A DNA stretch of 64,000 nucleotides from Escherichia phage LHE83. Numbering within the stretch: position 1 is the first letter of the stretch; each line of letters begins with the position of its first letter. The DNA lies in the sequence record OQ561750; one strand, written 5' to 3'. A model generated the notes under the pieces. That model did not search any database. It had not been told where the DNA came from and worked only from the letters and a program-made list of their open reading frames with translations. The position numbers were made by a program, and so were the translations under genes. Shown here piece after piece: positions 1 through 64,000 of the stretch.

Positions 1-554
1 CTGCATTAGTTAACTCTGTCAATCCAGGGACCTATTCTAAAGAAATGCCTGAGCCTCGTTTGGTTATTCCTATTTTCAATAAGGATAAACAAATAGAAAG
101 TTTTCAAGGTCGAGCCTTGCGTAAAGATGCTCCACAAAAATATATTACAATAAAGGCTCATGACCAAGCTACAAAAATATATGGAATGGATACAGTTGAC
201 GAACGTCAGTTGGTGTGGGTAATGGAAGGTCCTATTGATTCATTATTCGTACCGAATGCAATAGCAATTACTGGCGGGTCGTTGGACTTGGCTATGGTTC
301 CATGTAAAGAAACTCGTGCCTGGGTAATGGACAATGAACCCCGCCATCCCGACACAATTAAGCGTATGCAACGATTAGTTGATGCTGGCGAAAGGGTTCT
401 ATTCTGGGACAAGGCTCCATGGCCTTCTAAAGATATAAATGATATGATTATGAAAGATAAAGCTGATATAAATGATGTACTGGCATATATGAAAGCTAAT
501 ATAGCCCAAGGTCTAATGGCTAAAATGAGACTTTCAAAATATTCTAAAATTTAG
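1..554 (+). CDS. 61: DNA primase gp61, C-terminal portion (5' end lies outside window)
   Basis: Frame open from window edge to TAG 552-554; Toprim-like segment (EGPIDSLF, ITGGSLD); sits directly upstream of 56 and soc as in T4-type genomes. Confidence 0.7.
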   Translation, partial: ALVNSVNPGTYSKEMPEPRLVIPIFNKDKQIESFQGRALRKDAPQKYITIKAHDQATKIYGMDTVDERQLVWVMEGPIDSLFVPNAIAITGGSLDLAMVPCKETRAWVMDNEPRHPDTIKRMQRLVDAGERVLFWDKAPWPSKDINDMIMKDKADINDVLAYMKANIAQGLMAKMRLSKYSKI

Positions 555-751
555 GCAGGAACTCCGCTAAAGAATCCAATTATGCTTAATACGTGTTCCA
601 TTGTAACCGCTGGTAAAATTATCCCTTGGCTAGCGGCTACAGGGACTACTAGAAGATTCCAAAGGAATACGTCTAGCGCAAGAAAACCTAACATCATTTT
701 CTTGTCTTTCTTTTCGGCCAATTTCCAGATTTGGTAAAAAATACTGCCCAT
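551..751 (-). CDS. hypothetical small membrane protein (66 aa), antisense to flanking genes
   Basis: ATG preceded by AGGAGG at 5-nt spacing on the minus strand; two hydrophobic segments; stop overlaps primase stop convergently. Confidence 0.35.
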   Translation of the reverse strand: MGSIFYQIWKLAEKKDKKMMLGFLALDVFLWNLLVVPVAASQGIILPAVTMEHVLSIIGFFSGVPA

Positions 752-780
752 GTTATCCTCCTGTTAAATTAATATTTATT

Positions 781-804
781 CGCTTTAATCTAACAGTTTA
801 TAAT
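781..804 (+). promoter_or_regulatory. candidate MotA-box middle promoter upstream of gene 56
   Basis: cGCTTTA box, 11 nt, then TATAAT; box deviates from tGCTTtA consensus. Confidence 0.25.
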
Positions 805-842
805 TATCTAACTTACTAATGAATTGAAAAGGAAAAAATATA

Positions 843-1364
843 ATGGCACACTTTAACGAATGCTCACAACTTATTGCTGGTGTTGATAAAGCTGAGGAAG
901 CTTATTTTAATGCTCTGATTCACGAAGATAAAGACCCTCTGCAGGTTATGCTTGATATGCAGAAATCATTACAGGTCCGTTTGGCTAAAGATAAACCTGA
1001 ATATAACCGTCATCCTGATGACTTGGCTACTGCAGGTGAAGTTGTTGATTGGTTGCGCAATCAGAAAGATTATATTGATGATGAATTCCGCGAACTTCTG
1101 ACTTCTCTTGGTGGCATGAGCAATGGCGAAAAAGATGCGAGCGCTGTATGGAAGCCTTGGAAAGCTCAACATGCTGAACGTCGTGAAACCCTGATTAACG
1201 ATTTGTCTCCTGAAGACCAGCTCGAAATTAAATTCGAAATGATTGATATTCTGCACTTTGTTCTGAATATGTTCCAAGGTCTTGGACTGACTGCTGAAGA
1301 AATCTTTAAACTGTATTACCTGAAAAATGCCGAGAACTTTGCTCGCCAGGACCGAGGTTATTAA
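843..1364 (+). CDS. 56: dCTPase/dUTPase gp56 (MazG-like nucleotide pyrophosphohydrolase)
   Basis: 173 aa; N-terminus MAHFNEC and acidic EExxE-type segment as recalled for T4 gp56; synteny 61-56-soc; SD AAGGAAAA. Confidence 0.8.
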   Translation: MAHFNECSQLIAGVDKAEEAYFNALIHEDKDPLQVMLDMQKSLQVRLAKDKPEYNRHPDDLATAGEVVDWLRNQKDYIDDEFRELLTSLGGMSNGEKDASAVWKPWKAQHAERRETLINDLSPEDQLEIKFEMIDILHFVLNMFQGLGLTAEEIFKLYYLKNAENFARQDRGY

Positions 1365-1366
1365 GT

Positions 1367-1374
1367 TATAAATA
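1367..1374 (+). promoter_or_regulatory. late promoter TATAAATA for soc
   Basis: Exact TATAAATA 32 nt upstream of soc ATG. Confidence 0.6.
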
Positions 1375-1405
1375 CACCTGTAATTAAACAACAAAGGAGT
1401 TAATT

Positions 1406-1639
1406 ATGGGTGGTTTCGTTAATATTAAAACCTTTACGCATCCGGCTGGTGAAGGTAAAGAAGTTAAAGGTGTTGAAGTATCTGTCCCGTTTGAAATCTA
1501 TTCAAACGAGCATCGTATTGCGAATGCACACTATCAGACATTTCCTTCTGAAAAGGCGGCATACACTACTGTAGTAACTGATGCAGCCGATTGGCGAACT
1601 AAGAACGCGGCGATGTTTACGCCTACCCCAGTAGTTTAA
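1406..1639 (+). CDS. soc: small outer capsid protein Soc
   Basis: 77 aa; core YVNIKTF...AHYQTFPSEKAAY matches T4 Soc as recalled; late promoter upstream, terminator downstream. Confidence 0.9.
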   Translation: MGGFVNIKTFTHPAGEGKEVKGVEVSVPFEIYSNEHRIANAHYQTFPSEKAAYTTVVTDAADWRTKNAAMFTPTPVV

Positions 1640-1645
1640 TTATAA

Positions 1646-1667
1646 GGAACCTTCGGGTTCCTTTTTT
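1646..1667 (+). terminator. intrinsic terminator (GGAACC-UUCG-GGUUCC plus U6)
   Basis: Perfect 6-bp GC-rich stem with UUCG tetraloop followed by TTTTTT. Confidence 0.75.
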
Positions 1668-1677
1668 GGTTTTAAGG

Positions 1678-1707
1678 GTTTACTTTCTAAGAAGGTTATG
1701 TTAAGAT
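1678..1707 (+). promoter_or_regulatory. candidate early promoter (GTTTAC, 18 bp, TAAGAT)
   Basis: Good -35 GTTTAC; weak -10. Confidence 0.3.
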
Positions 1708-1733
1708 GGTCTTATCTTATAGAGGAGAATGCT

Positions 1734-1943
1734 ATGTTAAATCGTTGGATTAAACCAAATAAAACTTTAGATGAAATTATCGCTAACCACGTATTGAAAA
1801 AGTACTTTTATACGCCTTGGTATACCGAAGTTATTGTCCATTCATTTATGATGCATGAAGACGGTTCTATCGAATTTAATGCCGAAATCCGTCACGAGAC
1901 TGATGATATTGATAAAGTTGAATTTAAACGAGGTTTCCTATGA
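1734..1943 (+). CDS. hypothetical protein (69 aa)
   Basis: ATG with GAGGAG SD at 6 nt; track ORF start at 1698 lacks a usable SD. Confidence 0.45.
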   Translation: MLNRWIKPNKTLDEIIANHVLKKYFYTPWYTEVIVHSFMMHEDGSIEFNAEIRHETDDIDKVEFKRGFL

Positions 1944-2263
1944 TTCGTTGGCTTAAGAATTTTTTCAAGACCAAACCTGGTGAAGGGGTGGTTCCTATCT
2001 CAGGTCTGAAGGAATATGTTTATGTGGGCGATGGTATGATGGAAGAAGTTATCCGTCAACCTGAAAAAGCCGGTAATGTAGGCCCGGGTGCCCTTCCTTT
2101 GAATTCTAAAAAGTTTAAAGAGCATCTAGAAGCTCGTCGCACAAGCCATATTGATACTACTCCTATTATGGTTGCGGCTGCTGTCAGTTCTTGGACTGGT
2201 GATTCTTCTTATTCGTCTTATGACTCAGGAAGCTGTGACTCATCGTCCGGCTCGTGTGATTAA
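1940..2263 (+). CDS. hypothetical protein (107 aa), Ser-rich C-terminus
   Basis: ATGA overlap with upstream stop (translational coupling). Confidence 0.5.
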   Translation: MIRWLKNFFKTKPGEGVVPISGLKEYVYVGDGMMEEVIRQPEKAGNVGPGALPLNSKKFKEHLEARRTSHIDTTPIMVAAAVSSWTGDSSYSSYDSGSCDSSSGSCD

Positions 2264-2463
2264 TGAAACCTTTATCATGGCTTAAAGATTGGCTGGACCG
2301 TCCTGGTGATTATCTTGATGACGGGTGGTTGGACCAAGCTAATGCAGAAATGAAACGCGAGTCCGAAGAATGGATTCTTAAAGGTATCCGTGAAGAACGC
2401 GAAAAGAAATTAGAACGCGAAGCTCTTAGAATTATGCGTGACATCTATGGGGATAAATCATGA
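2263..2463 (+). CDS. hypothetical protein (66 aa)
   Basis: Start overlaps upstream stop (TAATG); charged helical composition. Confidence 0.45.
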
Positions 2464-2627
2464 CTACTGAAGAGGCCGAAAAACAAGCTAAAGAGGCACT
2501 GGATTTGCTTCTTAAAATTGGTAGTAAAATGATGAAAGAAAACGAGAAATACATCCAAGAAAATAAAATTCCGGATGGTCCTTTAGTAGGTAAACTAAGA
2601 AGAGGAAATCATAATGAAAGTTTATGA
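2460..2627 (+). CDS. hypothetical protein (55 aa)
   Basis: ATGA overlap with upstream stop; translated by hand; below the 60-aa track cutoff. Confidence 0.35.
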
Positions 2628-3102
2628 ACTAGAATTCCATGTACGTGATTCATCTGGACAGACACGTCCTTATGATGCTACAGTGTGTCTTATCTTTGTC
2701 GACAATGGTACGAATTCTATAACCCAGTTAGAAACACGATTAAAAGATATTAAGCTTCCAGAAAATATTATGATGAAGGCTTACCATAACAAAAATGTTG
2801 ATGTTGCTGAAGATTGTCCTTTTAGCCTGGCTGAAGCATTACATATCAAGGGTTATCGCCATCCGGACCCGTATGGCGAAGGAACAATGGACATTTTCTA
2901 TAAAGATACCGATAGAATGTCCAACGAACGTCTTAAAGGTCGTACTTATCTTATTTCCGCTACCGAAGACCTTATTGAAGTTGAACGTCAGATTTGGAAG
3001 CACTTTGATATTGGATTGCGCTTTACCATGACTGAAGACGCTATTCGTGATGCTAAGGTACGAGCTCGTATGTACGAGTACGGTCCTATCGGTGGTTACT
3101 AA
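2614..3102 (+). CDS. mrh: hypothetical protein (162 aa) at the T4 mrh position
   Basis: Size and position between soc and the mod genes match T4 mrh; sequence not verified. Confidence 0.4.
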
Positions 3103-3290
3103 TGGACTTATTTGATATGTTTGTCATTCCGGACCCTGAGCCTGAAACAACTCAGGAGCCGCCTGTTGACCTTGTCAACGAACTTGATATGATTATACAG
3201 AAGCATGGTTTTAAGTTGCCTAAAGATGTTCTTAGTGACCTAGCTTCTTATTACTTAGACCCTCCACCCTGGGCTCCTTGGGTAAAATAA
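3102..3290 (+). CDS. hypothetical acidic protein (62 aa)
   Basis: Start overlaps upstream stop (TAATG). Confidence 0.4.
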   Translation: MDLFDMFVIPDPEPETTQEPPVDLVNELDMIIQKHGFKLPKDVLSDLASYYLDPPPWAPWVK

Positions 3291-3292
3291 AG

Positions 3293-3321
3293 TTTTACAC
3301 CTCCTCCCTTCATGTTATAAT
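3293..3321 (+). promoter_or_regulatory. early promoter (TTTTAC, 17 bp, TATAAT) with leader hairpin sequestering SD
   Basis: -10 TATAAT at 3316-3321; inverted repeat TGACCTC / GAGGTCA spans the GGAGG SD before ATG 3346. Confidence 0.5.
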
Positions 3322-3345
3322 GACCTCTAAATCACTGGAGGTCAT

Positions 3346-3915
3346 ATGAACATCGAACAAAAATGTCTTTATCAAGACCGAATCAATTCCAAATTCTCAA
3401 AACACGAACAGAATCTTTTAGAAAAATGTCTAGATGCTAAAAAGGACCCTAACTTCCATTACGACCTTGATAAGCTAGTTCGTAAGCATGTTACTTCAGC
3501 GGTTCCGGTAGAGCTTTATCGTGGGATTACCGCTATGGAACTTGAGCAACTTGAAGTTCTTTCTGTTGGGTGCCAGTGGTCTCCTGGCCGGGTTACTTCT
3601 TTTAGTACACAATACTCACAGGCTCGTCAGTTCGCAGGGGCATGGGAATATGGAACCAGAACCATTTTAAGTCTCAGGAATGCACCGTTCATTTTCGACT
3701 ACTATAACCATGCTATCGACCTTGTTCTTGCAGGGAATGTAGATGAGCTTGAAATAGATGAAACCCGTATAGACCTCTACGATATGGTCGAAACTGAATG
3801 TGAGTTCATGGTCTCCAGCCAATCACGATTTGAGATTGTGGAAATCGAAACTATCAAAAGGGACCCGTACGAAATCGAGTACAAAACAATTCATTTAAAA
3901 ATGTTGGATTTTTAG
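3346..3915 (+). CDS. modB: ADP-ribosyltransferase, ModB-like
   Basis: 189 aa; ART motif set R (LYRGI), S-x-S (SFS), E-x-E (ETECE); paralogue of next ORF; modB or modA identity by gene order only. Confidence 0.55.
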   Translation: MNIEQKCLYQDRINSKFSKHEQNLLEKCLDAKKDPNFHYDLDKLVRKHVTSAVPVELYRGITAMELEQLEVLSVGCQWSPGRVTSFSTQYSQARQFAGAWEYGTRTILSLRNAPFIFDYYNHAIDLVLAGNVDELEIDETRIDLYDMVETECEFMVSSQSRFEIVEIETIKRDPYEIEYKTIHLKMLDF

Positions 3916-3944
3916 TTTACAGGCAAGGAAGCTTGTGGTACTAT
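3915..3944 (+). promoter_or_regulatory. early promoter (GTTTAC, 18 bp, TACTAT, then CTATCAACT)
   Basis: -35 overlaps upstream stop codon; conserved downstream block. Confidence 0.5.
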
Positions 3945-3969
3945 CTTTCTATCAACTGAGGAGAATAAT

Positions 3970-4584
3970 ATGTTATATCCAAGCCATAAATTAGCAGAAT
4001 TTATCAACAACGCCAAATGCGATGATTTCCGTGAGAATACTCAGATAGAAATTGATGAGGTGTATTCTGATTTAGAACAGAGCACGCTCTGGCAGTGTAT
4101 GGAAAATAAACCAGATACTATCCAGGAAACTCTGAACAAAATTATTCGTAAGAACCTGACTTCTGCAGTGCCTGATAAGTTGTATCGCGGAATTTCTAAG
4201 AAGACTATGGCATATCTTGAATCTACGATGTGCGTAGGTGCTGTAATTGAATTCGACCGTGTGATGAGCTTCTCAAAAGATTTCAATGTAGCTCGTAACT
4301 TCGCATCTTATAACTTCTACGGCACATTTAATATCTTTTGTATTAATGATGCACCATTTGTGTACAATTATCAGGAAGAAATCTTTAAAATGTTATGTGC
4401 CGCGCCCCCTGAAGAGTTCCCAGGTGCATTTCCTGAATCTACCCGTGTAGCAAACTTACAATTAATCAATGATGAAGATGAGATGATGTTCCCTGCGGGA
4501 ACTACGCTGAGCGTAGACTCTATTGAGAGAAATCCTAAATGGAATAATTACACCATTTGGAATCTTTCCGTTCTTTCTTACTGA
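3970..4584 (+). CDS. modA: ADP-ribosyltransferase, ModA-like
   Basis: 204 aa; ART motifs R (LYRGI), SFS, E-x-E (EDEMM); paralogue of previous ORF. Confidence 0.55.
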   Translation: MLYPSHKLAEFINNAKCDDFRENTQIEIDEVYSDLEQSTLWQCMENKPDTIQETLNKIIRKNLTSAVPDKLYRGISKKTMAYLESTMCVGAVIEFDRVMSFSKDFNVARNFASYNFYGTFNIFCINDAPFVYNYQEEIFKMLCAAPPEEFPGAFPESTRVANLQLINDEDEMMFPAGTTLSVDSIERNPKWNNYTIWNLSVLSY

Positions 4585-4653
4585 ACCACCCGGTTTAATT
4601 GAAAGGCAAAGTCCTTGATTCATTATACCGTCGAAAATTTAAAGCAAAAAAGT

Positions 4654-4682
4654 GTTTACTTTACCGAGCAACATGATACTAT
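4654..4682 (+). promoter_or_regulatory. early promoter (GTTTAC, 17 bp, TACTAT, AGACCTATCA)
   Basis: Matches the recurrent promoter block of this genome. Confidence 0.55.
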
Positions 4683-4722
4683 AGACCTATCAGCTAATCG
4701 TCCGTAAGATGAGAAAAATATT

Positions 4723-5472
4723 ATGCCTACTATTAAAACTAACGATGAATTTGAGTTAAAGGTTTACAAACGTCGCGAACACACTAAAGCCTCTGCCAAA
4801 AAACGTGGTAAGGACTTTAACCTGTCTAGTAAGTACGTTCGTAGACTTCTTGAACAAAAAGTGTGTGCATATTCAGGCGAGCGCTTTGATGAGAATTCAG
4901 ATAAAGATAAGATTTCGTTTGAACGCTTTAACAACGATATAGGTTATATCGAAGGTAATGTAATCCCGGTTAAAGTTAAGTACAACGGGTTGCGAGCTGA
5001 TTTGTCTTTAGATGAATTGAAACGTGCACAGACTCGTTTAGCGTCCCGTATTTCAGGTGGTTCTAAAATGCCTAATAGTTTTAAAGTTACCCCAGATAAT
5101 TATTATAAAATTCGTAAAATAGTTAAAAATATTAAAGATACCCAAAGAGGTCTTAAAAAGCGTGAAAAACGTCTTAAGGACCTTATTAAATCAGGAGCCA
5201 CTGATAATACCCCTTCTGTCATCGCGGTTAAGGCCCGTATCCATGGTTCTAACGCTTCAATAGGTACTATGGAAAAGGGTCTTAAATCTTTAATTGGTGG
5301 GCCTGATTGGCGTGTCAAGTTTAAATTGTCTGAAGCAGAAACGCGTTACGATATGTATGATAAAATTATTCAAGGTCTGGAGCGTTTAGAACACCTTTCT
5401 TTTATTGACAAAATGAAGTTGAAAAAAGGTCTTCCGCTGAATGCTTCAATTTTTTCACTGATTAGAGGTTAA
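4723..5472 (+). CDS. srd: basic Lys-rich protein at the T4 srd position
   Basis: 249 aa; size and position as T4 Srd; sequence identity not verified. Confidence 0.4.
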   Translation: MPTIKTNDEFELKVYKRREHTKASAKKRGKDFNLSSKYVRRLLEQKVCAYSGERFDENSDKDKISFERFNNDIGYIEGNVIPVKVKYNGLRADLSLDELKRAQTRLASRISGGSKMPNSFKVTPDNYYKIRKIVKNIKDTQRGLKKREKRLKDLIKSGATDNTPSVIAVKARIHGSNASIGTMEKGLKSLIGGPDWRVKFKLSEAETRYDMYDKIIQGLERLEHLSFIDKMKLKKGLPLNASIFSLIRG

Positions 5473-5476
5473 CGTG

Positions 5477-5773
5477 ATGTACTATGCATACGTATTAGTT
5501 CACAAGGACAAAGACGGGTACGAAATTCCATTAGAAGAGGCCGGTGAAGTGACTTTGTATTCGACAAAGATTGGAGCCGATACCGCTCTATCCGTTTATG
5601 AAATGTCAACAAAAAGATATCTTCGGCTTGGACGCCTTGAAACGGTGTGCACACCTAGAAAATGGTGGTTTGATAAGTGGGAAACTAAAACAGTATATCC
5701 TACCGAAGAACGAGCCCGAGAACTTAAATTAGTTTTAGACACTTTATATGTTAAGCGAGTAAAATTGGCATGA
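5477..5773 (+). CDS. hypothetical protein (98 aa)
   Basis: ATG with AGAGG SD; track start is a GTG one codon earlier. Confidence 0.45.
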   Translation: MYYAYVLVHKDKDGYEIPLEEAGEVTLYSTKIGADTALSVYEMSTKRYLRLGRLETVCTPRKWWFDKWETKTVYPTEERARELKLVLDTLYVKRVKLA

Positions 5774-7101
5774 TTACATTTGAAGACTTGAACAACGGCC
5801 AGAGGACGGCCTTTAAAGAAATCATTGAAGCTATTAAACGACGTAAGGGTGAATGGATTACATTGAACGGTCCTGCTGGTACAGGTAAAACAACCCTTAC
5901 CAAATTTATTCTTGACCATCTAGTCAAGAATGGTGAACTCGGAGTTATTTTGACTGCGCCTACTCATGCGGCCAAAAAGGTATTGTCGAAACTCGCAGGT
6001 CAAGAAGCATCAACAATTCATAGAATTCTAAAAATTAACCCTACTACGTACGAAGACCAGGACATCTTTGAACAACGCGAAGCTCCTGACTTGAGCAAAT
6101 GTAATGTTCTAGTTGTTGACGAAGGCTCGATGATTGACGGTAAGCTGTTTAAGATTATTGAATCCTCCGTGCCACCATGGTGTACTGTATTAGGGATTGG
6201 CGACAGAGCTCAGCTACAGCCAGTGGAACCTGGAAGTGATGGTAGCCCTCAGTTGTCTCCATTCTTTACACATCCAAAAATCAAACAATTACATTTGACT
6301 GAAGTGATGCGTAGTAATGCTCCTATCATTGAGGTGGCTACTGAAATCCGTAATGGTGGGTGGTTTAGAGATTGTGTATTCGAAGGACATGGTGTCCATG
6401 GTTTTAAATCCCAAACAGCATTAAAAGATTTTATGATGAATTATTTTTCCATTGTAAAAGATGCTGATGCCCTGTTTGAGAATAGGATGTTTGCTTATAC
6501 CAATAAATCGGTTGAAAAGCTGAATAGCATTATTCGTAAAAAGCTTTATGAAACCGATGCACCTTATATCAAGGGCGAAATCCTAGTGATGCAAGAGCCT
6601 TTTATGAAGGAACTTGAATACGATGGTAAGAAATTCTCTGAAACCATTTTTAATAACGGACAAATGGTTCGTATTCTGGATGTGAACCATACCTCGTTGT
6701 TTTTGTCTGCTAAGGATGTAGGCACTCGTCAAATGATTAATTACTGGGACCTGCAAGTAGAATCTGTTGATGAAGACGACGAGTACTATGTAGAGCATTT
6801 AAAGGTTATCGATGAGGCTTCAGTTGAGAAGTTCCATTATTTCTTGGCTAAGGTTGCTACAGAGTACAAAGCCATGCGTGGTAGTGGTAAGAAACCTAAG
6901 TGGGCTGATTTCTGGAAAGCCAAGCGAATGTTCAGTAAGGTTCGAGCTCTTCCTGTGAGCACTGTTCATAAATCCCAAGGACTTACAGTCCAAAACAGTT
7001 TCATCTATACTCCATGCATGCATATGGCTGATGCGAATTTAGCTTCACAGCTGGCTTATGTTAGTATTACTCGTGCTCGTACTGACGCCTACTACGTTTG
7101 A
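5770..7101 (+). CDS. dda: Dda DNA helicase (SF1B)
   Basis: 443 aa; Walker A GPAGTGKT; N-terminus MITFEDLNNGQR as recalled for T4 Dda. Confidence 0.9.
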   Translation: MITFEDLNNGQRTAFKEIIEAIKRRKGEWITLNGPAGTGKTTLTKFILDHLVKNGELGVILTAPTHAAKKVLSKLAGQEASTIHRILKINPTTYEDQDIFEQREAPDLSKCNVLVVDEGSMIDGKLFKIIESSVPPWCTVLGIGDRAQLQPVEPGSDGSPQLSPFFTHPKIKQLHLTEVMRSNAPIIEVATEIRNGGWFRDCVFEGHGVHGFKSQTALKDFMMNYFSIVKDADALFENRMFAYTNKSVEKLNSIIRKKLYETDAPYIKGEILVMQEPFMKELEYDGKKFSETIFNNGQMVRILDVNHTSLFLSAKDVGTRQMINYWDLQVESVDEDDEYYVEHLKVIDEASVEKFHYFLAKVATEYKAMRGSGKKPKWADFWKAKRMFSKVRALPVSTVHKSQGLTVQNSFIYTPCMHMADANLASQLAYVSITRARTDAYYV

Positions 7102-7108
7102 GGAAAAT

Positions 7109-7348
7109 ATGATTAAAGTAACTAAAGACCAATTTTATAAGTTGAAATTCGAAACCGAACATATTATTAAAGTCAACCAAAATAATATCAGCATTAGGCA
7201 AAAGGCCCATACTGTCCTGAACTCTCTTAAAGAGATTGAAAGTGATTTTATTGCAGTACAAAATCTGATGGACGACAATATCTCTTCGGTTTATATTGAA
7301 GACTACACCGTTGGCCAAATCCGAGACCTTATGAGGTACGTTAAATGA
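7109..7348 (+). CDS. hypothetical protein (79 aa)
   Basis: ATG with GAGGAAAA SD just after dda stop. Confidence 0.45.
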   Translation: MIKVTKDQFYKLKFETEHIIKVNQNNISIRQKAHTVLNSLKEIESDFIAVQNLMDDNISSVYIEDYTVGQIRDLMRYVK

Positions 7349-8019
7349 AAGATATAATTATTGACTTTGAAACCTTTGCCACTACTCAAAATGCAGCGGT
7401 TATCGACCTAGCCGTAATTGCTTACGACCCTAATCCAGAGGTTGTAGAAACGTTTGAAGAGCTTACTAAACGAGGCCTTCGTATTAAATTTGACCTCGCT
7501 TCTCAACGTGATAAACGACTGTTTTCTAAAAGCACGTTGCAGTGGTGGAAAGAGCAAGGGCCTGAAGCGCGTAAAAACCTGGCTCCATCTGAAATTGATG
7601 TGTCCACTTCTATTGGTCTCGGTAATTTCCTGGAATACTGTCGTAAAAACGAAGTAGACCAATGGAAATCCCAGATGTGGTGTCGTGGAATGTCCTTTGA
7701 CTTTCCTATCTTAGTCGACCTTATTCGTGATGCTTATCGTTCTGAAGGGGTTCCTGAGAATGAAATCGATACCAGTAAATTAGAACCGGTTAAATTCTGG
7801 AACCAACGTGACATCCGTACAGCTATTGAAGCATATTCACTAACTCGTGGATTGAGCATGTGTCCTCTGCCTAACGGAACATTGAACGGCTTTGTTGCTC
7901 ATGACTCCATCCATGACTGTGCTAAGGATATCTTGATGCTGAAATATGCCCAACGTTATGCCTTAGGCCTGGAAGATGTCCCTGAGAATCCGGACCCATT
8001 AAGTATAAAAAATCGATAA
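7345..8019 (+). CDS. dexA: exonuclease A (DexA, DEDDh-type)
   Basis: 224 aa; IIDFET N-terminus and HDSIHDCAKD C-terminal motif as recalled for T4 DexA. Confidence 0.85.
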   Translation: MKDIIIDFETFATTQNAAVIDLAVIAYDPNPEVVETFEELTKRGLRIKFDLASQRDKRLFSKSTLQWWKEQGPEARKNLAPSEIDVSTSIGLGNFLEYCRKNEVDQWKSQMWCRGMSFDFPILVDLIRDAYRSEGVPENEIDTSKLEPVKFWNQRDIRTAIEAYSLTRGLSMCPLPNGTLNGFVAHDSIHDCAKDILMLKYAQRYALGLEDVPENPDPLSIKNR

Positions 8020-8023
8020 AAGT

Positions 8024-8052
8024 GTTTACTTCTCCTCATGACATGTTATTAT
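8024..8052 (+). promoter_or_regulatory. early promoter in hairpin cassette (GTTTAC, 17 bp, TATTAT)
   Basis: Arms CTCCTCATG (8032-8040) and CATGAGGAG (8065-8073); 3' arm contains the SD of the next gene. Confidence 0.55.
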
Positions 8053-8079
8053 CTACCCTATCAACATGAGGAGAACAAA

Positions 8080-8589
8080 ATGAAAATTTATCGAGTCGAG
8101 TCATCGTTCAGTATCTTAGATAACAGCGATGTTATAGCAATCACTCACCAACAGTGCCGCCAATTAACACCGTATAGAGGCTCGTTTGATGAATGGAGCG
8201 AAGGTTGGTTATTAGAAGTAGGTTTCGACAGACCCAATTTTAGGCACCACCATACCAATAATAAAAATATTCCGCTACCAGGTCAAGACAAGTTGTTGGT
8301 GGAAAATTCTAATAAAAGCATTAGAACTAAGTGGAACCAGCCTGATTATGAAGGCTGTGATGATTATATTCCAGGTTGGTTTGTTAATCTCTACCATTTT
8401 GCTTTTGCCAGTGAGTATGATATGATGCGCTGGTTCACTCGTGAAGAGCGTGAAGAATTATCTTCTAAAGGATTCTATCTTGCCGTTTACGAAATCCCTG
8501 AAGATGAGGTTGTCATTGGTGGCCGCCAAGTAATGTTCCGCAAATCCCATGCTGAACTCGTAGATTTTATTGAATTGAGAACAATATGA
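8080..8589 (+). CDS. hypothetical protein (169 aa)
   Basis: ATG with GAGGAG SD; track ORF start 8038 falls inside the promoter. Confidence 0.5.
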   Translation: MKIYRVESSFSILDNSDVIAITHQQCRQLTPYRGSFDEWSEGWLLEVGFDRPNFRHHHTNNKNIPLPGQDKLLVENSNKSIRTKWNQPDYEGCDDYIPGWFVNLYHFAFASEYDMMRWFTREEREELSSKGFYLAVYEIPEDEVVIGGRQVMFRKSHAELVDFIELRTI

Positions 8590-9134
8590 AATTTAATTAC
8601 AACCCTAAATACACCCCGAATCCGGCAGCTAAACTGATTGATTTTGATGTTTTAAGCACTTATGTATGCCCTGTTAAACCACTGGAAATTAAGGAACCTG
8701 CTATGAATACTCAGACTATCGAAATCGGCAAAACCTACAAACTGGTTGAACCTGAAATTAAAACTAAGGCCTTGATTTCCGGCCATAAAACCCTGACTGA
8801 TGTTTTTGGTGAAGGCGAATTTATTGTTGAAGAATTTGCCAAAAGTGAGTGGTTCTCTAAAGCCTATATTCTCCACGGCCGTCGTTTAGACAATAACAAA
8901 ATTGAGCAAACCCTGGTTTATGAAGATGAGTTCATCCTGTTCCAAGAAGTTGAAGAACAAGACCCTACCGACCTTCTAACTCGTGCTGTGTCTATCCGTC
9001 GTCCTTTTGATAATCCTATCTGTGGATGGGTAACAGACCAGTGGGTTGAAGACGGTGTTGAGCTGCTGAACGTTGTACATGCTGGTGATTTTAGCGTAGT
9101 ACCTCGTAGTGCAGTGGTTAATGTATTGAATTAG
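8586..9134 (+). CDS. hypothetical protein (182 aa), paralogue of 9208-9759
   Basis: Shared C-terminal motif TDQWVE.GV.L.N.V..G.F.VVP.S with the next ORF. Confidence 0.5.
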   Translation: MKFNYNPKYTPNPAAKLIDFDVLSTYVCPVKPLEIKEPAMNTQTIEIGKTYKLVEPEIKTKALISGHKTLTDVFGEGEFIVEEFAKSEWFSKAYILHGRRLDNNKIEQTLVYEDEFILFQEVEEQDPTDLLTRAVSIRRPFDNPICGWVTDQWVEDGVELLNVVHAGDFSVVPRSAVVNVLN

Positions 9135-9136
9135 TA

Positions 9137-9165
9137 GTTTACTTTATCGAGAGCCATGTTATAAT
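9137..9165 (+). promoter_or_regulatory. early promoter in hairpin (GTTTAC, 17 bp, TATAAT)
   Basis: Stem GAGAGCCAT / ATGGCTCTC encloses the -10 region. Confidence 0.55.
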
Positions 9166-9207
9166 GGCTCTCATGGAGAATAAACTTATTAACCAAGAGA
9201 GAAAATT

Positions 9208-9759
9208 ATGATTACTATCGGTGAAATTGTTCGTGTATCCAAAGAATCTCGCTCAAAAGCCGCAGGTCGTTTTGTTGAAGTTGCAGGTATTCGTACTAAT
9301 TTAGTAGGCGGAATTAAAGAAGTTAAAGTGCGTATTATTCCTAAAAATGGCCATACCGAAACCGAATTTGCCTATGTGCATCCTAAATTCTTGGAATCGA
9401 CTGAATTTACTGGACACATCGCTCCTGTAGTTGAAGAAGTTGAATCCCATGATGGGTATGTATGTGAAAGCAATGATATCCGTGGCGTAGTAGCTCAAGA
9501 CGTTGAAACTATTGACCAATCTCATGTTGGTGTTGATTTCAAATGGAAATTAGGTAAAGGTGTCTTTTTCGTTTCACCTAAACCGTTTGAATACAATTGC
9601 AAGTATGGCCCGACTTATGAAACCACTAGTATGTCCGGTTACATCACAGACCAATGGGTTGAAGAAGGTGTTAAGCTGTATAACATCGTGTTCCTTGGCA
9701 CCTTTAAAGTAGTTCCTGAAAGTTTTATTGTTGAGTACGCTGATATTCATTTTGCATAA
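9208..9759 (+). CDS. hypothetical protein (183 aa), paralogue of 8586-9134
   Basis: C-terminal similarity to previous ORF; own promoter. Confidence 0.5.
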   Translation: MITIGEIVRVSKESRSKAAGRFVEVAGIRTNLVGGIKEVKVRIIPKNGHTETEFAYVHPKFLESTEFTGHIAPVVEEVESHDGYVCESNDIRGVVAQDVETIDQSHVGVDFKWKLGKGVFFVSPKPFEYNCKYGPTYETTSMSGYITDQWVEEGVKLYNIVFLGTFKVVPESFIVEYADIHFA

Positions 9760-9771
9760 AGTTTAAAAACA

Positions 9772-9801
9772 GTATACACTATGGTAGGGTAGTGATACTA
9801 T
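9772..9801 (+). promoter_or_regulatory. early promoter in hairpin (GTATAC, 18 bp, TACTAT)
   Basis: Arms TAGGGTA / TACCCTA flank the -10. Confidence 0.5.
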
Positions 9802-9831
9802 TACCCTATCAACAAATGAGAGGAAAATAAA

Positions 9832-10050
9832 ATGGCTAAAGTTACTGTGAACTCGACTCGTGAAGAATTTGAAGATGTTCTGTTCAACCCTGATTTAATC
9901 GTGGTTCAAAAGGAACATTCTGATACGTTTTCTCATTTATCGTCGGTTTATGTATACGAAAACCAAGGTGACAAAAATCCTATCTATGCAGTGTTCCGTG
10001 AAATCACTGCTGAAGGCATTGACTACTGGAAGGAGACTTATAATGTCTAA
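9832..10050 (+). CDS. hypothetical protein (72 aa)
   Basis: ATG with GAGAGGAAAA SD. Confidence 0.45.
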   Translation: MAKVTVNSTREEFEDVLFNPDLIVVQKEHSDTFSHLSSVYVYENQGDKNPIYAVFREITAEGIDYWKETYNV

Positions 10051-10447
10051 TGAAGCTAAATTTGAAGCCGGTAAATGGTACTATTTTAAAGATGAGGCGG
10101 CCGAAGCTGAATTCCGTCGTAGAGATATCAATAATATTGTAGCCGATGTTATTATTGAAGGTGAAGGTTTTTCCCCGGTTAAAATTTCAAATGGATGTGT
10201 AATCAACTTCGACCTGGTTTACGGCGATAATAAAGATATGGTTATATACGCTAGTGAGAGGAAATTTTTTACCGAAATGGTTGAAGTTGAGTGCGACGAA
10301 GAATTGGATGAAGACCGTGATTATGGCTACGATGATAGTGATGATCTGTCCGAACTAAGTGATTTCCCTTTGACTAAAATCACTATCTCTAATAATTCTG
10401 AAGCCTGGTCAGTTTACCAGATGTTGAAAGCTCACTTTAAGGAATAA
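10043..10447 (+). CDS. hypothetical protein (134 aa) with acidic C-terminus
   Basis: ATG with AAGGAG SD; overlaps upstream stop. Confidence 0.45.
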   Translation: MSNEAKFEAGKWYYFKDEAAEAEFRRRDINNIVADVIIEGEGFSPVKISNGCVINFDLVYGDNKDMVIYASERKFFTEMVEVECDEELDEDRDYGYDDSDDLSELSDFPLTKITISNNSEAWSVYQMLKAHFKE

Positions 10448-10448
10448 T

Positions 10449-10625
10449 ATGCCACTTTATGATTACAAATGCCAATCTGAAGACTGTGCAAAAGAATACG
10501 AAAAAATCAAGAAAATCTCTGAAAGAGATAATGATGTTTGTCCTGATTGCCATCGGCTGGCTGTTCGGTTAGTCTCGGCTCCTAAACATGTTAATGGCGG
10601 TTTTTACGACCTGCTGACTAAGTGA
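10449..10625 (+). CDS. zinc-ribbon protein, FmdB-like (58 aa)
   Basis: MPLYDYKC...C(x2)...CPDC pattern typical of FmdB-family zinc ribbons; hand-translated. Confidence 0.45.
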   Translation: MPLYDYKCQSEDCAKEYEKIKKISERDNDVCPDCHRLAVRLVSAPKHVNGGFYDLLTK

Positions 10626-10631
10626 GAAATT

Positions 10632-10892
10632 ATGAAATATATTAATCGTTCTATTGCAGCTCTCGTATTAGCAGTTTCTTTGGTTGGATGTACTGATGCC
10701 GATAATGCTACCCGTGTATTGGATGCAAATGGCTACGAACAAATCCAAATCACAGGATACAACCTATTTGGCTGCTCTGAAGATGATTTCCAACGTACAG
10801 GCTTTATTGCTGTGGGTCCGACAGGTAAAAGGGTTGAAGGAACTGTTTGTTCTGGATTATTCTTTAAAAAGTCGACCATTCGATTTGATTAA
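10632..10892 (+). CDS. putative lipoprotein (86 aa)
   Basis: Signal peptide with lipobox LVGC. Confidence 0.5.
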   Translation: MKYINRSIAALVLAVSLVGCTDADNATRVLDANGYEQIQITGYNLFGCSEDDFQRTGFIAVGPTGKRVEGTVCSGLFFKKSTIRFD

Positions 10893-10908
10893 GGGCTTCG
10901 GCCCTTTT
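10893..10908 (+). terminator. hairpin terminator (GGGC-UUCG-GCCC plus U4)
   Basis: Short GC stem with UUCG loop and U-tract directly after the lipoprotein stop. Confidence 0.5.
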
Positions 10909-10909
10909 A

Positions 10910-10934
10910 TGCTTTAAGTGAAATGGGATAATAT
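10910..10934 (+). promoter_or_regulatory. MotA-dependent middle promoter for gene 39
   Basis: MotA box TGCTTTA, 12 nt, then -10 TAATAT. Confidence 0.5.
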
Positions 10935-10958
10935 TCTCCTACTACATGAGGAAATAAC

Positions 10959-12776
10959 ATGATTAAGAATGAAATTAAAGTACTGTCCGACATTGAACAT
11001 ATCAAAAAACGTAGTGGGATGTATATTGGCTCAAGTGCTAATGAAGCTCACGGTCGATTCCTGTTTGGTAATTTTACACAGGTAAACTATGTTCCTGGAC
11101 TGGTTAAATTAATTGATGAAATCATTGATAACTCTGTCGATGAAGCTATTCGTACCAATTTTAAATTCGCAAATAAAATTGATGTTCAAATTAAGAATAA
11201 CCAGGTTTCAGTTTCTGATAATGGTCGTGGTATTCCACAAGCAATGGTCACCGACCAAAATGGTGAACAGATTCCAGGTCCTGTAGCTGCATGGACTATT
11301 CCAAAGGCAGGTGGTAACTTTGGAGATGACGCTGAGCGTAAGACAGGCGGCATGAATGGTGTCGGTAGTAGTTTAACTAATATCTTCTCTGTTTTGTTCA
11401 CCGGCATCACCTCTGATGGTGAGAATGAGATTACTGTTAACTGTTCAAACGGAATGGAAAACAAAGGTTGGTCTACTAAGAAATCTAAAGGTAAGGGTAC
11501 TTCGGTTATATTCACCCCAGACTTTAATCATTTCGAAGAAAATAGCCTGTCACAAATTTATCTGGATATTACATTAGACCGATTGCAAACTCTGGCCGTA
11601 GTTTATCCTGATATTCAATTTACTTTTAATGGTAAAAAAGTAGATGGCAACTTTAAAAAGTATGCTAAGCAATTTGGTGAAGACTTTGTAATCCAAGAAA
11701 CCGATAATGTTTCGATGGCATTTACTCCTTCTCCGGATGGATTCCGTCAACTGACTTATGTAAACAATATCCACACCAAGAATGGTGGCCACCACGTTGA
11801 ATGTGTATTCGATGATATTTGTGAACACCTTCTGCCAGGCATTAAAAAGAAATACCGTGGAATTGAAGTAACTAAAGCTCGTGTTAAAGAATGCCTTACG
11901 ATGGTGATGTTCATTCGTGATATGAGCAACATGCGTTTTGATTCACAGACTAAAGAACGTTTGACCTCTCCTTTTGGTGAGATTCGCAATCATATCCAAA
12001 TTGATGCTAAGAAAATTGCTCAAGCCATTCTTAAAGTTGATGGGTTGATTATGCCTATCGTTGAAGCTGCTTTAGCACGTAAATTAGCAGCTGAAAAGGC
12101 TGCCGAAACTAAAGCCGCTAAGAAAGCTTCTAAAGCCAAGGTCCATAAGCATATTAAAGCTAACCTATACGGCAAAGATGCTGATACAACCCTGTTCCTA
12201 ACCGAAGGTGATTCCGCTATGGGTCCTTTCATTGAAGTTCGTAATAAAGACCTTCAAGGTGGTTACCCATTGCGTGGTAAGGTTATGAATACCTGGGGAA
12301 TGACAGCAACAGATATCATGAAGAACAAGGAACTATTTGATATCTGTGCAATCACTGGATTGGTTATTGGTGAACCCGCAGATAAAACCAACTATCGTAA
12401 TATTGCTATTATGACCGATGCCGATGTGGATGGTACTGGTTCGATTTATCCATCATTGCTAGCCTTCTTTAGTCAATGGCCCGAATTGTTCGAACAAGGC
12501 CGAGTACGGTTCTGTAAAACTCCGGTGATTATTGCTCAGGTTGGTAAAGAACAGGAATGGTTCTATGATGTGCCTAGTTATACCAAAGCTAAGGACTCTC
12601 TACCAAAACACTCCATTCGTTATATCAAAGGACTGGGTTCTCTTGAGAAGGCTGAATACCGTCGAATGATTCAAGACCCTAAATTTGATGTGGTTCAATT
12701 ACCTGAAGATTGGAAAGAACAGTTCGAAATGCTCCTTGGTAATGACCCACAACTCCGTAAGGCCTGGATGTCGTAA
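10959..12776 (+). CDS. 39: DNA topoisomerase II large subunit, unsplit gp39 (ATPase plus Toprim)
   Basis: 605 aa; GHKL ATPase IDNSVDEA plus Toprim LFLTEGDSAMG and MTDADVDG in a single ORF. Confidence 0.9.
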   Translation: MIKNEIKVLSDIEHIKKRSGMYIGSSANEAHGRFLFGNFTQVNYVPGLVKLIDEIIDNSVDEAIRTNFKFANKIDVQIKNNQVSVSDNGRGIPQAMVTDQNGEQIPGPVAAWTIPKAGGNFGDDAERKTGGMNGVGSSLTNIFSVLFTGITSDGENEITVNCSNGMENKGWSTKKSKGKGTSVIFTPDFNHFEENSLSQIYLDITLDRLQTLAVVYPDIQFTFNGKKVDGNFKKYAKQFGEDFVIQETDNVSMAFTPSPDGFRQLTYVNNIHTKNGGHHVECVFDDICEHLLPGIKKKYRGIEVTKARVKECLTMVMFIRDMSNMRFDSQTKERLTSPFGEIRNHIQIDAKKIAQAILKVDGLIMPIVEAALARKLAAEKAAETKAAKKASKAKVHKHIKANLYGKDADTTLFLTEGDSAMGPFIEVRNKDLQGGYPLRGKVMNTWGMTATDIMKNKELFDICAITGLVIGEPADKTNYRNIAIMTDADVDGTGSIYPSLLAFFSQWPELFEQGRVRFCKTPVIIAQVGKEQEWFYDVPSYTKAKDSLPKHSIRYIKGLGSLEKAEYRRMIQDPKFDVVQLPEDWKEQFEMLLGNDPQLRKAWMS

Positions 12777-12820
12777 TAAATATGTATGGTACTAATTGGT
12801 GCCATACAAAAGGAGACTTT

Positions 12821-12982
12821 ATGAGAAAGTACTGGGTTACGCTCGTCACCGGTGAATACGGTTATATCTGGACTGATACTAGACCTCAGTTTGCAGAATA
12901 CGTGACTATTACAGTCGAGACATGGGACGGCGAAGTTTACCAAACCCGCGGACAAGTCTATAAGGTCGATTCAAGTAACTAA
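12821..12982 (+). CDS. hypothetical protein (53 aa)
   Basis: ATG with AAGGAG SD; track start 12782 has no SD. Confidence 0.35.
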   Translation: MRKYWVTLVTGEYGYIWTDTRPQFAEYVTITVETWDGEVYQTRGQVYKVDSSN

Positions 12983-12985
12983 TAA

Positions 12986-13003
12986 GGGCCTTCGGGCCCT
13001 TTT
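12986..13003 (+). terminator. hairpin terminator (GGGCC-UUCG-GGCCC plus U4)
   Basis: GC stem with UUCG tetraloop and T-run. Confidence 0.6.
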
Positions 13004-13007
13004 CGGG

Positions 13008-13037
13008 GTTTACAACTGATTAAAAGTATGATACGAT
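13008..13037 (+). promoter_or_regulatory. candidate early promoter (GTTTAC, 18 bp, TACGAT)
   Basis: Good -35; degenerate -10. Confidence 0.35.
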
Positions 13038-13055
13038 TCTCTAAGAGGTGAGAAT

Positions 13056-13379
13056 ATGATTATGCAAGATAACAGTATAGTGAACACTGACAACCTGGCT
13101 CTATCCTTTATGGAAGCAGCCATTCGTAACTGTAAGGACGAAGGAGTAGTGACTACAAGCGGTAAGGGACTTGAATACCTTAAGGCTGTAAAATCTATTG
13201 CCTTAAAGATTAAAGATAACCAGGCGCTCTCTCCTGTTGTCCAGGAAAAGGTTTTAGAGATAATGTATCGCCACAGAGAGCACAAAAGTACAATAGGTTC
13301 TATGAGAAGAATTCTGGCTGAACTAGGTTCTACCAGAGAATATGTTCAACATGAGGTAGTTAAAAATGACAAACTTTAA
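13056..13379 (+). CDS. hypothetical protein (107 aa)
   Basis: ATG with GAGGTG SD. Confidence 0.5.
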   Translation: MIMQDNSIVNTDNLALSFMEAAIRNCKDEGVVTTSGKGLEYLKAVKSIALKIKDNQALSPVVQEKVLEIMYRHREHKSTIGSMRRILAELGSTREYVQHEVVKNDKL

Positions 13380-13569
13380 AGTGAATATTGATTTGTTTGA
13401 TAAAGCTGTTCATAAAGAATTCCGGTTAATCCAGCGATTTTTTGATATCAATGCAGCTGAGGATTTTAAAGAACGCTTTAAAGAAATCAGATATAAAATA
13501 CTCAACGACATCGCTACTAAGGACGAGCTCCTTGAAGTGGCAAATATTTTCAAACGTAACCTGAATTGA
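13366..13569 (+). CDS. hypothetical protein (67 aa), rIIA.1 position
   Basis: Overlaps upstream ORF end; precedes rIIA. Confidence 0.4.
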   Translation: MTNFKVNIDLFDKAVHKEFRLIQRFFDINAAEDFKERFKEIRYKILNDIATKDELLEVANIFKRNLN

Positions 13570-13576
13570 GAAAAAT

Positions 13577-15787
13577 ATGATTATTGAAACCGAAAAAGAA
13601 CAAATCATTGGTAATGGTGCTAAGTCCACAGGCTTTACTATCCAGGCATCGCCTAAGGTCTTTAAAATTTTGTCATCAGACCTTTATAGTAATAAAGTAC
13701 GTGCTGTAGTACGTGAACTAATTACCAACATGATTGATGCCCATATTCTGAATGGTAATAAAGAACGTTGGAAAGTACAGGTCCCTGGTAAACTGGACCC
13801 TCGTTTCGTGTGTCGTGATTTCGGTCCGGGTATGAGTGATTTCCAAATTCGTGGTGATGAAAACGAAACAGGTTTGTACAACTCTTATTTCGCATCATCC
13901 AAAACGGCTTCTAATGATTTCATCGGCGGCTTTGGCCTTGGTTCAAAATCTCCGTTCAGTTATACCGAAACGTTTAATATCACCTCATGGCACAATGGCG
14001 AAGTTCGCGGTTATGTAGCATATATGGATGGTGATGGCCCGCAGATTAAACCTACTTTCGTAGAACCTATGCAGCCAGGTGATAAAACAGGTATCGAAAT
14101 CACGGTTCCTGTTGATGAAGAAGATTTCCGTAAGTTTGAAACTGAAGTTCGTTATATCATGCGGCCTTTCATTGGTCTTGGTGATGTAGACGGTGTTGAA
14201 GTTGATTATTTCCCTGAATTTGACGATTACCATCCTGTAACCACTACAAATTATGGCAGCTTCGAACGTTCAGGACTTTATGCAGTTTATGGTGGTATTG
14301 TTTATCCATTGGATTCCGCCTATAATAAAGGCACGTGGATGCGTACTCGCCATGATGTAGTTTATATTAAGTTCCCTATGGGTTCACTGGATATTGCTCC
14401 TTCTCGTGAAGTGTTGTCTCTTGATAAACGTACGATGGAAAATATTGCAACCCGTATCGAAGCACTGGACGCAGTGGTCTTTAAAAACGATACACAGGAA
14501 TGGGTTGAATCTGATAATCCACGCCATGTTTATCGTGACCTTTCTAACCTTGGTTACAGTGCTCGTGACTATCTTACCAAAAAAGGTGGAACTAGCCTGT
14601 TTACTACAGAAAAATTGACATATGAGAAATTATACCAGCGTTATACCCTTCAAAACGACCTTATTAATTTAGGTGTGGTTTACGAAGTCGTTTCAGACCC
14701 ACGTTTGAAACGAATTAAGTCAAGTGGTAATACTTCTTCGGTAGCAGGACTTAGTAATTTATTAGGCATTAATAAGAAAGAAATCCATGTTGTTTATGAT
14801 GATGAAAAAGGTCGTGTGCCATTAGTTCGAGGTCTTTGGGCTCTGGCAATGGACAACAGTGCTTCGGCTAAGAAAATTGTTAAAGAGAACAATATTCCTA
14901 AATACGGAACTGACCTTATTTTTGTCGACCCAAATTCAATGTTGCAAATGCAACAACTTGAAAAGGTTAAAGAACTTTTTAAAGGTGACACAATTCATTT
15001 TTATAAAGTCTCTGAACTGAATAAAATTGTTAAGCCATGGATTCCGGTTACTGTCCGTTCATCAGAACCGCGTCCTAAAACACCGAGTGCTTATCGTTGG
15101 TTCATTAAAGACGGGCGCTGGCAACAAGAGACCATGTATTTGACTGCTGCCGAAGCAGAAGAAATTACAGGTTATGTTCTGTTTGGCAGTCGTTCTGATA
15201 TTATGGGAATGGATGAAGCTTATGGTATCTTTGACATCAATACCATTACCATGTGTCGTATGGCTAATTTGATTGGTGCTACCGAATTCCATATCATTCG
15301 CCCTCAGATTGCCAAAAAGATTAAAAAGTTAGGCCAATGCGAATGCTTGATGGAAGCTACATTAGAAGCTTATGCTGAAGCCTTAGACGCGGTAGATGTT
15401 GATGACTACCTTGGTAGCAATACTCGAGCTCGGTATTACCTTGAAATCATTGCTAAGTTCCCTCAGCTTAATTTCATGACCAAGTATTTCAGTGATAAGC
15501 CGGTAACTGAAGCATATACTCGTCTGAGTAATTTCTATGATATATTCCGTTATATGAATTTCCATGGTTATATCACTGATGATAAGCTTTCCGTTATCAA
15601 GAAAATTTGTAACAATACTTTTTTTAAGTTGACTGATAATGCTTCAAGCAACAATGATAAAATGACTGTACAGTTTGAATCTGATTACCATTTAGTTTCG
15701 GACTACATGTATCGTCGTGGAACATCCATTACCGAGGCTTCTGTAGCTCAAATTGTTAAATTCATGAAAGCCGTGGAAGCGGCTTAA
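13577..15787 (+). CDS. rIIA: rIIA membrane-associated protein (lysis-inhibition/exclusion related)
   Basis: 736 aa; N-terminus MIIETEKE...KVFKILSSDLY and LITNMIDAH ATPase-like motif as recalled for T4 rIIA. Confidence 0.9.
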   Translation: MIIETEKEQIIGNGAKSTGFTIQASPKVFKILSSDLYSNKVRAVVRELITNMIDAHILNGNKERWKVQVPGKLDPRFVCRDFGPGMSDFQIRGDENETGLYNSYFASSKTASNDFIGGFGLGSKSPFSYTETFNITSWHNGEVRGYVAYMDGDGPQIKPTFVEPMQPGDKTGIEITVPVDEEDFRKFETEVRYIMRPFIGLGDVDGVEVDYFPEFDDYHPVTTTNYGSFERSGLYAVYGGIVYPLDSAYNKGTWMRTRHDVVYIKFPMGSLDIAPSREVLSLDKRTMENIATRIEALDAVVFKNDTQEWVESDNPRHVYRDLSNLGYSARDYLTKKGGTSLFTTEKLTYEKLYQRYTLQNDLINLGVVYEVVSDPRLKRIKSSGNTSSVAGLSNLLGINKKEIHVVYDDEKGRVPLVRGLWALAMDNSASAKKIVKENNIPKYGTDLIFVDPNSMLQMQQLEKVKELFKGDTIHFYKVSELNKIVKPWIPVTVRSSEPRPKTPSAYRWFIKDGRWQQETMYLTAAEAEEITGYVLFGSRSDIMGMDEAYGIFDINTITMCRMANLIGATEFHIIRPQIAKKIKKLGQCECLMEATLEAYAEALDAVDVDDYLGSNTRARYYLEIIAKFPQLNFMTKYFSDKPVTEAYTRLSNFYDIFRYMNFHGYITDDKLSVIKKICNNTFFKLTDNASSNNDKMTVQFESDYHLVSDYMYRRGTSITEASVAQIVKFMKAVEAA

Positions 15788-15801
15788 TCTAAGGAAATAT
15801 T

Positions 15802-16767
15802 ATGTACAATATTAAGTGTTTGACCTCCGCTGAGCAAGTTGAAATCGTTAAGTTATATATTTCTGGTAATTATACTCAGAATGAGTTGGCTGACTGGTAC
15901 AGTGTATCAGTTGATACAATCCGTAAAGTCCTGAAAAATGCTAAAGGAGCTGGACAGGCCCAGGTAGTTATTACCGGAAATATCAAAGTAACAGTTCCTA
16001 ACGAGCCTCGTGAAGTTCCCGTTGAAGTTACTATTGGCGGCTCTCGCCCTGAAATTATCTGGAACGCGAGTTCTAAATTCGTATCCATCACTGAAGGTCG
16101 TACAGTATGGAACACCACTAATAAGAACAAACATTTTGATGCCATCGTACAGGCCCTTAAAGAATCCCGTTTTGACGACGCGATTAAACTGATTTCCATT
16201 AAAGAAGCTGTTAAGGCCTTCGTCAAAGGTAACGTTCGTATTGAAGGTGGTCGTCTGGTTTACCAAGGCATCGAATTGCGTTCAGGGTTGATTGACCGTA
16301 TTATTACTTCAATGGAAAATGGTGAAGACTTCGAATTCTACCTGCCTTTCCTTGAAAACCTGTTAGAAAACCCAAGCGAAAAAGCTGTACAACGTTTGTT
16401 CGACTTCCTGGTTGCAAACGACATCAAAATTACTGAAGATGGCCACTTTATTACGTGGAAGGTAGTTAACTCCGATTACACCGACTGCCGTACTGGTACG
16501 TTTGATAACTCACCAGGCAAACCGGTTAAAATGCCTCGTTCACGTGTAAACGATGACGATACAGTAACTTGTTCAAGAGGTCTGCACGTTTGCTCTCGTA
16601 GCTATATCGGTGCATTCGGTAATTCAAACAACCGTGTAGTTTCATGTAAAGTTAACCCACGTGATGTTGTTAGTATTCCTGTTGATTATGGTGATGCTAA
16701 AATGCGCGTATGTTATTATGAAGTTCTGGAAGACGTTACCGATCAGTTTAAATCAGATTTACGTTAA
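15802..16767 (+). CDS. rIIB: rIIB protein
   Basis: 321 aa; near-colinear with T4 rIIB as recalled (MYNIKCLT..., FEFY.PFLENLLENPS). Confidence 0.9.
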   Translation: MYNIKCLTSAEQVEIVKLYISGNYTQNELADWYSVSVDTIRKVLKNAKGAGQAQVVITGNIKVTVPNEPREVPVEVTIGGSRPEIIWNASSKFVSITEGRTVWNTTNKNKHFDAIVQALKESRFDDAIKLISIKEAVKAFVKGNVRIEGGRLVYQGIELRSGLIDRIITSMENGEDFEFYLPFLENLLENPSEKAVQRLFDFLVANDIKITEDGHFITWKVVNSDYTDCRTGTFDNSPGKPVKMPRSRVNDDDTVTCSRGLHVCSRSYIGAFGNSNNRVVSCKVNPRDVVSIPVDYGDAKMRVCYYEVLEDVTDQFKSDLR

Positions 16768-16775
16768 AATTAAAC

Positions 16776-16791
16776 GGAGGCTTCGGCCTCC
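16776..16791 (+). other. RNA stem-loop (GGAGGC-UUCG-GCCUCC) without U-tract
   Basis: Perfect 6-bp stem, UUCG loop; followed by the SD of the next ORF rather than a T-run. Confidence 0.5.
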
Positions 16792-16803
16792 TAAGAGGAA
16801 ATT

Positions 16804-17001
16804 ATGTTAGATTACCAAGCACGTGTAGTTGAAGAATACGACCAGTTGGTTCTTAAAATTAATGCTCTCGAAGAGTTTATTAAAGGCGGTGTTTTTGAAA
16901 CTCTTGATATCCGTCAACAAGGGTTACTGATTTCACAACTGGATGCGATGGGTGCTTATGCTCATTGTTTAGAGGTTCGTATTTCTTATTTCGGTGAGTA
17001 A
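16804..17001 (+). CDS. hypothetical protein (65 aa)
   Basis: ATG with AAGAGGAA SD. Confidence 0.45.
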   Translation: MLDYQARVVEEYDQLVLKINALEEFIKGGVFETLDIRQQGLLISQLDAMGAYAHCLEVRISYFGE

Positions 17002-17002
17002 A

Positions 17003-17302
17003 ATGATTAATTACCTGAATGTCGGTGAACGTGATATCAAGATTTCCAATTTGCGTGGGTTCCATCGTGCAGGTACTGTTTATTGTGCTAAGCTCGTTAA
17101 ACACCCTGGTGATGTTCATTACGCTTTTCTAGAATGCGATGAGGTGGTTGAAGGCGAGTTTCCTTTAGTAGATTCTGATACTTTAGAACCCGACGACCGA
17201 ATTTATTACGGTGAACTTCATATTCGAGGCATTTATGGTGAAGACGAACCCGGGACTACTCCGATTGGCAGCGATGCCGACATTTACCCTGAAGACATCT
17301 GA
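17003..17302 (+). CDS. hypothetical protein (99 aa)
   Basis: ATG directly after upstream stop; track start is GTG at 16994. Confidence 0.45.
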   Translation: MINYLNVGERDIKISNLRGFHRAGTVYCAKLVKHPGDVHYAFLECDEVVEGEFPLVDSDTLEPDDRIYYGELHIRGIYGEDEPGTTPIGSDADIYPEDI

Positions 17303-17315
17303 TTTAACAGGCGAA

Positions 17316-17792
17316 ATGAAGGTCAAGATTAAGGATACCGTATTGTATTCCTTAAGTCAAGACCCGTCCCAAGATAAGAAAGAAGTATTGACTCGGTGTG
17401 TCATTGCAACGTACGCCGAGTACATGGTTGCAGATTGGTTGAAAGGATATGTTAACAGTGGTCTGGAAGACCATGACGACCCTTATACCTATGCATGGGA
17501 TGTTTTAGCTCATCCTATGTACTGTGGACTACGCGTAGAGGTCAAGACCCATCAGTCGGATTCTAAGTGGATTTCCTGCACTACAGGATACTCCGGTGAC
17601 TTCCCTTATGGAACAGGGATTAACCTGGGCCCGCTCTTGAATCATAAAGTTGCAGACTGTATAATTATATTCGACACTTCAGTAAATGAGGCAGGCGACG
17701 TCCTGTTCACTCCTAAGTTCTCTGGCGACAGAGAAGCCATCAAAAAACTAGTCCGTAAGAGTAATTTCAACGGCTGGTATCTCGCCTTATAA
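17316..17792 (+). CDS. hypothetical protein (158 aa); start uncertain
   Basis: First ATG downstream of upstream stop; track ORF extends to 17211 overlapping previous gene. Confidence 0.4.
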   Translation: MKVKIKDTVLYSLSQDPSQDKKEVLTRCVIATYAEYMVADWLKGYVNSGLEDHDDPYTYAWDVLAHPMYCGLRVEVKTHQSDSKWISCTTGYSGDFPYGTGINLGPLLNHKVADCIIIFDTSVNEAGDVLFTPKFSGDREAIKKLVRKSNFNGWYLAL

Positions 17793-17807
17793 ATTTTTTA
17801 AATAAGT

Positions 17808-17837
17808 GTTTACATACACCAAGGATGGTGTTACTAT
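17808..17837 (+). promoter_or_regulatory. early promoter (GTTTAC, 18 bp, TACTAT, CTTCCTATCAAC)
   Basis: Conserved promoter block. Confidence 0.5.
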
Positions 17838-17865
17838 CTTCCTATCAACTTGAGAGGAAAACAAA

Positions 17866-18123
17866 ATGAAATTCTATTACGCCAAACATAAAATTACCCG
17901 TGAGTTTGTATCGTTTTCAACCTTTTCAGATGAAGAAGACTTTTGCATCACTGGTCTGGATTTATCTAAATATGAAACCGACCAGCCTTATTTGACCACT
18001 CATGACGAGATTCAACGTTTGGTGAACGGTGAGCTAAATAATTCTTACTGCACTCAAATTTACCCTGCTTTGAAAAAAGCTATCAATGCTAATCAGATTG
18101 AAATCATTGAGGTGGAATTGTGA
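17866..18123 (+). CDS. hypothetical protein (85 aa), paralogue of next ORF
   Basis: Shares N-terminal YYAKHK.T and C-terminal IEI.EV motifs with 18120-18386. Confidence 0.5.
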   Translation: MKFYYAKHKITREFVSFSTFSDEEDFCITGLDLSKYETDQPYLTTHDEIQRLVNGELNNSYCTQIYPALKKAINANQIEIIEVEL

Positions 18124-18386
18124 ATATCAAATTATATTACGCTAAACACAAAGTTACGGGTACGGTTGTTGCCGCCATGTATGACGCGTCAGGTGATGGT
18201 GACGATATTACTACAGAGTTATCTCTTTCTGAATGTAAATTTCTCCGTCCTTTAATCGCATCAAAGGAAGATTTACAAAAACTTATCGATGGAAAACTGG
18301 ATAATGTTGATGGCATAGATATTCTTTATGACCTTCGCACTGCATTGTACAGAGGATTGATTGAAATTAAAGAGGTAGTATTTTGA
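18120..18386 (+). CDS. hypothetical protein (88 aa), GTG start, paralogue of previous ORF
   Basis: GTGA overlap with upstream stop; GAGGTGG SD. Confidence 0.45.
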   Translation: MNIKLYYAKHKVTGTVVAAMYDASGDGDDITTELSLSECKFLRPLIASKEDLQKLIDGKLDNVDGIDILYDLRTALYRGLIEIKEVVF

Positions 18387-18476
18387 GTAGCAAAATGTGG
18401 TGCCTTATTTGGTTGACCTGTATCCCAGTGATTTGCGTATGTTTTAGTTTATTGTTGTGAAAATTGGCATAAAACA

Positions 18477-18505
18477 GTGTACATCTCCATTAATCATGAT
18501 ATTAT
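18477..18505 (+). promoter_or_regulatory. early promoter in hairpin cassette (GTGTAC, 17 bp, TATTAT)
   Basis: 11-bp arms CATCTCCATTA (18482-18492) and TAATGGAGATG (18518-18528); 3' arm carries the SD. Confidence 0.5.
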
Positions 18506-18531
18506 AGACCTATCAACTAATGGAGATGATT

Positions 18532-18642
18532 ATGAAAAACTTACTTAAAGCAATTTGGAACATGTTTGTGTTGTTAATGGTATTGAGCATTTTCCCAATC
18601 GTTTTTATGATTGACCATGTACGTGTATTCTTTAATTTCTGA
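18532..18642 (+). CDS. small hydrophobic peptide (36 aa)
   Basis: ATG with GGAGATG SD; single predicted TM helix; hand-translated. Confidence 0.35.
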   Translation: MKNLLKAIWNMFVLLMVLSIFPIVFMIDHVRVFFNF

Positions 18643-18652
18643 GGAAAATATT

Positions 18653-18865
18653 ATGAAACTTTTTAAAGATGTCGCAGTTGGTGAGAGCTTTGTATTACAT
18701 AACGGCCAACAACTGATTCGCATTTCTCCTTTGCAAGTTGGTACTGAATTACAACCTGTTAATGCCACAGACCTTTATGATTCAACTAAGCGTTTTTGTG
18801 TAGGCCCTAGTGTGCAATGCCTTACTGTTGATGAACTGATGGCTATTTCTGTTGACGCTGAATAA
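18653..18865 (+). CDS. hypothetical protein (70 aa)
   Basis: ATG with GAGGAAAA SD. Confidence 0.45.
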   Translation: MKLFKDVAVGESFVLHNGQQLIRISPLQVGTELQPVNATDLYDSTKRFCVGPSVQCLTVDELMAISVDAE

Positions 18866-18875
18866 GGAAAATATT

Positions 18876-19220
18876 ATGTCTAAATTATTTTTTGGTAATC
18901 GCAACATTATGTTCTTTAAACAACTCAGCCTCCAAGATGCATCGGTGGCATTCAATCAAAGTATGATTCCCGGTGTAGATTCAAAAATTATGACGAGTGC
19001 TGATTTCGTTTTCGTTCAAGACCCAGAAACAGGCTTTTATCGGTTCATTAAATTTCGTATGAGTATGGACCCAGGTTATCATAGTGCTTACTACGTGAGT
19101 TATGAAAACGTTATCAAAGAATTACGTGATACCTATGGACGCGCTTTGAACCCGCTGAACAAGGTTTATAATGCTTCTTTTTATACGAGCGGATTTATTT
19201 TAGAACAGCTACAAAAATAG
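18876..19220 (+). CDS. hypothetical protein (114 aa)
   Basis: ATG with AAGGAAAA SD. Confidence 0.45.
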   Translation: MSKLFFGNRNIMFFKQLSLQDASVAFNQSMIPGVDSKIMTSADFVFVQDPETGFYRFIKFRMSMDPGYHSAYYVSYENVIKELRDTYGRALNPLNKVYNASFYTSGFILEQLQK

Positions 19221-19248
19221 TTTACAACCTCGAGAATCGTGTTATAAT
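19220..19248 (+). promoter_or_regulatory. early promoter in hairpin (GTTTAC, 17 bp, TATAAT)
   Basis: Stem CGAGAA / TTCTCG encloses -10; -35 overlaps upstream stop. Confidence 0.55.
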
Positions 19249-19297
19249 GGTTCTCGTTGACTGGATAACAAAACATTAATCTACTGAGGAAATTGAT

Positions 19298-19747
19298 ATG
19301 AATACTTATATGACTCGCCGTAACGTTCTGTCTGCTGGTGCTACTACTGTTGCTTATGTTAAGAACGGTGAATACCAAAATGGTAAACCTTCTAAAGAAA
19401 TCTCTGCTCAGCCAGGCTTCTACTTCTTTGTTAAAGGTGGTGCTGATTCTCGTGTCGTAGCGGCTCGTTTTTATGTCGGTAATCAACGTTCGGCCCAAGG
19501 GCTCGACGGTATCGTGGCTAACATTCGTAAGAAACGTTCTCAATCAGCTCGCACTATGGCAGTGAACGGTGTTGTGTATGAAGTTCTTTATGTACCGGCT
19601 TCTAAGATGAAACCCCTGACTACAGGTTTTGGTAAGGGTCAAATTGCAATGGCTTTCACTCGTAATCATAGTTCCGACCTCCAGACACTGGAAGAAATGA
19701 ACCGTATGTTGGCTGATAACTTTAAATTCATCCTGCAGGCTTACTAA
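19298..19747 (+). CDS. ndd: nucleoid disruption protein Ndd
   Basis: 149 aa; long colinear match to T4 Ndd as recalled ([10 protein letters not shown]...TGFGKGQ...[13 protein letters not shown]). Confidence 0.85.
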
Positions 19748-19824
19748 TGAGTAATTTCCATAACGAGCATGTGATGCAGTTCTATCGTAACAATCTTAAA
19801 ACTAAAGGCGTCTTCGGACGCTAA
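19747..19824 (+). CDS. stp: Stp peptide (host anticodon-nuclease/restriction modulator)
   Basis: 25 codons [25 protein letters not shown], matching T4 Stp; start overlaps ndd stop; 3' end forms a GGCGUC-UUCG-GACGC hairpin. Confidence 0.8.
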
Positions 19825-19834
19825 TGAGGAAAAT

Positions 19835-19996
19835 ATGGTTATCCTAGTTTTTATTGAACTTATTATGGCTATAGTCTGTTCAGTTTGCTTCTTTTTAGGT
19901 GTGTGGGCCCCTCGTCCGATATTCTTAAGTTTTCTGCTTATTGGTTGGGTTCTTTCTACTTTTGTCGGTTTACTTAAGACGATTAAAAATGATTAA
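19835..19996 (+). CDS. ac: small membrane protein (53 aa) at the T4 ac position
   Basis: Two hydrophobic helices; lies between stp and 52 as T4 ac does. Confidence 0.45.
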   Translation: MVILVFIELIMAIVCSVCFFLGVWAPRPIFLSFLLIGWVLSTFVGLLKTIKND

Positions 19997-20129
19997 TAAA
20001 ATCCTGGGCTACTCGTTAGCCCTTGCTGCTTTATTAGTAGCGCTGTATTACGGAGTAATGTTCGGACTTATCCAAGTTGTGCTTTTTATTTCCGATGTTA
20101 TTATGGCTATTCATTCACTAGTATGGTAA
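19989..20129 (+). CDS. small membrane peptide (46 aa)
   Basis: ATG overlapping upstream stop; hydrophobic. Confidence 0.35.
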   Translation: MINKILGYSLALAALLVALYYGVMFGLIQVVLFISDVIMAIHSLVW

Positions 20130-20133
20130 AATT

Positions 20134-21513
20134 ATGGCTGATGTAATTGATACCCTTTTTAAACAGGCTTTAGATGTTTACGATGATTCTTTCACTCGTC
20201 GTGACTTAAAAAGTATTATCGACAACGAAGCATTGGCTTATGCAATGTATACTGTCGAAAACCGAGCCATTCCAAATATGATTGATGGCTTTAAACCTGT
20301 ACAACGTTTTGTAGTGGCTCGTTGTCTTGATATGGCTCGTGGTAATAAAGAAAAATTCCACAAACTGGCTTCTATCGCTGGTGGTGTAGCCGACCTCGGA
20401 TATCACCACGGTGAAGGTTCTGCTCAGGAAGCAGGGGCTTTGATGGCTAACACATGGAACAACAACTATCCATTGTTAGACGGTCAAGGTAACTTCGGTT
20501 CTCGATTGGTTCAAAAGGCTGCAGCCTCTCGTTATATTTTTGCTCGTATCGGAAGTAACTTTGCAAAAGTTTATAAGGACACAGAATATGCTCCGGTTCA
20601 TGCGGATGTCGAACATAAGCCACCGGCTTTTTATCTGCCTATTATTCCTACTGTTCTTCTTAATGGCGTTTCCGGTATTGCAACTGGTTATGCAACTAAT
20701 ATTCTTCCTCATAGTTTTGATTCTGTTAAGAAAGCTGTACTGCAAGTTCTTCAGGAAAAACGAGTAACCAAACCCAAAGTGGCTTATCCTGAATTCCGTG
20801 GTGAAGTTGTTGAGATTGAACCTGGTAGTTATGAGATTCGTGGAACGTATAAGTTCACATCCCGAACCCAAATGCATATCACGGAAATCCCATACAAATA
20901 CGACCGTGAAACATATGTGGCTAAGGTATTAGACCCTCTGGAAGACAAAGGGTATATCACATATGATGATGACTGTGACGAGAACGGTTTTGGCTTCAAG
21001 GTTAAGATTCGTAAAGAATACGAATTGCCTACCGAAGAAAACAAGAAGCATGAAAAAATCATGAAGGACTTCGGGTTAATCGAACGTCGTTCACAAAACC
21101 TGACCGTCATTAATGAAAAAGGTAAACTTAAGGTTTACGAAGATGCAGTTGAACTGATTCGTGATTTCGTTGAGGTCCGTAAGACCTTTGTACAAAAACG
21201 TATTGATGGTAAAATCATCGAAACCGAAGAAGCTTTTAAACTAGCATTGGCTAAAGCCACATTCATCAAAGATGTTATTGACGGGACTGTAGTTATCCAA
21301 GGTAAGACTCGTAAGGTTTTAACTGAGGAATTGGCTGGTAATAAAGTCTACGGCGAATACGCTGATAAACTGGTTGCAATGAACATTTTCCATATCACAT
21401 CCGATGAAGCCAAGAAACTGGCCCTCGAAGCCAAGGCTAAGAAAGAAGAGCATCAATACTGGAAATCTACTGATGTGGTAACTGAGTATGTTAAAGATTT
21501 GGAGGCTCTATGA
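20134..21513 (+). CDS. 52: DNA topoisomerase II medium subunit gp52 (GyrA-like)
   Basis: 459 aa; N-terminal region RDLKSIIDNEALAYAMYTVENRAIPNMIDGFKPVQRF as recalled for T4 gp52. Confidence 0.9.
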   Translation: MADVIDTLFKQALDVYDDSFTRRDLKSIIDNEALAYAMYTVENRAIPNMIDGFKPVQRFVVARCLDMARGNKEKFHKLASIAGGVADLGYHHGEGSAQEAGALMANTWNNNYPLLDGQGNFGSRLVQKAAASRYIFARIGSNFAKVYKDTEYAPVHADVEHKPPAFYLPIIPTVLLNGVSGIATGYATNILPHSFDSVKKAVLQVLQEKRVTKPKVAYPEFRGEVVEIEPGSYEIRGTYKFTSRTQMHITEIPYKYDRETYVAKVLDPLEDKGYITYDDDCDENGFGFKVKIRKEYELPTEENKKHEKIMKDFGLIERRSQNLTVINEKGKLKVYEDAVELIRDFVEVRKTFVQKRIDGKIIETEEAFKLALAKATFIKDVIDGTVVIQGKTRKVLTEELAGNKVYGEYADKLVAMNIFHITSDEAKKLALEAKAKKEEHQYWKSTDVVTEYVKDLEAL

Positions 21514-21614
21514 GCCTTGGAGTCGAGTTCTTGTTACTCTGTATCTTTGCTGTTATTCTGGGCCTGGCGACAGGCTTAGCTATAGGTTTAATAGCAGCTC
21601 ACTTTAAAAAGTAA
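21510..21614 (+). CDS. small hydrophobic peptide (34 aa)
   Basis: ATGA overlap with gp52 stop; one TM-like segment; followed by terminator. Confidence 0.3.
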   Translation: MSLGVEFLLLCIFAVILGLATGLAIGLIAAHFKK

Positions 21615-21636
21615 GGAACCTTCGGGTTCCTTTTTT
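21615..21636 (+). terminator. intrinsic terminator (GGAACC-UUCG-GGUUCC plus U6)
   Basis: Identical hairpin to the one after soc. Confidence 0.75.
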
Positions 21637-21653
21637 GGTTTAGTGAAAAAAGT

Positions 21654-21682
21654 GTTTACTTCTGCTTTAAACATGATACTAT
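21654..21682 (+). promoter_or_regulatory. early promoter for motA (GTTTAC, 17 bp, TACTAT, AGACCTATCA)
   Basis: Conserved promoter block. Confidence 0.55.
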
Positions 21683-21720
21683 AGACCTATCAAAACAATA
21701 GAGTGAAATGGAGATACAAA

Positions 21721-22356
21721 ATGTCTAAAATTACTTATATCATCAAAGCTTCTGAAGACGTCCTGAATGAAAAAACTGCTTCGATCTTAGTACATATCAT
21801 CAAGCATAACTTCATCACTTCAGGCGAAGTCCGTGAAGCCCTGAGTGAGCAATTTAGTGCTGCGGTAGTTAACTCTAACATCGGTGTATTGATTAAGAAA
21901 GGATTCATCGAAAAATCCGGTGATGGTTTAGTGGCTACGGGTGAAGCAATGGACCTAGTTCAAAAAGCCGCCGACCTGTTCGCTTCTGAAAATGCTCCAG
22001 AGATGTTGGAAAAACGTAAAACGCGTAGTTCACGTGGTGTTACTCCTGAAATGGTAACACTGGCTGATGAAGTTAAAGCTTTATTAGAAGACCGTATCGA
22101 GATTCGTGAAATTGCTGAAAACCGTAGCAACCTTGAAGTTCGATTCGCTAAACGTACCAACGGTATTCGTCAAATCGAAGTCCGTCGTGATGGAATGATG
22201 CGTATCTTCGGTTATAATATGACTGATAAAGAAAAACAGGTATTTACTTCCTTGAATCTTGATGTTAAGATTAAGACTGGTGGTAAGAATACTTATATCG
22301 ACTTCCAAAACGTATCATCTGAAGTTATCAAAACCGTAACCAACGCAATTATCTGA
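21721..22356 (+). CDS. motA: middle-transcription activator MotA
   Basis: 211 aa from ATG 21721; matches T4 MotA as recalled (SK.TYIIKAS.DVLNEKTA, RTNGIR, MRIFGY). Confidence 0.85.
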   Translation: MSKITYIIKASEDVLNEKTASILVHIIKHNFITSGEVREALSEQFSAAVVNSNIGVLIKKGFIEKSGDGLVATGEAMDLVQKAADLFASENAPEMLEKRKTRSSRGVTPEMVTLADEVKALLEDRIEIREIAENRSNLEVRFAKRTNGIRQIEVRRDGMMRIFGYNMTDKEKQVFTSLNLDVKIKTGGKNTYIDFQNVSSEVIKTVTNAII

Positions 22357-22370
22357 CTGAGGAAATTATT

Positions 22371-22700
22371 ATGAACAAGTTTAATATTCTGTGTGAATTA
22401 CAGCGTTGTAAAGAAAACACCCAAGAAGGTTGGGATATCTGGTATCACGGTGCTTATCTTGGAAGTATCATAAAGGTTAAAGTCGGTAAATACTTAATCG
22501 TCCGTAATGATTCAGGCGCTCCATACGGTTCTCGTGATACTTTTATGGCGGCATTAGGTTCTTTCGTTGATGCTGCTGGTGAGGTGTACCAAGCAGACTA
22601 CAAAGAATACCAGGAATCACAACCTGTTATTCGTTCAATTGGTGTAAATAAAGCTCAACAGAAAACTTTATGGCAACGTGTTAAAGGATGGTTCAAATGA
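22371..22700 (+). CDS. hypothetical protein (109 aa)
   Basis: ATG with GAGGAAA SD. Confidence 0.5.
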   Translation: MNKFNILCELQRCKENTQEGWDIWYHGAYLGSIIKVKVGKYLIVRNDSGAPYGSRDTFMAALGSFVDAAGEVYQADYKEYQESQPVIRSIGVNKAQQKTLWQRVKGWFK

Positions 22701-23035
22701 TTCCGATGGAACTTAACTGGGACGGTGAAGGTCATTCCCTTAAATTGATTGAAGAACAACGTAATGATTGGGACGAGCGTGTAGCTTTGGTAAGCGGTAT
22801 TAAGAAAATTTACCAACTCGATCTCCAGATTGATAACGTTTATCTTGAATTTGGTATGCAGTTATTACGATTTCTTGAGATTATTTTTATTGAAAAGGTA
22901 AATATAACTTCGTATGGCGAGGGCCAAACAGTTAATATTAAATTATCATCCTATTATAAAGGTGATTTAATTGAAACTGCCACCAAAATTCAAGAATTTG
23001 CTAAAGATAATGGTCATAAGGTGATTTTCAAATGA
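22697..23035 (+). CDS. hypothetical protein (112 aa)
   Basis: ATG with AAAGGATGG SD; overlaps upstream stop. Confidence 0.45.
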
Positions 23036-23520
23036 ATCCATTAAAAGGTAAAGCATTATCCTTTAAAGACCGTATGGCTTTATTAGATAAAGCTCTTTCT
23101 CGCGAGACGCCTGAAAGTCTAGCAGCTAAATTACGGGCATATGGTGATTACACCGAATATACAGAAGAGGATGTTTTAGAAGAGGTTCCTGAAATCTGTT
23201 GGCAAATCGCTCATTGGAACAATAATGAAAAATATCAGCGCAGGATTGTGTGCGCAGCCAACCGCTTTAAGTTAAAAGACGGTGGGACTCTGGTTATTCC
23301 TGGCGCTCGTCATTATTCTAAAGATATGGCTGAAGTTCTCGACCAGGTAAGTGATAAACTTGCATCAGACCATGTTTGTGGTGATGACCAAGGATTTATT
23401 GACCAATATTCAAACTATTGGACTCGCGAAGAAGCAATGATTATTGCGACTTATGCTAATCAAGTTCGTATTGAACGTGATGGCAGTGAAAAAGAACTTT
23501 ACTCTGAGGACCTTTACTAA
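23032..23520 (+). CDS. hypothetical protein (162 aa)
   Basis: ATGA overlap; conserved-looking motifs RIVCAANRF and LVIPGARH; family not recognised. Confidence 0.5.
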
Positions 23521-23801
23521 TGAATCTTAAACAACTCCAGATTGATGCAATCGAAGCCCATATTAATCATGTTAAACGTCTTAATGTCATGGTGGAAGAC
23601 AACTGGGGAACTTATGTCAACCAACCGGCTTGGGATGCCTTAGACCACGAATATATAAAGAATATTAGTTCTAAGACAATCCATGGTAATATGGAAGGGT
23701 TGAAGCCGTTCCTACGTGATATGTATATTGCAACTAATAAAGAAATTATCAGCTCTCTTGAATATCAATTAAGGAAATTACGTGAACAATCCGGTAGCTA
23801 A
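23520..23801 (+). CDS. hypothetical protein (93 aa)
   Basis: Start overlaps upstream stop (TAATG). Confidence 0.45.
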   Translation: MNLKQLQIDAIEAHINHVKRLNVMVEDNWGTYVNQPAWDALDHEYIKNISSKTIHGNMEGLKPFLRDMYIATNKEIISSLEYQLRKLREQSGS

Positions 23802-24034
23802 GCACGATTTCAATAAGGCTTCTGTCCATAAGGATAAGAAGAAAAATCTTAAAGAGTCTAAACGTAAACAGAAACATAAGGGTAAAGGCTATGAGTCATA
23901 ACTTAGAGAATACCGTAACAGGCATGCGTACACGTGAGCAGGAGTGCTTTGAGGAATTCCTGGGAGCTGATTTTAAGTTCCAGGAACCAATAGAAGAGAT
24001 GTATCAGGAATATGTTAAAAAGAACGAAGAACAT

Positions 24035-24063
24035 GTTTACAATCCCTAAGGATATGTTAGTAT
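24035..24063 (+). promoter_or_regulatory. early promoter for asiA (GTTTAC, 17 bp, TAGTAT)
   Basis: -35 at 24035-24040; followed by CCCTATCAG block. Confidence 0.5.
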
Positions 24064-24104
24064 AGCCCTATCAGATAATGACGTACTGAATTGAAGAGAA
24101 TATT

Positions 24105-24380
24105 ATGACTAAAATTGAAATCGTTTCCGAAATTGCTACTATTGTTTCCATTTTGATTAAAACGGATTGTGAAGACATCATGCAACGTCGTGATGAGTTT
24201 ATTGCCTTTTTGAATGAGTTGGGTATTCGTAATGAACATGGAAAGGAACTTAATGGTTTGTCTTATAACAAATTATTTAAGTCATTAACTGAAGATGAAC
24301 GTGACACTCTTATTGAGCAATTTAATGAAGGGTATGAAGATATACACCGTTACTTAATGATGTATACCTCCAATTTCTAA
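24105..24380 (+). CDS. asiA: anti-sigma70 factor AsiA
   Basis: 91 aa; matches T4 AsiA as recalled (IVSILIK...FIAFLNE.G...LI..FNEG.E...RYL.MYT). Confidence 0.85.
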   Translation: MTKIEIVSEIATIVSILIKTDCEDIMQRRDEFIAFLNELGIRNEHGKELNGLSYNKLFKSLTEDERDTLIEQFNEGYEDIHRYLMMYTSNF

Positions 24381-25030
24381 CGGGTTCGACCTAATGTCCT
24401 CCCAGCCTGACCGCACATAGACGAAAGTCTAGGAAATCCTAAATCCGGTTTGATATCATACCAGTACAACGATATCGAGCCGGCGTAGACGTTATCCAAA
24501 TTAAAAAACGGGCACGAAAACATATACGTGAATTGTGTTTTCTTCTTTGTAGGAAGGAATACAGTTTCGGTACTTGATTCAAAATAGTTCCCGTTAACTC
24601 CCGCCATATATTCTACTGACGTTTTGTCAATTGGAAACCCTCCCGTGTTTTTTGCGTCTACCGTTTCCGGTAATTTACCCTCGTAAGCCACCATATCCAC
24701 AAAATAATTCATGTTGGTTGGTCTAAAAGAATATATTGCTGTGAAGTCTGCGCCTGAAGAAGAATGCACTATTCGGAGCTGCTCGATAGCCGCAATTTTA
24801 AATCTATTGTCCTGGCCTTGTCTAATCATTTCAGTATAAGAGGCATAAGTTGTCTCTTTGTAAAAGTTTAGAATATACTCGCCTTTATACCAAACCAATG
24901 CCATAAAGAACAATAATATTACGACTAGGACCCGGGAAAAAACAACTTTCCCGGAAGAAGTATCTTTAAAAATTCTATCAAGAAGTCCAAAAAGTAGGTC
25001 TGATAATGATATTCCTACTTTTGGTTCCAT
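24377..25030 (-). CDS. t: holin T
   Basis: 217 aa; N-terminal TM then large C-terminal domain; colinear with T4 holin as recalled (DRIFKD, YEGKLP, FLPTKK, CPFFNLDN.YAG). Confidence 0.9.
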   Translation of the reverse strand: MEPKVGISLSDLLFGLLDRIFKDTSSGKVVFSRVLVVILLFFMALVWYKGEYILNFYKETTYASYTEMIRQGQDNRFKIAAIEQLRIVHSSSGADFTAIYSFRPTNMNYFVDMVAYEGKLPETVDAKNTGGFPIDKTSVEYMAGVNGNYFESSTETVFLPTKKKTQFTYMFSCPFFNLDNVYAGSISLYWYDIKPDLGFPRLSSMCGQAGRTLGRTR

Positions 25031-25048
25031 ACTTTTCTCCTTTAAAGA

Positions 25049-25056
25049 TATTTATA
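25049..25056 (-). promoter_or_regulatory. late promoter TATAAATA for t
   Basis: Exact TATAAATA on minus strand about 20 nt upstream of holin ATG. Confidence 0.6.
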
Positions 25057-25067
25057 GAGCTTATGCA

Positions 25068-25868
25068 CTATAGCCAGGAACCGTAGATAACACCTGTATT
25101 ATGCCAAGTAGGAGAACTTCCAGCAACAGCAGCTCCTGCGCCGCCACCAGCGCCGACTTTTAGAACTTTACCACCATCAGACCATGCATTCTGACCTGCG
25201 CCGCCTGCATCGCCACCCTGACCAGAGTGGGCATTTCCGTATTGATAACCACCTCCTGGACCATCCAAAGAAGCTCCGCCACCTGAATATCCACCACCGC
25301 CGCCCGGGCCAAATGGACGTCCACCACCGCCACCGATATCTTGCCAGTTAGCACCCGAGTGTACTCGATAGGCAATACCGCCACCGCCACCGCCACCGCC
25401 GCAGATAACCCCACCATTATTAATTCTTAAACGACCGCCAATATCATTTACAATACAAGTTCCACCCCATTGGCCGTTGCCATCGCCACCCGAGTGGGTC
25501 CATCCACCTTGACCACCTCGGCCCCATATATGAACCCCACCACCAATATTCAATTGAACATATTCGTTTGGAGTATCCCCATACATAAAGAACAATGGAA
25601 CATCACGGGTATAAGATACTAATGTACCTGTAAGATTAAACACAATAGGCGCACTACCGGCTTCAAGGCAACGGTCGCGGAACCATTGCCCATTAAAGTT
25701 ATGGTCCGCTCCTAAAGTATGAATAATCTCACGAGACCGACCAGCAAATTGTGACATCCAAGATGGGTTCCCTAGACGCAATTCTCTAGAAGCCGCAGAC
25801 ATCCAACGTTGACCTGTTTCAGCCACTGCTGATGTTCCAATCCAACCAGGTATTCCTACTACTGCCAT
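25068..25868 (-). CDS. 38: long tail fibre tip adhesin gp38 (T2-type, glycine-rich motifs)
   Basis: 266 aa; several poly-Gly blocks (GGGGGGGG, GGGGG, GGGGG, GGG) separating short variable segments; GGAGG SD; directly downstream of gene 37. Confidence 0.75.
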
Positions 25869-25879
25869 AAAAACCTCCA

Positions 25880-25893
25880 GGGCCCGAAGGCCC
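25880..25893. other. GC hairpin (GGGCC-NGAA-GGCCC) between genes 37 and 38
   Basis: Perfect 5-bp stem; T-rich only on the plus-strand side. Confidence 0.45.
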
Positions 25894-25897
25894 TTTC

Positions 25898-28800
25898 TTA
25901 TAATAATGATTTAATTAATGCTTTCAATTCAGCAATTTCAGATTTCAATTCCTTGATTTCGTCAGTATGCTCGTTGATAGTAGCAGTATTTAAACCGATA
26001 ATACCGTTATAGTTCAAACGAAGTAAGCCAGTCTCTTTATCTTCAGTCACAAGTTCAGGCAATACTTCTTGAACTTCCTGAGCGATTAAACCTGCGGATG
26101 GTTTAACTTCGTCTGTAACAGAGTTTTTAAGCAAATAAGTATAACCACCTAAGAGTTTGGATTTCTCTTGAGCGTTATCAATAAGCTTAATTTCCGACTT
26201 ACAGCGAATATCAGAACGGATATAAACGTCGTTAACATCGATATTATCACGAACATACATCCCGGCGTTAACGTTAAGGGCCACGTTGCCAAATGTCTGA
26301 GCAAGTCCGGCTCTAAAACTAAACACACCTTGACCGTTTGCATGTGCGTTGAAAATACCATCGGATTCCCAGACCAATCCAGTGTCAGCGTCACCAATAG
26401 CAATACACGGCGTAGTCCAGGCGGGTTCAACACCGACACCAATACCAGCCCAACCAGAAACAATTCTTCCTGGGGAACTAAACTGACCGTTGGCCTTAAA
26501 TTGATAAACCGCTGCAGGATGACCACTTTCCGGGGTATTTTCTGATGAACGGACAATTATACAACCAGTACCCCATTCAGCATTACCACTGCGTAACGAG
26601 CCTAGTTCTACGCTTGTGTTATATCCATGCCCTGCTGAAGAACTTCGCCCTTTAATAATAGGATAGTACACGTTCCCGTTTAATTCGCCGTGTTCTACAA
26701 ATATAGGGGCTTCAAGACCATACTGCGGGCTAATGGCACCCGGGTTTTGAGAGACCCATCTTGTGGCATTAACGTACATACGGTTTTCACTCATATTAAC
26801 CAAACCAAACCCGCCCGGGCTAAATCCGATTGTCCTGTTATCTGATAAATCAATACCGGTAGTTGTTTTGTAGTTATAAAAAGATACTGAACCGCTTTCA
26901 CCACCTTTACCAACAAACCAACTATTAGCACCACCAACTTCTGAACGAATATGCGAACTATTAGTGGCATTAGGTGCTCTAATTACTAAAGCATCATCGG
27001 CCGCAGCAATAGTCAGCTTACCGGTCATCGTGTCGCCTTCTTTAGCCACACGGGAGGCAATAGCATCATGGATGTTGGTTATATCACCAGCAGAGCTAAA
27101 TAATTTCCAAATATCAGAGAAGATATTACCATTTCGAGCAATAGTAGCTTCACCGCCGCCGACCTGTACGTTATCCGGGAAGTTAACTGTACCGTCAGCA
27201 TTAAATCTTGAGGTATGACCTCCGGTCCCGTCTTCTTTAAGATGGTGTAAAACAAAAGTCCCGGAATTAATTTCAGTACCTAAAGACCAAACAGCTTTTC
27301 CTTGTAAGAATTTTTGCTTAACAATAGGATAATATTTACTTACTGCGTCATCATCAATTTCTTGGAAAACAGGAGCGGCCTGGGCATATTGAATATCATA
27401 ACCACCTGCACCTGCACCATGTCCACCGAATTTAATATAGCCGTTTGCTGCAAAAGAAGCATAACTCAAATCTAGGTCAGGAATAACAACCTTACCTGTA
27501 TCTAAAGCCATACTAAATGGACGGAGTGGGCCTATATCACCGGTCATGCCCTCACCAAATGCAGTAGGAATAATGTGAAGACTTCCTTCTGAACGTCTAA
27601 AAATGACCCCGTAATCGTTGTTCCAGATGCGGAGCCCGTTAACAGCATTTGTAGTAATTTCACCAGCGGTGTGGACCGCTCTATCAACCAAAATATCTTT
27701 TTTAACAACAAGATTTTCGTTAATAGTTTGTTGCCCATTTAATACAGCCTCAATGGTATTATCTTTATTGCGCTGGATATAATGCATCCAACTAATATCA
27801 TCAGATATTTCCATCACGTTTTTACGAAAGCCATCTACTGTATTAAAGGTGTTACCCCATACGGCAATAGACATATTATCAACAGAGCTCTGGCCGGTGG
27901 TATAACCTTTAAAAAGCAAAATCGAGTTGTTATTACGACCGTCAATATTAACAGAACCACCAACAACATCAATATTACCAGGAGTAACTAACAAACCACC
28001 AGCGGTGTTAACGTTTGTAGTACCCTTACCACGGAAATAGTGGTGATAATTGCCACCTTGGTAATAACCTAAAAGAGTTTGACCATCACCAAATGCGTTA
28101 TTATCATGATAAGTAACAACAGTGGCTAATGCATAGTTTTCCGACGGAGGAGTGGTTAAATCGGTACCGTTTACAGAATAACCCATAACCATTTTTCTAA
28201 GACTGGTGGTTTCTGCAGGGCTGTACAGGAAAGTTCTCGTGCCGTTATTAACGCTGAAATAATATCCATCCTGATGCCATTTTAACCCGGTGTCATTATC
28301 GCCAAGAGCAATTGAAGCCGTTCCTAATTCAGAATATCCTTTAGAGTTGCCTGGGGTGCCTACAGAAATAGAATGACCGGCTTTCAATCCGCCAGACCAG
28401 GTAAACGACCAAAGATAAGCTTCTAAGCCATCGCCGGCATACCAGGTTATTCCGTCGTTATCTTTAACTTCATGGAAAATGCTCGAACTAACTGCATTTC
28501 GCATAACACGAAGGTGGTTAATAGCCGTTTCACTTTCAGCCAATGGGTTATTATCGGCCATTGAATAGATATCATAATCGCCTGTCTTCTTCCCATTTGT
28601 AATAACTTTATCGGTCAGAATTTGTGGAGACGAAATAGATTTCCATGCTGATACTTCAGGTGAAGTGAACAAACCATTACCTGAAAATGCATAAGTGCTT
28701 TCGCTTGCAGTAGAATAATCTTGTACACGAATATTAACTACCTGATTGGTCAAACCTGCATTATTAGGAGAAAAGATAATACCACGCTCACGGTCATCGC

Positions 28801-29176
28801 CATCAAAGAAACGAAGGTGAGAAGTTGAAGCGCTCTTAGAAATAAGTTCGCCACCATGGGTCATTATCTGACCTGCAGCAATAATATCACGAGTTACGCG
28901 AGCAATACCGTTGAGATTAAAATCACCAATTTGAGTAAATACACCATTTAGGGTGTAATCGCCGGTCTGGTTGTAGTTACCGTTATGAATAACATTGCCG
29001 TCAATATTACCACCTTTAGCAAAGCCAAGGTCGATAATCGCTCCAGTATCGTCTTTAGTAAAAAGTAATCGGTCCTTTAAGTTAATAGCCAGTTCACCTT
29101 CAGCCAACTGGGCCGGTGTCGGACGTACACCGGCTACTTTACTTCTTTTAAATTGGATTTGCTTTAAAGTAGCCAT
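25898..29176 (-). CDS. 37: long tail fibre distal subunit gp37 with C-terminal intramolecular chaperone-like domain
   Basis: 1092 aa; N-terminus [13 protein letters not shown]...[10 protein letters not shown] matches T4 gp37; last ~105 aa (SDIRCK...[14 protein letters not shown]...) resemble an S74-type autoprocessing chaperone domain. Confidence 0.9.
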
Positions 29177-29184
29177 AATGCCTC

Positions 29185-29832
29185 TTAATAATAACCAAAA
29201 TCTTGAATAGAATCTTTAATAACAATCTGGTCAAAACGAGGGACGTGTCCCGCGTCAGAGGCCGGATTCAGCGAAATAAAGTTAGGAGCAGCAAGCACTC
29301 CGGTCATTGTTTGCATGTTAGTATTATTTATTTGGACCTGTTTTGCGTTATCTACTAACGATAATCCTACTTGAGCTTTAGTAGGGGTGTTGCCGGGGCT
29401 GAATACACGACCTGATTCGTCATATACTTGGCGGAATAATGAATCACCCATTACTGTAAGGCGTTTAGCACCTACTACTGTACTTGGGTCAAATATAACG
29501 AACGGTGTACCATCTTCCGTTTCGTATCCAAAAGCACCTTTAATACGGAAAGAAGCTGTGAACGGGGCTCCGCCAGTTCTTGCTCCTAATTTAATACCAT
29601 ATCCATTGGTATCATTAAAGGTCAGCCCTTTTTCAAAATACACGTTATTCTTATAATTACCACCATTTGCTTTTGAAACAAAATCGTTATCAGTGGCTTG
29701 TGGTTTATTATATTCGGTGTAAACTTTATATGTTTTGTAAAGAAGGTCATTTGATACAGGCGTTAAGGGAAAATTACCTTGGTGCCATAATACTGAACCT
29801 CCTGCTGTAGAACCTAATTTTAAATCTGCCAT
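29185..29832 (-). CDS. 36: long tail fibre hinge subunit gp36
   Basis: 215 aa; N- and C-termini match T4 gp36 as recalled (MADLK.GST.GGSV.WHQGNFPL; HVPRFDQIVIKDS.QDFGYY). Confidence 0.85.
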   Translation of the reverse strand: MADLKLGSTAGGSVLWHQGNFPLTPVSNDLLYKTYKVYTEYNKPQATDNDFVSKANGGNYKNNVYFEKGLTFNDTNGYGIKLGARTGGAPFTASFRIKGAFGYETEDGTPFVIFDPSTVVGAKRLTVMGDSLFRQVYDESGRVFSPGNTPTKAQVGLSLVDNAKQVQINNTNMQTMTGVLAAPNFISLNPASDAGHVPRFDQIVIKDSIQDFGYY

Positions 29833-29891
29833 TTGAGTTTCCTTTGGGAGTTATAGCCTTTTATATATTTATGGTCGTAGAAAACGAAAAA

Positions 29892-29907
29892 GGAACCCGA
29901 AGGTTCC
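29892..29907 (-). terminator. hairpin (GGAACC-UUCG-GGUUCC) followed by U-rich tract on the minus strand, after gene 35
   Basis: Minus-strand reading gives stem-loop then TTTTTCGTTTT. Confidence 0.5.
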
Positions 29908-31029
29908 TTAATATTTTTCTCTAAATTCAGCGACCCAAACCTGACCAGGTTTAGTGCCTGTTTTATCATATAGCTGGGCTATGGTAGTACCCATATTTTT
30001 AGTTTCCGTACCAAAGTTCATACGAATACCGTTAACACCAAATTCAGCAGGTTTTGGCCGAGGTTCTGATTCAGATATCTCACCGAACATAACATTTCGA
30101 ACTCCACCTTGTCCGGCCGAAGCTGTTTTTCTGGCATAAAGGGTAAAGTCTGTAGTACCTTCAGGAACCATTACTACCCGTTCAAATGTCATCCATGCAC
30201 CAGCAGGAACGTTGGAAGGAACGTCCATATTAACTGTCCCGGTTAAAGCGCCTGAGGCATTAAAAAATCTAACAGACATCTGAGAGGTCCCGACGTCTTT
30301 TAAAGCTTGGTCACACATTAATTGAAACTTAAGGTAAAAGAATTCACCTGGTTTCATATTATAATCTGTTAATGGGGTAGTAGGAGATTCGGTAGGAAAT
30401 CGCTTAATTTCATCTCCATCATTGCTTAGATAAGTGCTTTCATCTTCAACAATTCTGACAGGATATCCTGTACCACCGACGTCGCTGATATCATCAAATA
30501 CCACTTCTAACGGAGTAGAAACATCTTCGACAAATACCCCATCATTATAAAGCACATGTTCCATTACTATGGTATTCCTTCCTGAAACATAAAATGCAGA
30601 ATAAGACGGCTCGAAGCGGTCTATTAGCCATTTAGATGGAAATGCAGTACTTCCTGCTGCACGGAACCAATCGATAAGTTTTTGTGAAGCATTTAATCTA
30701 CCAGAAGATACTAAACAAACTATTCTATTAGCCGGTATAGAATTTATATATGTTATAAAAGCTTCAGAGATAACATCAAAGTCTTTAGTAAAACTATAAG
30801 TTTTGTTAGCAACGATTTTAGGTTCGGCGCTAACATCGATTTCTATAAGGTTTAATCCATTTTGAAAATTCTGGGAACCGAAGTTCCCATCTTGAAATTT
30901 AACATATGCTTTTGTGGTAGACTTAGTACAACTACCCGCTATACTAAGTTTATACCTCACAGCATTGTTTTCAGATAATGTAGGAACCTGGACATATCCT
31001 TGTCCAAATTCTGCCATAAATCTTTCCAT
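29908..31029 (-). CDS. 35: long tail fibre proximal connector gp35
   Basis: 373 aa; position between 34 and 36; N-terminus MERFMAEFGQGY. Confidence 0.8.
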   Translation of the reverse strand: MERFMAEFGQGYVQVPTLSENNAVRYKLSIAGSCTKSTTKAYVKFQDGNFGSQNFQNGLNLIEIDVSAEPKIVANKTYSFTKDFDVISEAFITYINSIPANRIVCLVSSGRLNASQKLIDWFRAAGSTAFPSKWLIDRFEPSYSAFYVSGRNTIVMEHVLYNDGVFVEDVSTPLEVVFDDISDVGGTGYPVRIVEDESTYLSNDGDEIKRFPTESPTTPLTDYNMKPGEFFYLKFQLMCDQALKDVGTSQMSVRFFNASGALTGTVNMDVPSNVPAGAWMTFERVVMVPEGTTDFTLYARKTASAGQGGVRNVMFGEISESEPRPKPAEFGVNGIRMNFGTETKNMGTTIAQLYDKTGTKPGQVWVAEFREKY

Positions 31030-31037
31030 AATACCTC

Positions 31038-34000
31038 TTATTCAATCCACTCAAACTTAACGGATTTAGTGACCGGGTCAGGAATAATACGAACGTTACC
31101 AATACGTAACCAATCAAGGATTGTAATGTTACCCATTGTAGCGTTATCAGCAGGCAATGCACCAACCTCTTCTGCAGAAGGAGGGTTATCTGCGGTATAG
31201 ACCATAGAGAACGTAGTCCACGCGTTTTTATTTTTCTGCCAGGTACGTGTATAACGAATAGTACCACCATTCAATCCTGTAGGATAGCACACCCAATCCT
31301 GATAACATGAATCCAGAGTATTACCAAACTGAGTTAACGTACCAGGATATTTAACTTCCTTATCACGAACAGAATAATCAAACCAAGTACCACGTAATTT
31401 CTGACCTGATGTACTTAGAACTTCGTCACCAAAACTACCGTCTTCGTTACGATAACGAATAGCCGGAGAACTAAATGCGCCTGTTTCTGTTAACCAACCA
31501 GAAGCATTCCATATCTCGTCAGAAACACCAGCAGGTTTAGTTTGGACCGTATCAATATTAACCTGACGTTTCGTTTTCATCGTCCAATAACCAGGGAACA
31601 GGTTAAATGTGGCCGAATCATTGATATCAACAGACCAGAATCCAACTGTTTCTGCAGTAGGGGCCTGGGATGCTAATGTAGGTTTAACACCAACAGAACG
31701 GACGTATTTTTGAGCAACCAAACCATTATTTGCCGATACCTGTCCGGTGGAAACGATAGTACCTGAAGTAGTTACGTTTTGCAACGAAGACAGAGCAGAA
31801 GCATTTAGTGTGGTTGTAGAAACACCGTTAGAAGTGGTTATACCTGTGATATTAGCGTTCTTGGAAATACTAATAGAACCACTATTAACAGCAAAATCAC
31901 CGGTCGTATTAAAGGTCCAGTAGGAAGATTTTAAAGCACCAGAAGCACTGCTGATATGATGGATTTTAAAATCGCCGGAACCGTCATTTAAAGTACCTAA
32001 AGAGAAAGTACCCTGCCCTAATCGTTGCTTAACAATAGGGTGATAACTAGCATCAACAGTAGAATTTATCTCAGAGAAAATAGGTGCAAAATTAGTTGCC
32101 TGAGAATCCCAAGAACCTGCGCCAGACTGGGGTCCTACAAATTTAATAGATTTACCTGAGCTAACAGATACATCATTTTTAAAAGTAGAATTTCCAGTTA
32201 CTTCTAGAGAACCTAAAATAGTATTGCCAGTAATATTAGCAGTACTAGAAGACACTAGAGGAGCTGCCAGGTTCAATTGTTTGGTCAGGGTTAAAGAACC
32301 ATTAACCGTTTGGTCGACGTCTCTACGAATGAACTGAAGTGAATCCAGGCCATCCAATTTCTCGGAGTTCACAGCCGTAGCATTTATAGGTAAAAAGTTC
32401 TGTAAAGTTTTATTCATCTCGTAAGATGAAACAGCATAACCCGTTTTAGGGTAGTTCGCTGCGTTCAGAACAGTATCATCGTTCTCATAAAGGCCTGTGC
32501 CTGAGTTAAATTTAACACCGGAACCGGTAACTTTATTTCCTGAATGGGTTAAAGCACCTTCGGTTAGTTTAACAAATCCACGACGAAGTGCAGTAGCTTC
32601 CCAAGTGGTTTCGGTTTGTACTACATATTTTAAACCAGAAGGGCTTACAGCCAGAACTTTAGAAGTTCCTGCGGTTGTTTCGGTATTCGTTGCAACACGA
32701 ATAATACCTTCAGAACTTTCAGTAGATTTTTTAGAATGCAATTTCAAAGGAGTGATGATAGTTTTGTCATCAGTACCAACGTTGACTTCGGTCTGGGTTG
32801 CCAGGCGAGCAGTACCACGTTGTGTCTCATTTGCTTCTCTAATATCTAGTGTATAATGGTTCCATAAGGTTCCTGATTCAACCAAACCACTGGCTGCTGA
32901 GACAGAAGTTCTAGCAGTATCATTAAATCTTGTTTTAATTTTCAACGGAGTTGAAATAACATTATCTAACGTACCTGCATCAAATTCTACCTGTGTTGCA
33001 ATTCTAGCAATACCAGTCAATCCTTCCGTAGCTTTCCTATCATTTAACGTCTTAGGCGTTACCGCACGAGTATAATCTGTTCCAGTATCAGTCTCTGTTT
33101 GCGTAGCAATTTCAATTAACCCTGTACGAGTATCAAGAGCCACACGAGCATGTAATGTTTCAGGAGAAACAGCACTGTTGGCAAATCCACTTGCCGATTG
33201 ACCTGCGTTAACTTCAGATTGGTTAGAAAGATATACTGTACCCTGTTGAACTTGGGTAGCTTTATACTGGTCGAGAGCTTTAGGAGAAATAACCAAATTG
33301 CCTACGTTCTTATTATAAACGTTAGTACCTACAGTGTCTCTAGCAGTCGCAGGAGTGGTTCCTACAGTAGAGGTATATGTTACAATACCTGAAAGACTTT
33401 CCGAACCCTGGCGTGCTTGTAGCTTCTTAGGAGTGATGATTGTAGTATCATCTGTACCCGTGTTAGTTTCAACTTGCGTAGCAATTTCAGCAACACCACG
33501 GCGAGTTTCGGTTGCAGTACGTTCGTTTAATTTCTTAGGAGAAATAATCAAATCGTCCTGGAATGCGAAGGTTGTGTCCTGGTTCACCTGAGCAGTAGTA
33601 GCAATACGAGCAATACCACGACGAGATTCAGTCGCCACACGATTAGCTAAAGTCTGCGGAGTAATTGCCAGTTCTTTTTCAGGATTATTTTCATGGTCAA
33701 CGTTTGCTTGAGTCTGGGACGCAAGGGCAATAACACCTAAACGAGCACGAGTTAAATCATCTTTAGAATCCACACGTTCTATAGTAGGAACGTTCTGGGC
33801 AACAACCCAATATTTGCCACCTGTAGTGGTGTCTTCGATATAACTCAGTTCAATAACCGGAGTATAACTTATATTGCCATTAAAGGTCAGTACGTCATTC
33901 AATACCCATTCGGTTTCTGGTGGATATTCTGAACGTTTAGGGAATTGAAGCAACTGGACGGATGAAGCAATCTTATCTCCTACGGCAGCCTTAATATTTA

Positions 34001-35090
34001 CTGTCTGAGCTTTACGGAGATAGTTCAGAGCAATCTTAACGACATCGCCCTGGGCCACACCGGTAGGTAATGTGATATTAATTGTCTGGGGTGTCGTGTT
34101 ATTAGGACCAAAAACAATAACACTTTCGTTAGCCAAGAGTTCAACATCGTCACGAATTACACGTAAACGAGTTTGTCGGTCGCCGTCCCAAACATACCAT
34201 AATTTTTCGGTAGAGTTATAAACAAAGAATCCATCACCTGAAGTACGGAATTCCATGCTATGCTGGCCAGGCTTACCTAATGAAGATGACGCATCAAATG
34301 TTTCAACGATTAAGTGGAATTTACTTCCTAAACCATCGATATCAACGGTTTTAATAATATCACCTTGGTTCGCATACTTAGGAAGAGTAAACTTAATTAC
34401 TGCACCTGAAGTATAACGACGTAAAACGTTATCACCCGCTTGTGATTGGAACTGGGCGGTGTTCGGTTCTACACGAATACCACGTTCTTCATTAGCTGCT
34501 TCCCAGAAATGCCATAAACGGTTGGCAAAGATAATCATATTATAGGAAAAAGGCTTCGTAATTAAGGTCTCAGTGAACTGGTTACCGAAACGGACAATTT
34601 TCTGATTACCACCACCTGGAGCAGAACTAGACTGGAGCTTAATTTCATTATAACCTACACGGCCACCAATATCCTTGATTACGATGGTATCACCATCAGT
34701 AGGGTTCGGAGGCAGGGTAAATGTAGTAAAGCTAGCAGCAGAATCCACAGCAATATATTCACCGGAAGCCAGCTGGCGTGTAGGAGATGCTACGGTAATC
34801 CATTTAGGGTCAGTACGGGTAGCAGTCCAATAACCAGGTACAAAGGTTCCTGCTGGAGCATTGATATCACGTTGAGCAACCCAGATACGTTGGTCATGGA
34901 TTACGGCAAACCCTTTCTTATATCCGCGCGTCTCGTCGTACGCCTGGATGGTGTTCTCATCTATAAAGAATTCAACGTTGACGCCGTCGTCTAATACATT
35001 GTAATCGGCTTTGGCAACATTGATAACTTTCTCGCCTGCAGCATCGAGTCCGGATGTAGCACGGAAGGCAGGTTTTAAAATATCGGCCAT
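31038..35090 (-). CDS. 34: long tail fibre proximal subunit gp34
   Basis: 1350 aa; N-terminus MADILKPAF...NVAKADYNVLDDGVNVEF matches T4 gp34 as recalled. Confidence 0.9.
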   Translation of the reverse strand: MADILKPAFRATSGLDAAGEKVINVAKADYNVLDDGVNVEFFIDENTIQAYDETRGYKKGFAVIHDQRIWVAQRDINAPAGTFVPGYWTATRTDPKWITVASPTRQLASGEYIAVDSAASFTTFTLPPNPTDGDTIVIKDIGGRVGYNEIKLQSSSAPGGGNQKIVRFGNQFTETLITKPFSYNMIIFANRLWHFWEAANEERGIRVEPNTAQFQSQAGDNVLRRYTSGAVIKFTLPKYANQGDIIKTVDIDGLGSKFHLIVETFDASSSLGKPGQHSMEFRTSGDGFFVYNSTEKLWYVWDGDRQTRLRVIRDDVELLANESVIVFGPNNTTPQTINITLPTGVAQGDVVKIALNYLRKAQTVNIKAAVGDKIASSVQLLQFPKRSEYPPETEWVLNDVLTFNGNISYTPVIELSYIEDTTTGGKYWVVAQNVPTIERVDSKDDLTRARLGVIALASQTQANVDHENNPEKELAITPQTLANRVATESRRGIARIATTAQVNQDTTFAFQDDLIISPKKLNERTATETRRGVAEIATQVETNTGTDDTTIITPKKLQARQGSESLSGIVTYTSTVGTTPATARDTVGTNVYNKNVGNLVISPKALDQYKATQVQQGTVYLSNQSEVNAGQSASGFANSAVSPETLHARVALDTRTGLIEIATQTETDTGTDYTRAVTPKTLNDRKATEGLTGIARIATQVEFDAGTLDNVISTPLKIKTRFNDTARTSVSAASGLVESGTLWNHYTLDIREANETQRGTARLATQTEVNVGTDDKTIITPLKLHSKKSTESSEGIIRVATNTETTAGTSKVLAVSPSGLKYVVQTETTWEATALRRGFVKLTEGALTHSGNKVTGSGVKFNSGTGLYENDDTVLNAANYPKTGYAVSSYEMNKTLQNFLPINATAVNSEKLDGLDSLQFIRRDVDQTVNGSLTLTKQLNLAAPLVSSSTANITGNTILGSLEVTGNSTFKNDVSVSSGKSIKFVGPQSGAGSWDSQATNFAPIFSEINSTVDASYHPIVKQRLGQGTFSLGTLNDGSGDFKIHHISSASGALKSSYWTFNTTGDFAVNSGSISISKNANITGITTSNGVSTTTLNASALSSLQNVTTSGTIVSTGQVSANNGLVAQKYVRSVGVKPTLASQAPTAETVGFWSVDINDSATFNLFPGYWTMKTKRQVNIDTVQTKPAGVSDEIWNASGWLTETGAFSSPAIRYRNEDGSFGDEVLSTSGQKLRGTWFDYSVRDKEVKYPGTLTQFGNTLDSCYQDWVCYPTGLNGGTIRYTRTWQKNKNAWTTFSMVYTADNPPSAEEVGALPADNATMGNITILDWLRIGNVRIIPDPVTKSVKFEWIE

Positions 35091-35122
35091 TTTATTTCCT
35101 TTTCGTTTTCAGGGTATAGAAC

Positions 35123-35130
35123 TATTTATA
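35123..35130 (-). promoter_or_regulatory. late promoter TATAAATA for gene 34
   Basis: Exact TATAAATA on minus strand about 33 nt upstream of gp34 ATG. Confidence 0.6.
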
Positions 35131-35137
35131 GCAAAGT

Positions 35138-35166
35138 GTTTACTTCTTCTAGGGTCGTGATATAAT
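35138..35166 (+). promoter_or_regulatory. early promoter for rnh (GTTTAC, 17 bp, TATAAT), divergent from the gene 34 late promoter
   Basis: Consensus hexamers; leader hairpin TGAACCTCT / AGAGGTTCA spans the SD. Confidence 0.55.
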
Positions 35167-35197
35167 GAACCTCTACACTAATTGGACAGAGGTTCAT

Positions 35198-36145
35198 ATG
35201 AACGATTTAGATTTTTTACTTCCTGAAGAAGACCAACAAAAAGATGGATTTTTACTCCTAGATTTCAGCCAAATCATTATGGCTGCAGCTTTCCAAGAGT
35301 TTGGTGAGAATGCTGGATTTCCTAAAGTAACTACCGCAATGCTTCGACACCTCGTGTTGAATTCAATTAAGAAAAACATTAAAGACTTCCGTAAACAAGG
35401 TTACAACCAATTAATTATTTGTGTTGATAACTCCAAATCAGGTTATTGGCGTCGTCGTTATTCTTCTTATTATAAGAAAAACCGTGCTAAGGCTCGTGAC
35501 GAATCACCATTTGACTGGGAAGGCCTATTTACAGCAATGCATATTATTGTCGATGAATTGGAACATAATATGCCTTATATTGTTATGAATATCGATACAA
35601 TCGAGGCTGATGACCATATTGCTGTATTGACTCGTATCCTTACGGCTTTAGGTCACCCTGTTATGATTGGTTCTTCTGATGGTGACTTTACCCAACTTCA
35701 TAAATTCCCTGGTGTAAAACAATGGTCCCCAATGCAGAAAAAATTCGTCAAAACAAAATCTGGTGATGCATTGCTTGATTGCGTGACTAAGGTTGTTAAA
35801 GGTGACCGTAAAGATAACGTCGCGAGTATTAAAGTTCGTGGTGATTACTGGTTGACGATGGTTGAAGGCGAACGTACTCCTAGCACTCGTGCCAAGGAAC
35901 TTGAAGCAATTGCTCTGAATTATTATGACCATGATATAATTAAAACACTTCTTACTGAAGAACAATATGAACGTTTCTGTGAAAACCAAATCTTAATTGA
36001 TATGGACTTTATTCCAGATGATATTGTTGCTTTAATTACTGAAAGATATAATACGTATAACAAACCTTCGAAATCTAAAGTTTATCCTTATTTCGTTAAA
36101 TCAGGTTTGTCTAAACTAACTGCTACAGTAGCTGATTTTTATTAA
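35198..36145 (+). CDS. rnh: RNase H (5'-3' exonuclease, FEN family)
   Basis: 315 aa from ATG 35198; colinear with T4 RNase H as recalled (CIDN.KSGYWRR, SSDGDFTQLHK, KGD.KDNVAS). Confidence 0.85.
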   Translation: MNDLDFLLPEEDQQKDGFLLLDFSQIIMAAAFQEFGENAGFPKVTTAMLRHLVLNSIKKNIKDFRKQGYNQLIICVDNSKSGYWRRRYSSYYKKNRAKARDESPFDWEGLFTAMHIIVDELEHNMPYIVMNIDTIEADDHIAVLTRILTALGHPVMIGSSDGDFTQLHKFPGVKQWSPMQKKFVKTKSGDALLDCVTKVVKGDRKDNVASIKVRGDYWLTMVEGERTPSTRAKELEAIALNYYDHDIIKTLLTEEQYERFCENQILIDMDFIPDDIVALITERYNTYNKPSKSKVYPYFVKSGLSKLTATVADFY

Positions 36146-36155
36146 GGTGAATATA

Positions 36156-36425
36156 ATGGCTAAAGAAAAAGTGAAAGTTGAATTCAATCAAGAAGAACAC
36201 GGTAACACATTGGCACAACTGATTAAGTCTGCTTCCGATACTAAATTAAAAATGGAAGCTTATGGCGACGAAATTAAAGATATCAAAGACCGTGCTAAGA
36301 CTGAACTTGGTGTAGACGGTAAAATGTTTAACCAGCTGTTCTCACTGTACCATAAAGGCACTCGTGAACGTTTCGAAGACGAAAAAACTGAAGTGGTAGA
36401 ACTGTATGACACAATCTTTGAATGA
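36156..36425 (+). CDS. dsbA: dsDNA-binding protein DsbA
   Basis: 89 aa from ATG 36156 with AAGGTGA SD; position rnh-dsbA-33. Confidence 0.6.
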   Translation: MAKEKVKVEFNQEEHGNTLAQLIKSASDTKLKMEAYGDEIKDIKDRAKTELGVDGKMFNQLFSLYHKGTRERFEDEKTEVVELYDTIFE

Positions 36426-36708
36426 TTTTGATGGAGCGGTTAATACCGCTTCCGAACCTGTCCATGTATTAGTAAACAAACAACAGAATGGCCTTGATAT
36501 TGAGGCCTTTGTTGAAGCTGAAGGTTGTAGTTACCTCGAAGCGGCTACCGCATGGTTGGAAGAGAATAGCATCCCTGAAGGTAACTTTGCTCGTTATTTG
36601 CCTGCAGGAATTATTGATAAAATTATGAACGAAGCCATTGATGATAACTTGCTTCGACCTTCAATGGCTCGAACGCAAAAAACTAATACTCTGGATTTCT
36701 TGTTATGA
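36406..36708 (+). CDS. 33: late transcription co-activator gp33
   Basis: 100 aa; C-terminus ...LLRPS...KTNTLDFLL; position between dsbA and 59. Confidence 0.6.
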   Translation: MTQSLNDFDGAVNTASEPVHVLVNKQQNGLDIEAFVEAEGCSYLEAATAWLEENSIPEGNFARYLPAGIIDKIMNEAIDDNLLRPSMARTQKTNTLDFLL

Positions 36709-37358
36709 TTAAGATTCGCATGCCACCAAACAATAACCGTATGGTGAATGGTAAGAGCGTATATTCACTATACTTAATGCTCAAACATCACTTCAATGCC
36801 AAATACGACGTTATAAAATATAACTGGGTCATGCGAATCTCTGATACGGCTTATCAAAAACGTCGTGACAAATATTTCTTTGAGAAATTGAGTGATAAAT
36901 ACACTTTGAAAGAGCTTGCTCTTATCTTCATGAGTAACTTGGTGGCTAACCAAGATGCATGGATTGGCGATATCAGTGATGCTGACGCCTTAGTCTTTTA
37001 CCGAGAATATATCGGTAGACTTAAAAGAATAAAACAAGTTTTTGAGGATGATATCAAAAACATTTATTATTTTAGTAAGAAAGTGGAAGTTCAAGCGCTT
37101 TCTGAAATTTTTGATTATAATAAAAAAGTTAACTCGAGCTATATTTTTAAGCTCCTTCAATCGAATGTTATTTCATTCGAAACGTTTATTTTGCTTGATT
37201 CATTTATGGATATAATTGATAAACATGATGAACAGACCAACGATTTAGTGTGGTCTAAGTATTCGACTAAATTAAATGCTTATAAGAAAATTCTTATAAT
37301 TGATAATTTAGAAGCTCGTAAATTGTTCATCGAAACAATTAAGGGTTGCAAATTTTGA
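36705..37358 (+). CDS. 59: helicase loader gp59
   Basis: 217 aa; near-colinear with T4 gp59 as recalled (GKSVY.LYLM.K.H..KYDVIKYNW). Confidence 0.9.
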   Translation: MIKIRMPPNNNRMVNGKSVYSLYLMLKHHFNAKYDVIKYNWVMRISDTAYQKRRDKYFFEKLSDKYTLKELALIFMSNLVANQDAWIGDISDADALVFYREYIGRLKRIKQVFEDDIKNIYYFSKKVEVQALSEIFDYNKKVNSSYIFKLLQSNVISFETFILLDSFMDIIDKHDEQTNDLVWSKYSTKLNAYKKILIIDNLEARKLFIETIKGCKF

Positions 37359-37372
37359 ATATAGTTTATAAA

Positions 37373-37990
37373 ATGACTTGGATTAATCGTCAGGCTAATA
37401 ATATTAAGCCGTTTTCGTACATAGGTTCTAAAACTAATTGTACTTTTGAAAATGGCGTGATTATTGACTGTAAAGGTAAAGAGTATTGGACCTCTTGCGA
37501 GCAATCAAGATTTAAAGAGGCCATCGAAGAAGAAAAACCTATTGTTGAAATTTTGGCTATAACGCCATTTGATATTGTTATTAATATTGAACGTTCAGAA
37601 CAATTGGAAGTTCAAGCTAGAGATAATGATGATTATTTTAATTTGGTTTATGCCGGTGGCGGATTTGGAGTCTTTGGATGCACTCACCCAGCCAAACGTC
37701 CTGAAGTTAGAGCCCATATGAAAGCTGCTAACTATATGAATCAACCCGATTACCGTCCTTGGAAAACTTCTAGAGCAAACCCTTTAGATTGGATGCTTAG
37801 TGATATTGCTTATACTAATTATTGTATAATTAATTCTAGTGGAAGAGCTTGTGGATGGAGGCGTCTCATTAACTCTGGTATAAATGTTAGTGAAACTACA
37901 TCAAAGAGTATGATTAAACAATTTAATGAGGGTTGGGTTCCTAATGATGACCCTGAATTCATTAAGTTAAAAATGCTTTATTCGAAGTGA
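37373..37990 (+). CDS. hypothetical protein at the T4 segG position; weak GIY-YIG-like N-terminus
   Basis: 205 aa from ATG 37373; N-terminal ...NN.K..SYIGS resembles the second half of a GIY-YIG motif; start uncertain (track start is TTG at 37346). Confidence 0.4.
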   Translation: MTWINRQANNIKPFSYIGSKTNCTFENGVIIDCKGKEYWTSCEQSRFKEAIEEEKPIVEILAITPFDIVINIERSEQLEVQARDNDDYFNLVYAGGGFGVFGCTHPAKRPEVRAHMKAANYMNQPDYRPWKTSRANPLDWMLSDIAYTNYCIINSSGRACGWRRLINSGINVSETTSKSMIKQFNEGWVPNDDPEFIKLKMLYSK

Positions 37991-37998
37991 TATATAAT
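37974..37998 (+). promoter_or_regulatory. MotA-dependent middle promoter for gene 32
   Basis: TGCTTTA box, 12 nt, then TATAAT; overlaps the upstream ORF stop. Confidence 0.5.
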
Positions 37999-38029
37999 TA
38001 CTTCATCTTCAAAACCTAGTTATCAAGGT

Positions 38030-38088
38030 AAACGTGATAACAACAACTGTTAATAAATTTATTAAATATATCAAATAAGGTAAATAAT
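38030..38088 (+). promoter_or_regulatory. candidate gene 32 translational operator (AU-rich leader)
   Basis: GTGATAACAACAACTG followed by UUAAAUAAAUUUAUUAAAUAUAUCAAAUAAGGUAAAUAAU up to the ATG. Confidence 0.4.
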
Positions 38089-39000
38089 ATGTCTATGTTT
38101 AAACGCCGTAATCCTGCTGAACTTGCTGCTCAACTGTCTGCAATGAAAGGCGGCTCTTCTTTCTCGTCTGATGACAAATCCGAATGGAAATTGAAAGATG
38201 ACAATGGCGTAGGAACCGCAGTTATTCGATTCCTTCCTTCGAAAAACGAAGCTAATCCATCCCCATTCGTTAAGCTTGTTAACCATGGTTTTAAGAAAAA
38301 TGGTCAGTGGTATATCGAATCATGTACGTCTACTCATGGTGATTTCGATTCATGTCCTGTATGTAAATACATGAACCAGAATGATACCTTTAATACTAAT
38401 AATGCCGAATACAAACTGATGAAACGTAAAACTTCCTTCTGGGCTAACATCCTTGTTATTAAGGATAGTGCAGTACCTGCTAACGAAGGTAAAGTGTTTA
38501 AATTCCGTTTCGGTCAGAAAATTATGGATAAAATCAACCAGATGGTTGAAGTTGATACTGATATTGGTGAAGTGCCGGTTGACGTAACATGTCCGTTTGA
38601 TGGTGCGAACTTCGTACTGAAATCTAAGAAAGTTGGCGACTTCAAGAACTACGACGATTCCAAATTCATGGGTCAGTCTGAAATTCCTAACATCAATGAT
38701 GAAGCTTACCAAGCTAAATTGATGGAAGAAATGCACGACCTTTCTAAACTGCTCGATTTCAAATCATTCGAAACTAACGAAGCTAAGTTTAAGAAAGTTG
38801 TTGGTACAGCTGCTCTTGGTGGTGCTGCCGCTAAAGCTTCTGCAGCCGCTGATAAGATTGGTGATGACCTGGACGCATTCAGTGCAGACCTTGATGCATA
38901 TGACTCCAAACCATCTACACCGACTCGTTCCACTACTCCTGAGCCGTCAGTAAGTCCTTCTGATGACGATGGTCTGGACGACCTGTTAGCTGGTCTATAA
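38089..39000 (+). CDS. 32: ssDNA-binding protein gp32
   Basis: 303 aa; colinear with T4 gp32 as recalled (VIRFLPSKN, zinc site C..H..C..C, acidic C-terminal tail). Confidence 0.9.
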
Positions 39001-39016
39001 GTTATTGATTTATAAT

Positions 39017-39041
39017 GGGAAGACTTCGGTCTTCCCTTTTT
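39017..39041 (+). terminator. intrinsic terminator (GGGAAGAC-UUCG-GUCUUCCC plus U5)
   Basis: 8-bp stem, UUCG loop, TTTTT. Confidence 0.75.
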
Positions 39042-39052
39042 GGCATTTAACG

Positions 39053-39081
39053 GTTTACAATGCCTTTAAACGTGATACTAT
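39053..39081 (+). promoter_or_regulatory. early promoter (GTTTAC, 17 bp, TACTAT, AGACCTATCAACT)
   Basis: Near-identical to the promoter at 39764. Confidence 0.55.
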
Positions 39082-39109
39082 AGACCTATCAACTACATGA
39101 GGAAATAAA

Positions 39110-39499
39110 ATGGAAATCGGTAAAACTTATGAACTTCGTCCTGAATGCATTAAAGACTTTATTGAAATGGACGAATATGAAAATAATAAAAGCATGGTCA
39201 ACCTTATCCAAGACAACGGAGGTTGGTTTGAAGTAAAGGATATGTTGACTATGGATGGCGACAAATTTGTGACTGAAATCGAATGTGCTAACGGCGAGAT
39301 TTATAATGCATTTGGGTTGGTGCCAAATTATTTTGAGTTGCATGAAGATGAGTTCTATTGCTTCCGTGAATATGTTGTGGAAGATAAAGAAATCGATGAG
39401 CCTATTGCTAAGGCCGGTGTGACTCAAATCCATTGCATTGTCACCGAACAGAACGTTGACCAAATCATTGAACTTTTGCAAAAAACTTTTAAGGCCTAA
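39110..39499 (+). CDS. hypothetical protein (129 aa), paralogue of 40112-40489
   Basis: Shared pattern M..GK.Y.L.P...F...YFEL.E.EF...TF with the later ORF. Confidence 0.5.
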   Translation: MEIGKTYELRPECIKDFIEMDEYENNKSMVNLIQDNGGWFEVKDMLTMDGDKFVTEIECANGEIYNAFGLVPNYFELHEDEFYCFREYVVEDKEIDEPIAKAGVTQIHCIVTEQNVDQIIELLQKTFKA

Positions 39500-39500
39500 T

Positions 39501-39761
39501 ATGACTAAAGATGATTTCCTGGATGCAGTAGAAAAAGCCAGTGAGAAATTTGAAGTGATGGGTGTACGGGTTCATAAAGACCGAAATTACGGGCTCGATA
39601 TCCAAACTTATTCATTATGGCTTGTAGGTGAACATAGTCTTGTAACCACCTTAGTTATGGGTGTTGATGCCCAACCTTTACTGGTTAAATTTAGAAGTAT
39701 GGAAAAAGCTACCAAAGAAATGATTAAACTTGGTAAATGGCTTGATAAAATTCAAAAATAA
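39501..39761 (+). CDS. hypothetical protein (86 aa)
   Basis: ATG with AAGG SD immediately after upstream stop. Confidence 0.45.
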   Translation: MTKDDFLDAVEKASEKFEVMGVRVHKDRNYGLDIQTYSLWLVGEHSLVTTLVMGVDAQPLLVKFRSMEKATKEMIKLGKWLDKIQK

Positions 39762-39763
39762 AT

Positions 39764-39792
39764 GTTTACAACGCCTTTAAACATGATACTAT
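39764..39792 (+). promoter_or_regulatory. early promoter (GTTTAC, 17 bp, TACTAT, AGACCTATCAACT)
   Basis: Duplicate of the 39053 promoter. Confidence 0.55.
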
Positions 39793-39824
39793 AGACCTAT
39801 CAACTAATGAGTGAGGAAAATAAA

Positions 39825-40052
39825 ATGGCTAAGGTTAATATTGATATCGTTGATTTTGAATACACTTACGAAGTTATCCGTAATCGTTATCCTTCTTTAG
39901 TTATGACCCATATTAAAGATACCCAATTCTGTAGTATGCAAATTGAAGTCCAAGGTCCTCTTGAAGACCTTACCCGCTTTATGGCTGACGAGTATTGTGA
40001 CGGTATGCACCCGGAAGACGCTAAATTTTATATGGGCTTGATTCAAGCTTAG
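39825..40052 (+). CDS. hypothetical protein (75 aa)
   Basis: ATG with GAGGAAAA SD; track start 39807 has no SD. Confidence 0.45.
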
Positions 40053-40081
40053 TGTACAAACCAACGGGAACATATTATCAT
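40052..40081 (+). promoter_or_regulatory. candidate early promoter with hairpin (GTGTAC; arms GGGAACAT / ATGTTCCC)
   Basis: Inverted repeat 40066-40073 and 40080-40087 around a TATTAT-like -10; spacing suboptimal. Confidence 0.3.
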
Positions 40082-40111
40082 GTTCCCTCAATTGAATATG
40101 AGGAAATTAAA

Positions 40112-40489
40112 ATGATGGAAACTGGTAAATTTTACGTATTAGACCCTGCCGCTAAAAAACAATTCATCGCGGGTAGTCCTGATGATAATTATAATTCGTG
40201 CATAGTCAAGTTGATGGAACAGCATGGCAATTCCTTCAAAGTCCTGGATATGTGTTATATTGAAGGCAGTTATTTTGTTGAAAAAGTTGAAATGAAAGAT
40301 GGTACCATCCTGAATAGTATGGGCGGTGCTGATGAGTACTTTGAACTCGGTGAATGGGAATTCTGTCACTTCCTGGAAGTTGATGGCGATGTTCCTGATG
40401 TTGATACCCAAACCATTCATGTACAAGTCAATCACAAAAATGCCGCTGAAGTCATTGCCCTGATTAAAGCAACTTTTGATATTCAGTAA
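40112..40489 (+). CDS. hypothetical protein (125 aa), paralogue of 39110-39499
   Basis: ATG with GAGGAAA SD. Confidence 0.5.
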   Translation: MMETGKFYVLDPAAKKQFIAGSPDDNYNSCIVKLMEQHGNSFKVLDMCYIEGSYFVEKVEMKDGTILNSMGGADEYFELGEWEFCHFLEVDGDVPDVDTQTIHVQVNHKNAAEVIALIKATFDIQ

Positions 40490-40495
40490 AAAGTA

Positions 40496-40525
40496 GTATA
40501 CACCCAAATGGGGCTATGATATAAT
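40496..40525 (+). promoter_or_regulatory. early promoter (GTATAC, 18 bp, TATAAT)
   Basis: Consensus -10; partial inverted repeat around it. Confidence 0.45.
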
Positions 40526-40565
40526 GGTCCCATACTGAGATAACAACTAAACACCGGAGAATAAA

Positions 40566-42248
<1,683 letters not shown>

Positions 42249-42305
42249 AAATTCAAATAATCTGTACTCTGTTTTTGGTTATTATGGTCGGACTGAATTT
42301 CATTC

Positions 42306-42313
42306 TATAAATA
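42306..42313 (+). promoter_or_regulatory. TATAAATA late-promoter-like element upstream of nrdA
   Basis: Exact TATAAATA about 64 nt upstream of nrdA ATG; followed by inverted repeat GTTCTA / TAGAAC. Confidence 0.35.
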
Positions 42314-42376
42314 TCAGTCCATGCTTAACAGGTTCTATGATAGAATAATTGTAGAACCTAACACATTGAGGAAATT

Positions 42377-44632
42377 ATGCAAGTACAAAAAAGTAGTGGT
42401 GTATCCCAAGATTTTGACGCACAAAAAATTATTAAAGTTCTGACTTGGGGCTGTGAAGGAACCCAAATCGACCCCTATGAATTATACGAAGAAATCAAAT
42501 CTCACCTTCGTGATGGTATGACTACCAAAGATATCCAGAATCTGACTGTTAAGGTCGCAGCCAACCTTATTTCGGTTGAAGAACCTGACTATCAGTATGT
42601 TGCTGCAAAGCAATTGATGTTTGCACTGCGTAAAGAAGTTTACGGCCAGTTCGAACCACGTAGCTTTATCGACCATATTTCCTATTGTGTTAACGAAGGT
42701 AAATATGACCCTGAATTGTTGTCTCGATATTCTGCAGAAGAAATTACTTTCTTAGAATCTCATATAAAGCATGAACGCGATTTCGAATTGACTTATGCTG
42801 GTGCGATGCAGCTTAAAGAGAAATATCTGGTTAAAGATAAAACAACCGGTAAAATCTACGAAACCCCTCAGTTCGCTATCATGTGTATTGGTATGGCCTT
42901 ACACCAAGACGAGCCAGGTAATCGTTTAGCACATATTATTCGTTTTTATGATGCTGTAAGTACCCGTCAGGTTTCATTACCAACTCCTATTATGGCTGGA
43001 GCACGTACACCAACCCGTCAATTTAGTTCTTGTGTGGTTATTGAAGCAGGCGACTCACTGAAATCTATTAACAAAACTGCTAACTCAATAATTGAATACA
43101 TTTCTAAACGTGCCGGTATTGGTATCAACGTTGGTATGATTCGTGCTGAAGGTTCTCGTATTGGCATGGGCGAAGTCAAGCATACCGGTGTTATTCCATT
43201 CTGGAAACATTTCCAGACTGCTGTTAAATCATGTTCACAAGGTGGAATCCGTGGCGGCGCTGCTACTGCTTATTATCCTATTTGGCATTTGGAAGTTGAA
43301 AATCTGCTCGTTCTGAAAAACAACAAAGGTGTCGATGAGAACCGTATTCGCCATATGGACTACGGAATCCAGATGAACGACCTTATGATGGAACGTTTCG
43401 GTAAAAATGATTACATCACGTTGTTTAGTCCTCATGAAATGGGTGGTGAGCTTTACTATTCTTATTTCGAAGACCAAGACCGTTTCCGTGAATTGTATGA
43501 AGCCGCAGAAAAAGACCCTAGTATTCGTAAGAAACGTATTAAGGCACGCGACCTTTTCGAATTGTTCATGACTGAACGTTCAGGCACTGCACGAATTTAT
43601 CCTCAGTTCGTTGATAACACTAACAACTTCACACCATTTATTCGTGAAAAAGCTCCTATTCGTCAGAGCAACTTGTGTTGTGAAATTGCTATCCCGACTA
43701 CTGACGTGAATAGTCCTGACGCTGAAATTGGTTTGTGTACGTTGTCTGCATTCGTATTGGATAACTTCGATTGGCAGGACCAAGACAAAATCAACGAGCT
43801 GGCTGAAGTACAAGTACGTGCACTTGATAACCTGTTGGACTATCAAGATTATCCTGTTCCTGAAGCTCTGAAGGCTAAGAAACGTCGTAACCTGGGTGTT
43901 GGTGTTACGAACTACGCCGCTTGGTTAGCAAGCAACTTTGCTTCTTATGAAGACGCTAACGATTTAACTCATGAATTGTTTGAGAGATTACAATATGGAC
44001 TTATCCGAGCATCCATCAAGCTGGCCGAAGAAAAAGGACATTGCGAGTATTATTCAGACACTAAATGGTCTCGAGGCGAATTACCTATCGACTGGTACAA
44101 TAAAAAGATTGACCAAATCGCAGCCCCTAACTATGTTTGTGACTGGACGTCGTTGCGGGAAGACTTGGCTAAACATGGCATCCGTAATAGCACATTATCA
44201 GCACTTATGCCGTGTGAATCAAGCAGCCAGGTTTCCAACTCTACAAACGGTATCGAACCTCCACGTGGTCCGGTAAGTATTAAAGAATCTAAAGAAGGTA
44301 ACTTCCGTCAGGTAGTTCCTAATGTAGAACATAACCAAGGACTCTACGATTACGCTTGGAGCCTCGCTAAGAAAGGTAATAAACCTTATCTTACCCAAGT
44401 GGCAATAGCGTTGAAATGGGTGTGTCAATCGGCATCAGCTAATACATATTATGACCCACAGATTTTTCCAAAAGGAAAAGTTCCGATGTCGGTAATGCTT
44501 GACGACCTGCTGTATTTCTGGTACTACGGTGGTAAGAACCTTTACTATCATAATACCCGTGATGGCTCTGGTACTGATGACTATGAAATCGAAACTCCTA
44601 AAGCCGATGATTGTGCAGCTTGTAAATTGTAA
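42377..44632 (+). CDS. nrdA: ribonucleotide reductase class Ia alpha subunit
   Basis: 751 aa; ATP-cone N-terminus, active-site NLCCEI motif, C-terminal CAACKL. Confidence 0.9.
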   Translation: MQVQKSSGVSQDFDAQKIIKVLTWGCEGTQIDPYELYEEIKSHLRDGMTTKDIQNLTVKVAANLISVEEPDYQYVAAKQLMFALRKEVYGQFEPRSFIDHISYCVNEGKYDPELLSRYSAEEITFLESHIKHERDFELTYAGAMQLKEKYLVKDKTTGKIYETPQFAIMCIGMALHQDEPGNRLAHIIRFYDAVSTRQVSLPTPIMAGARTPTRQFSSCVVIEAGDSLKSINKTANSIIEYISKRAGIGINVGMIRAEGSRIGMGEVKHTGVIPFWKHFQTAVKSCSQGGIRGGAATAYYPIWHLEVENLLVLKNNKGVDENRIRHMDYGIQMNDLMMERFGKNDYITLFSPHEMGGELYYSYFEDQDRFRELYEAAEKDPSIRKKRIKARDLFELFMTERSGTARIYPQFVDNTNNFTPFIREKAPIRQSNLCCEIAIPTTDVNSPDAEIGLCTLSAFVLDNFDWQDQDKINELAEVQVRALDNLLDYQDYPVPEALKAKKRRNLGVGVTNYAAWLASNFASYEDANDLTHELFERLQYGLIRASIKLAEEKGHCEYYSDTKWSRGELPIDWYNKKIDQIAAPNYVCDWTSLREDLAKHGIRNSTLSALMPCESSSQVSNSTNGIEPPRGPVSIKESKEGNFRQVVPNVEHNQGLYDYAWSLAKKGNKPYLTQVAIALKWVCQSASANTYYDPQIFPKGKVPMSVMLDDLLYFWYYGGKNLYYHNTRDGSGTDDYEIETPKADDCAACKL

Positions 44633-45273
44633 TGAATTATCAAAAAATCTATAACAACCTAATTTCCCGAGCTCAGGCTCGGGAACCTTTATCTGAATAT
44701 AAAGAGAATCATCACATAATCCCTAGATGTTTAGGTGGTTCTGATGATAAGGAAAATCTGGTTTATCTTACTGGGCGCGAGCACTTTATTGCACACTGGC
44801 TTCTTACAAAGTTTAATGATTATCCAGGCCTCAACCAAGCCTTTGGCATGATGTGTCTCACTAATAAAAATAGGCAATATAATGTTTCTTCTAGGTTATA
44901 CGAAATAGGTAAAAAGCTTTTATCGGAAGCCATGACTGGTAAAGAAATGGCTGAAGAGACTAAGAAGAAAATTAGTGAGACTATGAAAGGAAGGGAATTT
45001 ACCGAAGAGCATTTGGCTCGCATGAGAAAGCCTAAAACCGAAGAAGCTAAAAAGAATATAGCTTCTGCCAAAGTTGGTGCGCTTAATCCTATGTATGGTA
45101 CAATTTCTCCTACAAGAGATGTCCCTCATACTAAAGAGACATGTGATTTAATTTCTTTGAAGACCAAAGAGAGAACAGACTATCCACCTTGCCCACATTG
45201 TGGCAAGAAAGTTAACAAAGGTAATGCTTTAAGATGGCATTACGATAAATGCAAATTTAAGGATTCTAAATGA
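44632..45273 (+). CDS. mobE: HNH homing endonuclease, MobE-like
   Basis: 213 aa; HNH motif HHIIPRCLGGSDDKENLVYLTGREH; C-terminal CPHCGK zinc knuckle; between nrdA and nrdB as T4 mobE. Confidence 0.7.
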   Translation: MNYQKIYNNLISRAQAREPLSEYKENHHIIPRCLGGSDDKENLVYLTGREHFIAHWLLTKFNDYPGLNQAFGMMCLTNKNRQYNVSSRLYEIGKKLLSEAMTGKEMAEETKKKISETMKGREFTEEHLARMRKPKTEEAKKNIASAKVGALNPMYGTISPTRDVPHTKETCDLISLKTKERTDYPPCPHCGKKVNKGNALRWHYDKCKFKDSK

Positions 45274-46448
45274 GTACAGTTTTTAATACCGAACAGGTTG
45301 ATGTTTTATCAGAACCTATGTTCTTTGGTTCAGGATTAGGATTGGCCCGTTATGACATCCAGCGCCATAAAGTATTTGAAGAACTCTGTGAAAAGCAACT
45401 CGGATTTTTTTGGAGACCCGAGGAAGTTAACTTGATGATGGACGGTGCTCAATTTAATAAGCTTCCACAATTCCAACAAAATATTTTTACCAATAACCTG
45501 AAGTATCAATCACTTCTGGATAGTATCCAAGGACGTGCTCCTTCTGCTGCACTTCAAGCCTTGATTTCAGACCCTAGCCTTGATACATGGGTGGCTACAT
45601 GGACCTTTAGTGAGACTATTCACTCTCGTTCATATACCCATATCATGCGTAACCTCTATACAGACCCGTCAAAGGTATTTGATGAAATTCTGTTAGATGA
45701 CGCTATTATGAAACGTGCTGAATCTATTGGTCGTTATTACGACGACGTTATTGAGAAAACTCGCTATTGGCAGAATGCTAAAGCTGATATCGAATACCAA
45801 AAAGAAATTAATGCAGACGAAGACGATATTGAAGATGCTATTGAGCATGAGATGTATTGGAAGCGTGAGCTAATGAAATCCCTTTACCTTTGCCTTCATG
45901 TAATCAACGCATTGGAAGCTATTCGTTTTTATGTATCTTTCGCATGCACCTTTAACTTCCATAAAAACATGGAAATCATGGAAGGTAATGCTAAGATTAT
46001 GAAGTTCATTGCACGTGATGAACAGCTTCACCTTAAGGGTACCCAGTACATTATTCGTCAACTTCAACTTGGTACTGATGGTGATGAATGGGTTAAAATT
46101 GCTCAAGAGTGTGAACAAGAAGCAGTTGATATTTTCATGGAAGTTAACCGTCAAGAAAAAGAATGGGCAGCTCACCTGTTCAAAGATGGTACTTGCCCTG
46201 GATTAAATACTCAGAACATGGGTGCTTTTGTCGATTACCTGACAGTTTCTCGTATGAAGCAATGTGGCTTACCGTGTCCTATTACCGATGCTCCTGCCCG
46301 CCATCCTTATCCTTGGATTCGCGAATACCTGAACTCTGATGCTGTACAGGCTGCTCCTCAGGAAGTGGAAATCAGTTCTTACCTTGTAGCACAAATTGAT
46401 AACGATGTCGATGAAAAAGTAATGGCATCGTACAAGAAATATTTTTAA
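45270..46448 (+). CDS. nrdB: ribonucleotide reductase class Ia beta subunit, uninterrupted
   Basis: 392 aa; di-iron/tyrosyl-radical subunit motifs; continuous ORF. Confidence 0.9.
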   Translation: MSTVFNTEQVDVLSEPMFFGSGLGLARYDIQRHKVFEELCEKQLGFFWRPEEVNLMMDGAQFNKLPQFQQNIFTNNLKYQSLLDSIQGRAPSAALQALISDPSLDTWVATWTFSETIHSRSYTHIMRNLYTDPSKVFDEILLDDAIMKRAESIGRYYDDVIEKTRYWQNAKADIEYQKEINADEDDIEDAIEHEMYWKRELMKSLYLCLHVINALEAIRFYVSFACTFNFHKNMEIMEGNAKIMKFIARDEQLHLKGTQYIIRQLQLGTDGDEWVKIAQECEQEAVDIFMEVNRQEKEWAAHLFKDGTCPGLNTQNMGAFVDYLTVSRMKQCGLPCPITDAPARHPYPWIREYLNSDAVQAAPQEVEISSYLVAQIDNDVDEKVMASYKKYF

Positions 46449-46453
46449 GGAAT

Positions 46454-46470
46454 GGGGCTTCGGCCCCTTA
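46454..46470 (+). terminator. hairpin (GGGGC-UUCG-GCCCC) with short U-rich tail
   Basis: GC stem and UUCG loop between nrdB stop and denA start. Confidence 0.45.
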
Positions 46471-46475
46471 TTGCT

Positions 46476-46889
46476 ATGAAAGAAATCGCAGACGAATTTA
46501 GCTTTATCAAGTACGTCACCCTAGAACTCCAAGATGACGCCAGCATTGCTCCACTCACAGTACCAAATAAACAAAATGTCATATATGCTATAGCGGTTGA
46601 TGATATACTAGTCTACATCGGGAAGACTAAAAATCTTCGTAAGCGCATCAACTACTACCGAACCGCTATTAATCGTAAGGACCAAACGTCAGATTCGACC
46701 AAGTCCATTCTGATTCATGAAGCATTAATGGCAGGTAAAAAGGTAGAGTTCTATGCACGGCAGTGCTTTAATCTGTCGATGACTAACGAACTTGGAACTA
46801 TGTCAGTTGAGACCATGTCTCTTGAAGAGCCAATGTTCATAAAGAAATTTAATCCACCTTGGAATACCCAACATAGGATAAAGCAATGA
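46476..46889 (+). CDS. denA: endonuclease II (GIY-YIG family)
   Basis: 137 aa from ATG 46476; near-colinear with T4 DenA as recalled (MKEIA.E.SFIKY, NVIYAIA..D.LVYIGKTKNLRKRINYYR). Confidence 0.85.
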   Translation: MKEIADEFSFIKYVTLELQDDASIAPLTVPNKQNVIYAIAVDDILVYIGKTKNLRKRINYYRTAINRKDQTSDSTKSILIHEALMAGKKVEFYARQCFNLSMTNELGTMSVETMSLEEPMFIKKFNPPWNTQHRIKQ

Positions 46890-48034
46890 TTGAATTATAT
46901 GATAACTTGATGGCCCTGGTTAAAAACTCGACTAAATCTAAGTTCTTCTTTAAAGACTTTCAGAGTGCGCTAGGAGTCAACTATCGCATCTTTAGTTATA
47001 ACTATGCATCGTACAGTGATTGGTTGGAAGACGGCGCACTAGAGTGCCGAGGCATTATGTTTGAAATGGACGAGAACGGTCCAGTACGTATTGCTGCTCG
47101 TCCTATGCAAAAGTTCTTTAACCTTGACGAAAACCCTCTGACCATCGGTCTAGATTTGTCACCAGAAAATATTGACCTCGTAATGGCTAAGGAAGATGGT
47201 TCTCTGATTTCTACATTCATGGACCGACAGTATCTTTCTGTTAAATCTAAAGGCTCTATCCATTCATCAATGGTGCATGATTCTTTACGGTTCCTTCGTC
47301 TCCCTGAGAACGAGGCCTTTGCCGCACGTCTAGAAGAAATCACCAAAGCTGGGTATACCTGCAACCTTGAATATGTAGCACCTACCAACCGTATCGTTCT
47401 GGCTTACCAAGAAACAAACCTCATCCTGTTGAACGTTCGTAATAATGAAACAGGTGAATATATTCCGTATGCTGAATTGTTTAAAGATGGTGCCCTGCGT
47501 AAGCATTTGGTTGAAAGCTATGACCTCGCTGAAGGTGATTTCGTAGAAAACATCCGTAAGAAGGAAGGCATTGAAGGTTTCATCTTTGTACTGAAAGATG
47601 GTACGTTCTTTAAACTCAAAACCGCCTGGTACAGTGCACTGCATCATACCAAAGATTCCATTAACAACAACGAACGTTTGTTTGAAGTTGTAGTGGCTGG
47701 TGGAACTGATGACCTTCGTGGTCTGTTCAGTACAGATTCCTTTGCTATCGAGAAAATCGATGCCTTTGAACGCATCCATTTAGATTACCTAGAACAATCA
47801 TTAGCCTTGTTAGAAGCAGCTTACTCTCAACTCAAAGGTCGCGACCGTAAAGACTATGCCGTTACTGGACAGCTAATCCTTAAGGACTTCCCAGGGTTGT
47901 TCTCTATTCTTATGCAGGCGTACGTAGGTGGTATTAATTACGATACGGTTGTAGACCAGATTAACTCTGTGTTCTTGAAAAATCATAAGGCCCAAATCCC
48001 TGAAAAATATTTGAAAGAAATTGTGGTAGAGTAG
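46886..48034 (+). CDS. rnlA: RNA ligase 1
   Basis: 382 aa; ligase motif I KEDGSL; colinear with T4 Rnl1 as recalled (YRIFSYNYASYSDW, ECRGIMFEMD). Confidence 0.85.
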   Translation: MIELYDNLMALVKNSTKSKFFFKDFQSALGVNYRIFSYNYASYSDWLEDGALECRGIMFEMDENGPVRIAARPMQKFFNLDENPLTIGLDLSPENIDLVMAKEDGSLISTFMDRQYLSVKSKGSIHSSMVHDSLRFLRLPENEAFAARLEEITKAGYTCNLEYVAPTNRIVLAYQETNLILLNVRNNETGEYIPYAELFKDGALRKHLVESYDLAEGDFVENIRKKEGIEGFIFVLKDGTFFKLKTAWYSALHHTKDSINNNERLFEVVVAGGTDDLRGLFSTDSFAIEKIDAFERIHLDYLEQSLALLEAAYSQLKGRDRKDYAVTGQLILKDFPGLFSILMQAYVGGINYDTVVDQINSVFLKNHKAQIPEKYLKEIVVE

Positions 48035-48062
48035 TTTACATCTCCTCATGATGTGTTAGTAT
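48034..48062 (+). promoter_or_regulatory. early promoter in hairpin cassette (GTTTAC, 17 bp, TAGTAT)
   Basis: Arms CTCCTCAT (48042-48049) and ATGAGGAG (48077-48084); 3' arm is the SD. Confidence 0.55.
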
Positions 48063-48092
48063 AGACTTACCAACTAATGAGGAGAAAACAAA

Positions 48093-48593
48093 ATGAATAT
48101 GCAAATGATTACTAACGAAATGGTTGTTAAGGCTTTTGGTGACTCTACTGACGGTATCCAAGTTTTTAAAGGTTCTCGTGCAGTAGGTTACCTGACCGAT
48201 CTTCGTGTTACTTTAGCCAAAAATGCTAAAAAGAAAATCAAGCAAAAAGAATACTCTACCCGTTATGCTGAAGAAAAGCGTGAAGCCATGCCTGAAGCTG
48301 TCAACTCTATGGTTGAGTTTCTCCAAAACAACCTTTCCAAGTACGATGCCGAGGTATTCATTAACATCAGCCAGCCTAATGTTAAAATCTCAGGCATCAC
48401 GTTCTATTTGATTTGCGACCCATTAAGCGACAAGTTTAATCGCCTTGGCATTTCAAGTCCTTACCATACCGCTGAAGAATTGTGTTTTATGTTCGAAACG
48501 TACAAAATTCAGTGTGAAAATCCTAAAACAGTTCTTATTAATTCCCTGTCACGTGATGACATCATCGAGATTATTACCAAATGTCTAAATTAA
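48093..48593 (+). CDS. alc: hypothetical protein (166 aa) at the T4 alc position
   Basis: Size and position match T4 Alc; sequence not verified. Confidence 0.4.
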   Translation: MNMQMITNEMVVKAFGDSTDGIQVFKGSRAVGYLTDLRVTLAKNAKKKIKQKEYSTRYAEEKREAMPEAVNSMVEFLQNNLSKYDAEVFINISQPNVKISGITFYLICDPLSDKFNRLGISSPYHTAEELCFMFETYKIQCENPKTVLINSLSRDDIIEIITKCLN

Positions 48594-48934
48594 GTATTTA
48601 CCTTTTAGCTGGAGCCATTGCAGTAGGTGCTTACGGTTTTATTTCGTATCAATCAAGTCGTATTGATACCCTTACTGAAGAACTGAAAACTACCCAGCAA
48701 ACGGCAAAACAGAACGCTGAAGCTGTAGAGGACCTTCGTGGTCAATACTCTGATATTGAATTCCGTACTACTGAAATGAATGCCCTAATGGATAAAATTA
48801 AGGTAGAAAATGAAAAGCTCCGTAAAGATTCGAAGAAGGCGCACGTGGTGGCAAGTAAGCCAGGACTGGTCGAAAAACAAATCAACAAGTCCTTCGATTC
48901 CTTTACAGAAGACTTCAGGAGCATTACAGAATGA
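48581..48934 (+). CDS. i-spanin (Rz-like; T4 pseT.3 position)
   Basis: 117 aa; N-terminal TM helix then coiled-coil-like charged region. Confidence 0.6.
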   Translation: MSKLSIYLLAGAIAVGAYGFISYQSSRIDTLTEELKTTQQTAKQNAEAVEDLRGQYSDIEFRTTEMNALMDKIKVENEKLRKDSKKAHVVASKPGLVEKQINKSFDSFTEDFRSITE

Positions 48935-49221
48935 TTAAATTATCTGTAGTAGTATTATCTATTGGCTTGTTAGTTGGATGTGCTCAGGAGCTTCCTGTAG
49001 TGCCTAAGCAACAACTACATCCTTCATGGCCACAACCTATTGCCGAACATAATGTTAAATGGCAGGTTAAGGTAATCGATGGTAAAGCTTGGGTTGGGAT
49101 GCCGTTTGAAGACTCCCAAGAACATCGTATTTGGTTGAATGACGTAAAAAGATATGTACAAGACCAGAAATCTATGTTATGTTATTATCGTTCCGGTCTA
49201 AAAGAGGAGAAGTGCAAATGA
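48931..49221 (+). CDS. o-spanin lipoprotein (Rz1-like; T4 pseT.2 position)
   Basis: 96 aa; signal peptide with lipobox LLVGC; Pro-rich mature part. Confidence 0.65.
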   Translation: MIKLSVVVLSIGLLVGCAQELPVVPKQQLHPSWPQPIAEHNVKWQVKVIDGKAWVGMPFEDSQEHRIWLNDVKRYVQDQKSMLCYYRSGLKEEKCK

Positions 49222-49325
49222 TTGAGACATGTGTTTGCGGTTGGGATGCCGTTAGATTTGGCGCTGCATTCTTTTGTTTTGGGATTGTGTTCAGCATGTG
49301 TATGCATGGTCTTTTCGGAAAGTAG
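49218..49325 (+). CDS. small hydrophobic peptide (35 aa)
   Basis: ATGA overlap with o-spanin stop; GAGGAG SD at 8 nt; Cys-rich hydrophobic; hand-translated. Confidence 0.3.
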   Translation: MIETCVCGWDAVRFGAAFFCFGIVFSMCMHGLFGK

Positions 49326-49354
49326 TTTACAAACTCTTGGGAGCAGAGTATAAT
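49325..49354 (+). promoter_or_regulatory. early promoter in hairpin (GTTTAC, 18 bp, TATAAT)
   Basis: Stem GGAGCA / TGCTCC around -10. Confidence 0.5.
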
Positions 49355-49388
49355 GCTCCTACGGATTATAAAAATTGAGGAAATTATT

Positions 49389-50592
<1,204 letters not shown>

Positions 50593-50593
<1 letters not shown>

Positions 50594-50790
50594 TGAATAA
50601 TATCGAAAAGATTTTTCGTACAATCGAAGAAATTGAAAAACGTAAATGCTTTTTCTTCGGCGTATGGCCTTTAACTGATGGACGTATTGGCCTGGATGTT
50701 ATGGACTATAGAGATGAAGACAAGGTCGATGGTGGTATTTTTAAATCCGCTCCTGAACTCCTTGCCTTCTTGGAAGAACATTATGTATAA
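50593..50790 (+). CDS. hypothetical protein (65 aa)
   Basis: ATG overlapping pseT stop. Confidence 0.4.
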
Positions 50791-50998
50791 CAAACACCAC
50801 GAAGTTGAAGAAGAAGCTTATAAAGAGCTTCAGAAACTGGTAGGTCAGAATATGTCTCCTACCCTCATTAACTCACTAGCAGCCCTTCGTAATGACCTCA
50901 ATGAACGTTACAAAGGCGAGTACTATGTTGAGTTCGCTCCTCTGACTGAAGTCGTTGACCGGTTTATTGTTAACGTGAAGGTCCATACAGTACACTGA
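50783..50998 (+). CDS. hypothetical protein (71 aa)
   Basis: Internal ATG of track ORF 50678; overlaps previous ORF end. Confidence 0.35.
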   Translation: MYNKHHEVEEEAYKELQKLVGQNMSPTLINSLAALRNDLNERYKGEYYVEFAPLTEVVDRFIVNVKVHTVH

Positions 50999-51005
50999 GG
51001 TAATT

Positions 51006-51284
51006 ATGTTCCCTACTTATTCTGAAATTGTTAAAGTAGTTTTTAGTCAGATTGTATCTGATTACCTATACGAACCCGTCGACACGTCGACTGAACTAAA
51101 GGTGCATGGTCGTTTGTCTGCTATTCTGGAAATCATGTTCCCGGATGCAGTTGATGCAATCACTGTTCAACTCACGCCTGGTGCAGCAATTGCAATTGTC
51201 CCATTTAAAATTGATAACCACATTTTGGCTATTTCATGCAAAATGGACTTCCAGAAACAAACGGTAGTTGTCGAAGCAATTTAA
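51006..51284 (+). CDS. hypothetical protein (92 aa)
   Basis: ATG with GAGG SD. Confidence 0.45.
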   Translation: MFPTYSEIVKVVFSQIVSDYLYEPVDTSTELKVHGRLSAILEIMFPDAVDAITVQLTPGAAIAIVPFKIDNHILAISCKMDFQKQTVVVEAI

Positions 51285-51286
51285 GT

Positions 51287-51316
51287 GTTTACACTATGGT
51301 AGGACTGTGGTATAGT
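51287..51316 (+). promoter_or_regulatory. early promoter in hairpin (GTTTAC, 18 bp, TATAGT)
   Basis: Arms GGTAGGACT / AGTCCTACC flank the -10. Confidence 0.5.
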
Positions 51317-51346
51317 AGTCCTACCGAAACAAATGAGGAAATCGAA

Positions 51347-51901
51347 ATGAGCCAGTTCTTTGAAGAGCGTAAGTTTTATAAGTTCGTTGGTGAATACACT
51401 AAAAACAAATTCACTAATAACGGTGCTTATGGCCTCAATACAGCTTTTGCTAAGTATGTGGGTATGAATCCGTTTGAAGTTGAAATTGATTACCATAACG
51501 GGAAGCCACGTGTAAGCCGAATTCGTGTATATGACGAGATGATGTTTGTCGACCCGAGCAAAATGACAGGTAATCCTAATGATGCAAATAGTGTTCTTTT
51601 TAATTCGTCAGGCTTTTTTAGCCATGAATTCGAATACTTTATCGAAGTGGTAGACCCTAAAGAACTGCAGTTAGTTTTCCAGAACCCTGAAATCAAACCT
51701 ATTAAAACTCCGGCCGATTGGAAAGTGCTTATTGTTAAAAATGGTAAGATTGAAGTTCATTCTCGCCATAACACAAAGGAACAAGCCGATCGTCAGGCTG
51801 AAGAGCTTTTGACCAGTTCGTTCCAACAAGTGTGTTATATTGTTAAAGGCGACGTTACCCAAGCTACCACTACCAAACAACTTAAGTTGGAGACCATCTA
51901 A
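51347..51901 (+). CDS. hypothetical protein (184 aa)
   Basis: ATG with GAGGAAA SD. Confidence 0.5.
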   Translation: MSQFFEERKFYKFVGEYTKNKFTNNGAYGLNTAFAKYVGMNPFEVEIDYHNGKPRVSRIRVYDEMMFVDPSKMTGNPNDANSVLFNSSGFFSHEFEYFIEVVDPKELQLVFQNPEIKPIKTPADWKVLIVKNGKIEVHSRHNTKEQADRQAEELLTSSFQQVCYIVKGDVTQATTTKQLKLETI

Positions 51902-52134
51902 TGCTGAGCGAACAACCTATTACTGTAGAGCAGTTCCAAGTTAAAGTTAAAGAATTTGCTCAGGCCCTGATTAATAAGGTTTCTGTACGTTTTCCTGACG
52001 CAACTCTGCGAGTAATTCAGGAATCACCACGTGCGGTATTGGTTATCGTTAATCCTAAAAATGGCGGCCAGATTACCCAGTTGAAACTTGGTTCTGATGG
52101 TCTGGTCGAAGCGCAGCGAGTGTTCATAGAATGA
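51901..52134 (+). CDS. hypothetical protein (77 aa)
   Basis: Start overlaps upstream stop. Confidence 0.45.
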   Translation: MLSEQPITVEQFQVKVKEFAQALINKVSVRFPDATLRVIQESPRAVLVIVNPKNGGQITQLKLGSDGLVEAQRVFIE

Positions 52135-52676
52135 AAGCAAGCACATACCTTCAGATTGCATATCTGATTTCTCAAGAATCAAAATGTTGTTCATGGAAAG
52201 TGGGTGCGGTTATCGAAAAGAATGGTCGCATTATCTCTACAGGCTATAACGGTTCACCGTCCGGCGGTGTTAACTGTTGTGACCACGCTGTGGAACAAGA
52301 CTGGACCCGTGTTGTGTATGACCCAGCGCGGATGTCGCATAAATCTGTTCTTCTTAAAGAACACCGCATGGCTCACGCTGCATGGTCATCTAAAAATGAA
52401 ATCCATGCTGAACTGAATGCTATTTTGTTTGCAGCTCGTACCGGAAGTTCTATTGATGGCGCTACGATGTATGTGACGTTATCTCCGTGCGCCGATTGTG
52501 CTAAGTCTATTGCGCAGTCTGGAATTAAAACATTGGTTTATGCTGAGCTCTATGACCGAAATCCTGAAGGGTGGGACGATATCCTCCGTGAATCAGGCAT
52601 CGAAGTTATCCAGTATAATCGTACAGGTCTCCGTTCTTTGAACTGGGAATCAATTCAAAACTATTGTGGTGAATAA
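52131..52676 (+). CDS. cd: dCMP deaminase
   Basis: 181 aa; cytidine/deoxycytidylate deaminase zinc motifs HAELNA and SPCADCAK. Confidence 0.85.
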   Translation: MKASTYLQIAYLISQESKCCSWKVGAVIEKNGRIISTGYNGSPSGGVNCCDHAVEQDWTRVVYDPARMSHKSVLLKEHRMAHAAWSSKNEIHAELNAILFAARTGSSIDGATMYVTLSPCADCAKSIAQSGIKTLVYAELYDRNPEGWDDILRESGIEVIQYNRTGLRSLNWESIQNYCGE

Positions 52677-52909
52677 TGAAATTTCGTCTAGTTAAATTTT
52701 CAGGTCTGAACTCAAAAGGTGAAAGCTTAGTAGCCTATTCAGTAGAATATAAAAAGTACTTTTTCTCTCGATGGAAATCGTACTATAAATCTGAGTGGGA
52801 TTATGCCAACATGAATTACAAAACAGTACCTATTCTTGAAAATTGCCATAGCCTATTAAGAGCTCTAAAAGAGCGTAATGCAACCACTATCAAAACTATT
52901 CTGGAATAA
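52676..52909 (+). CDS. hypothetical protein (77 aa)
   Basis: ATGA overlap with cd stop. Confidence 0.45.
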   Translation: MKFRLVKFSGLNSKGESLVAYSVEYKKYFFSRWKSYYKSEWDYANMNYKTVPILENCHSLLRALKERNATTIKTILE

Positions 52910-52911
52910 TT

Positions 52912-53211
52912 ATGATTTTAACTGAACAAGAAACTATTCGTCTGCGTGAAAAAGTCAAGACTATTTTGTCTGTCGGCTTTCATGAAGTCATGTTTGAAAA
53001 GGCAGATGGCAGCGTTCGTCGTATGACTTGCACTCGTGACTTAGACCTGCTTCCATATAAAGAAGTCCAGGCCCCTGGCCCAGAAGCTAATAAAGAACCA
53101 GTTAATTATATTCGTGTATTTGATACCAAGGTTAATGACTGGCGCTCATTCCGTTTCGATAAGCTGGTTTCCGTTAATGGGCTTCAGACTGAAACTCTGC
53201 TTGTCCTGTAA
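52912..53211 (+). CDS. hypothetical protein (99 aa)
   Basis: Track ORF; position of T4 31.1/31.2. Confidence 0.45.
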   Translation: MILTEQETIRLREKVKTILSVGFHEVMFEKADGSVRRMTCTRDLDLLPYKEVQAPGPEANKEPVNYIRVFDTKVNDWRSFRFDKLVSVNGLQTETLLVL

Positions 53212-53213
53212 TA

Positions 53214-53238
53214 TGCTTTAAGAATAGCGTGTTATTAT
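53214..53238 (+). promoter_or_regulatory. MotA-dependent middle promoter for gene 31
   Basis: TGCTTTA box, 12 nt, then TATTAT, then CTATCAAC block. Confidence 0.5.
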
Positions 53239-53269
53239 TAATCTATCAACAAAACAATATGGATTAAAT

Positions 53270-53593
53270 ATGGAACTTCCTATTAAAGCGGTCGGAGAAT
53301 ATGTTATTCTCGTTTCCGAACCAAAACAAGCTGGTGATGAAGAAACTACTGCATCTGGTATCGTTATTGGCAAACTCCATCAAGGTGAAATCCCTGAACT
53401 TTGTGAAATTTATTCTGTAGGACCTGATGTCCCTGAAGATTTTTGTGAAGTAGGTGATTTGACTCCACTTCCTGTTGGTAAGATTGCTAACGTGCCTCAT
53501 CCGTTGGTTGCATTGGGTATTAAACAACCTAAAGAAATTAAACAAAAATTCGTTACCTGTCACTATAAAGCTATTCCTTGCCTTTATAAGTGA
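53270..53593 (+). CDS. 31: co-chaperonin gp31 (GroES-like)
   Basis: 107 aa; near-colinear with T4 gp31 as recalled ([41 protein letters not shown]). Confidence 0.85.
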
Positions 53594-53601
53594 TATAAAT
53601 A
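53594..53601 (+). promoter_or_regulatory. TATAAATA late-promoter-like element downstream of gene 31
   Basis: Exact TATAAATA immediately after gp31 stop, 139 nt upstream of rIII. Confidence 0.35.
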
Positions 53602-53739
53602 ATAATATGGATTGGCTGCCGGACTAGTTAGTTAACCGGAGAATCCTAAGCGGTGGACTACAACTGAGAGACTTGCCGAAAGGAAGTGAAATTCAGAAGA
53701 ACGTGTCCACCAATCTTTATCTCGAATTGAGAAACTAAA

Positions 53740-53988
53740 ATGAACAAACAATTGAATCACGCTCTTGAACTGCAACGCAACGCTTGGAACAACGGTCACG
53801 AAAACTACGGCGCATCTATTGATGTTGAAGCCGAAGCACTGGAAATCCTGCGTTATTTCAAACATCTGAATCCTGCTCAGGCTACTCTGGCTGCTGAACT
53901 GGAAGCTAAAGATGAACTGAAATTTGCTAAGCCTTTGGCTTCAGCAGCTCGTAAAGCAGTACGTCATTTTATTATTACCCTGAAGTAA
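53740..53988 (+). CDS. rIII: lysis inhibition accessory protein rIII
   Basis: 82 aa; near-colinear with T4 rIII as recalled (NGHENYGASIDVEAEALEILRYFKHLNPAQ). Confidence 0.8.
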   Translation: MNKQLNHALELQRNAWNNGHENYGASIDVEAEALEILRYFKHLNPAQATLAAELEAKDELKFAKPLASAARKAVRHFIITLK

Positions 53989-54252
53989 GTTAAATCGAGG
54001 AGCCGTCGAACTGTTTGATTAATGATTTGCGAATCATTATAGTTTTAAGACCCCAACAGTTTTACGGTGTACCTCTTGAATGTATTTTGTACTATCACGC
54101 GTCAGAAAAAGGTTATCTGTCTAAGTCGTGGTCGGTATGATGACGAGGTTTATGGTTATCCTGTCGTTAAATATCCGAAACCTATGTTCCCCTTGAGGGC
54201 TTGCGCAGGCAATGCCAATAAGTCCTGCATTCTATTTTAAAGAGAATTTAAT

Positions 54253-54414
54253 ATGGCTAAGAAAGAAGTTAAAGTTGTTGATGGCTCCTCCAAACGCGCT
54301 GGTTACAAGCGTGCGTCCAACAAGCGAATCAATCAGGTAACTGATAAACTTCAGGCTCGTGCTCGTGCGGTATTGCGTGCCGATGCAGCTTGCTTTGGTA
54401 AGCCGAAAGCATAA
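54253..54414 (+). CDS. small basic protein (53 aa)
   Basis: Hand-translated ORF after a 260-bp non-coding stretch; followed by terminator; weak SD. Confidence 0.3.
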   Translation: MAKKEVKVVDGSSKRAGYKRASNKRINQVTDKLQARARAVLRADAACFGKPKA

Positions 54415-54419
54415 GTTCA

Positions 54420-54444
54420 GGGACTCTTCGGAGTCCCATTTTTG
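54420..54444 (+). terminator. intrinsic terminator (GGGACUC-UUCG-GAGUCCC then AUUUUUG)
   Basis: 7-bp stem, UUCG loop, T-run. Confidence 0.7.
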
Positions 54445-54464
54445 TTTCTAAATCTTTAAAAAAG

Positions 54465-54493
54465 GTATACATCTCCGGTAGGCGTGATACTAT
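54465..54493 (+). promoter_or_regulatory. early promoter (GTATAC, 17 bp, TACTAT) with 45-nt leader duplicated at 54894-54941
   Basis: Leader TATAGACCTGTACCAAATAATACGAAAACAAACTGGAGAATAAAA is repeated before the next gene. Confidence 0.5.
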
Positions 54494-54534
54494 AGACCTG
54501 TACCAAATAATACGAAAACAAACTGGAGAATAAA

Positions 54535-54867
54535 ATGAAAACTGTAAATCTGAATGCATCTGTTAAAGCTAAATGTTTCAACGGTGAATATCAAGAAACC
54601 ATGTGGGTCCTGACTGCAGTTGAAGGTGATATCATCGAAGTCGAAACAACTGAAGGTATGGGTACTGATTTTACATTCACCATCGAGCTTCACAACTTCT
54701 TTACAGGTTGGATTTATGAACTGAAAACTGTAATTACTGGTCGTATTGAAGAAAACAAAATTGGTGAATTCTATTACGTTAATGCCCGTACACGCGCTGA
54801 ACGTCTGATTGCTCAGATGAAAAAAGTTGGTAAACTTGATATGAAAAATTGGAATGTCGTGAAATAA
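54535..54867 (+). CDS. hypothetical protein (110 aa)
   Basis: ATG with GGAGAATAAA SD. Confidence 0.5.
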   Translation: MKTVNLNASVKAKCFNGEYQETMWVLTAVEGDIIEVETTEGMGTDFTFTIELHNFFTGWIYELKTVITGRIEENKIGEFYYVNARTRAERLIAQMKKVGKLDMKNWNVVK

Positions 54868-54869
54868 AT

Positions 54870-54899
54870 GTTTTACTTTGGTACAGGTTGTGTTATTAT
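54870..54899 (+). promoter_or_regulatory. early promoter in hairpin (GTTTTAC, 17 bp, TATTAT); second copy of duplicated leader
   Basis: Arms GGTACAGGT (54880-54888) and ACCTGTACC (54902-54910). Confidence 0.5.
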
Positions 54900-54941
54900 A
54901 GACCTGTACCAAATAATACGAAAACAAACTGGAGAATAAAA

Positions 54942-55307
54942 ATGAACTACATCAACTTCGAACGTAAATATGTTTCTAACGGTATCGCTGGTTCTTCCGA
55001 AGTTATTTGCCTGTGGAAACACGAAAACGGTACAGTGTGCGAAATCGAACAGTGCATGACTCCTAACTACGTTTATATGCGCTTTGAAAATGGTATTACG
55101 GTTTCAATCACAATGGAAGGTTCTACTTTTAAAATCGCTTTAGATGATGATTTCCGTCAACGTGATTTAGGTACCCATCCTTGCTGGAACGGTGTTAATC
55201 GTAAGCTTCTGGTTAAAACTTGGATTCGTCACATCCTGAGCAACCGAGCTAAACCTGAACACCTGGAAGCAATCTTTGATGTAGTTCTGAACGAATTCGA
55301 CATCTAA
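54942..55307 (+). CDS. hypothetical protein (121 aa)
   Basis: ATG with GGAGAATAAAA SD; same leader as previous gene but unrelated protein. Confidence 0.5.
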   Translation: MNYINFERKYVSNGIAGSSEVICLWKHENGTVCEIEQCMTPNYVYMRFENGITVSITMEGSTFKIALDDDFRQRDLGTHPCWNGVNRKLLVKTWIRHILSNRAKPEHLEAIFDVVLNEFDI

Positions 55308-55317
55308 TCTTAAAAAT

Positions 55318-55333
55318 GGAGGCTTCGGCCTCC
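55318..55333 (+). other. RNA stem-loop (GGAGGC-UUCG-GCCUCC), weak U-tract
   Basis: Same hairpin sequence as at 16776. Confidence 0.45.
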
Positions 55334-55348
55334 TTTGAGGAAAATATT

Positions 55349-55636
55349 ATGTTTATGACCACTTATTTCGATACTCGTAAAAATTTCTGTGAAGTTGTTT
55401 TCTCTAAAGCAGGTAAAGACGTTCCTGCCGACAAACAACCTACTCGTGAATCTATTAAGGCTTATGCTGATGTTGTATGTCCAGTAGAATTCCGTACTGT
55501 TAATGGTCGTGATACCCTAGCAATCACTAAGCTAAACCATGATATCAATATCGACCCAAGTGTCGCCCGTGAAGTCAATACCTCTGACATCTATGGTGGT
55601 AATGTTAAATCACATGGCTTTCAGATGAGGTTCTAA
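55349..55636 (+). CDS. hypothetical protein (95 aa)
   Basis: ATG with GAGGAAAA SD. Confidence 0.45.
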   Translation: MFMTTYFDTRKNFCEVVFSKAGKDVPADKQPTRESIKAYADVVCPVEFRTVNGRDTLAITKLNHDINIDPSVAREVNTSDIYGGNVKSHGFQMRF

Positions 55637-55830
55637 TGCAACTATTCTTATCACAAACTGTTCAGCTAAAAGGTGTAGGTATTCCTGGAATGATTTCAAA
55701 GGTTCTACCTGCTTTTAAATTAGGTAATGTTACTATTAAAGAAGCCTACACCGTCCTATGGGTCGATGGAACTGAAGATGTTCGCATGGGCGGTGAACTG
55801 TCTGTAATCAAATGTTTAAAGCGAGGATAA
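55636..55830 (+). CDS. hypothetical protein (64 aa)
   Basis: Start overlaps upstream stop. Confidence 0.4.
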   Translation: MQLFLSQTVQLKGVGIPGMISKVLPAFKLGNVTIKEAYTVLWVDGTEDVRMGGELSVIKCLKRG

Positions 55831-55831
55831 T

Positions 55832-56044
55832 ATGTTTAAGAAATTGATTCAGAAATTATTAGGTACGGAAATGGTCGAAGTGACTTATCGTGTAACTGAT
55901 TTATCTCCTGTGCATCCACAAGATGAACCATATACTAAAACAATTAAAATGCTGAAATCTGACGGCGGATTATCTATTAAAGACCGTCTACCTGGTTATG
56001 GTCATTGGGCTGATGTAGAGATTATCAGTGTCAAAGATATTTAA
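55832..56044 (+). CDS. hypothetical protein (70 aa), paralogue of next ORF
   Basis: Shares LVEVTYRV.DLSP and IISVKD motifs with 56054-56266. Confidence 0.45.
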   Translation: MFKKLIQKLLGTEMVEVTYRVTDLSPVHPQDEPYTKTIKMLKSDGGLSIKDRLPGYGHWADVEIISVKDI

Positions 56045-56053
56045 GGAGTCTTC

Positions 56054-56266
56054 ATGATTAAGAAATTATTTAAAAAGCTGTTTGGCTTGGAACTGGTTGA
56101 AGTGACTTATCGTGTTATTGATTTATCACCGCCATATGCTTGCGATGAAGATGCTATTAAAACTGTTGTTATGCGAAAAACATATCGCGGGCAGTCAATT
56201 AAAGAAAGATTGCCAGACCATGGCATGTGGTATGCAACCAAGATTATCAGTGTCAAAGATGTCTGA
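56054..56266 (+). CDS. hypothetical protein (70 aa), paralogue of previous ORF
   Basis: Tandem duplicate. Confidence 0.45.
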   Translation: MIKKLFKKLFGLELVEVTYRVIDLSPPYACDEDAIKTVVMRKTYRGQSIKERLPDHGMWYATKIISVKDV

Positions 56267-56717
56267 GTTAGAAATCAGAAGTAATTTTCCGTGGCCATCG
56301 TGTGCATTAAGTAACTTTGCTAAATGGCCTTTCGTTATGGATGGTATCCAATTTGGAGGGCTCGAAGGATTCCTCCAAGGGTGTAAGGTGAGAAATCATG
56401 AACAACAAAAACGTATATTTGGGATGTCCGGTCTGGCCGCACAACAAACTGGAAGAGCTTATGCAAGAGCTGCGGACCGTGGGACGCTTTTCTGGCTTGG
56501 AATTCCCTTTTCAAGATACTCTACATCATGGAAAGAGTTGTATACAAATGCATATTTTGAAGCAGCGCTCCAAAACAAAGGATTCCGCGACGCATTACAA
56601 GCTACAAAGGGCAAAGTTTTAAAGCATTCGATGGCGAGCCACCTTACAGAATGTGATACAATACTAACTGAAAAAGAGTTTATCGACATCCTAAACAAAT
56701 TGAGAGATTTATTATGA
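56259..56717 (+). CDS. NADAR/YbiA-like (DUF1768) domain protein
   Basis: 152 aa; motifs LSNFA.WP, MDG..F, E.FLQ..K and A..GR, KH resemble E. coli YbiA / NADAR family as recalled; start overlaps upstream stop. Confidence 0.5.
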   Translation: MSELEIRSNFPWPSCALSNFAKWPFVMDGIQFGGLEGFLQGCKVRNHEQQKRIFGMSGLAAQQTGRAYARAADRGTLFWLGIPFSRYSTSWKELYTNAYFEAALQNKGFRDALQATKGKVLKHSMASHLTECDTILTEKEFIDILNKLRDLL

Positions 56718-57352
56718 AACCAGTTATCTTAACAGATATCGATGGAGTATGTTTAAGTTGGCAGTCCGGCTTGCCTTATTTCGCACAGAAATATAATTTG
56801 CCTTTAGAACATATTTTGAATATGATTCAGGACGAACGTTTCTTATCTCCTGGTGAGCTGTTTAATTGTGATAATGAATTAGGCGCTCGTTTAATCGAGA
56901 AGTACAATCAGTCAGATTTTATTCGTTATCTGTCTCCTTACATGGACGCATTAAAACATATCAACAAGCTCAAAAAAGACTTCGATTTTGTAGCCGTGAC
57001 TGCGCTAGGCGACTCAATTGATGCACTGCTGAATAGACAATTCAATTTGAATGCTTTGTTCCCTGGCGCATTCAAGGAGATTCTGATGTGTGGTCATTCA
57101 GAATCAAAAGAAGACCTCTTCATAAGAGCTAAAAATACGTACGGTAAACGTATTAAGTTTTATGTTGATGATTTGGCTCACCACTGTGATGCTGCATCTA
57201 ATGTTCTCATGGATATCCAAGTTTATTGGTTAGCTCGTGGTGAACGTGACTTTAAACCTAATTTAGCCGTAAAGGTTAATTCATGGGACGATATCGCAGC
57301 AATCGAATCCCTTCGTAATAATGCCGCAGTTGAATGGATTGCTCGAGGTTAA
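56714..57352 (+). CDS. HAD-superfamily phosphatase (5'(3')-deoxyribonucleotidase-like)
   Basis: 212 aa; N-terminal HAD motif I ILTDIDGV; later YVDD acidic motif. Confidence 0.5.
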   Translation: MKPVILTDIDGVCLSWQSGLPYFAQKYNLPLEHILNMIQDERFLSPGELFNCDNELGARLIEKYNQSDFIRYLSPYMDALKHINKLKKDFDFVAVTALGDSIDALLNRQFNLNALFPGAFKEILMCGHSESKEDLFIRAKNTYGKRIKFYVDDLAHHCDAASNVLMDIQVYWLARGERDFKPNLAVKVNSWDDIAAIESLRNNAAVEWIARG

Positions 57353-57353
57353 T

Positions 57354-57632
57354 ATGTTTGTAGTTCATACAATTTCAGACTATGGTCCTACCACTACAAT
57401 GGATTATGGTCATGTAAACCAGTTTATTCGTCATGTGAATCATGATTACTCATTTGATGTAAATCCGGCTAAAGACCATCCTGTTTGGCGCGAATGCGTC
57501 GAACAGGGATTCATTTATGTCCACTTTATGTCCAAGTTCAAATCTGATGGGCGAATGAGATTTGTGTTCTCTTATCATAAGCGATTAGACTTGCTTTTGG
57601 CTGATGTGGCTTATAATAGAATCCATGACTAA
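57354..57632 (+). CDS. hypothetical protein (92 aa)
   Basis: ATG with GAGGT SD after upstream stop. Confidence 0.4.
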   Translation: MFVVHTISDYGPTTTMDYGHVNQFIRHVNHDYSFDVNPAKDHPVWRECVEQGFIYVHFMSKFKSDGRMRFVFSYHKRLDLLLADVAYNRIHD

Positions 57633-57642
57633 TGAGGTGATT

Positions 57643-59166
57643 ATGATTTTAGATATTTTAAACGAAATTGCTGCTATCGATTCCACTAAAGCTAAAGAAG
57701 CCATTATTGCTCGTGAAAAGGACAATGAGCTTCTGAAACGTGTTTATCGTATGGCGTATACCCGTCGTTTGAACTACGGTATTAAAAAGTGGCCAGAACC
57801 TGGATTTACATCTCAATCCTTTGGTATGATTACTCTTGAAGACCTTCTTGATTTCGCTGAATTCACATTAGCCACACGTAAGATTACGGGTAATGCGGCT
57901 ATTGAAGAACTGGCTCAAATCATTGCTGATGCTAAGGCCCCGGATGCCGAGGTATTACGTCGTGTAATGATGCGCGACCTTGAATGTGGTGCATCGATTT
58001 CTATTGCTAACAAGGTTTGGAAAGGTTTAATCCCTGAACAACCGCAGATGTTGGCGAGTTCTTATGATGAAGCTTTGATTAAGAAAAATATTAAATGGCC
58101 AGCGTTTGCTCAATTAAAAGCTGATGGTGCTCGTTGTTTTGCCGAAGTTCGTAACGATGGTGTGACATTCCTTACTCGTGGTGGTAATGAATACCAAGGG
58201 CTTCATCTTTTAGCTGCTGAATTAATGGCGATGACCGAAGAAGCTCGTCAACGTCATCCTAATGGCGTTATGATTGATGGCGAATTAGTTTACCATACTC
58301 CTAAAGTTGAACCTAAAGCATCTAATGATTTGTTTAGTATGTTTGACGAGGAACTTCCTGAATTAAGTAAAGCCAAAGAATTCCAAACTGTCGCCGATCG
58401 TTCTACGTCAAATGGATTGGCTAATAAGGCTCTTCAAGGAACTATCACCCCATCTGAAGCCGCTGGTATGGTATTACAGGCATGGGATTATGTCCCACTG
58501 GATGTCGTGTATTCTGAAGGCAAAATTAAAGGTGATAAGTATGATGTACGCTTTACAGCCTTAGAACTTATGGTGGCTCATAATGTCGTATTGCATGGCA
58601 CAACGCGTGTTGAAGCTATCGAAAACCAGTGGGTTAATAATCTTGAAGAAGCTAAAGTCGTTTATAAGAAATATGTCGACCAAGGTCTGGAAGGTATTAT
58701 CCTTAAGAACATGGACTCCTACTGGGAAAACCGCCGTTCTAAGAATCTTATCAAGTTCAAAGAAGTAATCGATATTGCTTTAGAAGTGGTGGGTTATTAT
58801 GAACACTCGAAGGACCCTAACAAGCTAGGTGGCGTCGAGTTGGTATCACGTTGTCGTCGAATTACAAGCGACTGTGGTTCAGGCTTTAAAGATACCACCC
58901 ATAAGAAAGATAAATCAGGTAAAAAGGTATTGATTCCATTGGAAGACCGTCCTGATTTAGACCGTGAACTTCTTATGAAACAAGCTCGTGAAGGTAAGTT
59001 GATTGGACGTATTGCTGACTGTGAATGTAATGGTTGGGTTCATTCTAAAGGTCGTACTGATACTGTAGGTATTTTCCTTCCAATCATTAAAGGTTGGCGT
59101 TTCGATAAAACAGAAGCTGATACATTTGAAGATGTATTCGGTGATTGGTCTCAAACTGGTCTATAA
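57643..59166 (+). CDS. 30: ATP-dependent DNA ligase gp30
   Basis: 507 aa from ATG 57643 (GAGGTGA SD); adenylation motif KADGARC; colinear with T4 ligase as recalled. Confidence 0.9.
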   Translation: MILDILNEIAAIDSTKAKEAIIAREKDNELLKRVYRMAYTRRLNYGIKKWPEPGFTSQSFGMITLEDLLDFAEFTLATRKITGNAAIEELAQIIADAKAPDAEVLRRVMMRDLECGASISIANKVWKGLIPEQPQMLASSYDEALIKKNIKWPAFAQLKADGARCFAEVRNDGVTFLTRGGNEYQGLHLLAAELMAMTEEARQRHPNGVMIDGELVYHTPKVEPKASNDLFSMFDEELPELSKAKEFQTVADRSTSNGLANKALQGTITPSEAAGMVLQAWDYVPLDVVYSEGKIKGDKYDVRFTALELMVAHNVVLHGTTRVEAIENQWVNNLEEAKVVYKKYVDQGLEGIILKNMDSYWENRRSKNLIKFKEVIDIALEVVGYYEHSKDPNKLGGVELVSRCRRITSDCGSGFKDTTHKKDKSGKKVLIPLEDRPDLDRELLMKQAREGKLIGRIADCECNGWVHSKGRTDTVGIFLPIIKGWRFDKTEADTFEDVFGDWSQTGL

Positions 59167-59167
59167 T

Positions 59168-59350
59168 ATGAAAGCTTATTTAGAAACCGTGGTTATTGGA
59201 TATAAAGAAGGTGGGGATGTCTCCACTGCAGTGTCCCAAATTGTCCTTGAATTTGAAAATGAAATCGCGTTCGCTGATTTTAAAGATAATTTCGACCGCT
59301 ATGAAAAGGGTCCTAAATTTGAAGTGTACCGTACGCTGTTAGTACTTTAA
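59168..59350 (+). CDS. hypothetical protein (60 aa)
   Basis: ATG one nt after ligase stop; no clear SD. Confidence 0.35.
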   Translation: MKAYLETVVIGYKEGGDVSTAVSQIVLEFENEIAFADFKDNFDRYEKGPKFEVYRTLLVL

Positions 59351-59353
59351 TAA

Positions 59354-59370
59354 AGGCCTTCGGGCCTTTT
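59354..59370 (+). terminator. hairpin terminator (AGGCC-UUCG-GGCCU plus U4)
   Basis: GC stem, UUCG loop, T-run; followed by CATAAATA. Confidence 0.55.
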
Positions 59371-59404
59371 CTGGCATAAATAAGGTTATTAAAGAGGAAT
59401 TATT

Positions 59405-61489
59405 ATGACCGAACAATTAAATGAAGTGTTTGAGTCCGAAGGCACACTGCCTACAGTAAACTTGAACCCAAAACTTAAAGTACCCCAGATTTGGAAGATT
59501 GGTGACGCAGAATCCCAATTAGTGGCGCGTATGGTATCCTACGCTTCTGAAGGTGATGCTATTAAACAGGTTAAGATGGGTGATAAATATGCCCACGTTA
59601 TCCTTATGAGCCTTTCAGCTAAAGGTTCGCCTGCCGAACTTAAAGGTGGCCTAGGCCCTACTCCCGTAGATGCGATTAATACTATTTTTGATATGGTTTA
59701 TGACCAAGTTAAAAAGCTTCGTATGGATGCCGTGATGTTCCGTTTCCCTACTAAGAAAATGAAAGGTCAAGGCCCTATCGTTCAACGGATTATCCAACGT
59801 TTGGTAGCACAGAAAACAGGTGGACGTTTTAAAGTAGTTCCGGCTATGTACCAATTTACCGGTAAACATACTTACATCCTGGTAGTTCGTAAACAAGCTG
59901 ATATAGAAGATATCAAAGGTATGCCTGGAATTAATGCTGAATTGTATACTAAGGTAGATTCTGATGTCGGTGAAGTTTATATTTCTAAAAAAGAAGGCGT
60001 GCAGGTTACTAAAGAAACTGCTATCGCCGGTAGTATTGCTAAGGTTGAAGAACGTCGCACTGATAAAATGGTTATAACCAAGACTAAGATTTCTCGACGT
60101 GCTATTGCAGCAAGTCAATCGTTAGAATCTTATCGTAATGAAAGTGAGCTGTTTAAGAAATATGAAGCTACTGCAGTAGATTTTAATAAACCGGCAACAG
60201 TTCCATTAATCCCTGAGGCCCAGGAAATGGTTACTAATAACAATTCTCCTGCGGCTAAAAATAAGGTTGCTAATATAGTGGCTGAAGGCACTGCTGAAGA
60301 ATTGCATTACGATTACAAATTGTTCCCACTTCACGGTATTGGCGAAATCCAAGAGAAAATTAAAGAGAAAATCCTTACGGCCATCAAAAACGAACCTTTG
60401 ACATCTGTTAAAGCCCTAGAAAAATATGCCTCTACTATTAATACCATTTTCGAAGAATACAAAGGCGAGTGGCTGGCTATTCATAACAGAACCCGTAAAG
60501 GCCAACCTGATGACCTTTGGAACGAATTGACAGAGGCCAAGTGGAAAGCGGCCAAGACCAAGTTCATTAAAAAACGCGTGTATAGTTTTGCTGGTGTAGG
60601 TGGCGGTATTATGGTCGATATTACTATTGCTCGTGAGGGTTCTAAATATACTCCATCACAAAAGCGTGGTATCAGAGAATATTGTGGTTCAGGATATACA
60701 GACATAAATAATCTTCTTTTAGGACGTTATAATCCTCAGAACTATGAGGTTATGAGCGAAAAAGATATCGAATCTGCAGTTAATAATTTGGATTCTGCTT
60801 TTGAAAATGGCGACCGTATACCAGAGGGCATCACAGTTTATCGTGCCCAGAGTATGACTGCTCCTATATACGAAGCACTAGTTAAAAATAAAGTGTTTTA
60901 TTTTAGAAATTTTGTATCCACTTCATTGACCCCTATAATTTTCGGACGTTTTGGTGTTACGCACGCTGGTATCGGTCTTTTAGAACCTGAAGTTCGCAAT
61001 GAATTGACAGTCGATAAAAATGAAGAAGGAATAACTATTAATCCTAATGAAATAAGAGCATATAAAGAAAATCCTGATTATGTTAAAGTTCAAATAGGAT
61101 GGGCTATTGATGGGGCCCATAAAGTTAATGTCGTATATCCAGGAAATCTCGGAATAGCAACTGAAGCCGAAGTTATTCTACCGCGTGGATTAATGGTCAA
61201 AGTTAATAAAATAACAGATGCTTCTAATAATGATGGAACAACATCTAGTAATACAAAACTCATTCAAGCTGAAGTTATGACAACAGATGAGCTTCAAGAA
61301 TCTGTGGTATATGATGGTGATGTACTAATGGAAACCGGCGAGTTGGTCGTATATCAAGATGACTTCGATACTTCCGAAAGCCCCTTATCTTTTGATTCAT
61401 TTGTTAAATCTACACGGTTTGATGTACTGCCTCTTTTGGCTTCATGCATAGACCTCTATGACATCCCAGAAAAATTCATCCAAGGGTAA
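59405..61489 (+). CDS. alt: Alt-type ADP-ribosyltransferase, copy 1
   Basis: 694 aa; N-terminal 250 aa colinear with T4 Alt as recalled (VTK..AIA.SIA...R.D..VI.K.KISRRAIA.SQSLES); C-terminal ART elements VYRAQ, FVSTSL, EAEVILPRG. Confidence 0.8.
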   Translation: MTEQLNEVFESEGTLPTVNLNPKLKVPQIWKIGDAESQLVARMVSYASEGDAIKQVKMGDKYAHVILMSLSAKGSPAELKGGLGPTPVDAINTIFDMVYDQVKKLRMDAVMFRFPTKKMKGQGPIVQRIIQRLVAQKTGGRFKVVPAMYQFTGKHTYILVVRKQADIEDIKGMPGINAELYTKVDSDVGEVYISKKEGVQVTKETAIAGSIAKVEERRTDKMVITKTKISRRAIAASQSLESYRNESELFKKYEATAVDFNKPATVPLIPEAQEMVTNNNSPAAKNKVANIVAEGTAEELHYDYKLFPLHGIGEIQEKIKEKILTAIKNEPLTSVKALEKYASTINTIFEEYKGEWLAIHNRTRKGQPDDLWNELTEAKWKAAKTKFIKKRVYSFAGVGGGIMVDITIAREGSKYTPSQKRGIREYCGSGYTDINNLLLGRYNPQNYEVMSEKDIESAVNNLDSAFENGDRIPEGITVYRAQSMTAPIYEALVKNKVFYFRNFVSTSLTPIIFGRFGVTHAGIGLLEPEVRNELTVDKNEEGITINPNEIRAYKENPDYVKVQIGWAIDGAHKVNVVYPGNLGIATEAEVILPRGLMVKVNKITDASNNDGTTSSNTKLIQAEVMTTDELQESVVYDGDVLMETGELVVYQDDFDTSESPLSFDSFVKSTRFDVLPLLASCIDLYDIPEKFIQG

Positions 61490-61492
61490 ATA

Positions 61493-63538
61493 ATGGAAAA
61501 TTTAAATGAGGTTTTTGATAGTGATTCCGCTAAAAACTATCCAGTAACAAATCTTAAACCGGGTTCCGGTATTCCACAGATTTTCTCTATCCAAGCACCA
61601 GGTAATGATAATCTGGTTGCTCGTATGGTATCTTATGCGTCTCAAGGAGACGCTATTAAAATGGTTAAGCCGGGCGACAAATATGTTCATGTTATTTTGA
61701 TGAGTTTGTCTGCTAAGGGTAGCCCAGCCGAGTTGAAAGGTGGGTTAGGTTCTGACCCACTTGGTACGCTGAATACCATTTTTGATACTGTATACGAACA
61801 AGTAAACAAACTTAAAATGGATGCAGTTCTTTTCCGGTTCCCTACCAAGAAAATGAAAGGTAAGGGTCCTACTGTTCAACGTGTATTGGCACGTTTGGCG
61901 ATGGCTCGTACTGGCGGCAAGTTTAAAGTTGTCGATGATATGTATCAATTTACAGGCAAACATACATACGTTTTACTGGTCCGTAAACAAGCTAATATTG
62001 AGGACATAAAAGGTATGCCTGAAATTGATGCAGACCTTTACACTAAGGTTGAGTCTAAAGTTGGTGAGGTTTATGTATCCAAGAAAACAGGCCAATCGGT
62101 AACCAAAATAGAAGCACTATCTGCTAGTATAGCGGCAGTCGAAGAAAAACGTATGGATAAGGCTGTTATTACTACTACCAAGATTTCTAGGCGTGCTGTA
62201 GCCGCAGCCCAGTATTCTCCTCGAGATGAAGTTCCGGAAGGTTGGAATGAGATTGATGCAGAGGCATCAAAATTTAGTGCCCCGGCAACAGCGGAACTTA
62301 TCGATGATTATGAAGAACTAGAAATTTTTATTCAACCTTCTGAAACGAATACTATGGAGCGTATGCGCGCGGCAGATATGGCTATGCGAGCAAACAGTGT
62401 TTGGAAAGAAGAAATTCGAGTCGAAGACTCTGACCCAATTTTTAACCGTATGCATCGTGAACTTAAACGTGCTCCTGTCGGCAGTATGAAGCAGATGCAG
62501 ATTTTTGCCGAATCATGTGCAGAGGTTCTTAACCTTCGCAAAGCTGCATTTATTGAAAGAAAAATGAATGAGGCTCCTCCTAATATGGATGCGGCAGAAT
62601 ATGCAGCAGAGCTTTGGGAACAAGAGTATGCTCAACGTATAAGTGCTGCTGTTACCGACTTTGCTAATGAAGCGTCAGAAAGTGTTATGCATTTTACAGC
62701 CAGTTATAGCGATAATCGATTTGAGTATGAGCAGCGTGAGGCTATTTCTTCTTATTGTGGCCAATATTATACCGATGTTAATAATTATTTGTTGGGTAAT
62801 TATTATGAAGAGGATGCAGAATTTATTGATAGTTATCGTGTAATTGAAGTAATTAATGATATGGATGCAGCATTTGAAATTGGCCATAAATTGCCACCTG
62901 ATATTACACTTTGGCGTGGTCAATATTTAAATGTTAACACTTTTGATAAAATCAAACACTCAAAATTGTTTTATTTCAGGAACTATGTATCAACGTCCCT
63001 TAAGCCGATTATCTTTGGCGGCTGGGTATCAAACGTCGCAATGGCCGCAGTTCATCAGGACTATCGCGCTGGGACATCTTTCCAAGGCGATAATGAAATT
63101 GTTCTTCCAAGTATGCTGACGAGTTCCGAAAATACAATGATGAACATCGGTTGGAAAATTTCCGGTGCAGACTCTATTAACGTAATTGTGCCAGGTAAAT
63201 TGTCAGGTTCTCCAACAGAACAAGAGGTTATTCTTCCACGTGGAACTACTGTTAAGATTACTAAAATTACAGATGCCTCATATAAAGGAAACTACAACAC
63301 CAAATTACTGGAAGCTGATATCCAGACCACAGACCAACTAGCAGAAAATGCAGTTATCTACGATGGTGATGCATTGATGGAAACCGGCGAATTGGTTGTT
63401 TACCAAGGCGTAGAAACAGAGACCGACAACCCTGTGTCTTTTGATTCATTCGTCAAATCGACCAAGGTGGATATAATGCCTATTTTAGCTTCATGTATTA
63501 ATTTTGACGAAACCCCAGAAAAATTCACCCAAGGGTAA
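61493..63538 (+). CDS. Alt-type ADP-ribosyltransferase, copy 2
   Basis: 681 aa; conserved Alt N-terminus; ART elements LWRGQ, YVSTSL, EQEVILPRG; central region diverged from copy 1. Confidence 0.8.
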   Translation: MENLNEVFDSDSAKNYPVTNLKPGSGIPQIFSIQAPGNDNLVARMVSYASQGDAIKMVKPGDKYVHVILMSLSAKGSPAELKGGLGSDPLGTLNTIFDTVYEQVNKLKMDAVLFRFPTKKMKGKGPTVQRVLARLAMARTGGKFKVVDDMYQFTGKHTYVLLVRKQANIEDIKGMPEIDADLYTKVESKVGEVYVSKKTGQSVTKIEALSASIAAVEEKRMDKAVITTTKISRRAVAAAQYSPRDEVPEGWNEIDAEASKFSAPATAELIDDYEELEIFIQPSETNTMERMRAADMAMRANSVWKEEIRVEDSDPIFNRMHRELKRAPVGSMKQMQIFAESCAEVLNLRKAAFIERKMNEAPPNMDAAEYAAELWEQEYAQRISAAVTDFANEASESVMHFTASYSDNRFEYEQREAISSYCGQYYTDVNNYLLGNYYEEDAEFIDSYRVIEVINDMDAAFEIGHKLPPDITLWRGQYLNVNTFDKIKHSKLFYFRNYVSTSLKPIIFGGWVSNVAMAAVHQDYRAGTSFQGDNEIVLPSMLTSSENTMMNIGWKISGADSINVIVPGKLSGSPTEQEVILPRGTTVKITKITDASYKGNYNTKLLEADIQTTDQLAENAVIYDGDALMETGELVVYQGVETETDNPVSFDSFVKSTKVDIMPILASCINFDETPEKFTQG

Positions 63539-63541
63539 ATA

Positions 63542-64000
63542 ATGGAAAATTTAAACGAAGTTTTTGATAAAAGCGATAAAAAAAATTACCCAGTAACAAA
63601 TCTTAAACCTGGCTCAGGCGTACCGCAGATTTTTGCGGTACATGCTCCTGGTAATGACAATTTAGTAGCACGTATGGTATCTTATGCGTCTGAAGGCGAC
63701 GCTATTAAGATGGTTAAAAATGGTGATAAGTACGTCCATGTTATCTTAATGAGTTTATCTGCTAAAGGCGCTCCGGCAGAACTCAAGGGTGGTTTGGGTA
63801 CCGATCCACTCGGTACACTGAACACCATTTTCGATACCATATATGAACAAATAAACAAACTTAAAATGGACGCGGTTTTGTTCCGTTTCCCTACTAAGAA
63901 AATGAAAGGTAAAGGTCCCACCGTTCAGCGCGTATTAGCTCGCTTGGCTATGGCTCGTACCGGTGGTAAGTTTAAAGTTGTTGACGACATGTTCCAATTC
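63542..64000 (+). CDS. Alt-type ADP-ribosyltransferase, copy 3 (3' end outside window)
   Basis: 153 codons open to window end; N-terminus most similar to copy 2; same junction sequence TAAATAATGGAAAATTTAAA. Confidence 0.75.
   Translation, partial: MENLNEVFDKSDKKNYPVTNLKPGSGVPQIFAVHAPGNDNLVARMVSYASEGDAIKMVKNGDKYVHVILMSLSAKGAPAELKGGLGTDPLGTLNTIFDTIYEQINKLKMDAVLFRFPTKKMKGKGPTVQRVLARLAMARTGGKFKVVDDMFQF

What the first reader, a model, noticed from the sequence alone, without database searches (positions are those of the whole stretch)
551..751. Antisense small membrane-protein gene between primase and gene 56
On the minus strand a 66-codon ORF starts with ATG preceded by AGGAGG at ideal spacing, encodes two hydrophobic segments, and ends with a stop codon overlapping the primase stop convergently. 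All neighbouring genes run the other way. Small membrane proteins in T-even early regions include superinfection-exclusion and immunity functions, so this could be such a factor or a regulator acting by convergent transcription. I do not recall an equivalent gene at this position in T4.
Basis: seen in the sequence. Interest (0 to 1): 0.4.

Follow-up and report, generated by a model that had tools for sequence, protein, structure and literature searches.

The report
Conserved small late membrane-protein gene
The antisense 66-codon reading frame is a real, strongly conserved gene for a small membrane protein found beside the primase gene in T4-type phages of enteric bacteria, T4 included; relatives already annotate it as a hypothetical protein and its function is still unknown.

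Summary
Window 551..751 (-) is a 66-codon ATG ORF with AGGAGG 5 nt upstream. Its TAA stop (553..551) overlaps the primase TAG stop (552..554).

It is a real gene. Only this frame stays open in all orthologues, differences concentrate at third codon positions, and dN/dS is 0.03-0.19 in all but one measurable pair.

It is not new. The window is a Dhakavirus 99% identical to phage QL01, which annotates the identical protein as hypothetical. The protein matches PHROG family phrog_2024 (unknown function) over its full length.

T4 carries a homologous 66-codon ORF at the same convergent position (NC_000866 17738..17938). That record does not annotate it; the T4T record calls it dam.1.

The family has two paralogue types, A and B, which sit in tandem in some phages. 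Every phage examined keeps at least one intact copy.

A late-promoter-like NATAAATA lies 13-21 nt before the start codon in 11 of 12 lineages. The orientation also fits late transcription.

The protein has one clear transmembrane helix, probably N-in/C-out, with invariant W-N...P...P. The second hydrophobic segment is too short to span a membrane.

Function is unknown. Distant homologues in siphovirus-type prophages lie near an endolysin and a DUF2730-like protein, which weakly suggests a lysis or envelope role. Early superinfection exclusion and regulation by convergent transcription are less likely.

The parts
551..751 (-). Coding sequence of the 66-aa small membrane protein (phrog_2024; type-B orthologue of T4 Dam.1)
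   Evidence: ORF. phrog_2024 E=5.8e-28 over the full length. Identical protein annotated in QL01 as YP_009202759.1. dN/dS 0.03-0.19 with a strong third-position bias. Only stop-free frame in all orthologues.
698..751 (-). Codons 1-18: N-terminal amphipathic helix plus basic cluster (KKDKK), predicted to be cytoplasmic
   Evidence: AlphaFold2 helix 3-11. Net charge +3 in residues 1-20, and +5 to +7 in homologues. The topology is inferred from the positive-inside rule.
629..697 (-). Codons 19-41: the single transmembrane helix, carrying invariant W31, N32 and P37
   Evidence: Kyte-Doolittle 19-mer scores of 1.8-2.05. Part of AlphaFold2 helix 14-41, pLDDT 81-86. Invariant columns in the 29-sequence alignment A2.
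554..628 (-). Codons 42-66: conserved G43...P47.V49 loop and short C-terminal amphipathic helix (51-62), predicted to be periplasmic or interfacial
   Evidence: The helix is too short (12 residues) and too polar (E52, H53) to be a second membrane span.
757..762 (-). Shine-Dalgarno AGGAGG, 5 nt before the ATG
   Evidence: Read directly from the sequence. GGAG-type sites are conserved before the start codon in all homologues.
773..780 (-). T4-type late-promoter-like box AATAAATA (TATAAATA with A at -13). The predicted transcription start is near 767, giving a 5' UTR of about 16 nt.
   Evidence: NATAAATA lies 13-21 nt before the ATG in 11 of 12 lineages, with the exact TATAAATA in Marfa, Q7622 and Kosakonia 305; only 13 NATAAATA occur in the whole 64-kb window, and 7 of them precede the SD+ATG of ORFs, including the late gene soc. 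The A(-13) variant occurs at 9 of 50 listed T4 late promoters (PMC2988020). Promoter activity itself is inferred and not shown.
551..554 (.). 4-nt convergent overlap of the two ORFs (TAA 553..551 on the minus strand; primase TAG 552..554 on the plus strand)
   Evidence: The same 4-nt overlap occurs in T4, Marfa, VR26, p000v, Kosakonia 305, pzk-kv8, PEi20 and QL01. The overlap is not obligatory: Bp7 has a homing endonuclease between the two genes, and SEA1 has a 2-nt gap.
45..554 (+). Context: 3' part of the DNA primase gene (gp61), convergent with the ORF
   Evidence: phrog_47 E=5.4e-58; annotated in QL01 and JS98.
843..1364 (+). Context: gene 56 (dCTPase), divergent from the ORF
   Evidence: phrog_173 E=1.3e-46, Pfam dUTPase_2; annotation.

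Best explanation
Window 551..751 (-) is a genuine protein-coding gene. It is the Dhakavirus (type-B) member of a small-protein family (PHROG phrog_2024; Dam.1 in phage T4T). This family sits convergent with the 3' end of the primase gene in every T4-type genus checked among phages of Enterobacterales.

Shown: the reading frame is under strong purifying selection; the position and orientation are conserved down to about 25% identity; at least one intact copy is kept in every phage examined.

Inferred with good support: the gene is transcribed late, from a gp55-type late promoter (AATAAATA at 780..773), as a short monocistronic message. After the stop codon this message runs antisense into the primase gene.

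Inferred from sequence and the model: the product is a single-pass inner-membrane protein. It has a basic amphipathic N-terminus in the cytoplasm, one transmembrane helix with an invariant intramembrane Trp-Asn and a Pro kink, and a short Pro-rich C-terminal tail on the periplasmic side.

Most likely function, a tentative inference at about 0.3: it acts at the cell envelope late in infection as an accessory of the lysis or lysis-timing machinery. The polar Asn in the helix would mediate self-association or docking onto another membrane protein. The basis is that its only relatives outside T4-type phages lie in the tail-end/lysis neighbourhood of temperate siphovirus-type prophages.
For: Coding: only this frame is open in all orthologues. 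Third-position differences are 35-44 of 66 codons, and dN/dS is 0.03-0.19 in all but one measurable pair.

Family: phrog_2024 is matched at E=5.8e-28 by the window protein and at 4.6e-31 by the T4 ORF. The motif LWN(F/L)xxxPxAxxxGxxxPxVT is shared.

Synteny, convergent with primase: Dhakavirus, Marfavirus, Gaprivervirus, Kanagawavirus, Mosugukvirus, Gelderlandvirus, Tequatrovirus, Mosigvirus and a metagenomic T4-like contig.

Redundant paralogues: types A and B are in tandem in VR26. B has decayed in SP18, RZ and NC-G while A stays intact.

Late expression: NATAAATA lies 13-21 nt before the ATG in 11 of 12 lineages, although the rest of the intergenic sequence is not conserved. The motif is rare in the window (13 copies) and 7 of the 13 lie 18-38 nt before gene starts, including soc. 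The chance of finding it at the right place is about 3.6% per sequence. [quoted passage not shown]

Membrane protein: hydropathy; AlphaFold2 helices 3-11, 14-41 and 51-62, mean pLDDT 74.6.

Lysis association: seven distinct loci carrying distant homologues (P0131 hits phrog_2024 at 1.3e-9) were examined. Five of them (L033, L035, L037/L038, L040, L043/L044) have a PF00959 lysozyme called within about 3.5 kb. All seven have an 81-95 aa protein with an N-terminal TM segment and a coiled coil nearby; PGAP names this protein 'DUF2730 family', the family of the phage Mu releasin. The E. coli EC28 prophage has no other annotated holin.
Against: No transcript, protein or phenotype data exist for any member. 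No paper mentions dam.1. The T4 multi-omics study counted only NC_000866.4 features, which omit this ORF.

The late promoter is a consensus match only. It deviates at its first base in most lineages and is a two-base variant (ATTAAATA) in SEA1. In PM2 and Kosakonia 305 the predicted leader would be only about 8-10 nt.

The lysis link is guilt by association in distant relatives. Unrelated genes (endonuclease VII/GIY-YIG, a ~180-aa and a ~108-aa protein) lie in between. The DUF2730 Pfam score is below threshold (22.3 against 24.9 bits).

In T4-type phages the gene is nowhere near e, t, rI or the spanin genes, and T4 lysis is regarded as genetically accounted for without it.

The protein lacks the charged C-terminal tail typical of holins and hits no holin family. 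The fold search returned only family members.
Confidence: 0.6

Rival explanations
1. Superinfection-exclusion or immunity factor. The small inner-membrane protein would block DNA entry or envelope penetration by secondary phages, as T4 Imm does, or would protect progeny.
For: It is a small inner-membrane protein. The family is so far seen only in phages and prophages of Enterobacterales, which fits an interaction with a host-specific envelope component. In prophages the homologue is the last gene before the attachment site, next to variable defence-like genes such as DUF3800 and RelA_SpoT.
Against: There is no similarity to the Imm or Spackle families or to any PADLOC model. The orientation and NATAAATA box point to late expression, whereas in T4 all early and middle transcripts run the other way. 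In prophages the gene is translationally coupled to, or co-oriented with, late and structural genes rather than having its own promoter.
Confidence: 0.15
2. The locus acts mainly at the RNA level. Convergent or antisense transcription across the primase 3' end would down-regulate primase, or terminate its transcript, late in infection, and the ORF would be incidental.
For: The 4-nt stop-to-stop overlap with primase is widely conserved. No intrinsic terminator is predicted on either strand, so a late transcript would run antisense into primase.
Against: Synonymous sites are saturated between genera while the amino-acid sequence is kept, so selection acts on the protein and not on the nucleotide sequence. 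In Bp7 a homing-endonuclease gene separates the ORF from primase and the ORF is intact. SEA1 and the L030 contig have no overlap. The region shows no notable RNA structure (z = -1.57) and no Rfam match. An antisense side-effect cannot be excluded.
Confidence: 0.07
3. A late membrane protein with a non-lysis role, for example a membrane anchor or chaperone for head or tail assembly on the inner membrane, or a modulator of a host membrane protein.
For: Late timing and membrane location fit T4 prohead assembly on the inner membrane (established T4 biology, from my own knowledge). In siphovirus-type relatives the gene clusters with tail-end genes, including a ~180-aa protein weakly similar to a 'minor tail protein' (phrog_1924, E=6.8e-8).
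Against: No homology or direct evidence supports it. The gene is absent from the distant T4-type lineages so far sampled by the exhaustive search: only 19 clusters at 50% identity were found. A core assembly factor would be expected to be more widespread.
Confidence: 0.18

Closest known systems
Hypothetical protein YP_009202759.1 of Escherichia phage QL01 (also WG01, vB_EcoM-E33, LQ5) - Dhakavirus orthologues
   Same: 100% identical protein at the same position and orientation between primase and gene 56. The flanking DNA is 99% identical.
   Different: Nothing differs. In the type phage JS98, whose protein matches at 98.5% (residues 1-65), the ORF is present but not annotated.
T4 Dam.1 (ADJ39749.1 in phage T4T; unannotated ORF at NC_000866 17738..17938) - type-A paralogue, PHROG phrog_2024
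   Same: It has the same length (66 aa) and the same convergent 4-nt overlap with gene 61. It has the same AGGAGG site and NATAAATA box, belongs to the same PHROG, and shares the invariant W31/N32/P37/P47 and the predicted architecture.
   Different: Overall identity is only about 20% (40% over the 25-residue core). The N-terminus differs (MVQKLMALVNAIKGNKK against MGSIFYQIWKLAEKKDKK). In T4 the dam gene lies between this ORF and gene 56. Types A and B coexist in tandem in Gaprivervirus, so they are paralogues rather than simple orthologues.
T4 Imm and Sp (superinfection immunity and spackle)
   Same: They are small envelope-located proteins of T-even phages, encoded in the same general early region.
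   Different: There is no sequence relationship (no Pfam hit at E<=1). Imm and Sp are transcribed early on the other strand. Sp is a secreted periplasmic protein with a signal peptide and lies upstream of primase.
Phage holins and the phage Mu releasin (gp25, DUF2730)
   Same: They are small phage-encoded inner-membrane proteins made late. Distant homologues of this family lie beside a DUF2730-like protein, and in five of the seven loci examined a cytoplasmic-type lysozyme is also called nearby, in prophages without any other annotated holin.
   Different: There are no matches to holin or DUF2730 models. The charged domain is N-terminal, not C-terminal. In T4-type phages the gene is unlinked to the lysis genes. 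No lytic activity has been tested.

Membership tests
PHROG phrog_2024 / T4 Dam.1 small-protein family | Full-length significant match to the family profile | tested here: met
   E=5.8e-28, residues 1-64 against profile positions 1-64 of 65. The T4 ORF scores 4.6e-31.
PHROG phrog_2024 / T4 Dam.1 small-protein family | Invariant core W-N-x4-P-x9-P, with near-invariant A39/G43/V49, in a protein of about 50-82 aa | tested here: met
   W31, N32, P37 and P47 are invariant in the 29-sequence alignment A2. G43, V49 and G63 are invariant in alignment A1.
PHROG phrog_2024 / T4 Dam.1 small-protein family | Position: convergent with the 3' end of primase gene 61, between 61 and 56, in T4-type genomes | tested here: met
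   Window and 15 relatives across 8 genera plus a metagenomic contig.
T4 late genes (gp55/gp33/gp45-dependent) | TATAAATA-type box about one helical turn upstream of the transcription start, with no -35 element | tested here: met
   AATAAATA at 780..773, 21 nt before the ATG. It is conserved as NATAAATA in 11 of 12 lineages. The A(-13) variant is documented in PMC2988020.
T4 late genes (gp55/gp33/gp45-dependent) | Transcript appears late and depends on genes 33, 55 and DNA replication | not testable with these tools
   No strand-specific expression data were accessible. The TSS table of the dRNA-seq preprint is not held.
T4 Imm (Imm_superinfect) / Spackle (T4_Spackle) | Sequence membership in the Pfam family | tested here: not met
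   The 66-aa protein has no Pfam-A family at E<=1.
T4 Imm (Imm_superinfect) / Spackle (T4_Spackle) | Blocks superinfecting phage DNA entry or gp5 lysozyme | not testable with these tools
   This needs a phage genetics or plating assay.
Holins | Small late membrane protein with at least one transmembrane domain | tested here: met
   One transmembrane helix at about residues 19-41; late-type promoter.
Holins | Highly charged hydrophilic C-terminal tail | tested here: not met
   The C-terminal 25 residues have net charge -1 and are hydrophobic. The charged cluster is N-terminal.
Holins | Gene adjacent to the endolysin or in a lysis cassette | tested here: inconclusive
   Not met in the window or in any T4-type phage, where the neighbours are primase and dCTPase. 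Distant homologues lie near a DUF2730-like gene in all seven loci examined and near a lysozyme gene in five of them, but with other genes in between.
Holins | Match to a known holin family, or membrane-permeabilising activity | tested here: not met
   No Pfam, NCBIfam or PHROG holin hit. One UniProt 'Holin' label, on the OE5505 copy, is an unsupported name. Activity is not testable here.
cis-antisense RNA regulator | Conservation at the nucleotide or structure level rather than the protein level | tested here: not met
   Synonymous sites are saturated while the protein is kept. Folding z-score is -1.57 and there is no Rfam hit.

The most novel reading that the evidence does not exclude
A small late inner-membrane protein is conserved in all eight genera of T-even-type phages of enteric bacteria examined. 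It is overlooked in the T4 reference annotation and is therefore invisible to T4 omics and knock-down screens. It could be an unrecognised component of the lysis or lysis-inhibition apparatus, or a holin-like effector shared with the DUF2730/lysozyme lysis modules of temperate siphoviruses.
Probability: 0.25. Interest if true: 0.6.

Novelty: already known. Interest (0 to 1): 0.3.

Why it matters
As a sequence feature the ORF is ordinary: a conserved hypothetical gene that the nearest relatives already annotate. Three points give it modest value.

1. The same gene exists in T4 itself but is absent from the reference record NC_000866. Studies that count only annotated features, such as the T4 transcriptome/proteome study PMC9697503, cannot have seen it. 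RBS-targeted knock-down libraries built from annotated CDSs would also miss it if they relied on that annotation.

2. It is one of the few genes in this early region read in the late direction. It is kept under strong purifying selection in all eight T4-type genera checked, with paralogue back-up, so it probably matters for fitness.

3. Its only outside relatives sit in poorly understood lysis regions of prophages that lack an annotated holin.

A simple T4 knockout could therefore assign a function to a conserved protein in the best-studied phage.

Tried and rejected
- Pfam, NCBIfam, PADLOC and PDB sequence searches gave no hit for the window protein, the T4 protein or the prophage homologues.
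- A Foldseek search of the AlphaFold2 model against BFVD returned only family members and noise.
- Rfam and RNA folding of the region found nothing.
- The sigma-70 promoter and terminator scan found only weak 9/12 matches at background frequency and no terminator.
- The overlapping + strand ORF 582..737 (51 aa) was rejected. It loses its start codon in Marfa, pzk-kv8 and L023, and gains a stop in Bp7.
- The idea of a holin-like dual start at M19/M20 was rejected from the alignment, because those Met residues are not conserved.
- Literature searches for dam.1, T4 Ribo-seq and small ORFs, and T4 antisense or late TSSs found no mention of this gene. The dRNA-seq TSS table of preprint 10.1101/2024.04.04.588121 is not held. 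Miller et al. 2003 is not held.
- Two scans of the species-representative genome collection for prophage homologues found nothing.
- The profile scan of viral contigs failed for lack of a conserved stretch. The single-protein scan gave only 9 loci.

Full report
**Observation.** The window begins inside the DNA primase gene of a T4-type phage. Bases 1-1700 are 99% identical to Escherichia phage QL01 and 93-97% identical to other members of the genus Dhakavirus, the JS98 group. On the minus strand, 551..751 is a 66-codon ORF that starts with ATG at 751..749. AGGAGG lies at 762..757, followed by a 5-nt spacer. The TAA stop at 553..551 overlaps the primase TAG at 552..554, so the two reading frames converge with a 4-nt overlap. 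The neighbouring genes are all on the + strand: primase 45..554, gene 56 dCTPase 843..1364, soc 1406..1639, and then mrh.2 and the rest. The description is therefore correct, with one exception. Only one segment (about residues 19-41) is long and hydrophobic enough to span a membrane. The second hydrophobic stretch is a 12-residue helix (51-62) that contains Glu and His.

**Is it a gene?** Yes. I compared eight to eleven orthologues that are 70-100% identical at the protein level. This frame is the only one of the six with no stop codon in every sequence. Between genera, 35-44 of the 66 third codon positions differ, against 4-17 first or second positions. Where dS is not saturated, dN/dS is 0.03-0.19, with a single small-count pair at 0.41. 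The overlapping + strand ORF 582..737 is spurious, because it loses its start or gains a stop in relatives. No Rfam family matches the region, and its RNA folding energy is unremarkable at z = -1.57.

**What family is it?** The protein matches PHROG phrog_2024 ('unknown function') over its full length, E = 5.8e-28. It matches nothing in Pfam, NCBIfam, PADLOC or the PDB. The identical protein is already annotated as a hypothetical protein in QL01 (YP_009202759.1), and IME540 annotates a near-identical one. The type phage JS98 has the ORF but does not annotate it.

tblastn finds the protein in 121 phage records:
- Dhakavirus, 89-100% identity
- Marfavirus and other Klebsiella phages, about 75-80%
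- Gaprivervirus, about 68-70%
- Kanagawavirus, 41-61%
- Mosugukvirus, 59%
- Gelderlandvirus, 59%

In every locus inspected it lies next to, and convergent with, the primase gene.

**T4 has it too.** In T4 the order in the direction of early transcription is 41, dmd, 61.4, sp, 61.2, 61.1, 61, dam, 56, segF, soc. About 310 bp between gene 61 and dam carry no annotation in NC_000866. That gap holds a 66-codon ORF at record positions 17738..17938 on the + strand, with an AGGAGG site. It converges on gene 61 with the same 4-nt overlap. Its product matches phrog_2024 at E = 4.6e-31 and shares the core LWNFxxxPVAxxxGxxxPxVT with the window protein. The T4T record names it dam.1. It is annotated as a hypothetical protein in most of the 698 Tequatrovirus, Mosigvirus and related records that carry it.

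The family therefore has two paralogue types: A (T4 and RB69-like) and B (JS98-like, as in this window). Gaprivervirus VR26 has A and B in tandem. In SP18 and RZ copy B is truncated or frameshifted while A is intact. In the Dhakavirus NC-G copy B is frameshifted and an intact A follows it. Every phage I examined keeps at least one intact copy. This fits two redundant paralogues with a selected function.

**How far does the family reach?** A profile search of 5.8 billion proteins found 117 clusters at 90% identity. Nearly all lie on contigs of about 170 kb, all lack a Pfam domain, and those that carry a source name are called 'hypothetical' or carry evidently wrong names ('DNA packaging ATPase', 'dCTP pyrophosphatase', 'Holin'). 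An exhaustive HMMER scan of 1.8 billion representatives found only 19 clusters at 50% identity. One distant member (P0121, about 25% identical) is again between gene 56 and primase, convergent, in a metagenomic T4-like contig.

The remaining distant members are in a different kind of element: siphovirus-type contigs and prophages of Enterobacteriaceae with lambda-J-like tail tips and serine recombinases. In these elements the homologue (P0131 hits phrog_2024 at 1.3e-9) sits in a consistent neighbourhood.
- In five of the seven distinct loci a cytoplasmic-type T4 lysozyme (PF00959) is called within about 3.5 kb.
- All seven loci have an 81-95 aa protein with an N-terminal transmembrane segment and a coiled coil close by.
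- The homologue often lies directly downstream of an endonuclease VII-like or GIY-YIG gene.

PGAP names the TM/coiled-coil protein 'DUF2730 family protein'. The Pfam score is just under threshold, 22.3 against 24.9 bits. From my own knowledge, DUF2730 is the family of the phage Mu gp25 'releasin'. In E. coli EC28 the 32-kb prophage inserted in yegD has no other annotated holin or spanin, and the homologue is its last gene. In other loci the next genes are defence-like: DUF3800 and RelA_SpoT.

**Expression.** On the ORF strand an AATAAATA box lies at 780..773, 21 nt before the ATG. In 11 of 12 independent lineages a NATAAATA box lies 13-21 nt before the start codon. It is the exact TATAAATA in Marfa, Q7622 and Kosakonia 305, GATAAATA in T4, and the TA-to-AT variant in SEA1. 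The surrounding intergenic sequence is not otherwise conserved.

NATAAATA occurs only 13 times on both strands of the 64-kb window. Seven of those lie 18-38 nt before the SD+ATG of an ORF, including the known late gene soc and this ORF. The chance of ATAAATA at the right place in a shuffled intergenic region is about 3.6%. The Geiduschek and Kassavetis review (PMC2988020) makes two relevant statements. First, 32 of the 50 listed T4 late promoters are perfect and nine have A at -13, exactly the window's variant. Second, all early and middle T4 transcripts share one polarity while late transcripts have either. This ORF has the opposite polarity to the early genes around it, so it should be a late gene.

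This remains an inference. I found no expression data. No paper mentions dam.1. The TSS table of a T4 dRNA-seq preprint is not held. The T4 transcriptome/proteome study quantified only NC_000866.4 features, which omit the ORF. No terminator is predicted, so the late transcript probably runs antisense into primase.

**The protein.** AlphaFold2, run with a 29-sequence alignment, gives helices 3-11, 14-41 and 51-62, with mean pLDDT 74.6 and 81-86 over the long helix. The N-terminal 20 residues carry net charge +3, and +5 to +7 in homologues. The C-terminal part is neutral to acidic. By the positive-inside rule this gives an N-in/C-out single-pass protein. W31, N32, P37 and P47 are invariant, and A39, G43 and V49 are nearly so. 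An invariant Asn in the middle of a membrane helix is a classic driver of helix-helix association (from my own knowledge). I therefore infer that the protein self-associates or docks on a partner.

**Mechanism.** I am confident of the following: this is a real, conserved gene for a small inner-membrane protein, probably expressed late. Its role is unknown. My leading guess, at about 0.3, is a late envelope or lysis-associated accessory, based on the prophage neighbourhoods. Three things count against it. The gene is unlinked to the lysis genes in T4-type phages. The protein lacks a holin-like charged C-terminus. It matches no holin model.

Superinfection exclusion (about 0.15) is not excluded, but it fits poorly with late timing and with the lack of similarity to Imm and Sp. 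A purely RNA-level role by convergent transcription (about 0.07) is contradicted by protein-level selection. It is also contradicted by Bp7, where a homing-endonuclease gene separates the intact ORF from primase. A non-lysis membrane role such as assembly or host modulation (about 0.18) remains open.

**Novelty and verdict.** The feature is real but already known as a predicted gene. It is annotated in the nearest relatives, catalogued as phrog_2024 and named dam.1 in T4T. What remains of interest is that a conserved, selected, probably late membrane protein of T-even phages, T4 included, has no known function and is missing from the T4 reference annotation. I score interest at 0.3.

Noticed in passing
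L009 3239..3439 (= NC_000866.4 17738..17938, + strand): The T4 reference record leaves about 310 bp between gene 61 and dam unannotated. That gap contains an intact 66-codon phrog_2024 ORF with an AGGAGG site and a GATAAATA box. The T4T record (HM137666) annotates it as dam.1.
   Followed up: yes
L005 1295..1701 (VR26); L012 1311..1617 (SP18); L013 1249..1626 (RZ); L029 1490..1893 (NC-G): Types A and B of the family occur in tandem in Gaprivervirus and in some Dhakavirus. Copy B is truncated in SP18 and frameshifted in RZ and NC-G, while copy A stays intact. The gene order is A-B in Gaprivervirus but B-A in NC-G.
   Followed up: partly
L026 1708..2463 (Bp7); L013 1626..2375 (RZ); L010 523..1173 (Kosakonia 305); hits H22, H24, H28-H37: The primase-to-gene-56 interval is a hot spot for homing-endonuclease insertions (mobE, segF-like, HNH). 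These lie between primase and the small ORF, or between the ORF and gene 56. In the siphovirus-type relatives the homologue also lies directly after an endonuclease VII-like or GIY-YIG gene, sometimes with overlapping stop and start codons.
   Followed up: partly
L046 13770..45512 (E. coli EC28, NZ_CP049101.1 1879769..1911511): A degraded prophage of about 32 kb splits yegD. It runs from a serine recombinase to the phrog_2024 homologue as its last gene. Its only recognisable lysis genes are a DUF2730-family protein and a T4-type lysozyme. It is present in 25 of 5426 complete E. coli genomes.
   Followed up: partly
L037 5269..6378; L039 325..1383: In related prophage ends the gene after the phrog_2024 homologue varies and looks defence-like: DUF3800 in one locus and a RelA_SpoT-domain protein in another, each followed by a DUF2188 gene.
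   Followed up: no
L033 4249..5123; L036 4210..5082; L037 2627..3539; L043 6980..7887: A conserved pair of unknown proteins travels with the phrog_2024 homologue, the DUF2730-like gene and (where present) the lysozyme gene in the siphovirus-type elements. One is about 180-196 aa and very basic, weakly similar to phrog_1924 'minor tail protein'. The other is about 105-109 aa. The gene order is shuffled between loci.
   Followed up: no
(VAC36, UPEC01, SAKp28, CGG4-1/SEA1 UniRef, OE5505): Several database records give this small protein evidently wrong names ('DNA packaging ATPase', 'dCTP pyrophosphatase') or an unsupported one ('Holin').
   Followed up: no
window 1367..1374 (+): An exact TATAAATA lies 31 nt before the soc start codon at 1406. 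This is the expected late promoter of soc and served as an internal positive control for the motif scan.
   Followed up: yes
L004 1191..1472 (Marfa); L011 1150..1443 (PEi20); L010 1173..1457: In Marfavirus and Kanagawavirus a small (93-97 aa) gene lies divergently next to the small ORF; Marfa and PEi20 annotate it as an extra MazG-like 'nucleoside triphosphate pyrophosphohydrolase'. In T4 the dam gene occupies that place. The segment between the ORF and gene 56 is variable, while the junction between the ORF and primase is fixed.
   Followed up: no

Follow-up and report, generated by a model that had tools for sequence, protein, structure and literature searches.

Early-promoter cassettes with overlapping, co-varying stem-loops in a JS98-like Dhakavirus

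The early strand of a JS98-like phage carries a tandem series of strong early-promoter cassettes. They are promoter-early stem-loops (PeSLs), a known kind of element, here in another genus (Dhakavirus). Mismatch patterns in the stems that overlap these promoters suggest that selection acts on these stems as single-strand structures of the sense strand, in the simplest case RNA. The DNA analyzed is a 64,000-nt stretch (the window), whose source is a JS98-like, T4-type coliphage of the Dhakavirus group; Escherichia phage LQ5 is 99.4% identical to the window, and the relatives are Dhakavirus phages. Each cassette comprises a strong σ70 promoter (A/T-rich upstream sequence, GTTTAC, 17-18 nt, TGn-TAnnAT) and, 20-45 nt further downstream, a Shine-Dalgarno sequence (SD) and start codon.

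Promoters, stems and their co-variation

An exact scan of the window for GTTTAC-N16-19-TAYWAT gave 11 matches, all on the + strand, where 0.37 were expected (30-fold above chance; 0 of 100 shuffles reach 11). A relaxed scan gave 23 strong early promoters, the 20 sites of a first-pass annotation plus 1678, 13008 and 40052, and all 23 have the form GTTTAC-N17/18-TAnnAT on the + strand, directly 5' of an SD and start codon (Table 1). The 20 sites annotated earlier all carry a -35-like hexamer, a 17- or 18-nt spacer and a TAnnAT -10, usually with the extended-10 TG, and lead to a + strand start codon with an SD 50-81 nt downstream. At the site annotated as 54870 the promoter stands; its register does not, and is better read as TTTTAC at 54871. 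The sequence CTATCAAC, thought to follow the -10 often, is found in ~9 of the 23 cassettes, where it includes the predicted start site, an A seven nt past the -10. Across 113 related loci plus the window, promoter matches number 518 on the gene strand vs 47 on the opposite strand. The motif recognized in the first-pass annotation is the published consensus of T-even PeSL promoters, TTTACW-N17-TAYWAT (PMC4122927); these are T4-type early promoters.

Table 1. Early-promoter cassettes of the window (all on the + strand), with stem arms, MFE z-scores and predicted probabilities that the SD is unpaired in read-through / promoter-proximal RNA
Downstream gene	Cassette	Promoter elements	5' arm	3' arm	z	SD unpaired	Predicted stem class and flanking features
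mrh.2	1678..1734						no overlapping strong stem; UUCG terminator 1644-1663 upstream
modB	3293..3348		ATGACCTCTA 3320-3329	TGGAGGTCAT 3336-3345	-4.37	0.00 / 0.56	SD mask
modA	3915..3972				-1.25		no significant stem
srd	4654..4725				0.41		no significant stem
motB.2	8024..8082	-35 8024-8029, -10 8047-8052, predicted start ~8059, ATG 8080	TTCTCCTCATG 8030-8040	CATGAGGAGAA 8065-8075	-3.99	0.00 / 0.55	SD mask; 5' arm in spacer, 3' arm = SD
motB	9137..9210	-35 9137-9142, -10 9160-9165, ATG 9208	GAGAGCCAT 9149-9157	ATGGCTCTC 9164-9172	-5.33		encloses -10; 3' arm ends at predicted start ~9172; MFE -22.5
cef	9772..9834	-35 GTATAC 9772-9777, -10 9796-9801, ATG 9832	TGGTAGGGTAGT 9782-9793	ATTACCCTATCA 9800-9811	-3.64		encloses -10
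ORF 13056-13379	13008..13058						terminator-like hairpin GGGCCTTCGGGCCC 12986-12999, then TTTT, upstream
variable ORF 17866-18123	17808..17868		TTCCT	AGGAA	-1.8		small stem within spacer; separately, TTCCT/AGGAA pairing with SD
ndd.4-like (36-aa ORF)	18477..18534		ATCTCCATTAAT 18483-18494	ACTAATGGAGAT 18516-18527	-3.61	0.00 / 0.65	SD mask
ndd	19220..19300		CGAGAATCGT 19231-19240	ATGGTTCTCG 19247-19256			encloses -10
motA	21654..21723						no stem; UUCG terminator 21613-21632 upstream
asiA	24035..24107				0.98		no significant stem
rnh	35138..35200		ATGAACCTCT 35165-35174	AGAGGTTCAT 35188-35197	-1.99		5' arm spans start
frd.2-like	39053..39112						no stem; UUCG terminator 39017-39036 upstream
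frd.3	39764..39827						no stem in window (-3.1 kcal/mol)
FRD2-family ORF 40112-40489	40052..40114		GGGAACAT 40066-40073	ATGTTCCC 40080-40087			encloses -10
frd.1	40496..40568		ATGGGGCTAT 40508-40517	ATGGTCCCAT 40524-40533	-2.18		encloses -10
alc	48034..48095		TCTCCTCAT 48041-48049	ATGAGGAGA 48077-48085	-3.85	0.00 / 0.80	SD mask
variable ORF	49325..49391		TGGGAGCA 49338-49345	TGCTCCTA 49354-49361	-2.56		encloses -10
orf212-like	51287..51349		GGTAGGACT 51298-51306	AGTCCTACC 51317-51325	-2.37		encloses -10
Pfam Phage_30_8 ORF 54535-54867	54465..54537		TCTCCGGT 54472-54479	ACTGGAGA 54522-54529		0.06 / 0.70	weak SD mask; UUCG terminator 54420-54437 upstream
ORF 54942-55307	54871..54944		TTTGGTACAGGT 54877-54888	ACCTGTACCAAA 54902-54913	-3.76		encloses -10

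An inverted repeat around the promoter is present in ~14 of the 23 cassettes (about 60%), the remainder being stemless; the six arm pairs quoted in the first-pass annotation were all found at their cassettes. MFE z-scores against dinucleotide shuffles average -1.94, with 10 of 23 cassettes below -2 and a significant stem absent from 7-9 of 23 (3915, 4654, 13008, 21654, 24035, 39053, 39764 and others). At the frd.3 site a 10-bp stem, AGGTCTATAG / CTATAGACCT (-15.6), is present in JS98 and CLB_P2. Rfam 15 gave zero matches at gathering score across the window.

The stems were compared with chimeras, made by joining halves of different cassettes with both consensus halves retained, in a non-redundant set of 186 cassettes drawn from some 100 related loci. 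Native cassettes reach a stem score of at least 9 in 42% of cases and chimeras in 9.3% (Mann-Whitney p=7.5e-22 for native vs chimera scores). With G·T and A·C treated alike in scoring, the non-redundant stems contain 52 G·T and 14 A·C mismatches, and chimera stems 499 and 614. Within -10-enclosing stems the ratio G·T:A·C is 69:12 (p=8e-14), and such a preference for G·T points to pairing on the sense strand, most simply of RNA; a hairpin in + strand single-stranded DNA would fit the asymmetry too. The stems whose 3' arm is the SD have a ratio of 15:12, with no G·T excess, so that for these it is co-variation and folding that speak for RNA. When the window is taken by itself, only 15 of the 23 cassettes give a more stable fold for the + strand than for its complement.

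Selection on the hairpin itself, proposed earlier from arms that differ between copies and remain complementary, finds support in compensatory changes at orthologous sites, in the chimera null and in the asymmetry of G·T over A·C. Formal co-variation and the chimera control likewise indicate that complementary arms are kept at orthologous positions of related phages, T4 included. In the alc subgroup 85% of cells are paired, with both-side changes in 4 pairs and a covariation score of 0.241 vs 0.137 shuffled (0/500 reach it; slid controls 0.06-0.14), and the alc arms co-vary among ~38 distinct T4-like phages. The family of the motB and 49325 cassettes is 98% paired, with both-side changes in 3 of 7 pairs (score 0.456 vs 0.262 shuffled; 0/500 reach it).

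T4 matches the window architectures at motB.2, motB, cef, modB and alc. T4 motB.2 has the identical architecture with other arms, T4 modB the matching geometry with different arms, and T4 alc is arranged alike. Among motB orthologs, each of four independent single substitutions leaves a G·U pair in place; at the motB site of T4 and distant relatives stands a different cassette with co-varying arms, and the T4 motB cassette has a paralog in the window cassette at 49325. The 5' arm of cef has moved ~4 nt in PSD9, PSD2002 and QL01 with pairing kept, and the T4 cef site has a 13-bp stem of unrelated arms. In the rnh stem PSD2002 keeps a pair via G·U, and the stem is weaker in JS98 and CLB_P2. The orthologous position of 54871 is occupied in other phages by unrelated arms of equal geometry or by an SD mask. 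The ORF downstream of 54871 (54942-55307), labelled '30.8' here, comes after the Pfam Phage_30_8 ORF (54535-54867).

Two stem geometries and predicted masking of the SD

Stems fall into two geometries, assigned on predicted start sites with initiation assumed ~7 nt after the -10. In the first, the -10 lies inside the stem, and the stem ends where transcription is predicted to start: in the -10-enclosing stems of the window, the last nucleotide of the 3' arm falls between 1 nt before and 7 nt after that site, within 3 nt of it in 6 of 8. In the second, the SD itself forms the 3' arm, and its partner is in the promoter spacer or just past the -10. Where the 5' arm is in the spacer, the cassette's own transcript should lack that arm whatever the exact start; elsewhere it would do so given the predicted start (-10 end +7). 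The modB 5' arm begins within the -10 and extends across the predicted start.

The first-pass annotation had proposed a class in which read-through transcripts mask the SD and promoter-proximal ones do not. Folding upholds such a class for a subset of cassettes: at 3293, 8024, 18477 and 48034 the SD has an unpaired probability of 0.00 in read-through RNA vs 0.55-0.80 in promoter-proximal RNA. Across all cassettes no general SD masking was found (Wilcoxon p=0.9). At rnh the automatic SD pick in folding was wrong and the SD was assigned by inspection; it is contained in AGAGGTTCAT, which ends just 5' of the AUG. As predicted by folding, masking is gene-specific and conserved (alc, modB, motB.2, ndd.4-like ORF): masked orthologs across phages number 19/28 for alc (promoter-bearing orthologs), 6/6 for motB.2 and 13/13 for the ndd.4-like ORF (distinct orthologs in both cases) and 4/4 for modB, with none among orthologs of motB, cef, ndd, frd.1 and the orf212-like gene.

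Relation to known elements

PeSLs were described in RB49/phi1 (Arbiol et al., 2010; PMC2839356) and in T4/PST and KVP40/nt-1 (Comeau et al., 2014; PMC4122927), and the first-pass matching of the cassettes to them is correct. JS98 is mentioned in the PeSL literature only for 'PeSL-like' sequences near gene 43. PeSLs and window cassettes alike consist of an A/T-rich upstream region, a σ70-type early promoter, a stem-loop, an SD and a start codon, occur in many early-strand copies beside indels and ORF swaps, and have stems placed mostly from -35 to -10 or over the -10, with G-T pairs noted. All 23 cassettes have the intergenic σ70-type early promoter with A/T-rich upstream sequence, then SD and start, that characterizes PeSLs; ~14 of 23 have the stable stem-loop at the promoter, several stemless ones having a canonical terminator upstream instead; and the many copies lie among small accessory ORFs and at breakpoints between close relatives. 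The window stems differ in having no common sequence, whereas RB49 stems are GGGG/CCCC and PST stems AGNA/TCNT, and in overlapping the promoter, whereas PST stems are drawn just upstream of it. A stem with the SD as 3' arm, the sense-strand asymmetry and the exclusivity with terminators are not described in PMC2839356 or PMC4122927; possible novelties are the SD mask at an early promoter and the evidence at the RNA level.

In T4, hairpins that sequester the RBS and are relieved from an internal promoter are known at e, soc, 49 and I-TevI (PMC3014915). As is the case in those genes, the SD/AUG is by prediction paired in long upstream-initiated RNA of the window (at 3293, 8024, 18477 and 48034; unpaired 0.00). 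In the T4 genes the internal promoter yields a transcript that has no 5' helix strand and is translated, and the window promoters are predicted to be placed in such a way. In the T4 genes, however, the internal promoter is late (TATAAATA) and early read-through RNA is silenced, whereas the window masks belong to an early σ70 promoter with the 5' arm in its spacer or discriminator, and translation is predicted to be confined to its own early transcript. The masked genes (alc, modB, motB.2, ndd.4-like ORF, rnh) also differ. With an early σ70 promoter in place of the late one, the window masks fall outside that family in the strict sense and would only work alike.

The early 'uber' UP/-35/TGn/-10 promoters of T4 (PMC2988021) have in common with the window promoters the GTTTAC -35, TGn, the TAnnAT -10, A-rich sequence upstream, a tandem arrangement on one strand and further conserved positions near the start site; their description is of the promoter alone, without overlapping stems. 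Intrinsic terminators resemble the window stems in being intergenic, G+C-containing hairpins. Rho-independent terminators in the window consist of a UUCG-tetraloop hairpin then a T-run, just upstream of some cassettes, whereas the promoter-overlapping stems have no U-tract, often have long loops and lie where canonical terminators are missing.

Proposed roles of the stems and alternatives

We consider it probable that these are early-promoter cassettes of the PeSL kind whose stems act in read-through RNA, as SD masks or as punctuation. The 5' arm would in every case lie upstream of the cassette's own predicted start, so the stem would form only in RNA reading through from an upstream promoter. 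In the SD masks (modB, motB.2, ndd.4-like ORF, alc, rnh and, weakly, the 54535 ORF) the anti-SD arm would be carried by the spacer or discriminator: read-through mRNA would conceal the ribosome-binding site, mRNA from the gene's own promoter would leave it exposed, and translation would be bound to the brief firing of that promoter. The -10-enclosing stems would leave the SD open and most likely punctuate read-through RNA at places where the upstream ORF stops at the -35, with no apparent space for a terminator (median 2 nt between upstream stop codon and -35 in stem-bearing cassettes). They could act as attenuators of transcription, in the way reported for one PeSL stem of RB49, or, once the leader has been cleaved, may shield the upstream cistron at its 3' end. 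We infer both the effect of the masks on translation in vivo and the role of the -10-enclosing stems. With 30-75 nt of near-identical sequence in common, the cassettes would also serve as sites of crossing over at which small ORFs are gained, lost or moved.

The PeSL papers propose that the stems terminate or attenuate upstream transcription; that all stems do so here, SD pairing being a side effect of where free sequence lies, seems to us rather unlikely. For one RB49 PeSL stem, the drop in lacZ expression matched that caused by the rrnB T1 terminator (PMC2839356). Overlapping stems and canonical upstream terminators seldom coincide (7/78 vs 45/108, odds ratio 0.14, p=4.5e-7), an exclusivity compatible with a role analogous to that of a terminator or attenuator, and the stem-bearing cassettes are those without space between the upstream stop and the -35. 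Against this, at least 5 T in the next 8 nt follow 0 of 64 -10-enclosing stems (mean 1.6 T, 3.9 A), and terminator-like sites in 7900-9950 number zero, which speaks against the -10-enclosing stems being canonical intrinsic terminators. The SD-mask loops of 25 nt, holding the -10 and start site, are also poor terminator geometry, and in many phages the 3' arm coincides exactly with the SD, though at particular genes only.

The SD masks might instead be translational-coupling devices, in which, on read-through mRNA, a ribosome reaching the end of the upstream ORF unwinds the 5' arm and frees the downstream SD, expression tracking upstream translation rather than being silenced; we regard this as unlikely. 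Of 21 non-redundant masked cassettes, 13 have a 5' arm that begins 5-10 nt past the upstream stop, a distance that a terminating ribosome, given ribosome footprints, can reach. That short distance, however, is automatic given a stop abutting the -35 and an arm in the spacer, and other masks lie far from the stop (~91 nt at 18477, ~30 nt for the 5' arm at 3293, 51-170 nt for others). The stems are moreover 9-14 bp long, and a terminating ribosome would open the first few pairs only.

It is less probable still that the hairpins are primarily DNA-level recombination devices, cruciforms or single-strand hairpins that draw nucleases or recombinases and drive PeSL-mediated shuffling and mini-circle formation, with RNA structure incidental. 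PeSL mini-circles were demonstrated in RB49 and phi1 (PMC2839356); in the window phage the visible traces are genomic outcomes, insertions between duplicated cassettes. The clustering of cassettes with variable ORFs claimed in the first-pass annotation holds in part: 8-9 of ~21 gene-content events break in a cassette, about half break elsewhere, about 9 events involve no cassette, and the excess over a gene-boundary null is modest (p about 0.03-0.09).

Breakpoints against JS98, PSD9, PSD2002 and CLB_P2 lie within the cassettes 3293, 17808, 18477, 21654, 39053, 40052/40496, 49325 and 54465/54871, and at three of these (18477, 21654, 39053) duplicated cassette sequence (18-76 nt) flanks the break. 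A 233-nt extra ORF in JS98 and CLB_P2 begins exactly at 3293; homology is lost 14-31 nt into the ORF at 17808 in all four relatives; a CLB_P2 insertion at 18477 has the duplicated cassette on its flanks; JS98 and CLB_P2 have an extra ORF between two cassettes at 21654 (76-nt duplication) and a breakpoint at the start codon at 39053; and homology breaks at 49388-49394 for the 49325 cassette. The FRD2-family gene, with breakpoints at 40052 and 40496, has another location in JS98 and CLB_P2 and is absent from PSD9 and PSD2002. Since the stemless cassettes 21654 and 39053 are breakpoints too, the shared promoter sequence suffices. A cruciform, furthermore, requires pairing on both strands, and the mismatches are sense-strand G·T; stem class is gene-specific and conserved across genera; and stems avoid cassettes with an upstream terminator, for which there is no obvious DNA-level rationale.

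It is very improbable that the inverted repeats simply follow from the promoter consensus, with cATGnTAtAATg partly palindromic, or arose by chance in A/T-rich spacers, for although the innermost 2-3 pairs (CAT/ATG) of several stems come from the extended-10/-10 consensus and nine cassettes have no significant stem, chimeras with both consensus halves score at least 11 in 1.8% of cases vs 27% for native cassettes, compensatory double changes are found, and the stems contain 9-14 bp of cassette-specific sequence.

Returning to stems that act in read-through RNA, we put forward tentatively that anti-SD arms within genes' own early promoters (alc, modB, motB.2, ndd.4-like) in T-even-like phages, together with start-site hairpins replacing terminators, may constitute a conserved rule that has gone undescribed. 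If so, only own-promoter mRNA would be translatable, read-through mRNA being closed or opened only via coupling. Tandem early promoters, terminators and RNA stems would then divide overlapping early transcripts into translatable units, a rule that would span T4, Dhakavirus and other genera.

Early-promoter cassettes in the window

The 4-kb piece around 8020–9835, the interval on which the first-pass annotation centred, shares 99.4% identity with Escherichia phage LQ5 and 88–97% with JS98, WG01, PSD9, PSD2002, CLB_P2 and other Dhakavirus genomes. Judged against the JS98 and PSD9 annotations, the window is oriented in reverse of the standard T4 map. The motif GTTTAC-N16-19-TAYWAT matched 11 times in the window, all on the + strand (0.37 expected). 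All 20 promoter positions proposed in the first-pass annotation have a −35-like hexamer, a 17- or 18-nt spacer and a TAnnAT −10 element, usually with an extended −10 TG and an A-rich upstream stretch, and the six arm pairs quoted there are all present. A relaxed scan added cassettes 1678, 13008 and 40052 (cassettes are named by window coordinate), and each of the 23 cassettes is followed directly by the Shine-Dalgarno (SD) sequence and start codon belonging to an ORF on the + strand. A generic σ70 scan also detected 8025 and 9138, both with TG. Rfam families gave zero matches across the entire window.

Three positions past the −10 element are conserved at ~60% each across 186 non-redundant cassettes from related loci: +4 (C), +6 (T) and +7 (A), the last being the predicted start. 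In several cassettes that otherwise lack a stem, for example 17808 (TTCCT/AGGAA), a CCT just 5′ of this A is able to base-pair with AGG in the SD.

These elements are promoter-early stem-loops (PeSLs), in agreement with the first-pass match to published descriptions from T4-type phages, and they add Dhakavirus to a known kind. PeSLs were defined in RB49 and phi1, where most stems sit in the interval from −35 to −10 or overlie the −10, and G-T pairs were already noted; that study found terminator activity of one stem in a reporter, detected mini-circles, and reported for JS98 only PeSL-like sequences near gene 43 (PMC2839356). A later study added T4/PST and gave TTTACW-N17-TAYWAT as the consensus of the promoter (PMC4122927). 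No promoters are annotated in the RefSeq record of T4, and a literature search found no start-site dataset for T4 or Dhakavirus.

Features of the window (positions in nt unless stated)
Feature	Position	Strand	Remarks
First-pass interval	8020–9835		covers dexA / motB.2, motB.1 / motB / cef
Early genes		+	56, soc, modB, modA, srd, dda, dexA, motB.2, motB.1, motB, cef, 39, rIIA, rIIB, ndd, 52, motA, asiA
Early genes (continued)		+	rnh, 32, frd, td, nrdA/B, rnlA, alc, pseT, cd, 31, rIII, 30, alt
Tail-fibre genes	24.4–34.8 kb	−	
Conserved block	8053–8064, 9802–9813, 18506–18517 (examples)		(A)GACCTATCAAC, 1–12 nt past −10
UUCG-tetraloop hairpin, then T-run	1644–1663		AAGGAACCTTCGGGTTCCTT
UUCG-tetraloop hairpin, then T-run	21613–21632		identical 20-mer
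UUCG-tetraloop hairpin, then T-run	39017–39036		
UUCG-tetraloop hairpin, then T-run	54420–54437		
Similar hairpin, then T-run	12986–12999		
3′ arm end/predicted start	9172/9172		
3′ arm end/predicted start	19256/19255		
3′ arm end/predicted start	40087/40088		
3′ arm end/predicted start	40533/40532		
3′ arm end/predicted start	49361/49361		
3′ arm end/predicted start	51325/51323		
3′ arm end/predicted start	9811/9808		
3′ arm end/predicted start	54913/54906		
Cassette with breakpoint	3293	+	
Cassette with breakpoint	17808	+	
Cassette with breakpoint	18477	+	
Cassette with breakpoint	21654	+	
Cassette with breakpoint	39053	+	
Cassettes with breakpoint	40052/40496	+	
Cassette with breakpoint	49325	+	
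Cassettes with breakpoint	54465/54871	+	
SD with exact RegB consensus	8070, 40556, 54525, 54931		GGAGAAYAAAA
ORF between 59 and 32	37373–37990	+	missing in most close relatives; no Pfam match
ORF between nrdA and nrdB	44632–45273	+	HNH endonuclease domain (E = 5e-5); missing in most close relatives
FRD2-family ORF	40112–40489		between cassettes 40052 and 40496; absent in PSD9, PSD2002
Phage_30_8 (Pfam) ORF	54535–54867		between 54465 and 54871; different sequence in PSD9, PSD2002
Leader of 54465	54500–54537		TACCAAATAATACGAAAACAAACTGGAGAATAAAA, ~40 nt
Leader of 54871	54906–54944		nearly identical
alt-like ADP-ribosyltransferase genes	59405–63538		tandem paralogs

Complementarity and co-variation of the stem arms

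Folded from the −35 element to the AUG, the 23 window cassettes average z = −1.94 relative to dinucleotide shuffles, with z below −2 in 10 and no significant stem in 7–9. For comparison we scanned IMG/VR loci around motB, ndd, gene 32 and cd, together with GenBank records, and obtained 518 promoter matches on the gene strand versus 47 on the opposite strand (388 unique, 186 non-redundant at >20% difference). Each was scored by its best ungapped stem, with equal penalties for G·T and A·C, against chimeras that joined the −35 and spacer of one cassette to the −10 and leader of another and so kept the promoter consensus. Scores of at least 9 were reached by 42% of native cassettes and 9.3% of chimeras, and scores of at least 11 by 27% and 1.8% (Mann-Whitney p = 7.5e-22). 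Because native cassettes far exceed chimeras, the complementarity is specific to each cassette.

Tested at homologous positions in related phages, the arms co-vary and pairing is kept, as expected from the first-pass view that the hairpin itself is selected. Nearly all stem substitutions among close relatives preserve pairing, in most cases through G·U, as at 9137 (PSD2002, PSD9, JS98, L011), 18477 and 35138 (PSD2002), and 17808. Three genomes have the 5′ arm of 9772 shifted by ~4 nt with pairing retained, and 39764, stemless in the window, has in JS98 and CLB_P2 a 10-bp stem created by five spacer changes.

T4 and more distant phages carry a different cassette at the motB junction, with arms TGGGACC/GGTCCCG (T4), TGGGGCC/GGTCCCA and TGGGGTC/GACCCCA; its paralog in the window, 49325, has TGGGAGC/GCTCCTA. 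In the alignment of this family 98.4% of cells are paired, three of the seven pairs are altered on both sides, and the covariation score is 0.456 versus 0.262 for shuffled alignments (reached by 0/500), with slid controls all at or below 0.21. Upstream of alc, pairing between promoter spacer and SD recurs in ~38 distinct leaders with very different arms (CATTTTGTT/AACAAAATG, CGTTTGTT/AACAAACG, CATTTCGTT/AACGAAATG, CTCAGG/CTGAGG); the Alc proteins of these phages are 29–100% identical to that of the window (most 45% or more). RNAalifold found no consensus structure in a mixed alignment of 22 alc leaders because the register of the 3′ arm differs between lineages. The covariation analysis was restricted to a same-register subgroup, in which two shifted sequences were retained and scored as breaks; 85% of cells are paired, four pairs show double changes, and the score is 0.241 versus 0.137 (reached by 0/500). 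The junction upstream of the ORF labelled 30.8 has unrelated arms in one geometry across lineages, or an SD mask instead. The same architectures occur in T4 at motB.2, motB, cef, modB and alc.

Stem geometries and read-through transcripts

The first geometry (A) has its 5′ arm within the spacer, with the 3′ arm following immediately on the −10 element. Within the window this 3′ arm ends between 1 nt before and 7 nt after the predicted start, so that the cassette's own transcript would be unable to form the stem. In the second (B/C), the SD is the 3′ arm; the 5′ arm occupies the spacer at 8024, 18477, 48034 and weakly 54465, and at 3293 and 35138 it extends from the −10 over the predicted start. 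Partition-function folding of 3293, 8024, 18477 and 48034 with 70 nt of upstream sequence gave an SD unpaired probability of 0.00, compared with 0.55–0.80 for RNA from the predicted start, and the masking is significant for each against shuffled upstream sequence. Stems that enclose the −10 left the SD open in folding. Read-through masking of the SD, as put forward in the first-pass annotation, thus holds by folding for a subset of cassettes and fails as a general rule (Wilcoxon p = 0.9). Stem class follows the gene across phages: masks were present in 19/28 orthologs of alc, 6/6 of motB.2, 4/4 of modB and 13/13 of an ndd.4-like ORF, and in zero orthologs of motB, cef, ndd, frd.1 and an orf212-like gene. 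Four SDs match exactly the published consensus for strong RegB cleavage, GGAGRAYARAA; the GGAG at 8070 and 54525 would presumably be protected from RegB by pairing in read-through RNA and exposed in promoter-proximal RNA.

The stems also carry a strand bias, visible only with symmetric scoring over many cassettes. In non-redundant stems G·T mismatches outnumber A·C by 52 to 14 (chimera stems, 499 G·T and 614 A·C), and in unique −10-enclosing stems by 69 to 12 (p = 8e-14). The asymmetry is not significant for SD-mask stems (15 and 12), and comparing + strand and reverse-complement MFE in the window alone was uninformative (15/23). Since a duplex cruciform needs pairing in both strands, selection on the −10-enclosing stems acts through the sense strand only. 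The simplest carrier of these stems is read-through RNA; single-stranded + strand DNA is a rival that would likewise account for sense-strand pairing. A hairpin offering the −10 to σ70 as single-stranded DNA was set aside, as its 5′ arm lies outside the transcription bubble, and RNase III sites were rejected on general knowledge, stems of 9–14 bp being too short.

The upstream gene fits the reading in which stems serve read-through RNA. Canonical UUCG-tetraloop terminators precede four stemless window cassettes (1678, 21654, 39053 and 54465), and a similar hairpin precedes 13008. In the non-redundant set an upstream terminator accompanies 7/78 stem-bearing and 45/108 stemless cassettes (odds ratio 0.14, p = 4.5e-7), which fits a pattern in which no stem is kept where a terminator is present. 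The median distance between the upstream ORF's stop codon and the −35 element is 2 nt for stem-bearing cassettes (often TAG/TTTAC) and 35 nt for stemless ones. None of 64 stems has five or more T in the next 8 nt (mean 1.6 T and 3.9 A), and a generic scan of 7900–9950 found no terminator-like sites. Terminator exclusivity, stop-codon spacing and absent U-tracts are all consistent with structures serving read-through RNA. Copies of AAGGAACCTTCGGGTTCCTT occur at several places in relatives, and it may be a repeated terminator module.

Gene content and biological meaning

Comparison of the window with JS98, PSD9, PSD2002 and CLB_P2, excluding tail-fibre and alt divergence, gave ~21 gene-content events, 8 or 9 of them with a breakpoint inside a cassette. 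Three have an inserted ORF bounded on both sides by duplicated cassette sequence, and three involve homing-endonuclease-like ORFs. About nine lack a cassette both in the window and in the inserted DNA, and only 1 of 11 insertions in relatives at cassette-free window positions carries one. Breakpoint enrichment is overwhelming against random positions and modest against any gene boundary (p = 0.03–0.09). The first-pass link between cassettes and non-backbone ORFs holds in part. Breakpoints fall in stemless cassettes as well; common promoter sequence therefore suffices for exchange.

The ORFs between 59 and 32 and between nrdA and nrdB look like free-standing homing endonuclease insertions and explain two non-cassette differences. 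The FRD2-family ORF, which in JS98 and CLB_P2 directly follows the cassette of gene 32, looks like a relocated gene bounded by cassettes. Among the alt-like genes, internal segments out of order between relatives suggest paralog exchange.

Overall, the first-pass interpretation is supported in its stems, co-variation, masks and PeSL kinship. With the start sites as predicted, action on read-through transcripts is the best-supported account. The sequence comparisons suggest that stems are selected as sense-strand structures present only in read-through transcripts, and that at some genes they are translational masks conserved from T4 to JS98-like phages. Stems would mask the SD of a conserved gene set in read-through RNA and elsewhere may act as terminator substitutes or insulating hairpins, with the common cassette sequence also used as a recombination site. 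Earlier work viewed PeSLs as terminator-plus-promoter modules of interest chiefly for gene shuffling (PMC2839356, PMC4122927); we found no prior description in the open-access literature of early-promoter SD masks, sense-strand asymmetry or terminator exclusivity. In T4 e, soc, 49 and I-TevI, RBS-masking helices are relieved by an internal promoter (PMC3014915); those promoters are late, whereas the masks in the window belong to early promoters.

If correct, this would explain how expression is set per promoter despite pervasive read-through among dozens of tandem same-strand early promoters, and would provide an early-gene counterpart of the classical lysozyme/soc/49 paradigm. Annotation of early transcription units in therapeutic T4-like phages could then follow simple rules read from sequence, namely the class of stem and the presence or absence of a terminator.

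Follow-up and report, generated by a model that had tools for sequence, protein, structure and literature searches.

Small hydrophobic peptide genes around stp, the ac slot and gene 52 of Escherichia phage LHE83 and their counterparts in phage T4

Introduction

The small genes of the T4 denB-motA region are transcribed early but have escaped detection by proteomics. The transcripts of motA.1, 52.1, ac, stp and ndd.2-6 belong to the early class, and none of the proteins MotA.1, gp52.1, Ac, Stp and Ndd.2-6 was detected (PMC9697503 Table S2). Our literature search found no ribosome-profiling data for any T-even phage. The sa-delta-9 deletion, which extends from 52.1 to denB, is viable and eliminates the stimulation of phosphatidylglycerol synthesis that T4 otherwise induces; several of the genes that it removes are thought to be located in the membrane (PMC6071114). 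The GT7 deletion, from 52.1 through rIIB, is also viable (PMC9712115). When the ribosome-binding site of each T4 mini-gene was knocked down by CRISPRi-ART, no fitness defect was recorded (score ‘Not Fit’), unlike in the case of gene 52, for which the knock-down was costly (PMC11879866 supplementary table). Dispensability on laboratory Escherichia coli fits accessory or host-specific roles of the mini-genes and points to no particular target. Here we describe the corresponding genes in a stretch of 64,000 nucleotides from Escherichia phage LHE83 (OQ561750), hereafter the window, which belongs to a Dhakavirus, a JS98/IME08-like T-even phage.

A T4-like denB-motA block

Positions 18380-21720 of the window are collinear with T4 denB-motA. 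With the T4 genome annotation (NC_000866) as the reference for ndd.6, ndd.4, stp and 52.1, both genomes share the order denB ... ndd.6, ndd.4, ndd.1, ndd, stp, ac slot, 52.1, 52, and the block that runs from ndd.6 through the motA.1 slot corresponds to the ‘deletable’ denB-motA region of T4. The window differs from T4 in that it lacks ndd.2, ndd.2a, ndd.3 and ndd.5 and has a 114-aa ORF separating ndd from the ndd.1-like gene. Gene 52 served as the anchor for placing the flanking mini-genes. The block contains the following features:

18383-18460, plus strand: ndd.6 homologue, 25 aa (phrog_8851, E = 2e-14)
18478-18505, plus strand: early-promoter-like cassette ahead of ndd.4, sigma-70-like TGTACA-16-TATTAT, with TG
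18532-18642, plus strand: ndd.4 homologue, 36 aa, predicted single-pass inner-membrane peptide (phrog_3098, E = 5e-21)
19747-19824, plus strand: stp, 25 aa (PF08133, 72.1 bits against a cut-off of 25)
19807-19822, plus strand: C(UUCG)G-type hairpin in the last five stp codons (-9.3 kcal/mol, z = -3.1 against shuffles)
19835-19996, plus strand: ac-slot gene, 53 aa (phrog_9347, E = 5e-26)
19989-20129, plus strand: 52.1, 46 aa, Pfam DUF7396 (PF24129, 78 bits against a cut-off of 27, full length 1-46)
20134-21513, plus strand: gene 52, topoisomerase II medium subunit, 459 aa, annotated so in relatives
21510-21614, plus strand: motA.1-slot gene, 34 aa, single hydrophobic helix (phrog_16377, E = 2e-21)
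21613-21632, plus strand: intrinsic-terminator-like UUCG hairpin and T run, an 8-bp stem followed by TTTTTT

The mini-genes at 18383-21614 are already known: the T4 map has shown them for decades, and Pfam and PHROGs include them. A preliminary description of this DNA had presented several of them as ‘further’ mini-ORFs besides stp and an ac-position gene. As additions they do not stand: T4 already annotates counterparts of ndd.4, 52.1 and the motA.1 slot, the close relatives E33 and KIT01 annotate CDSs matching these mini-ORFs, and the frames fall into Pfam DUF7396 and PHROG families.

Coding potential of the mini-genes

The mini-genes are present as frames with homologues, conserved synteny, purifying selection and translation signals. 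The ORF listing contains every mini-ORF of the preliminary description, each where that description had placed it. Since the same listing holds 71 ORFs of at least 20 aa within 5 kb, an ORF of such size says little by itself. It is the family matches, the frame-specific purifying selection and the fixed positions relative to gene 52 that lift the mini-ORFs above chance. Profile searches matched all listed mini-ORFs but the 21-aa one to a PHROG or Pfam family, and the positions relative to gene 52 are fixed in dozens of related contigs. Frame conservation across relatives, proposed as a check in the preliminary description, is found for most frames, which are kept under purifying selection in a comparison of 48 viral contigs (IMG/VR loci). 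For most mini-ORFs in-frame pN/pS is 0.06-0.54, compared with about 0.8-2.0 in shifted frames (the exceptions are ndd.6, 0.80 in frame, and the ORF after td, 0.60 in the +1 frame); these values and those listed below are ratios of sums over non-independent pairs and are therefore descriptive rather than formal tests:

ndd.4: 0.25 in frame, 0.99 and 1.72 in shifted frames
stp: 0.16 in frame
ac slot: 0.54 in frame, 0.93 and 1.37 in shifted frames
52.1: 0.25 in frame
gene 52: 0.06 in frame
post-52 ORF (motA.1 slot): 0.06 in frame, 0.84 and 1.17 in shifted frames
post-td ORF: 0.27 in frame, 0.60 and 2.04 in shifted frames (5 distinct sequences)
post-spanin ORF: 0.27 in frame, 1.00 and 1.16 in shifted frames

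The last two frames lie outside the block:

42245-42310, plus strand: 21-codon hydrophobic ORF after td, ATGA overlap with the td stop
49218-49325, plus strand: 35-codon hydrophobic ORF after the o-spanin gene (phrog_23289, E = 1.5e-15)

All peptides but Stp are strongly hydrophobic (GRAVY 1.15-2.19); Stp is basic and hydrophilic (GRAVY -0.94). It is from hydropathy that we infer insertion of the hydrophobic peptides into the host inner membrane. The genes ndd.6 and ndd.4, the ac-slot and motA.1-slot genes and the post-spanin ORF have Shine-Dalgarno (SD) sequences of their own. By contrast, no good SD precedes stp, 52.1 or the post-td ORF, each of which overlaps or adjoins an upstream stop, a combination that indicates termination-reinitiation coupling. 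Conservation, overlaps and hydropathy together bear out the earlier characterization of these genes as tightly coupled and mostly encoding membrane-type peptides.

For the smallest frames, the post-td ORF and ndd.6, one might suppose chance, untranslated ORFs in T-rich DNA, where short ORFs are plentiful and hydrophobic codons arise readily. The 21-aa ORF yielded no PHROG or Pfam family in profile searches and is annotated in none of the GenBank relatives listed, and purifying selection on ndd.6 is weak, as its pN/pS indicates. However, the 21-codon frame is present in six related contigs (L055-L058, L079 and L085). In L079, where Td identity is only 68%, it is kept with mostly conservative replacements while the overlap with the td stop is lost, and L087 carries a 22-25-aa relative, ending in LNLFL, at the same place. 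Likewise, the ndd.6 residue pattern W-C-x-(I/V)-W ... I-P-x-(I/V)-C is kept in 23 loci, and ATG and TTG alternate among loci at the homologous start position behind the SD. An origin of these two frames by chance is accordingly quite improbable, and the mini-ORF reported after td looks coding. In the window, ndd.6 starts with TTG, overlaps the stop of the upstream ORF and has an AGAGG SD 7 nt upstream. The match to the T4 family is clear: phmmer found T4 Ndd.6 at 3e-5, plus 22 other loci. This homologue at 18383-18460 had been overlooked in the preliminary description.

ndd.4, stp and their flanking elements

Ndd.4 of the window is 61% identical to T4 Ndd.4 (BLASTP E = 2e-15) and its gene has a GGAG SD 6 nt upstream. 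From the conserved start the window protein is 36 aa long, whereas the T4 annotation uses a longer start; an ATG at 18520, upstream of the ndd.4 start in the window, is not conserved among relatives. The frame does lie behind its own promoter cassette, as first described: a GTTTACA-N17-TAnnAT element equivalent to the sigma-70-like sequence at 18478-18505 precedes the ndd.4 homologue in every one of the 26 distinct upstream sequences that were compared. Promoter-early stem-loop (PeSL) cassettes of T4-like phages were reportedly treated by Arbiol in 2010. Exchange of ndd.4 and ndd.5 as such promoter-stem-loop cassettes has been described in T4-like phages (Comeau 2014, PMC4122927), and the window ndd.4 likewise sits behind its own conserved early-promoter-like element. 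A scan immediately upstream of 18478 found no PeSL stem-loop, so that the promoter part only is confirmed in the window.

The identification of a clear Stp peptide holds. The PF08133 match spans residues 1-25 of 26, the protein also belongs to phrog_6763 (E = 1.6e-20), and all 25 residues are identical to residues 1-25 of T4 Stp, the final Gln of which is missing in the window. The identity includes the N-terminal 18 residues, to which Stp activity is assigned in a review (PMC3014915). By homology, the window Stp is predicted to inhibit type Ic restriction (EcoprrI), as is known of Stp, and also to trigger the PrrC anticodon nuclease. A homologue of pseT, encoding polynucleotide kinase, is also present in the window; PrrC is answered by two repair enzymes, this kinase among them. 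The stp start overlaps the ndd stop (TAATG). The UUCG hairpin reported at the 3' end of the gene is likewise there, with the sequence GGCGUC-UUCG-GACGCU, and 4 nt separate it from the SD of the gene that follows. Among 11 distinct sequences, which represent both types of Stp sequence, the hairpin is conserved; a G-U change occurs once and a UUUG loop once.

Slots occupied by unrelated genes

In the ac slot and in the motA.1 slot, unrelated small membrane-peptide genes take each other's place from genus to genus. The ac-slot gene lies between stp and 52.1, has a GAGGA SD and overlaps 52.1 by 8 nt as in T4. Its product contains two hydrophobic segments flanking APRP. Thus, of the ac-position membrane protein announced in the preliminary description, the presence, the slot and the hydrophobicity stand, but no homology to T4 Ac is detectable: the window protein belongs to phrog_9347 and T4 Ac to phrog_2501, and hhalign gave a probability of 0.4% between the family alignments. 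T4 Ac, the 51-aa product of the acridine sensitivity/resistance locus, resembles it in slot, approximate size, hydrophobicity and coupling to 52.1. The C-terminal ‘ND’ common to both proteins is dictated by the 52.1 start, which overlaps the end of their genes (AATGATTAA).

The situation is similar downstream of gene 52. The 34-aa ORF does overlap the gp52 stop, as ATGA, precedes motA, has a GGAGG SD 4 nt upstream and is an annotated CDS in E33 and KIT01. T4 MotA.1 (49 aa) shares the slot, the hydrophobicity and the ATGA overlap with the gene 52 stop. As a MotA.1 homologue the window protein was rejected (phrog_16377 versus phrog_3487, hhalign probability 0.7%). Across genera, this position holds unrelated sequences, all strongly hydrophobic (GRAVY 1.3-2.7), and the overlap with the gene 52 stop is almost always kept. 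Therefore, the names and phenotypes of T4 Ac and MotA.1 should not be passed to non-homologous genes in the same slots.

The post-spanin ORF has the strong SD noted earlier (GAGGAG), overlaps the o-spanin stop as ATGA and looks coding: variable sites are distributed 13/9/24 over the codon positions, and one relative has an in-frame 1-codon deletion. It is unannotated in about two-thirds of the related records listed. A relationship to T4 PseT.1 was considered and rejected, with no BLASTP alignment at E <= 100. Its nucleotide identity is 74-78% beside flanks of 93-97%, indicating allelic mosaicism.

Such mosaicism resembles that of arms-race genes, and the replacement of unrelated families in the ac and motA.1 slots is turnover typical of them. 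Together with the proximity of the peptides to stp, in an accessory region that varies between genera, and with a laboratory-strain dispensability that fits strain-specific counter-defence, this might suggest that the hydrophobic peptides are Stp-like effectors, which inhibit membrane-associated defence proteins or trigger abortive-infection systems. However, sequence, structure and literature searches gave no link to any defence system, including restriction and anticodon nuclease, and Stp itself is hydrophilic and unrelated to the hydrophobic peptides. We consider a defence role of this kind unlikely. For 52.1 in particular, extreme conservation rather than fast evolution argues against a part in an arms race.

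52.1 and gene 52

52.1 is a strongly constrained family (phrog_3595) fixed immediately upstream of gene 52. The 8-nt overlap of the ac-slot gene with 52.1 and the 4 nt between the 52.1 stop and the gene 52 ATG are the same in T4. In 36 of the 48 IMG/VR loci, down to ~61-66% gp52 identity, gene 52 is immediately preceded by a single 52.1 homologue. All 13 database clusters found with 52.1 carry PF24129; the nine with a named source contain T4-type phage proteins, save one record labelled Shigella sonnei. Most Tequatrovirus records among the matches listed lack an annotation of the gene. The window protein is identical to T4 gp52.1 at 44 of 46 residues despite 13 synonymous differences (pN 0.029, pS 0.39), and judged by pN (0.128 for gp52) it is more conserved than gp52 itself. 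The C-terminal residue is always Trp. AlphaFold2 predicts a single helix comprising residues 2-45 (pLDDT 96.5), and this one-helix model (44 residues) is compatible with one or two membrane crossings.

Given this arrangement, the mini-ORFs could be mainly cis-acting translational devices that deliver ribosomes to, or tune, neighbouring genes or a terminator, the peptide itself being irrelevant; 52.1 would act on gene 52 and the post-52 ORF on the terminator at 21613. The weak SD of gene 52 and its start 4 nt beyond the 52.1 stop are in line with such devices, as are the coupled starts of 52.1, stp and the post-td ORF, the post-52 stop codon, within which the terminator-like hairpin begins, and the retention of the gene 52 stop overlap by unrelated post-52 sequences. 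However, the peptides are constrained (pN/pS 0.06-0.27), most evidently in the near-identity of 52.1 to its T4 counterpart across synonymous change, and the post-52 replacement ORFs have a hydrophobicity that a pure spacer frame does not need. Moreover, blocking the T4 52.1 ribosome-binding site is harmless while blocking that of gene 52 is costly (PMC11879866 supplement), so gene 52 expression is independent of 52.1 translation. A mainly cis-acting role of the mini-ORFs is thus hardly to be expected.

In most T-even-type genomes, gene 52 has 52.1 upstream and a hydrophobic ORF, repeatedly replaced, overlapping its stop downstream. That this bracketing reflects a link between topoisomerase or replication and the inner membrane, or that 52.1 is the factor for phosphatidylglycerol stimulation lost in sa-delta-9, is a speculation to which we give little credence.

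Discussion

The mini-genes are very probably early accessory genes of a kind that is ordinary in T-even phages. Judging from the sequence, they would be expressed from polycistronic mRNAs initiated at early promoters, some translated from their own SD and others (stp, 52.1 and the post-td ORF) probably by termination-reinitiation. Each gene except stp would yield a peptide of 21-53 residues dominated by one or two hydrophobic helices. For every mini-gene but stp we infer the function: at the inner membrane, the peptides would most likely modify envelope physiology in a non-essential manner that depends on the host or the conditions, affecting, for example, permeability, lipid synthesis or the exclusion of other phages, and are unlikely to be required for replication. 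Small membrane proteins with defined targets include Imm, Sp and RI of T4 and AcrZ of E. coli. They are similar in size to the window peptides and have one or two membrane helices, but show no sequence relationship to them; Imm, Sp and RI are also products of early phage genes that are non-essential in the laboratory.

As a discovery, the set carries little weight, the genes being already known. Many GenBank records leave these micro-ORFs out, and the support for them as coding sequences is worth recording for that reason. Among the micro-ORFs, 52.1 (DUF7396) is unusually constrained yet dispensable in the laboratory, which makes it a reasonable first target for studies of small membrane protein function in T-even phages.

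Gene content of the denB-motA block

The mini-ORFs around stp, ac and gene 52 are best interpreted as ordinary, already catalogued T-even early accessory genes, which encode small inner-membrane peptides and Stp. Megablast of their surroundings (18380-21720), the counterpart of the T4 denB-motA block, against GenBank phages gave a full-length match of 96.6% identity to Escherichia phage vB_EcoM-E33 and matches of 93-96% to IME08, JS10, JS98, Bp7 and other Dhakavirus members. The annotated T4 order from denB to motA is ndd.6, ndd.5, ndd.4, ndd.3, ndd.2a, ndd.2, ndd.1, ndd, stp, ac, 52.1, 52, motA.1 and motA; the backbone is common to both phages, but the window contains fewer ndd.x genes. All mini-ORFs described in the preliminary description were recovered at their positions and with the overlaps claimed for them, and each of the peptides except Stp is strongly hydrophobic. 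ORF identities were assigned using translated T4 genes and family scans.

Small genes and associated elements (ac slot and motA.1 slot, positions of the T4 genes ac and motA.1)
18383-18460, + strand: ndd.6 homologue, 25 aa; phrog_8851
18478-18505: promoter-like element 5' of the 36-aa ndd.4 ORF
18532, + strand: ndd.4 homologue, 36 aa; 61% identity to T4 Ndd.4, E = 2e-15; phrog_3098
19747, + strand: stp, 25 aa; identical to T4 Stp residues 1-25; PF08133, 72 bits (cut-off 25)
19807-19822: stp 3' hairpin GGCGUC-UUCG-GACGCU; -9.3 kcal/mol, z = -3.1
19835, + strand: ac slot, 53 aa; phrog_9347 (T4 Ac, phrog_2501)
19989, + strand: gp52.1, 46 aa; 44/46 identical to T4; PF24129/DUF7396, 78 bits (cut-off 27)
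21510, + strand: motA.1 slot (post-52), 34 aa; phrog_16377 (T4 MotA.1, phrog_3487)
21613-21632: UUCG hairpin with T run, directly 3' of the 34-aa ORF
42245-42310, + strand: post-td ORF, 21 codons
49218-49325, + strand: post-spanin ORF, 35 codons

The genes are tightly packed. The start codon of stp shares one base with the end of the ndd stop (TAATG). Between the 53-aa and 46-aa ORFs there is an 8-nt overlap, and the latter stops 4 nt 5' of the gene 52 ATG. The 34-aa ORF begins with an ATGA overlap at the gene 52 stop, as do the 21-aa ORF at the td stop and the 35-aa ORF at that of the o-spanin gene. Expression would depend on an own Shine-Dalgarno (SD) sequence in some cases and on termination-reinitiation coupling in others. 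The close relatives E33 and KIT01 have annotated CDSs for all the small genes of the denB-motA block; several are absent from the annotation of the older IME08 and JS10 records. No Pfam match was obtained for the ndd.4, ac-slot, post-52, post-td and post-spanin ORFs or for ndd.6. The earlier reading of these ORFs as real small membrane-peptide genes stands, but not the view that they are further to those known, since they are already present in annotation or family libraries, the sole exception being the 21-codon ORF after td.

Evidence for coding

An open frame is by itself no evidence, because this 5-kb stretch contains 71 ORFs that reach 20 aa or more. Each peptide was searched against all six frames of 48 IMG/VR loci around gene 52, with gp52 identity from 99% down to 29%. 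Every match with E < 1e-3 was syntenic and lay on the coding strand, and the alignments retain family-specific motifs, LKAIWN...IFP.V..ID in Ndd.4 and LYYG..YG...VLFISDVI...S..W-COOH in 52.1. Restricted to pairs with unsaturated synonymous change, and descriptive only as sums over non-independent pairs, in-frame pN/pS was 0.25 for 52.1, 0.25 for ndd.4, 0.16 for stp, 0.54 for the ac slot, 0.06 for the post-52 ORF, 0.08 for T4-type motA.1 and 0.80 for ndd.6, versus 0.8-1.8 in the other two frames of the same DNA; the value for gp52 was 0.06. Conservation of the reading frames in relatives, which the preliminary description had proposed as a check, is borne out by syntenic matches, motifs and in-frame values below the off-frame ones, with ndd.6 as the exception at 0.80.

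An alternative is that the mini-ORFs are purely cis-acting 'spacer ORFs'. Given the constraint on the peptide sequence itself and the contrary knock-down data from T4, this is unlikely.

Starts of ndd.6 and ndd.4

The ndd.6 homologue, missing from the initial list of mini-ORFs, starts with a TTG overlapping the upstream stop (TTGA) and preceded by an AGAGG SD; at the homologous position T4 and several other loci have ATG, and others have TTG. The promoter cassette claimed for the 36-aa ORF corresponds to the promoter-like element at 18478-18505, and a GTTTACA-N17-TAnnAT element lies upstream of ndd.4 in 26/26 distinct upstream sequences. Longer ndd.4 starts (18520-18534) are not conserved, reading MEEQK- in T4 (L004 among our numbered loci) and MEMI- in KIT01 and JS10, with ACG at this position in several Tequatrovirus-like loci. 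What is conserved is a start at the MKK/MKN codon, behind a GGAG(G) SD, giving 36 aa here and ~37 aa in T4. ndd.4 and ndd.5 have been described as exchanged as promoter-stem-loop cassettes (PMC4122927).

Stp and its hairpin

Both parts of the claim on Stp were confirmed: its 25 residues equal T4 residues 1-25, and its 3' end folds into the UUCG hairpin. PMC3014915 describes the 26-residue T4 Stp as an inhibitor of type Ic restriction enzymes that thereby unmasks the PrrC anticodon nuclease, and states that the N-terminal 18 residues are most important, loss of the last eight codons lowering both activities only moderately. In the window and stp loci L008-L045, there are two Stp sequence types, which differ in residues 11-20; the five GVFGR codons forming the hairpin are invariant in both. 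Together with the only moderate effect of the eight-codon deletion, this invariance suggests that the RNA hairpin itself may be under selection. The hairpin lies 4 nt from the SD of the following gene. Scanning the whole window against Rfam gave no RNA family at gathering thresholds, so the hairpins fall outside any curated family. In an accessory-gene screen reported in a preprint, Stp appears solely as a control.

Two related loci, L009 (3147-3990) and L020, carry a tandem duplication of the stp/ac-slot/52.1 module, in the order second-type stp, a 49-aa T4-Ac-like ORF, a 52.1 5' fragment fused to a start-less first-type stp, and then the usual ac-slot gene and 52.1. The arrangement resembles a scar left by recombination during cassette exchange between phages.

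The ac slot, the motA.1 slot and 52.1

Profile-profile comparison found no relationship between the ac-slot protein and T4 Ac (0.4%) or between the motA.1-slot protein and T4 MotA.1 (0.7%), a negative result for the idea that the occupants are diverged homologues. Despite this non-homology, T4 Ac and the ac-slot protein both end in 'ND', because the overlapping conserved 52.1 start, AATGATTAA (19989-19996), imposes this ending: the letters that encode M-I-K/N also read N-D-stop in the overlapping frame. The gp52 stop is overlapped by a downstream hydrophobic ORF in ~60% of the 48 loci; these post-52 ORFs fall into six or more unrelated sequence types (34, 49, 59, 23, 45-46 and 26 residues), and their GRAVY is 1.3-2.7 throughout.

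52.1 differs from its T4 counterpart by 3 non-synonymous and 13 synonymous changes (pN 0.029, pS 0.39) and is thus more conserved than the adjoining essential enzyme gp52 (pN 0.128, pS 0.69). A profile of diverse 52.1 sequences matched exactly once per locus in 36 of the 48 loci (one a deletion remnant), always on the coding strand and ending 1-11 nt 5' of the gene 52 start. Loci devoid of 52.1 are mostly those with gp52 identity of at most ~63%. Since a search of 5.8 billion proteins returned only 13 clusters, all PF24129 and with T4-type phage proteins as named sources, there is no wider 52.1 family to draw on. AlphaFold2, run on a 13-sequence family alignment, predicts one uninterrupted helix (residues 2-45, pLDDT 96.5), which is compatible with either one or two membrane crossings. 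Obligate dependence of gene 52 translation on 52.1 was also considered, and T4 CRISPRi-ART data argue against it (PMC11879866 supplement).

In the 155-kb contig L036 (3801-4013), a deletion has fused what is left of 52.1, its 3' end, to the ac-slot gene, and gene 52 is apparently cut short at 400 codons. Either the deletion arose naturally or the assembly is at fault.

ORFs following td and the o-spanin gene

The 21-codon post-td frame is kept in six related contigs, including L079, where Td is just 68% identical and the overlap with the td stop is lost. At the same place, contig L087 has a related ORF of 22-25 aa with a matching ...LN(L/F)xL end. The post-td pN/pS is 0.27 (five distinct sequences); the ORF matches neither a PHROG nor a Pfam family, and the GenBank relatives listed leave it without annotation. 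The 'nrdA.1' CDS after td in IME08 (L154 233-400, HM071924) is in a different frame, has no start codon and is probably a misannotation.

Read by eye, the interval between the 21-codon ORF and nrdA (42312-42376) contains an inverted repeat, GGTTCTA ... TAGAACC, and a MotA-box-like TGCTTA motif with TAGAAT downstream. Many relatives have a ~290-bp insertion here, in which several records annotate nrdA.1 or hypothetical-protein CDSs.

The post-spanin ORF (phrog_23289) has pN/pS of 0.27 versus 1.0-1.2 off-frame, variable sites distributed 13/9/24 over codon positions, and an in-frame single-codon deletion in one relative. Between the window and contigs L137 and L145 its DNA identity is 74-78%, versus 93-97% for the adjacent o-spanin gene, a divergence suggesting a local allelic mosaic in which alleles may have been exchanged. 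T4 has at this place the unrelated and hydrophilic PseT.1, whereas in other genera the place is taken by a hydrophobic ORF of 32 aa (MRK(M/F)TLGAKLFC...), which may or may not be related to the 35-aa family (profile-profile probability 34%, controls up to 8%).

Roles of the small genes

In T4, motA.1, 52.1, ac, stp and ndd.2-6 are early transcripts whose proteins were undetected by mass spectrometry (PMC9697503 Table S2). RBS-directed knock-down of each small gene caused no fitness defect in laboratory E. coli, and that of gene 52 did (PMC11879866 supplement). T4 deletions sa-delta-9 (52.1 to denB) and GT7 (52.1 to rIIB) are viable (PMC6071114; PMC9712115), and in sa-delta-9 the boost that the phage normally gives to phosphatidylglycerol synthesis is lost (PMC6071114). 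Literature searches found neither ribosome profiling of T4 nor functional studies of 52.1, motA.1 or ndd.4. The earlier suggestion that the hydrophobic peptides target host defence has no evidence in its support and is a less probable reading.

Beyond existing annotation, our analysis refines a few details: the start of ndd.4, the TTG start of ndd.6 and the lack of homology between the occupants of the ac and motA.1 slots and their T4 counterparts. The mini-genes are not required in the laboratory and, by inference, would influence the physiology of the envelope or take part in host-specific interactions.
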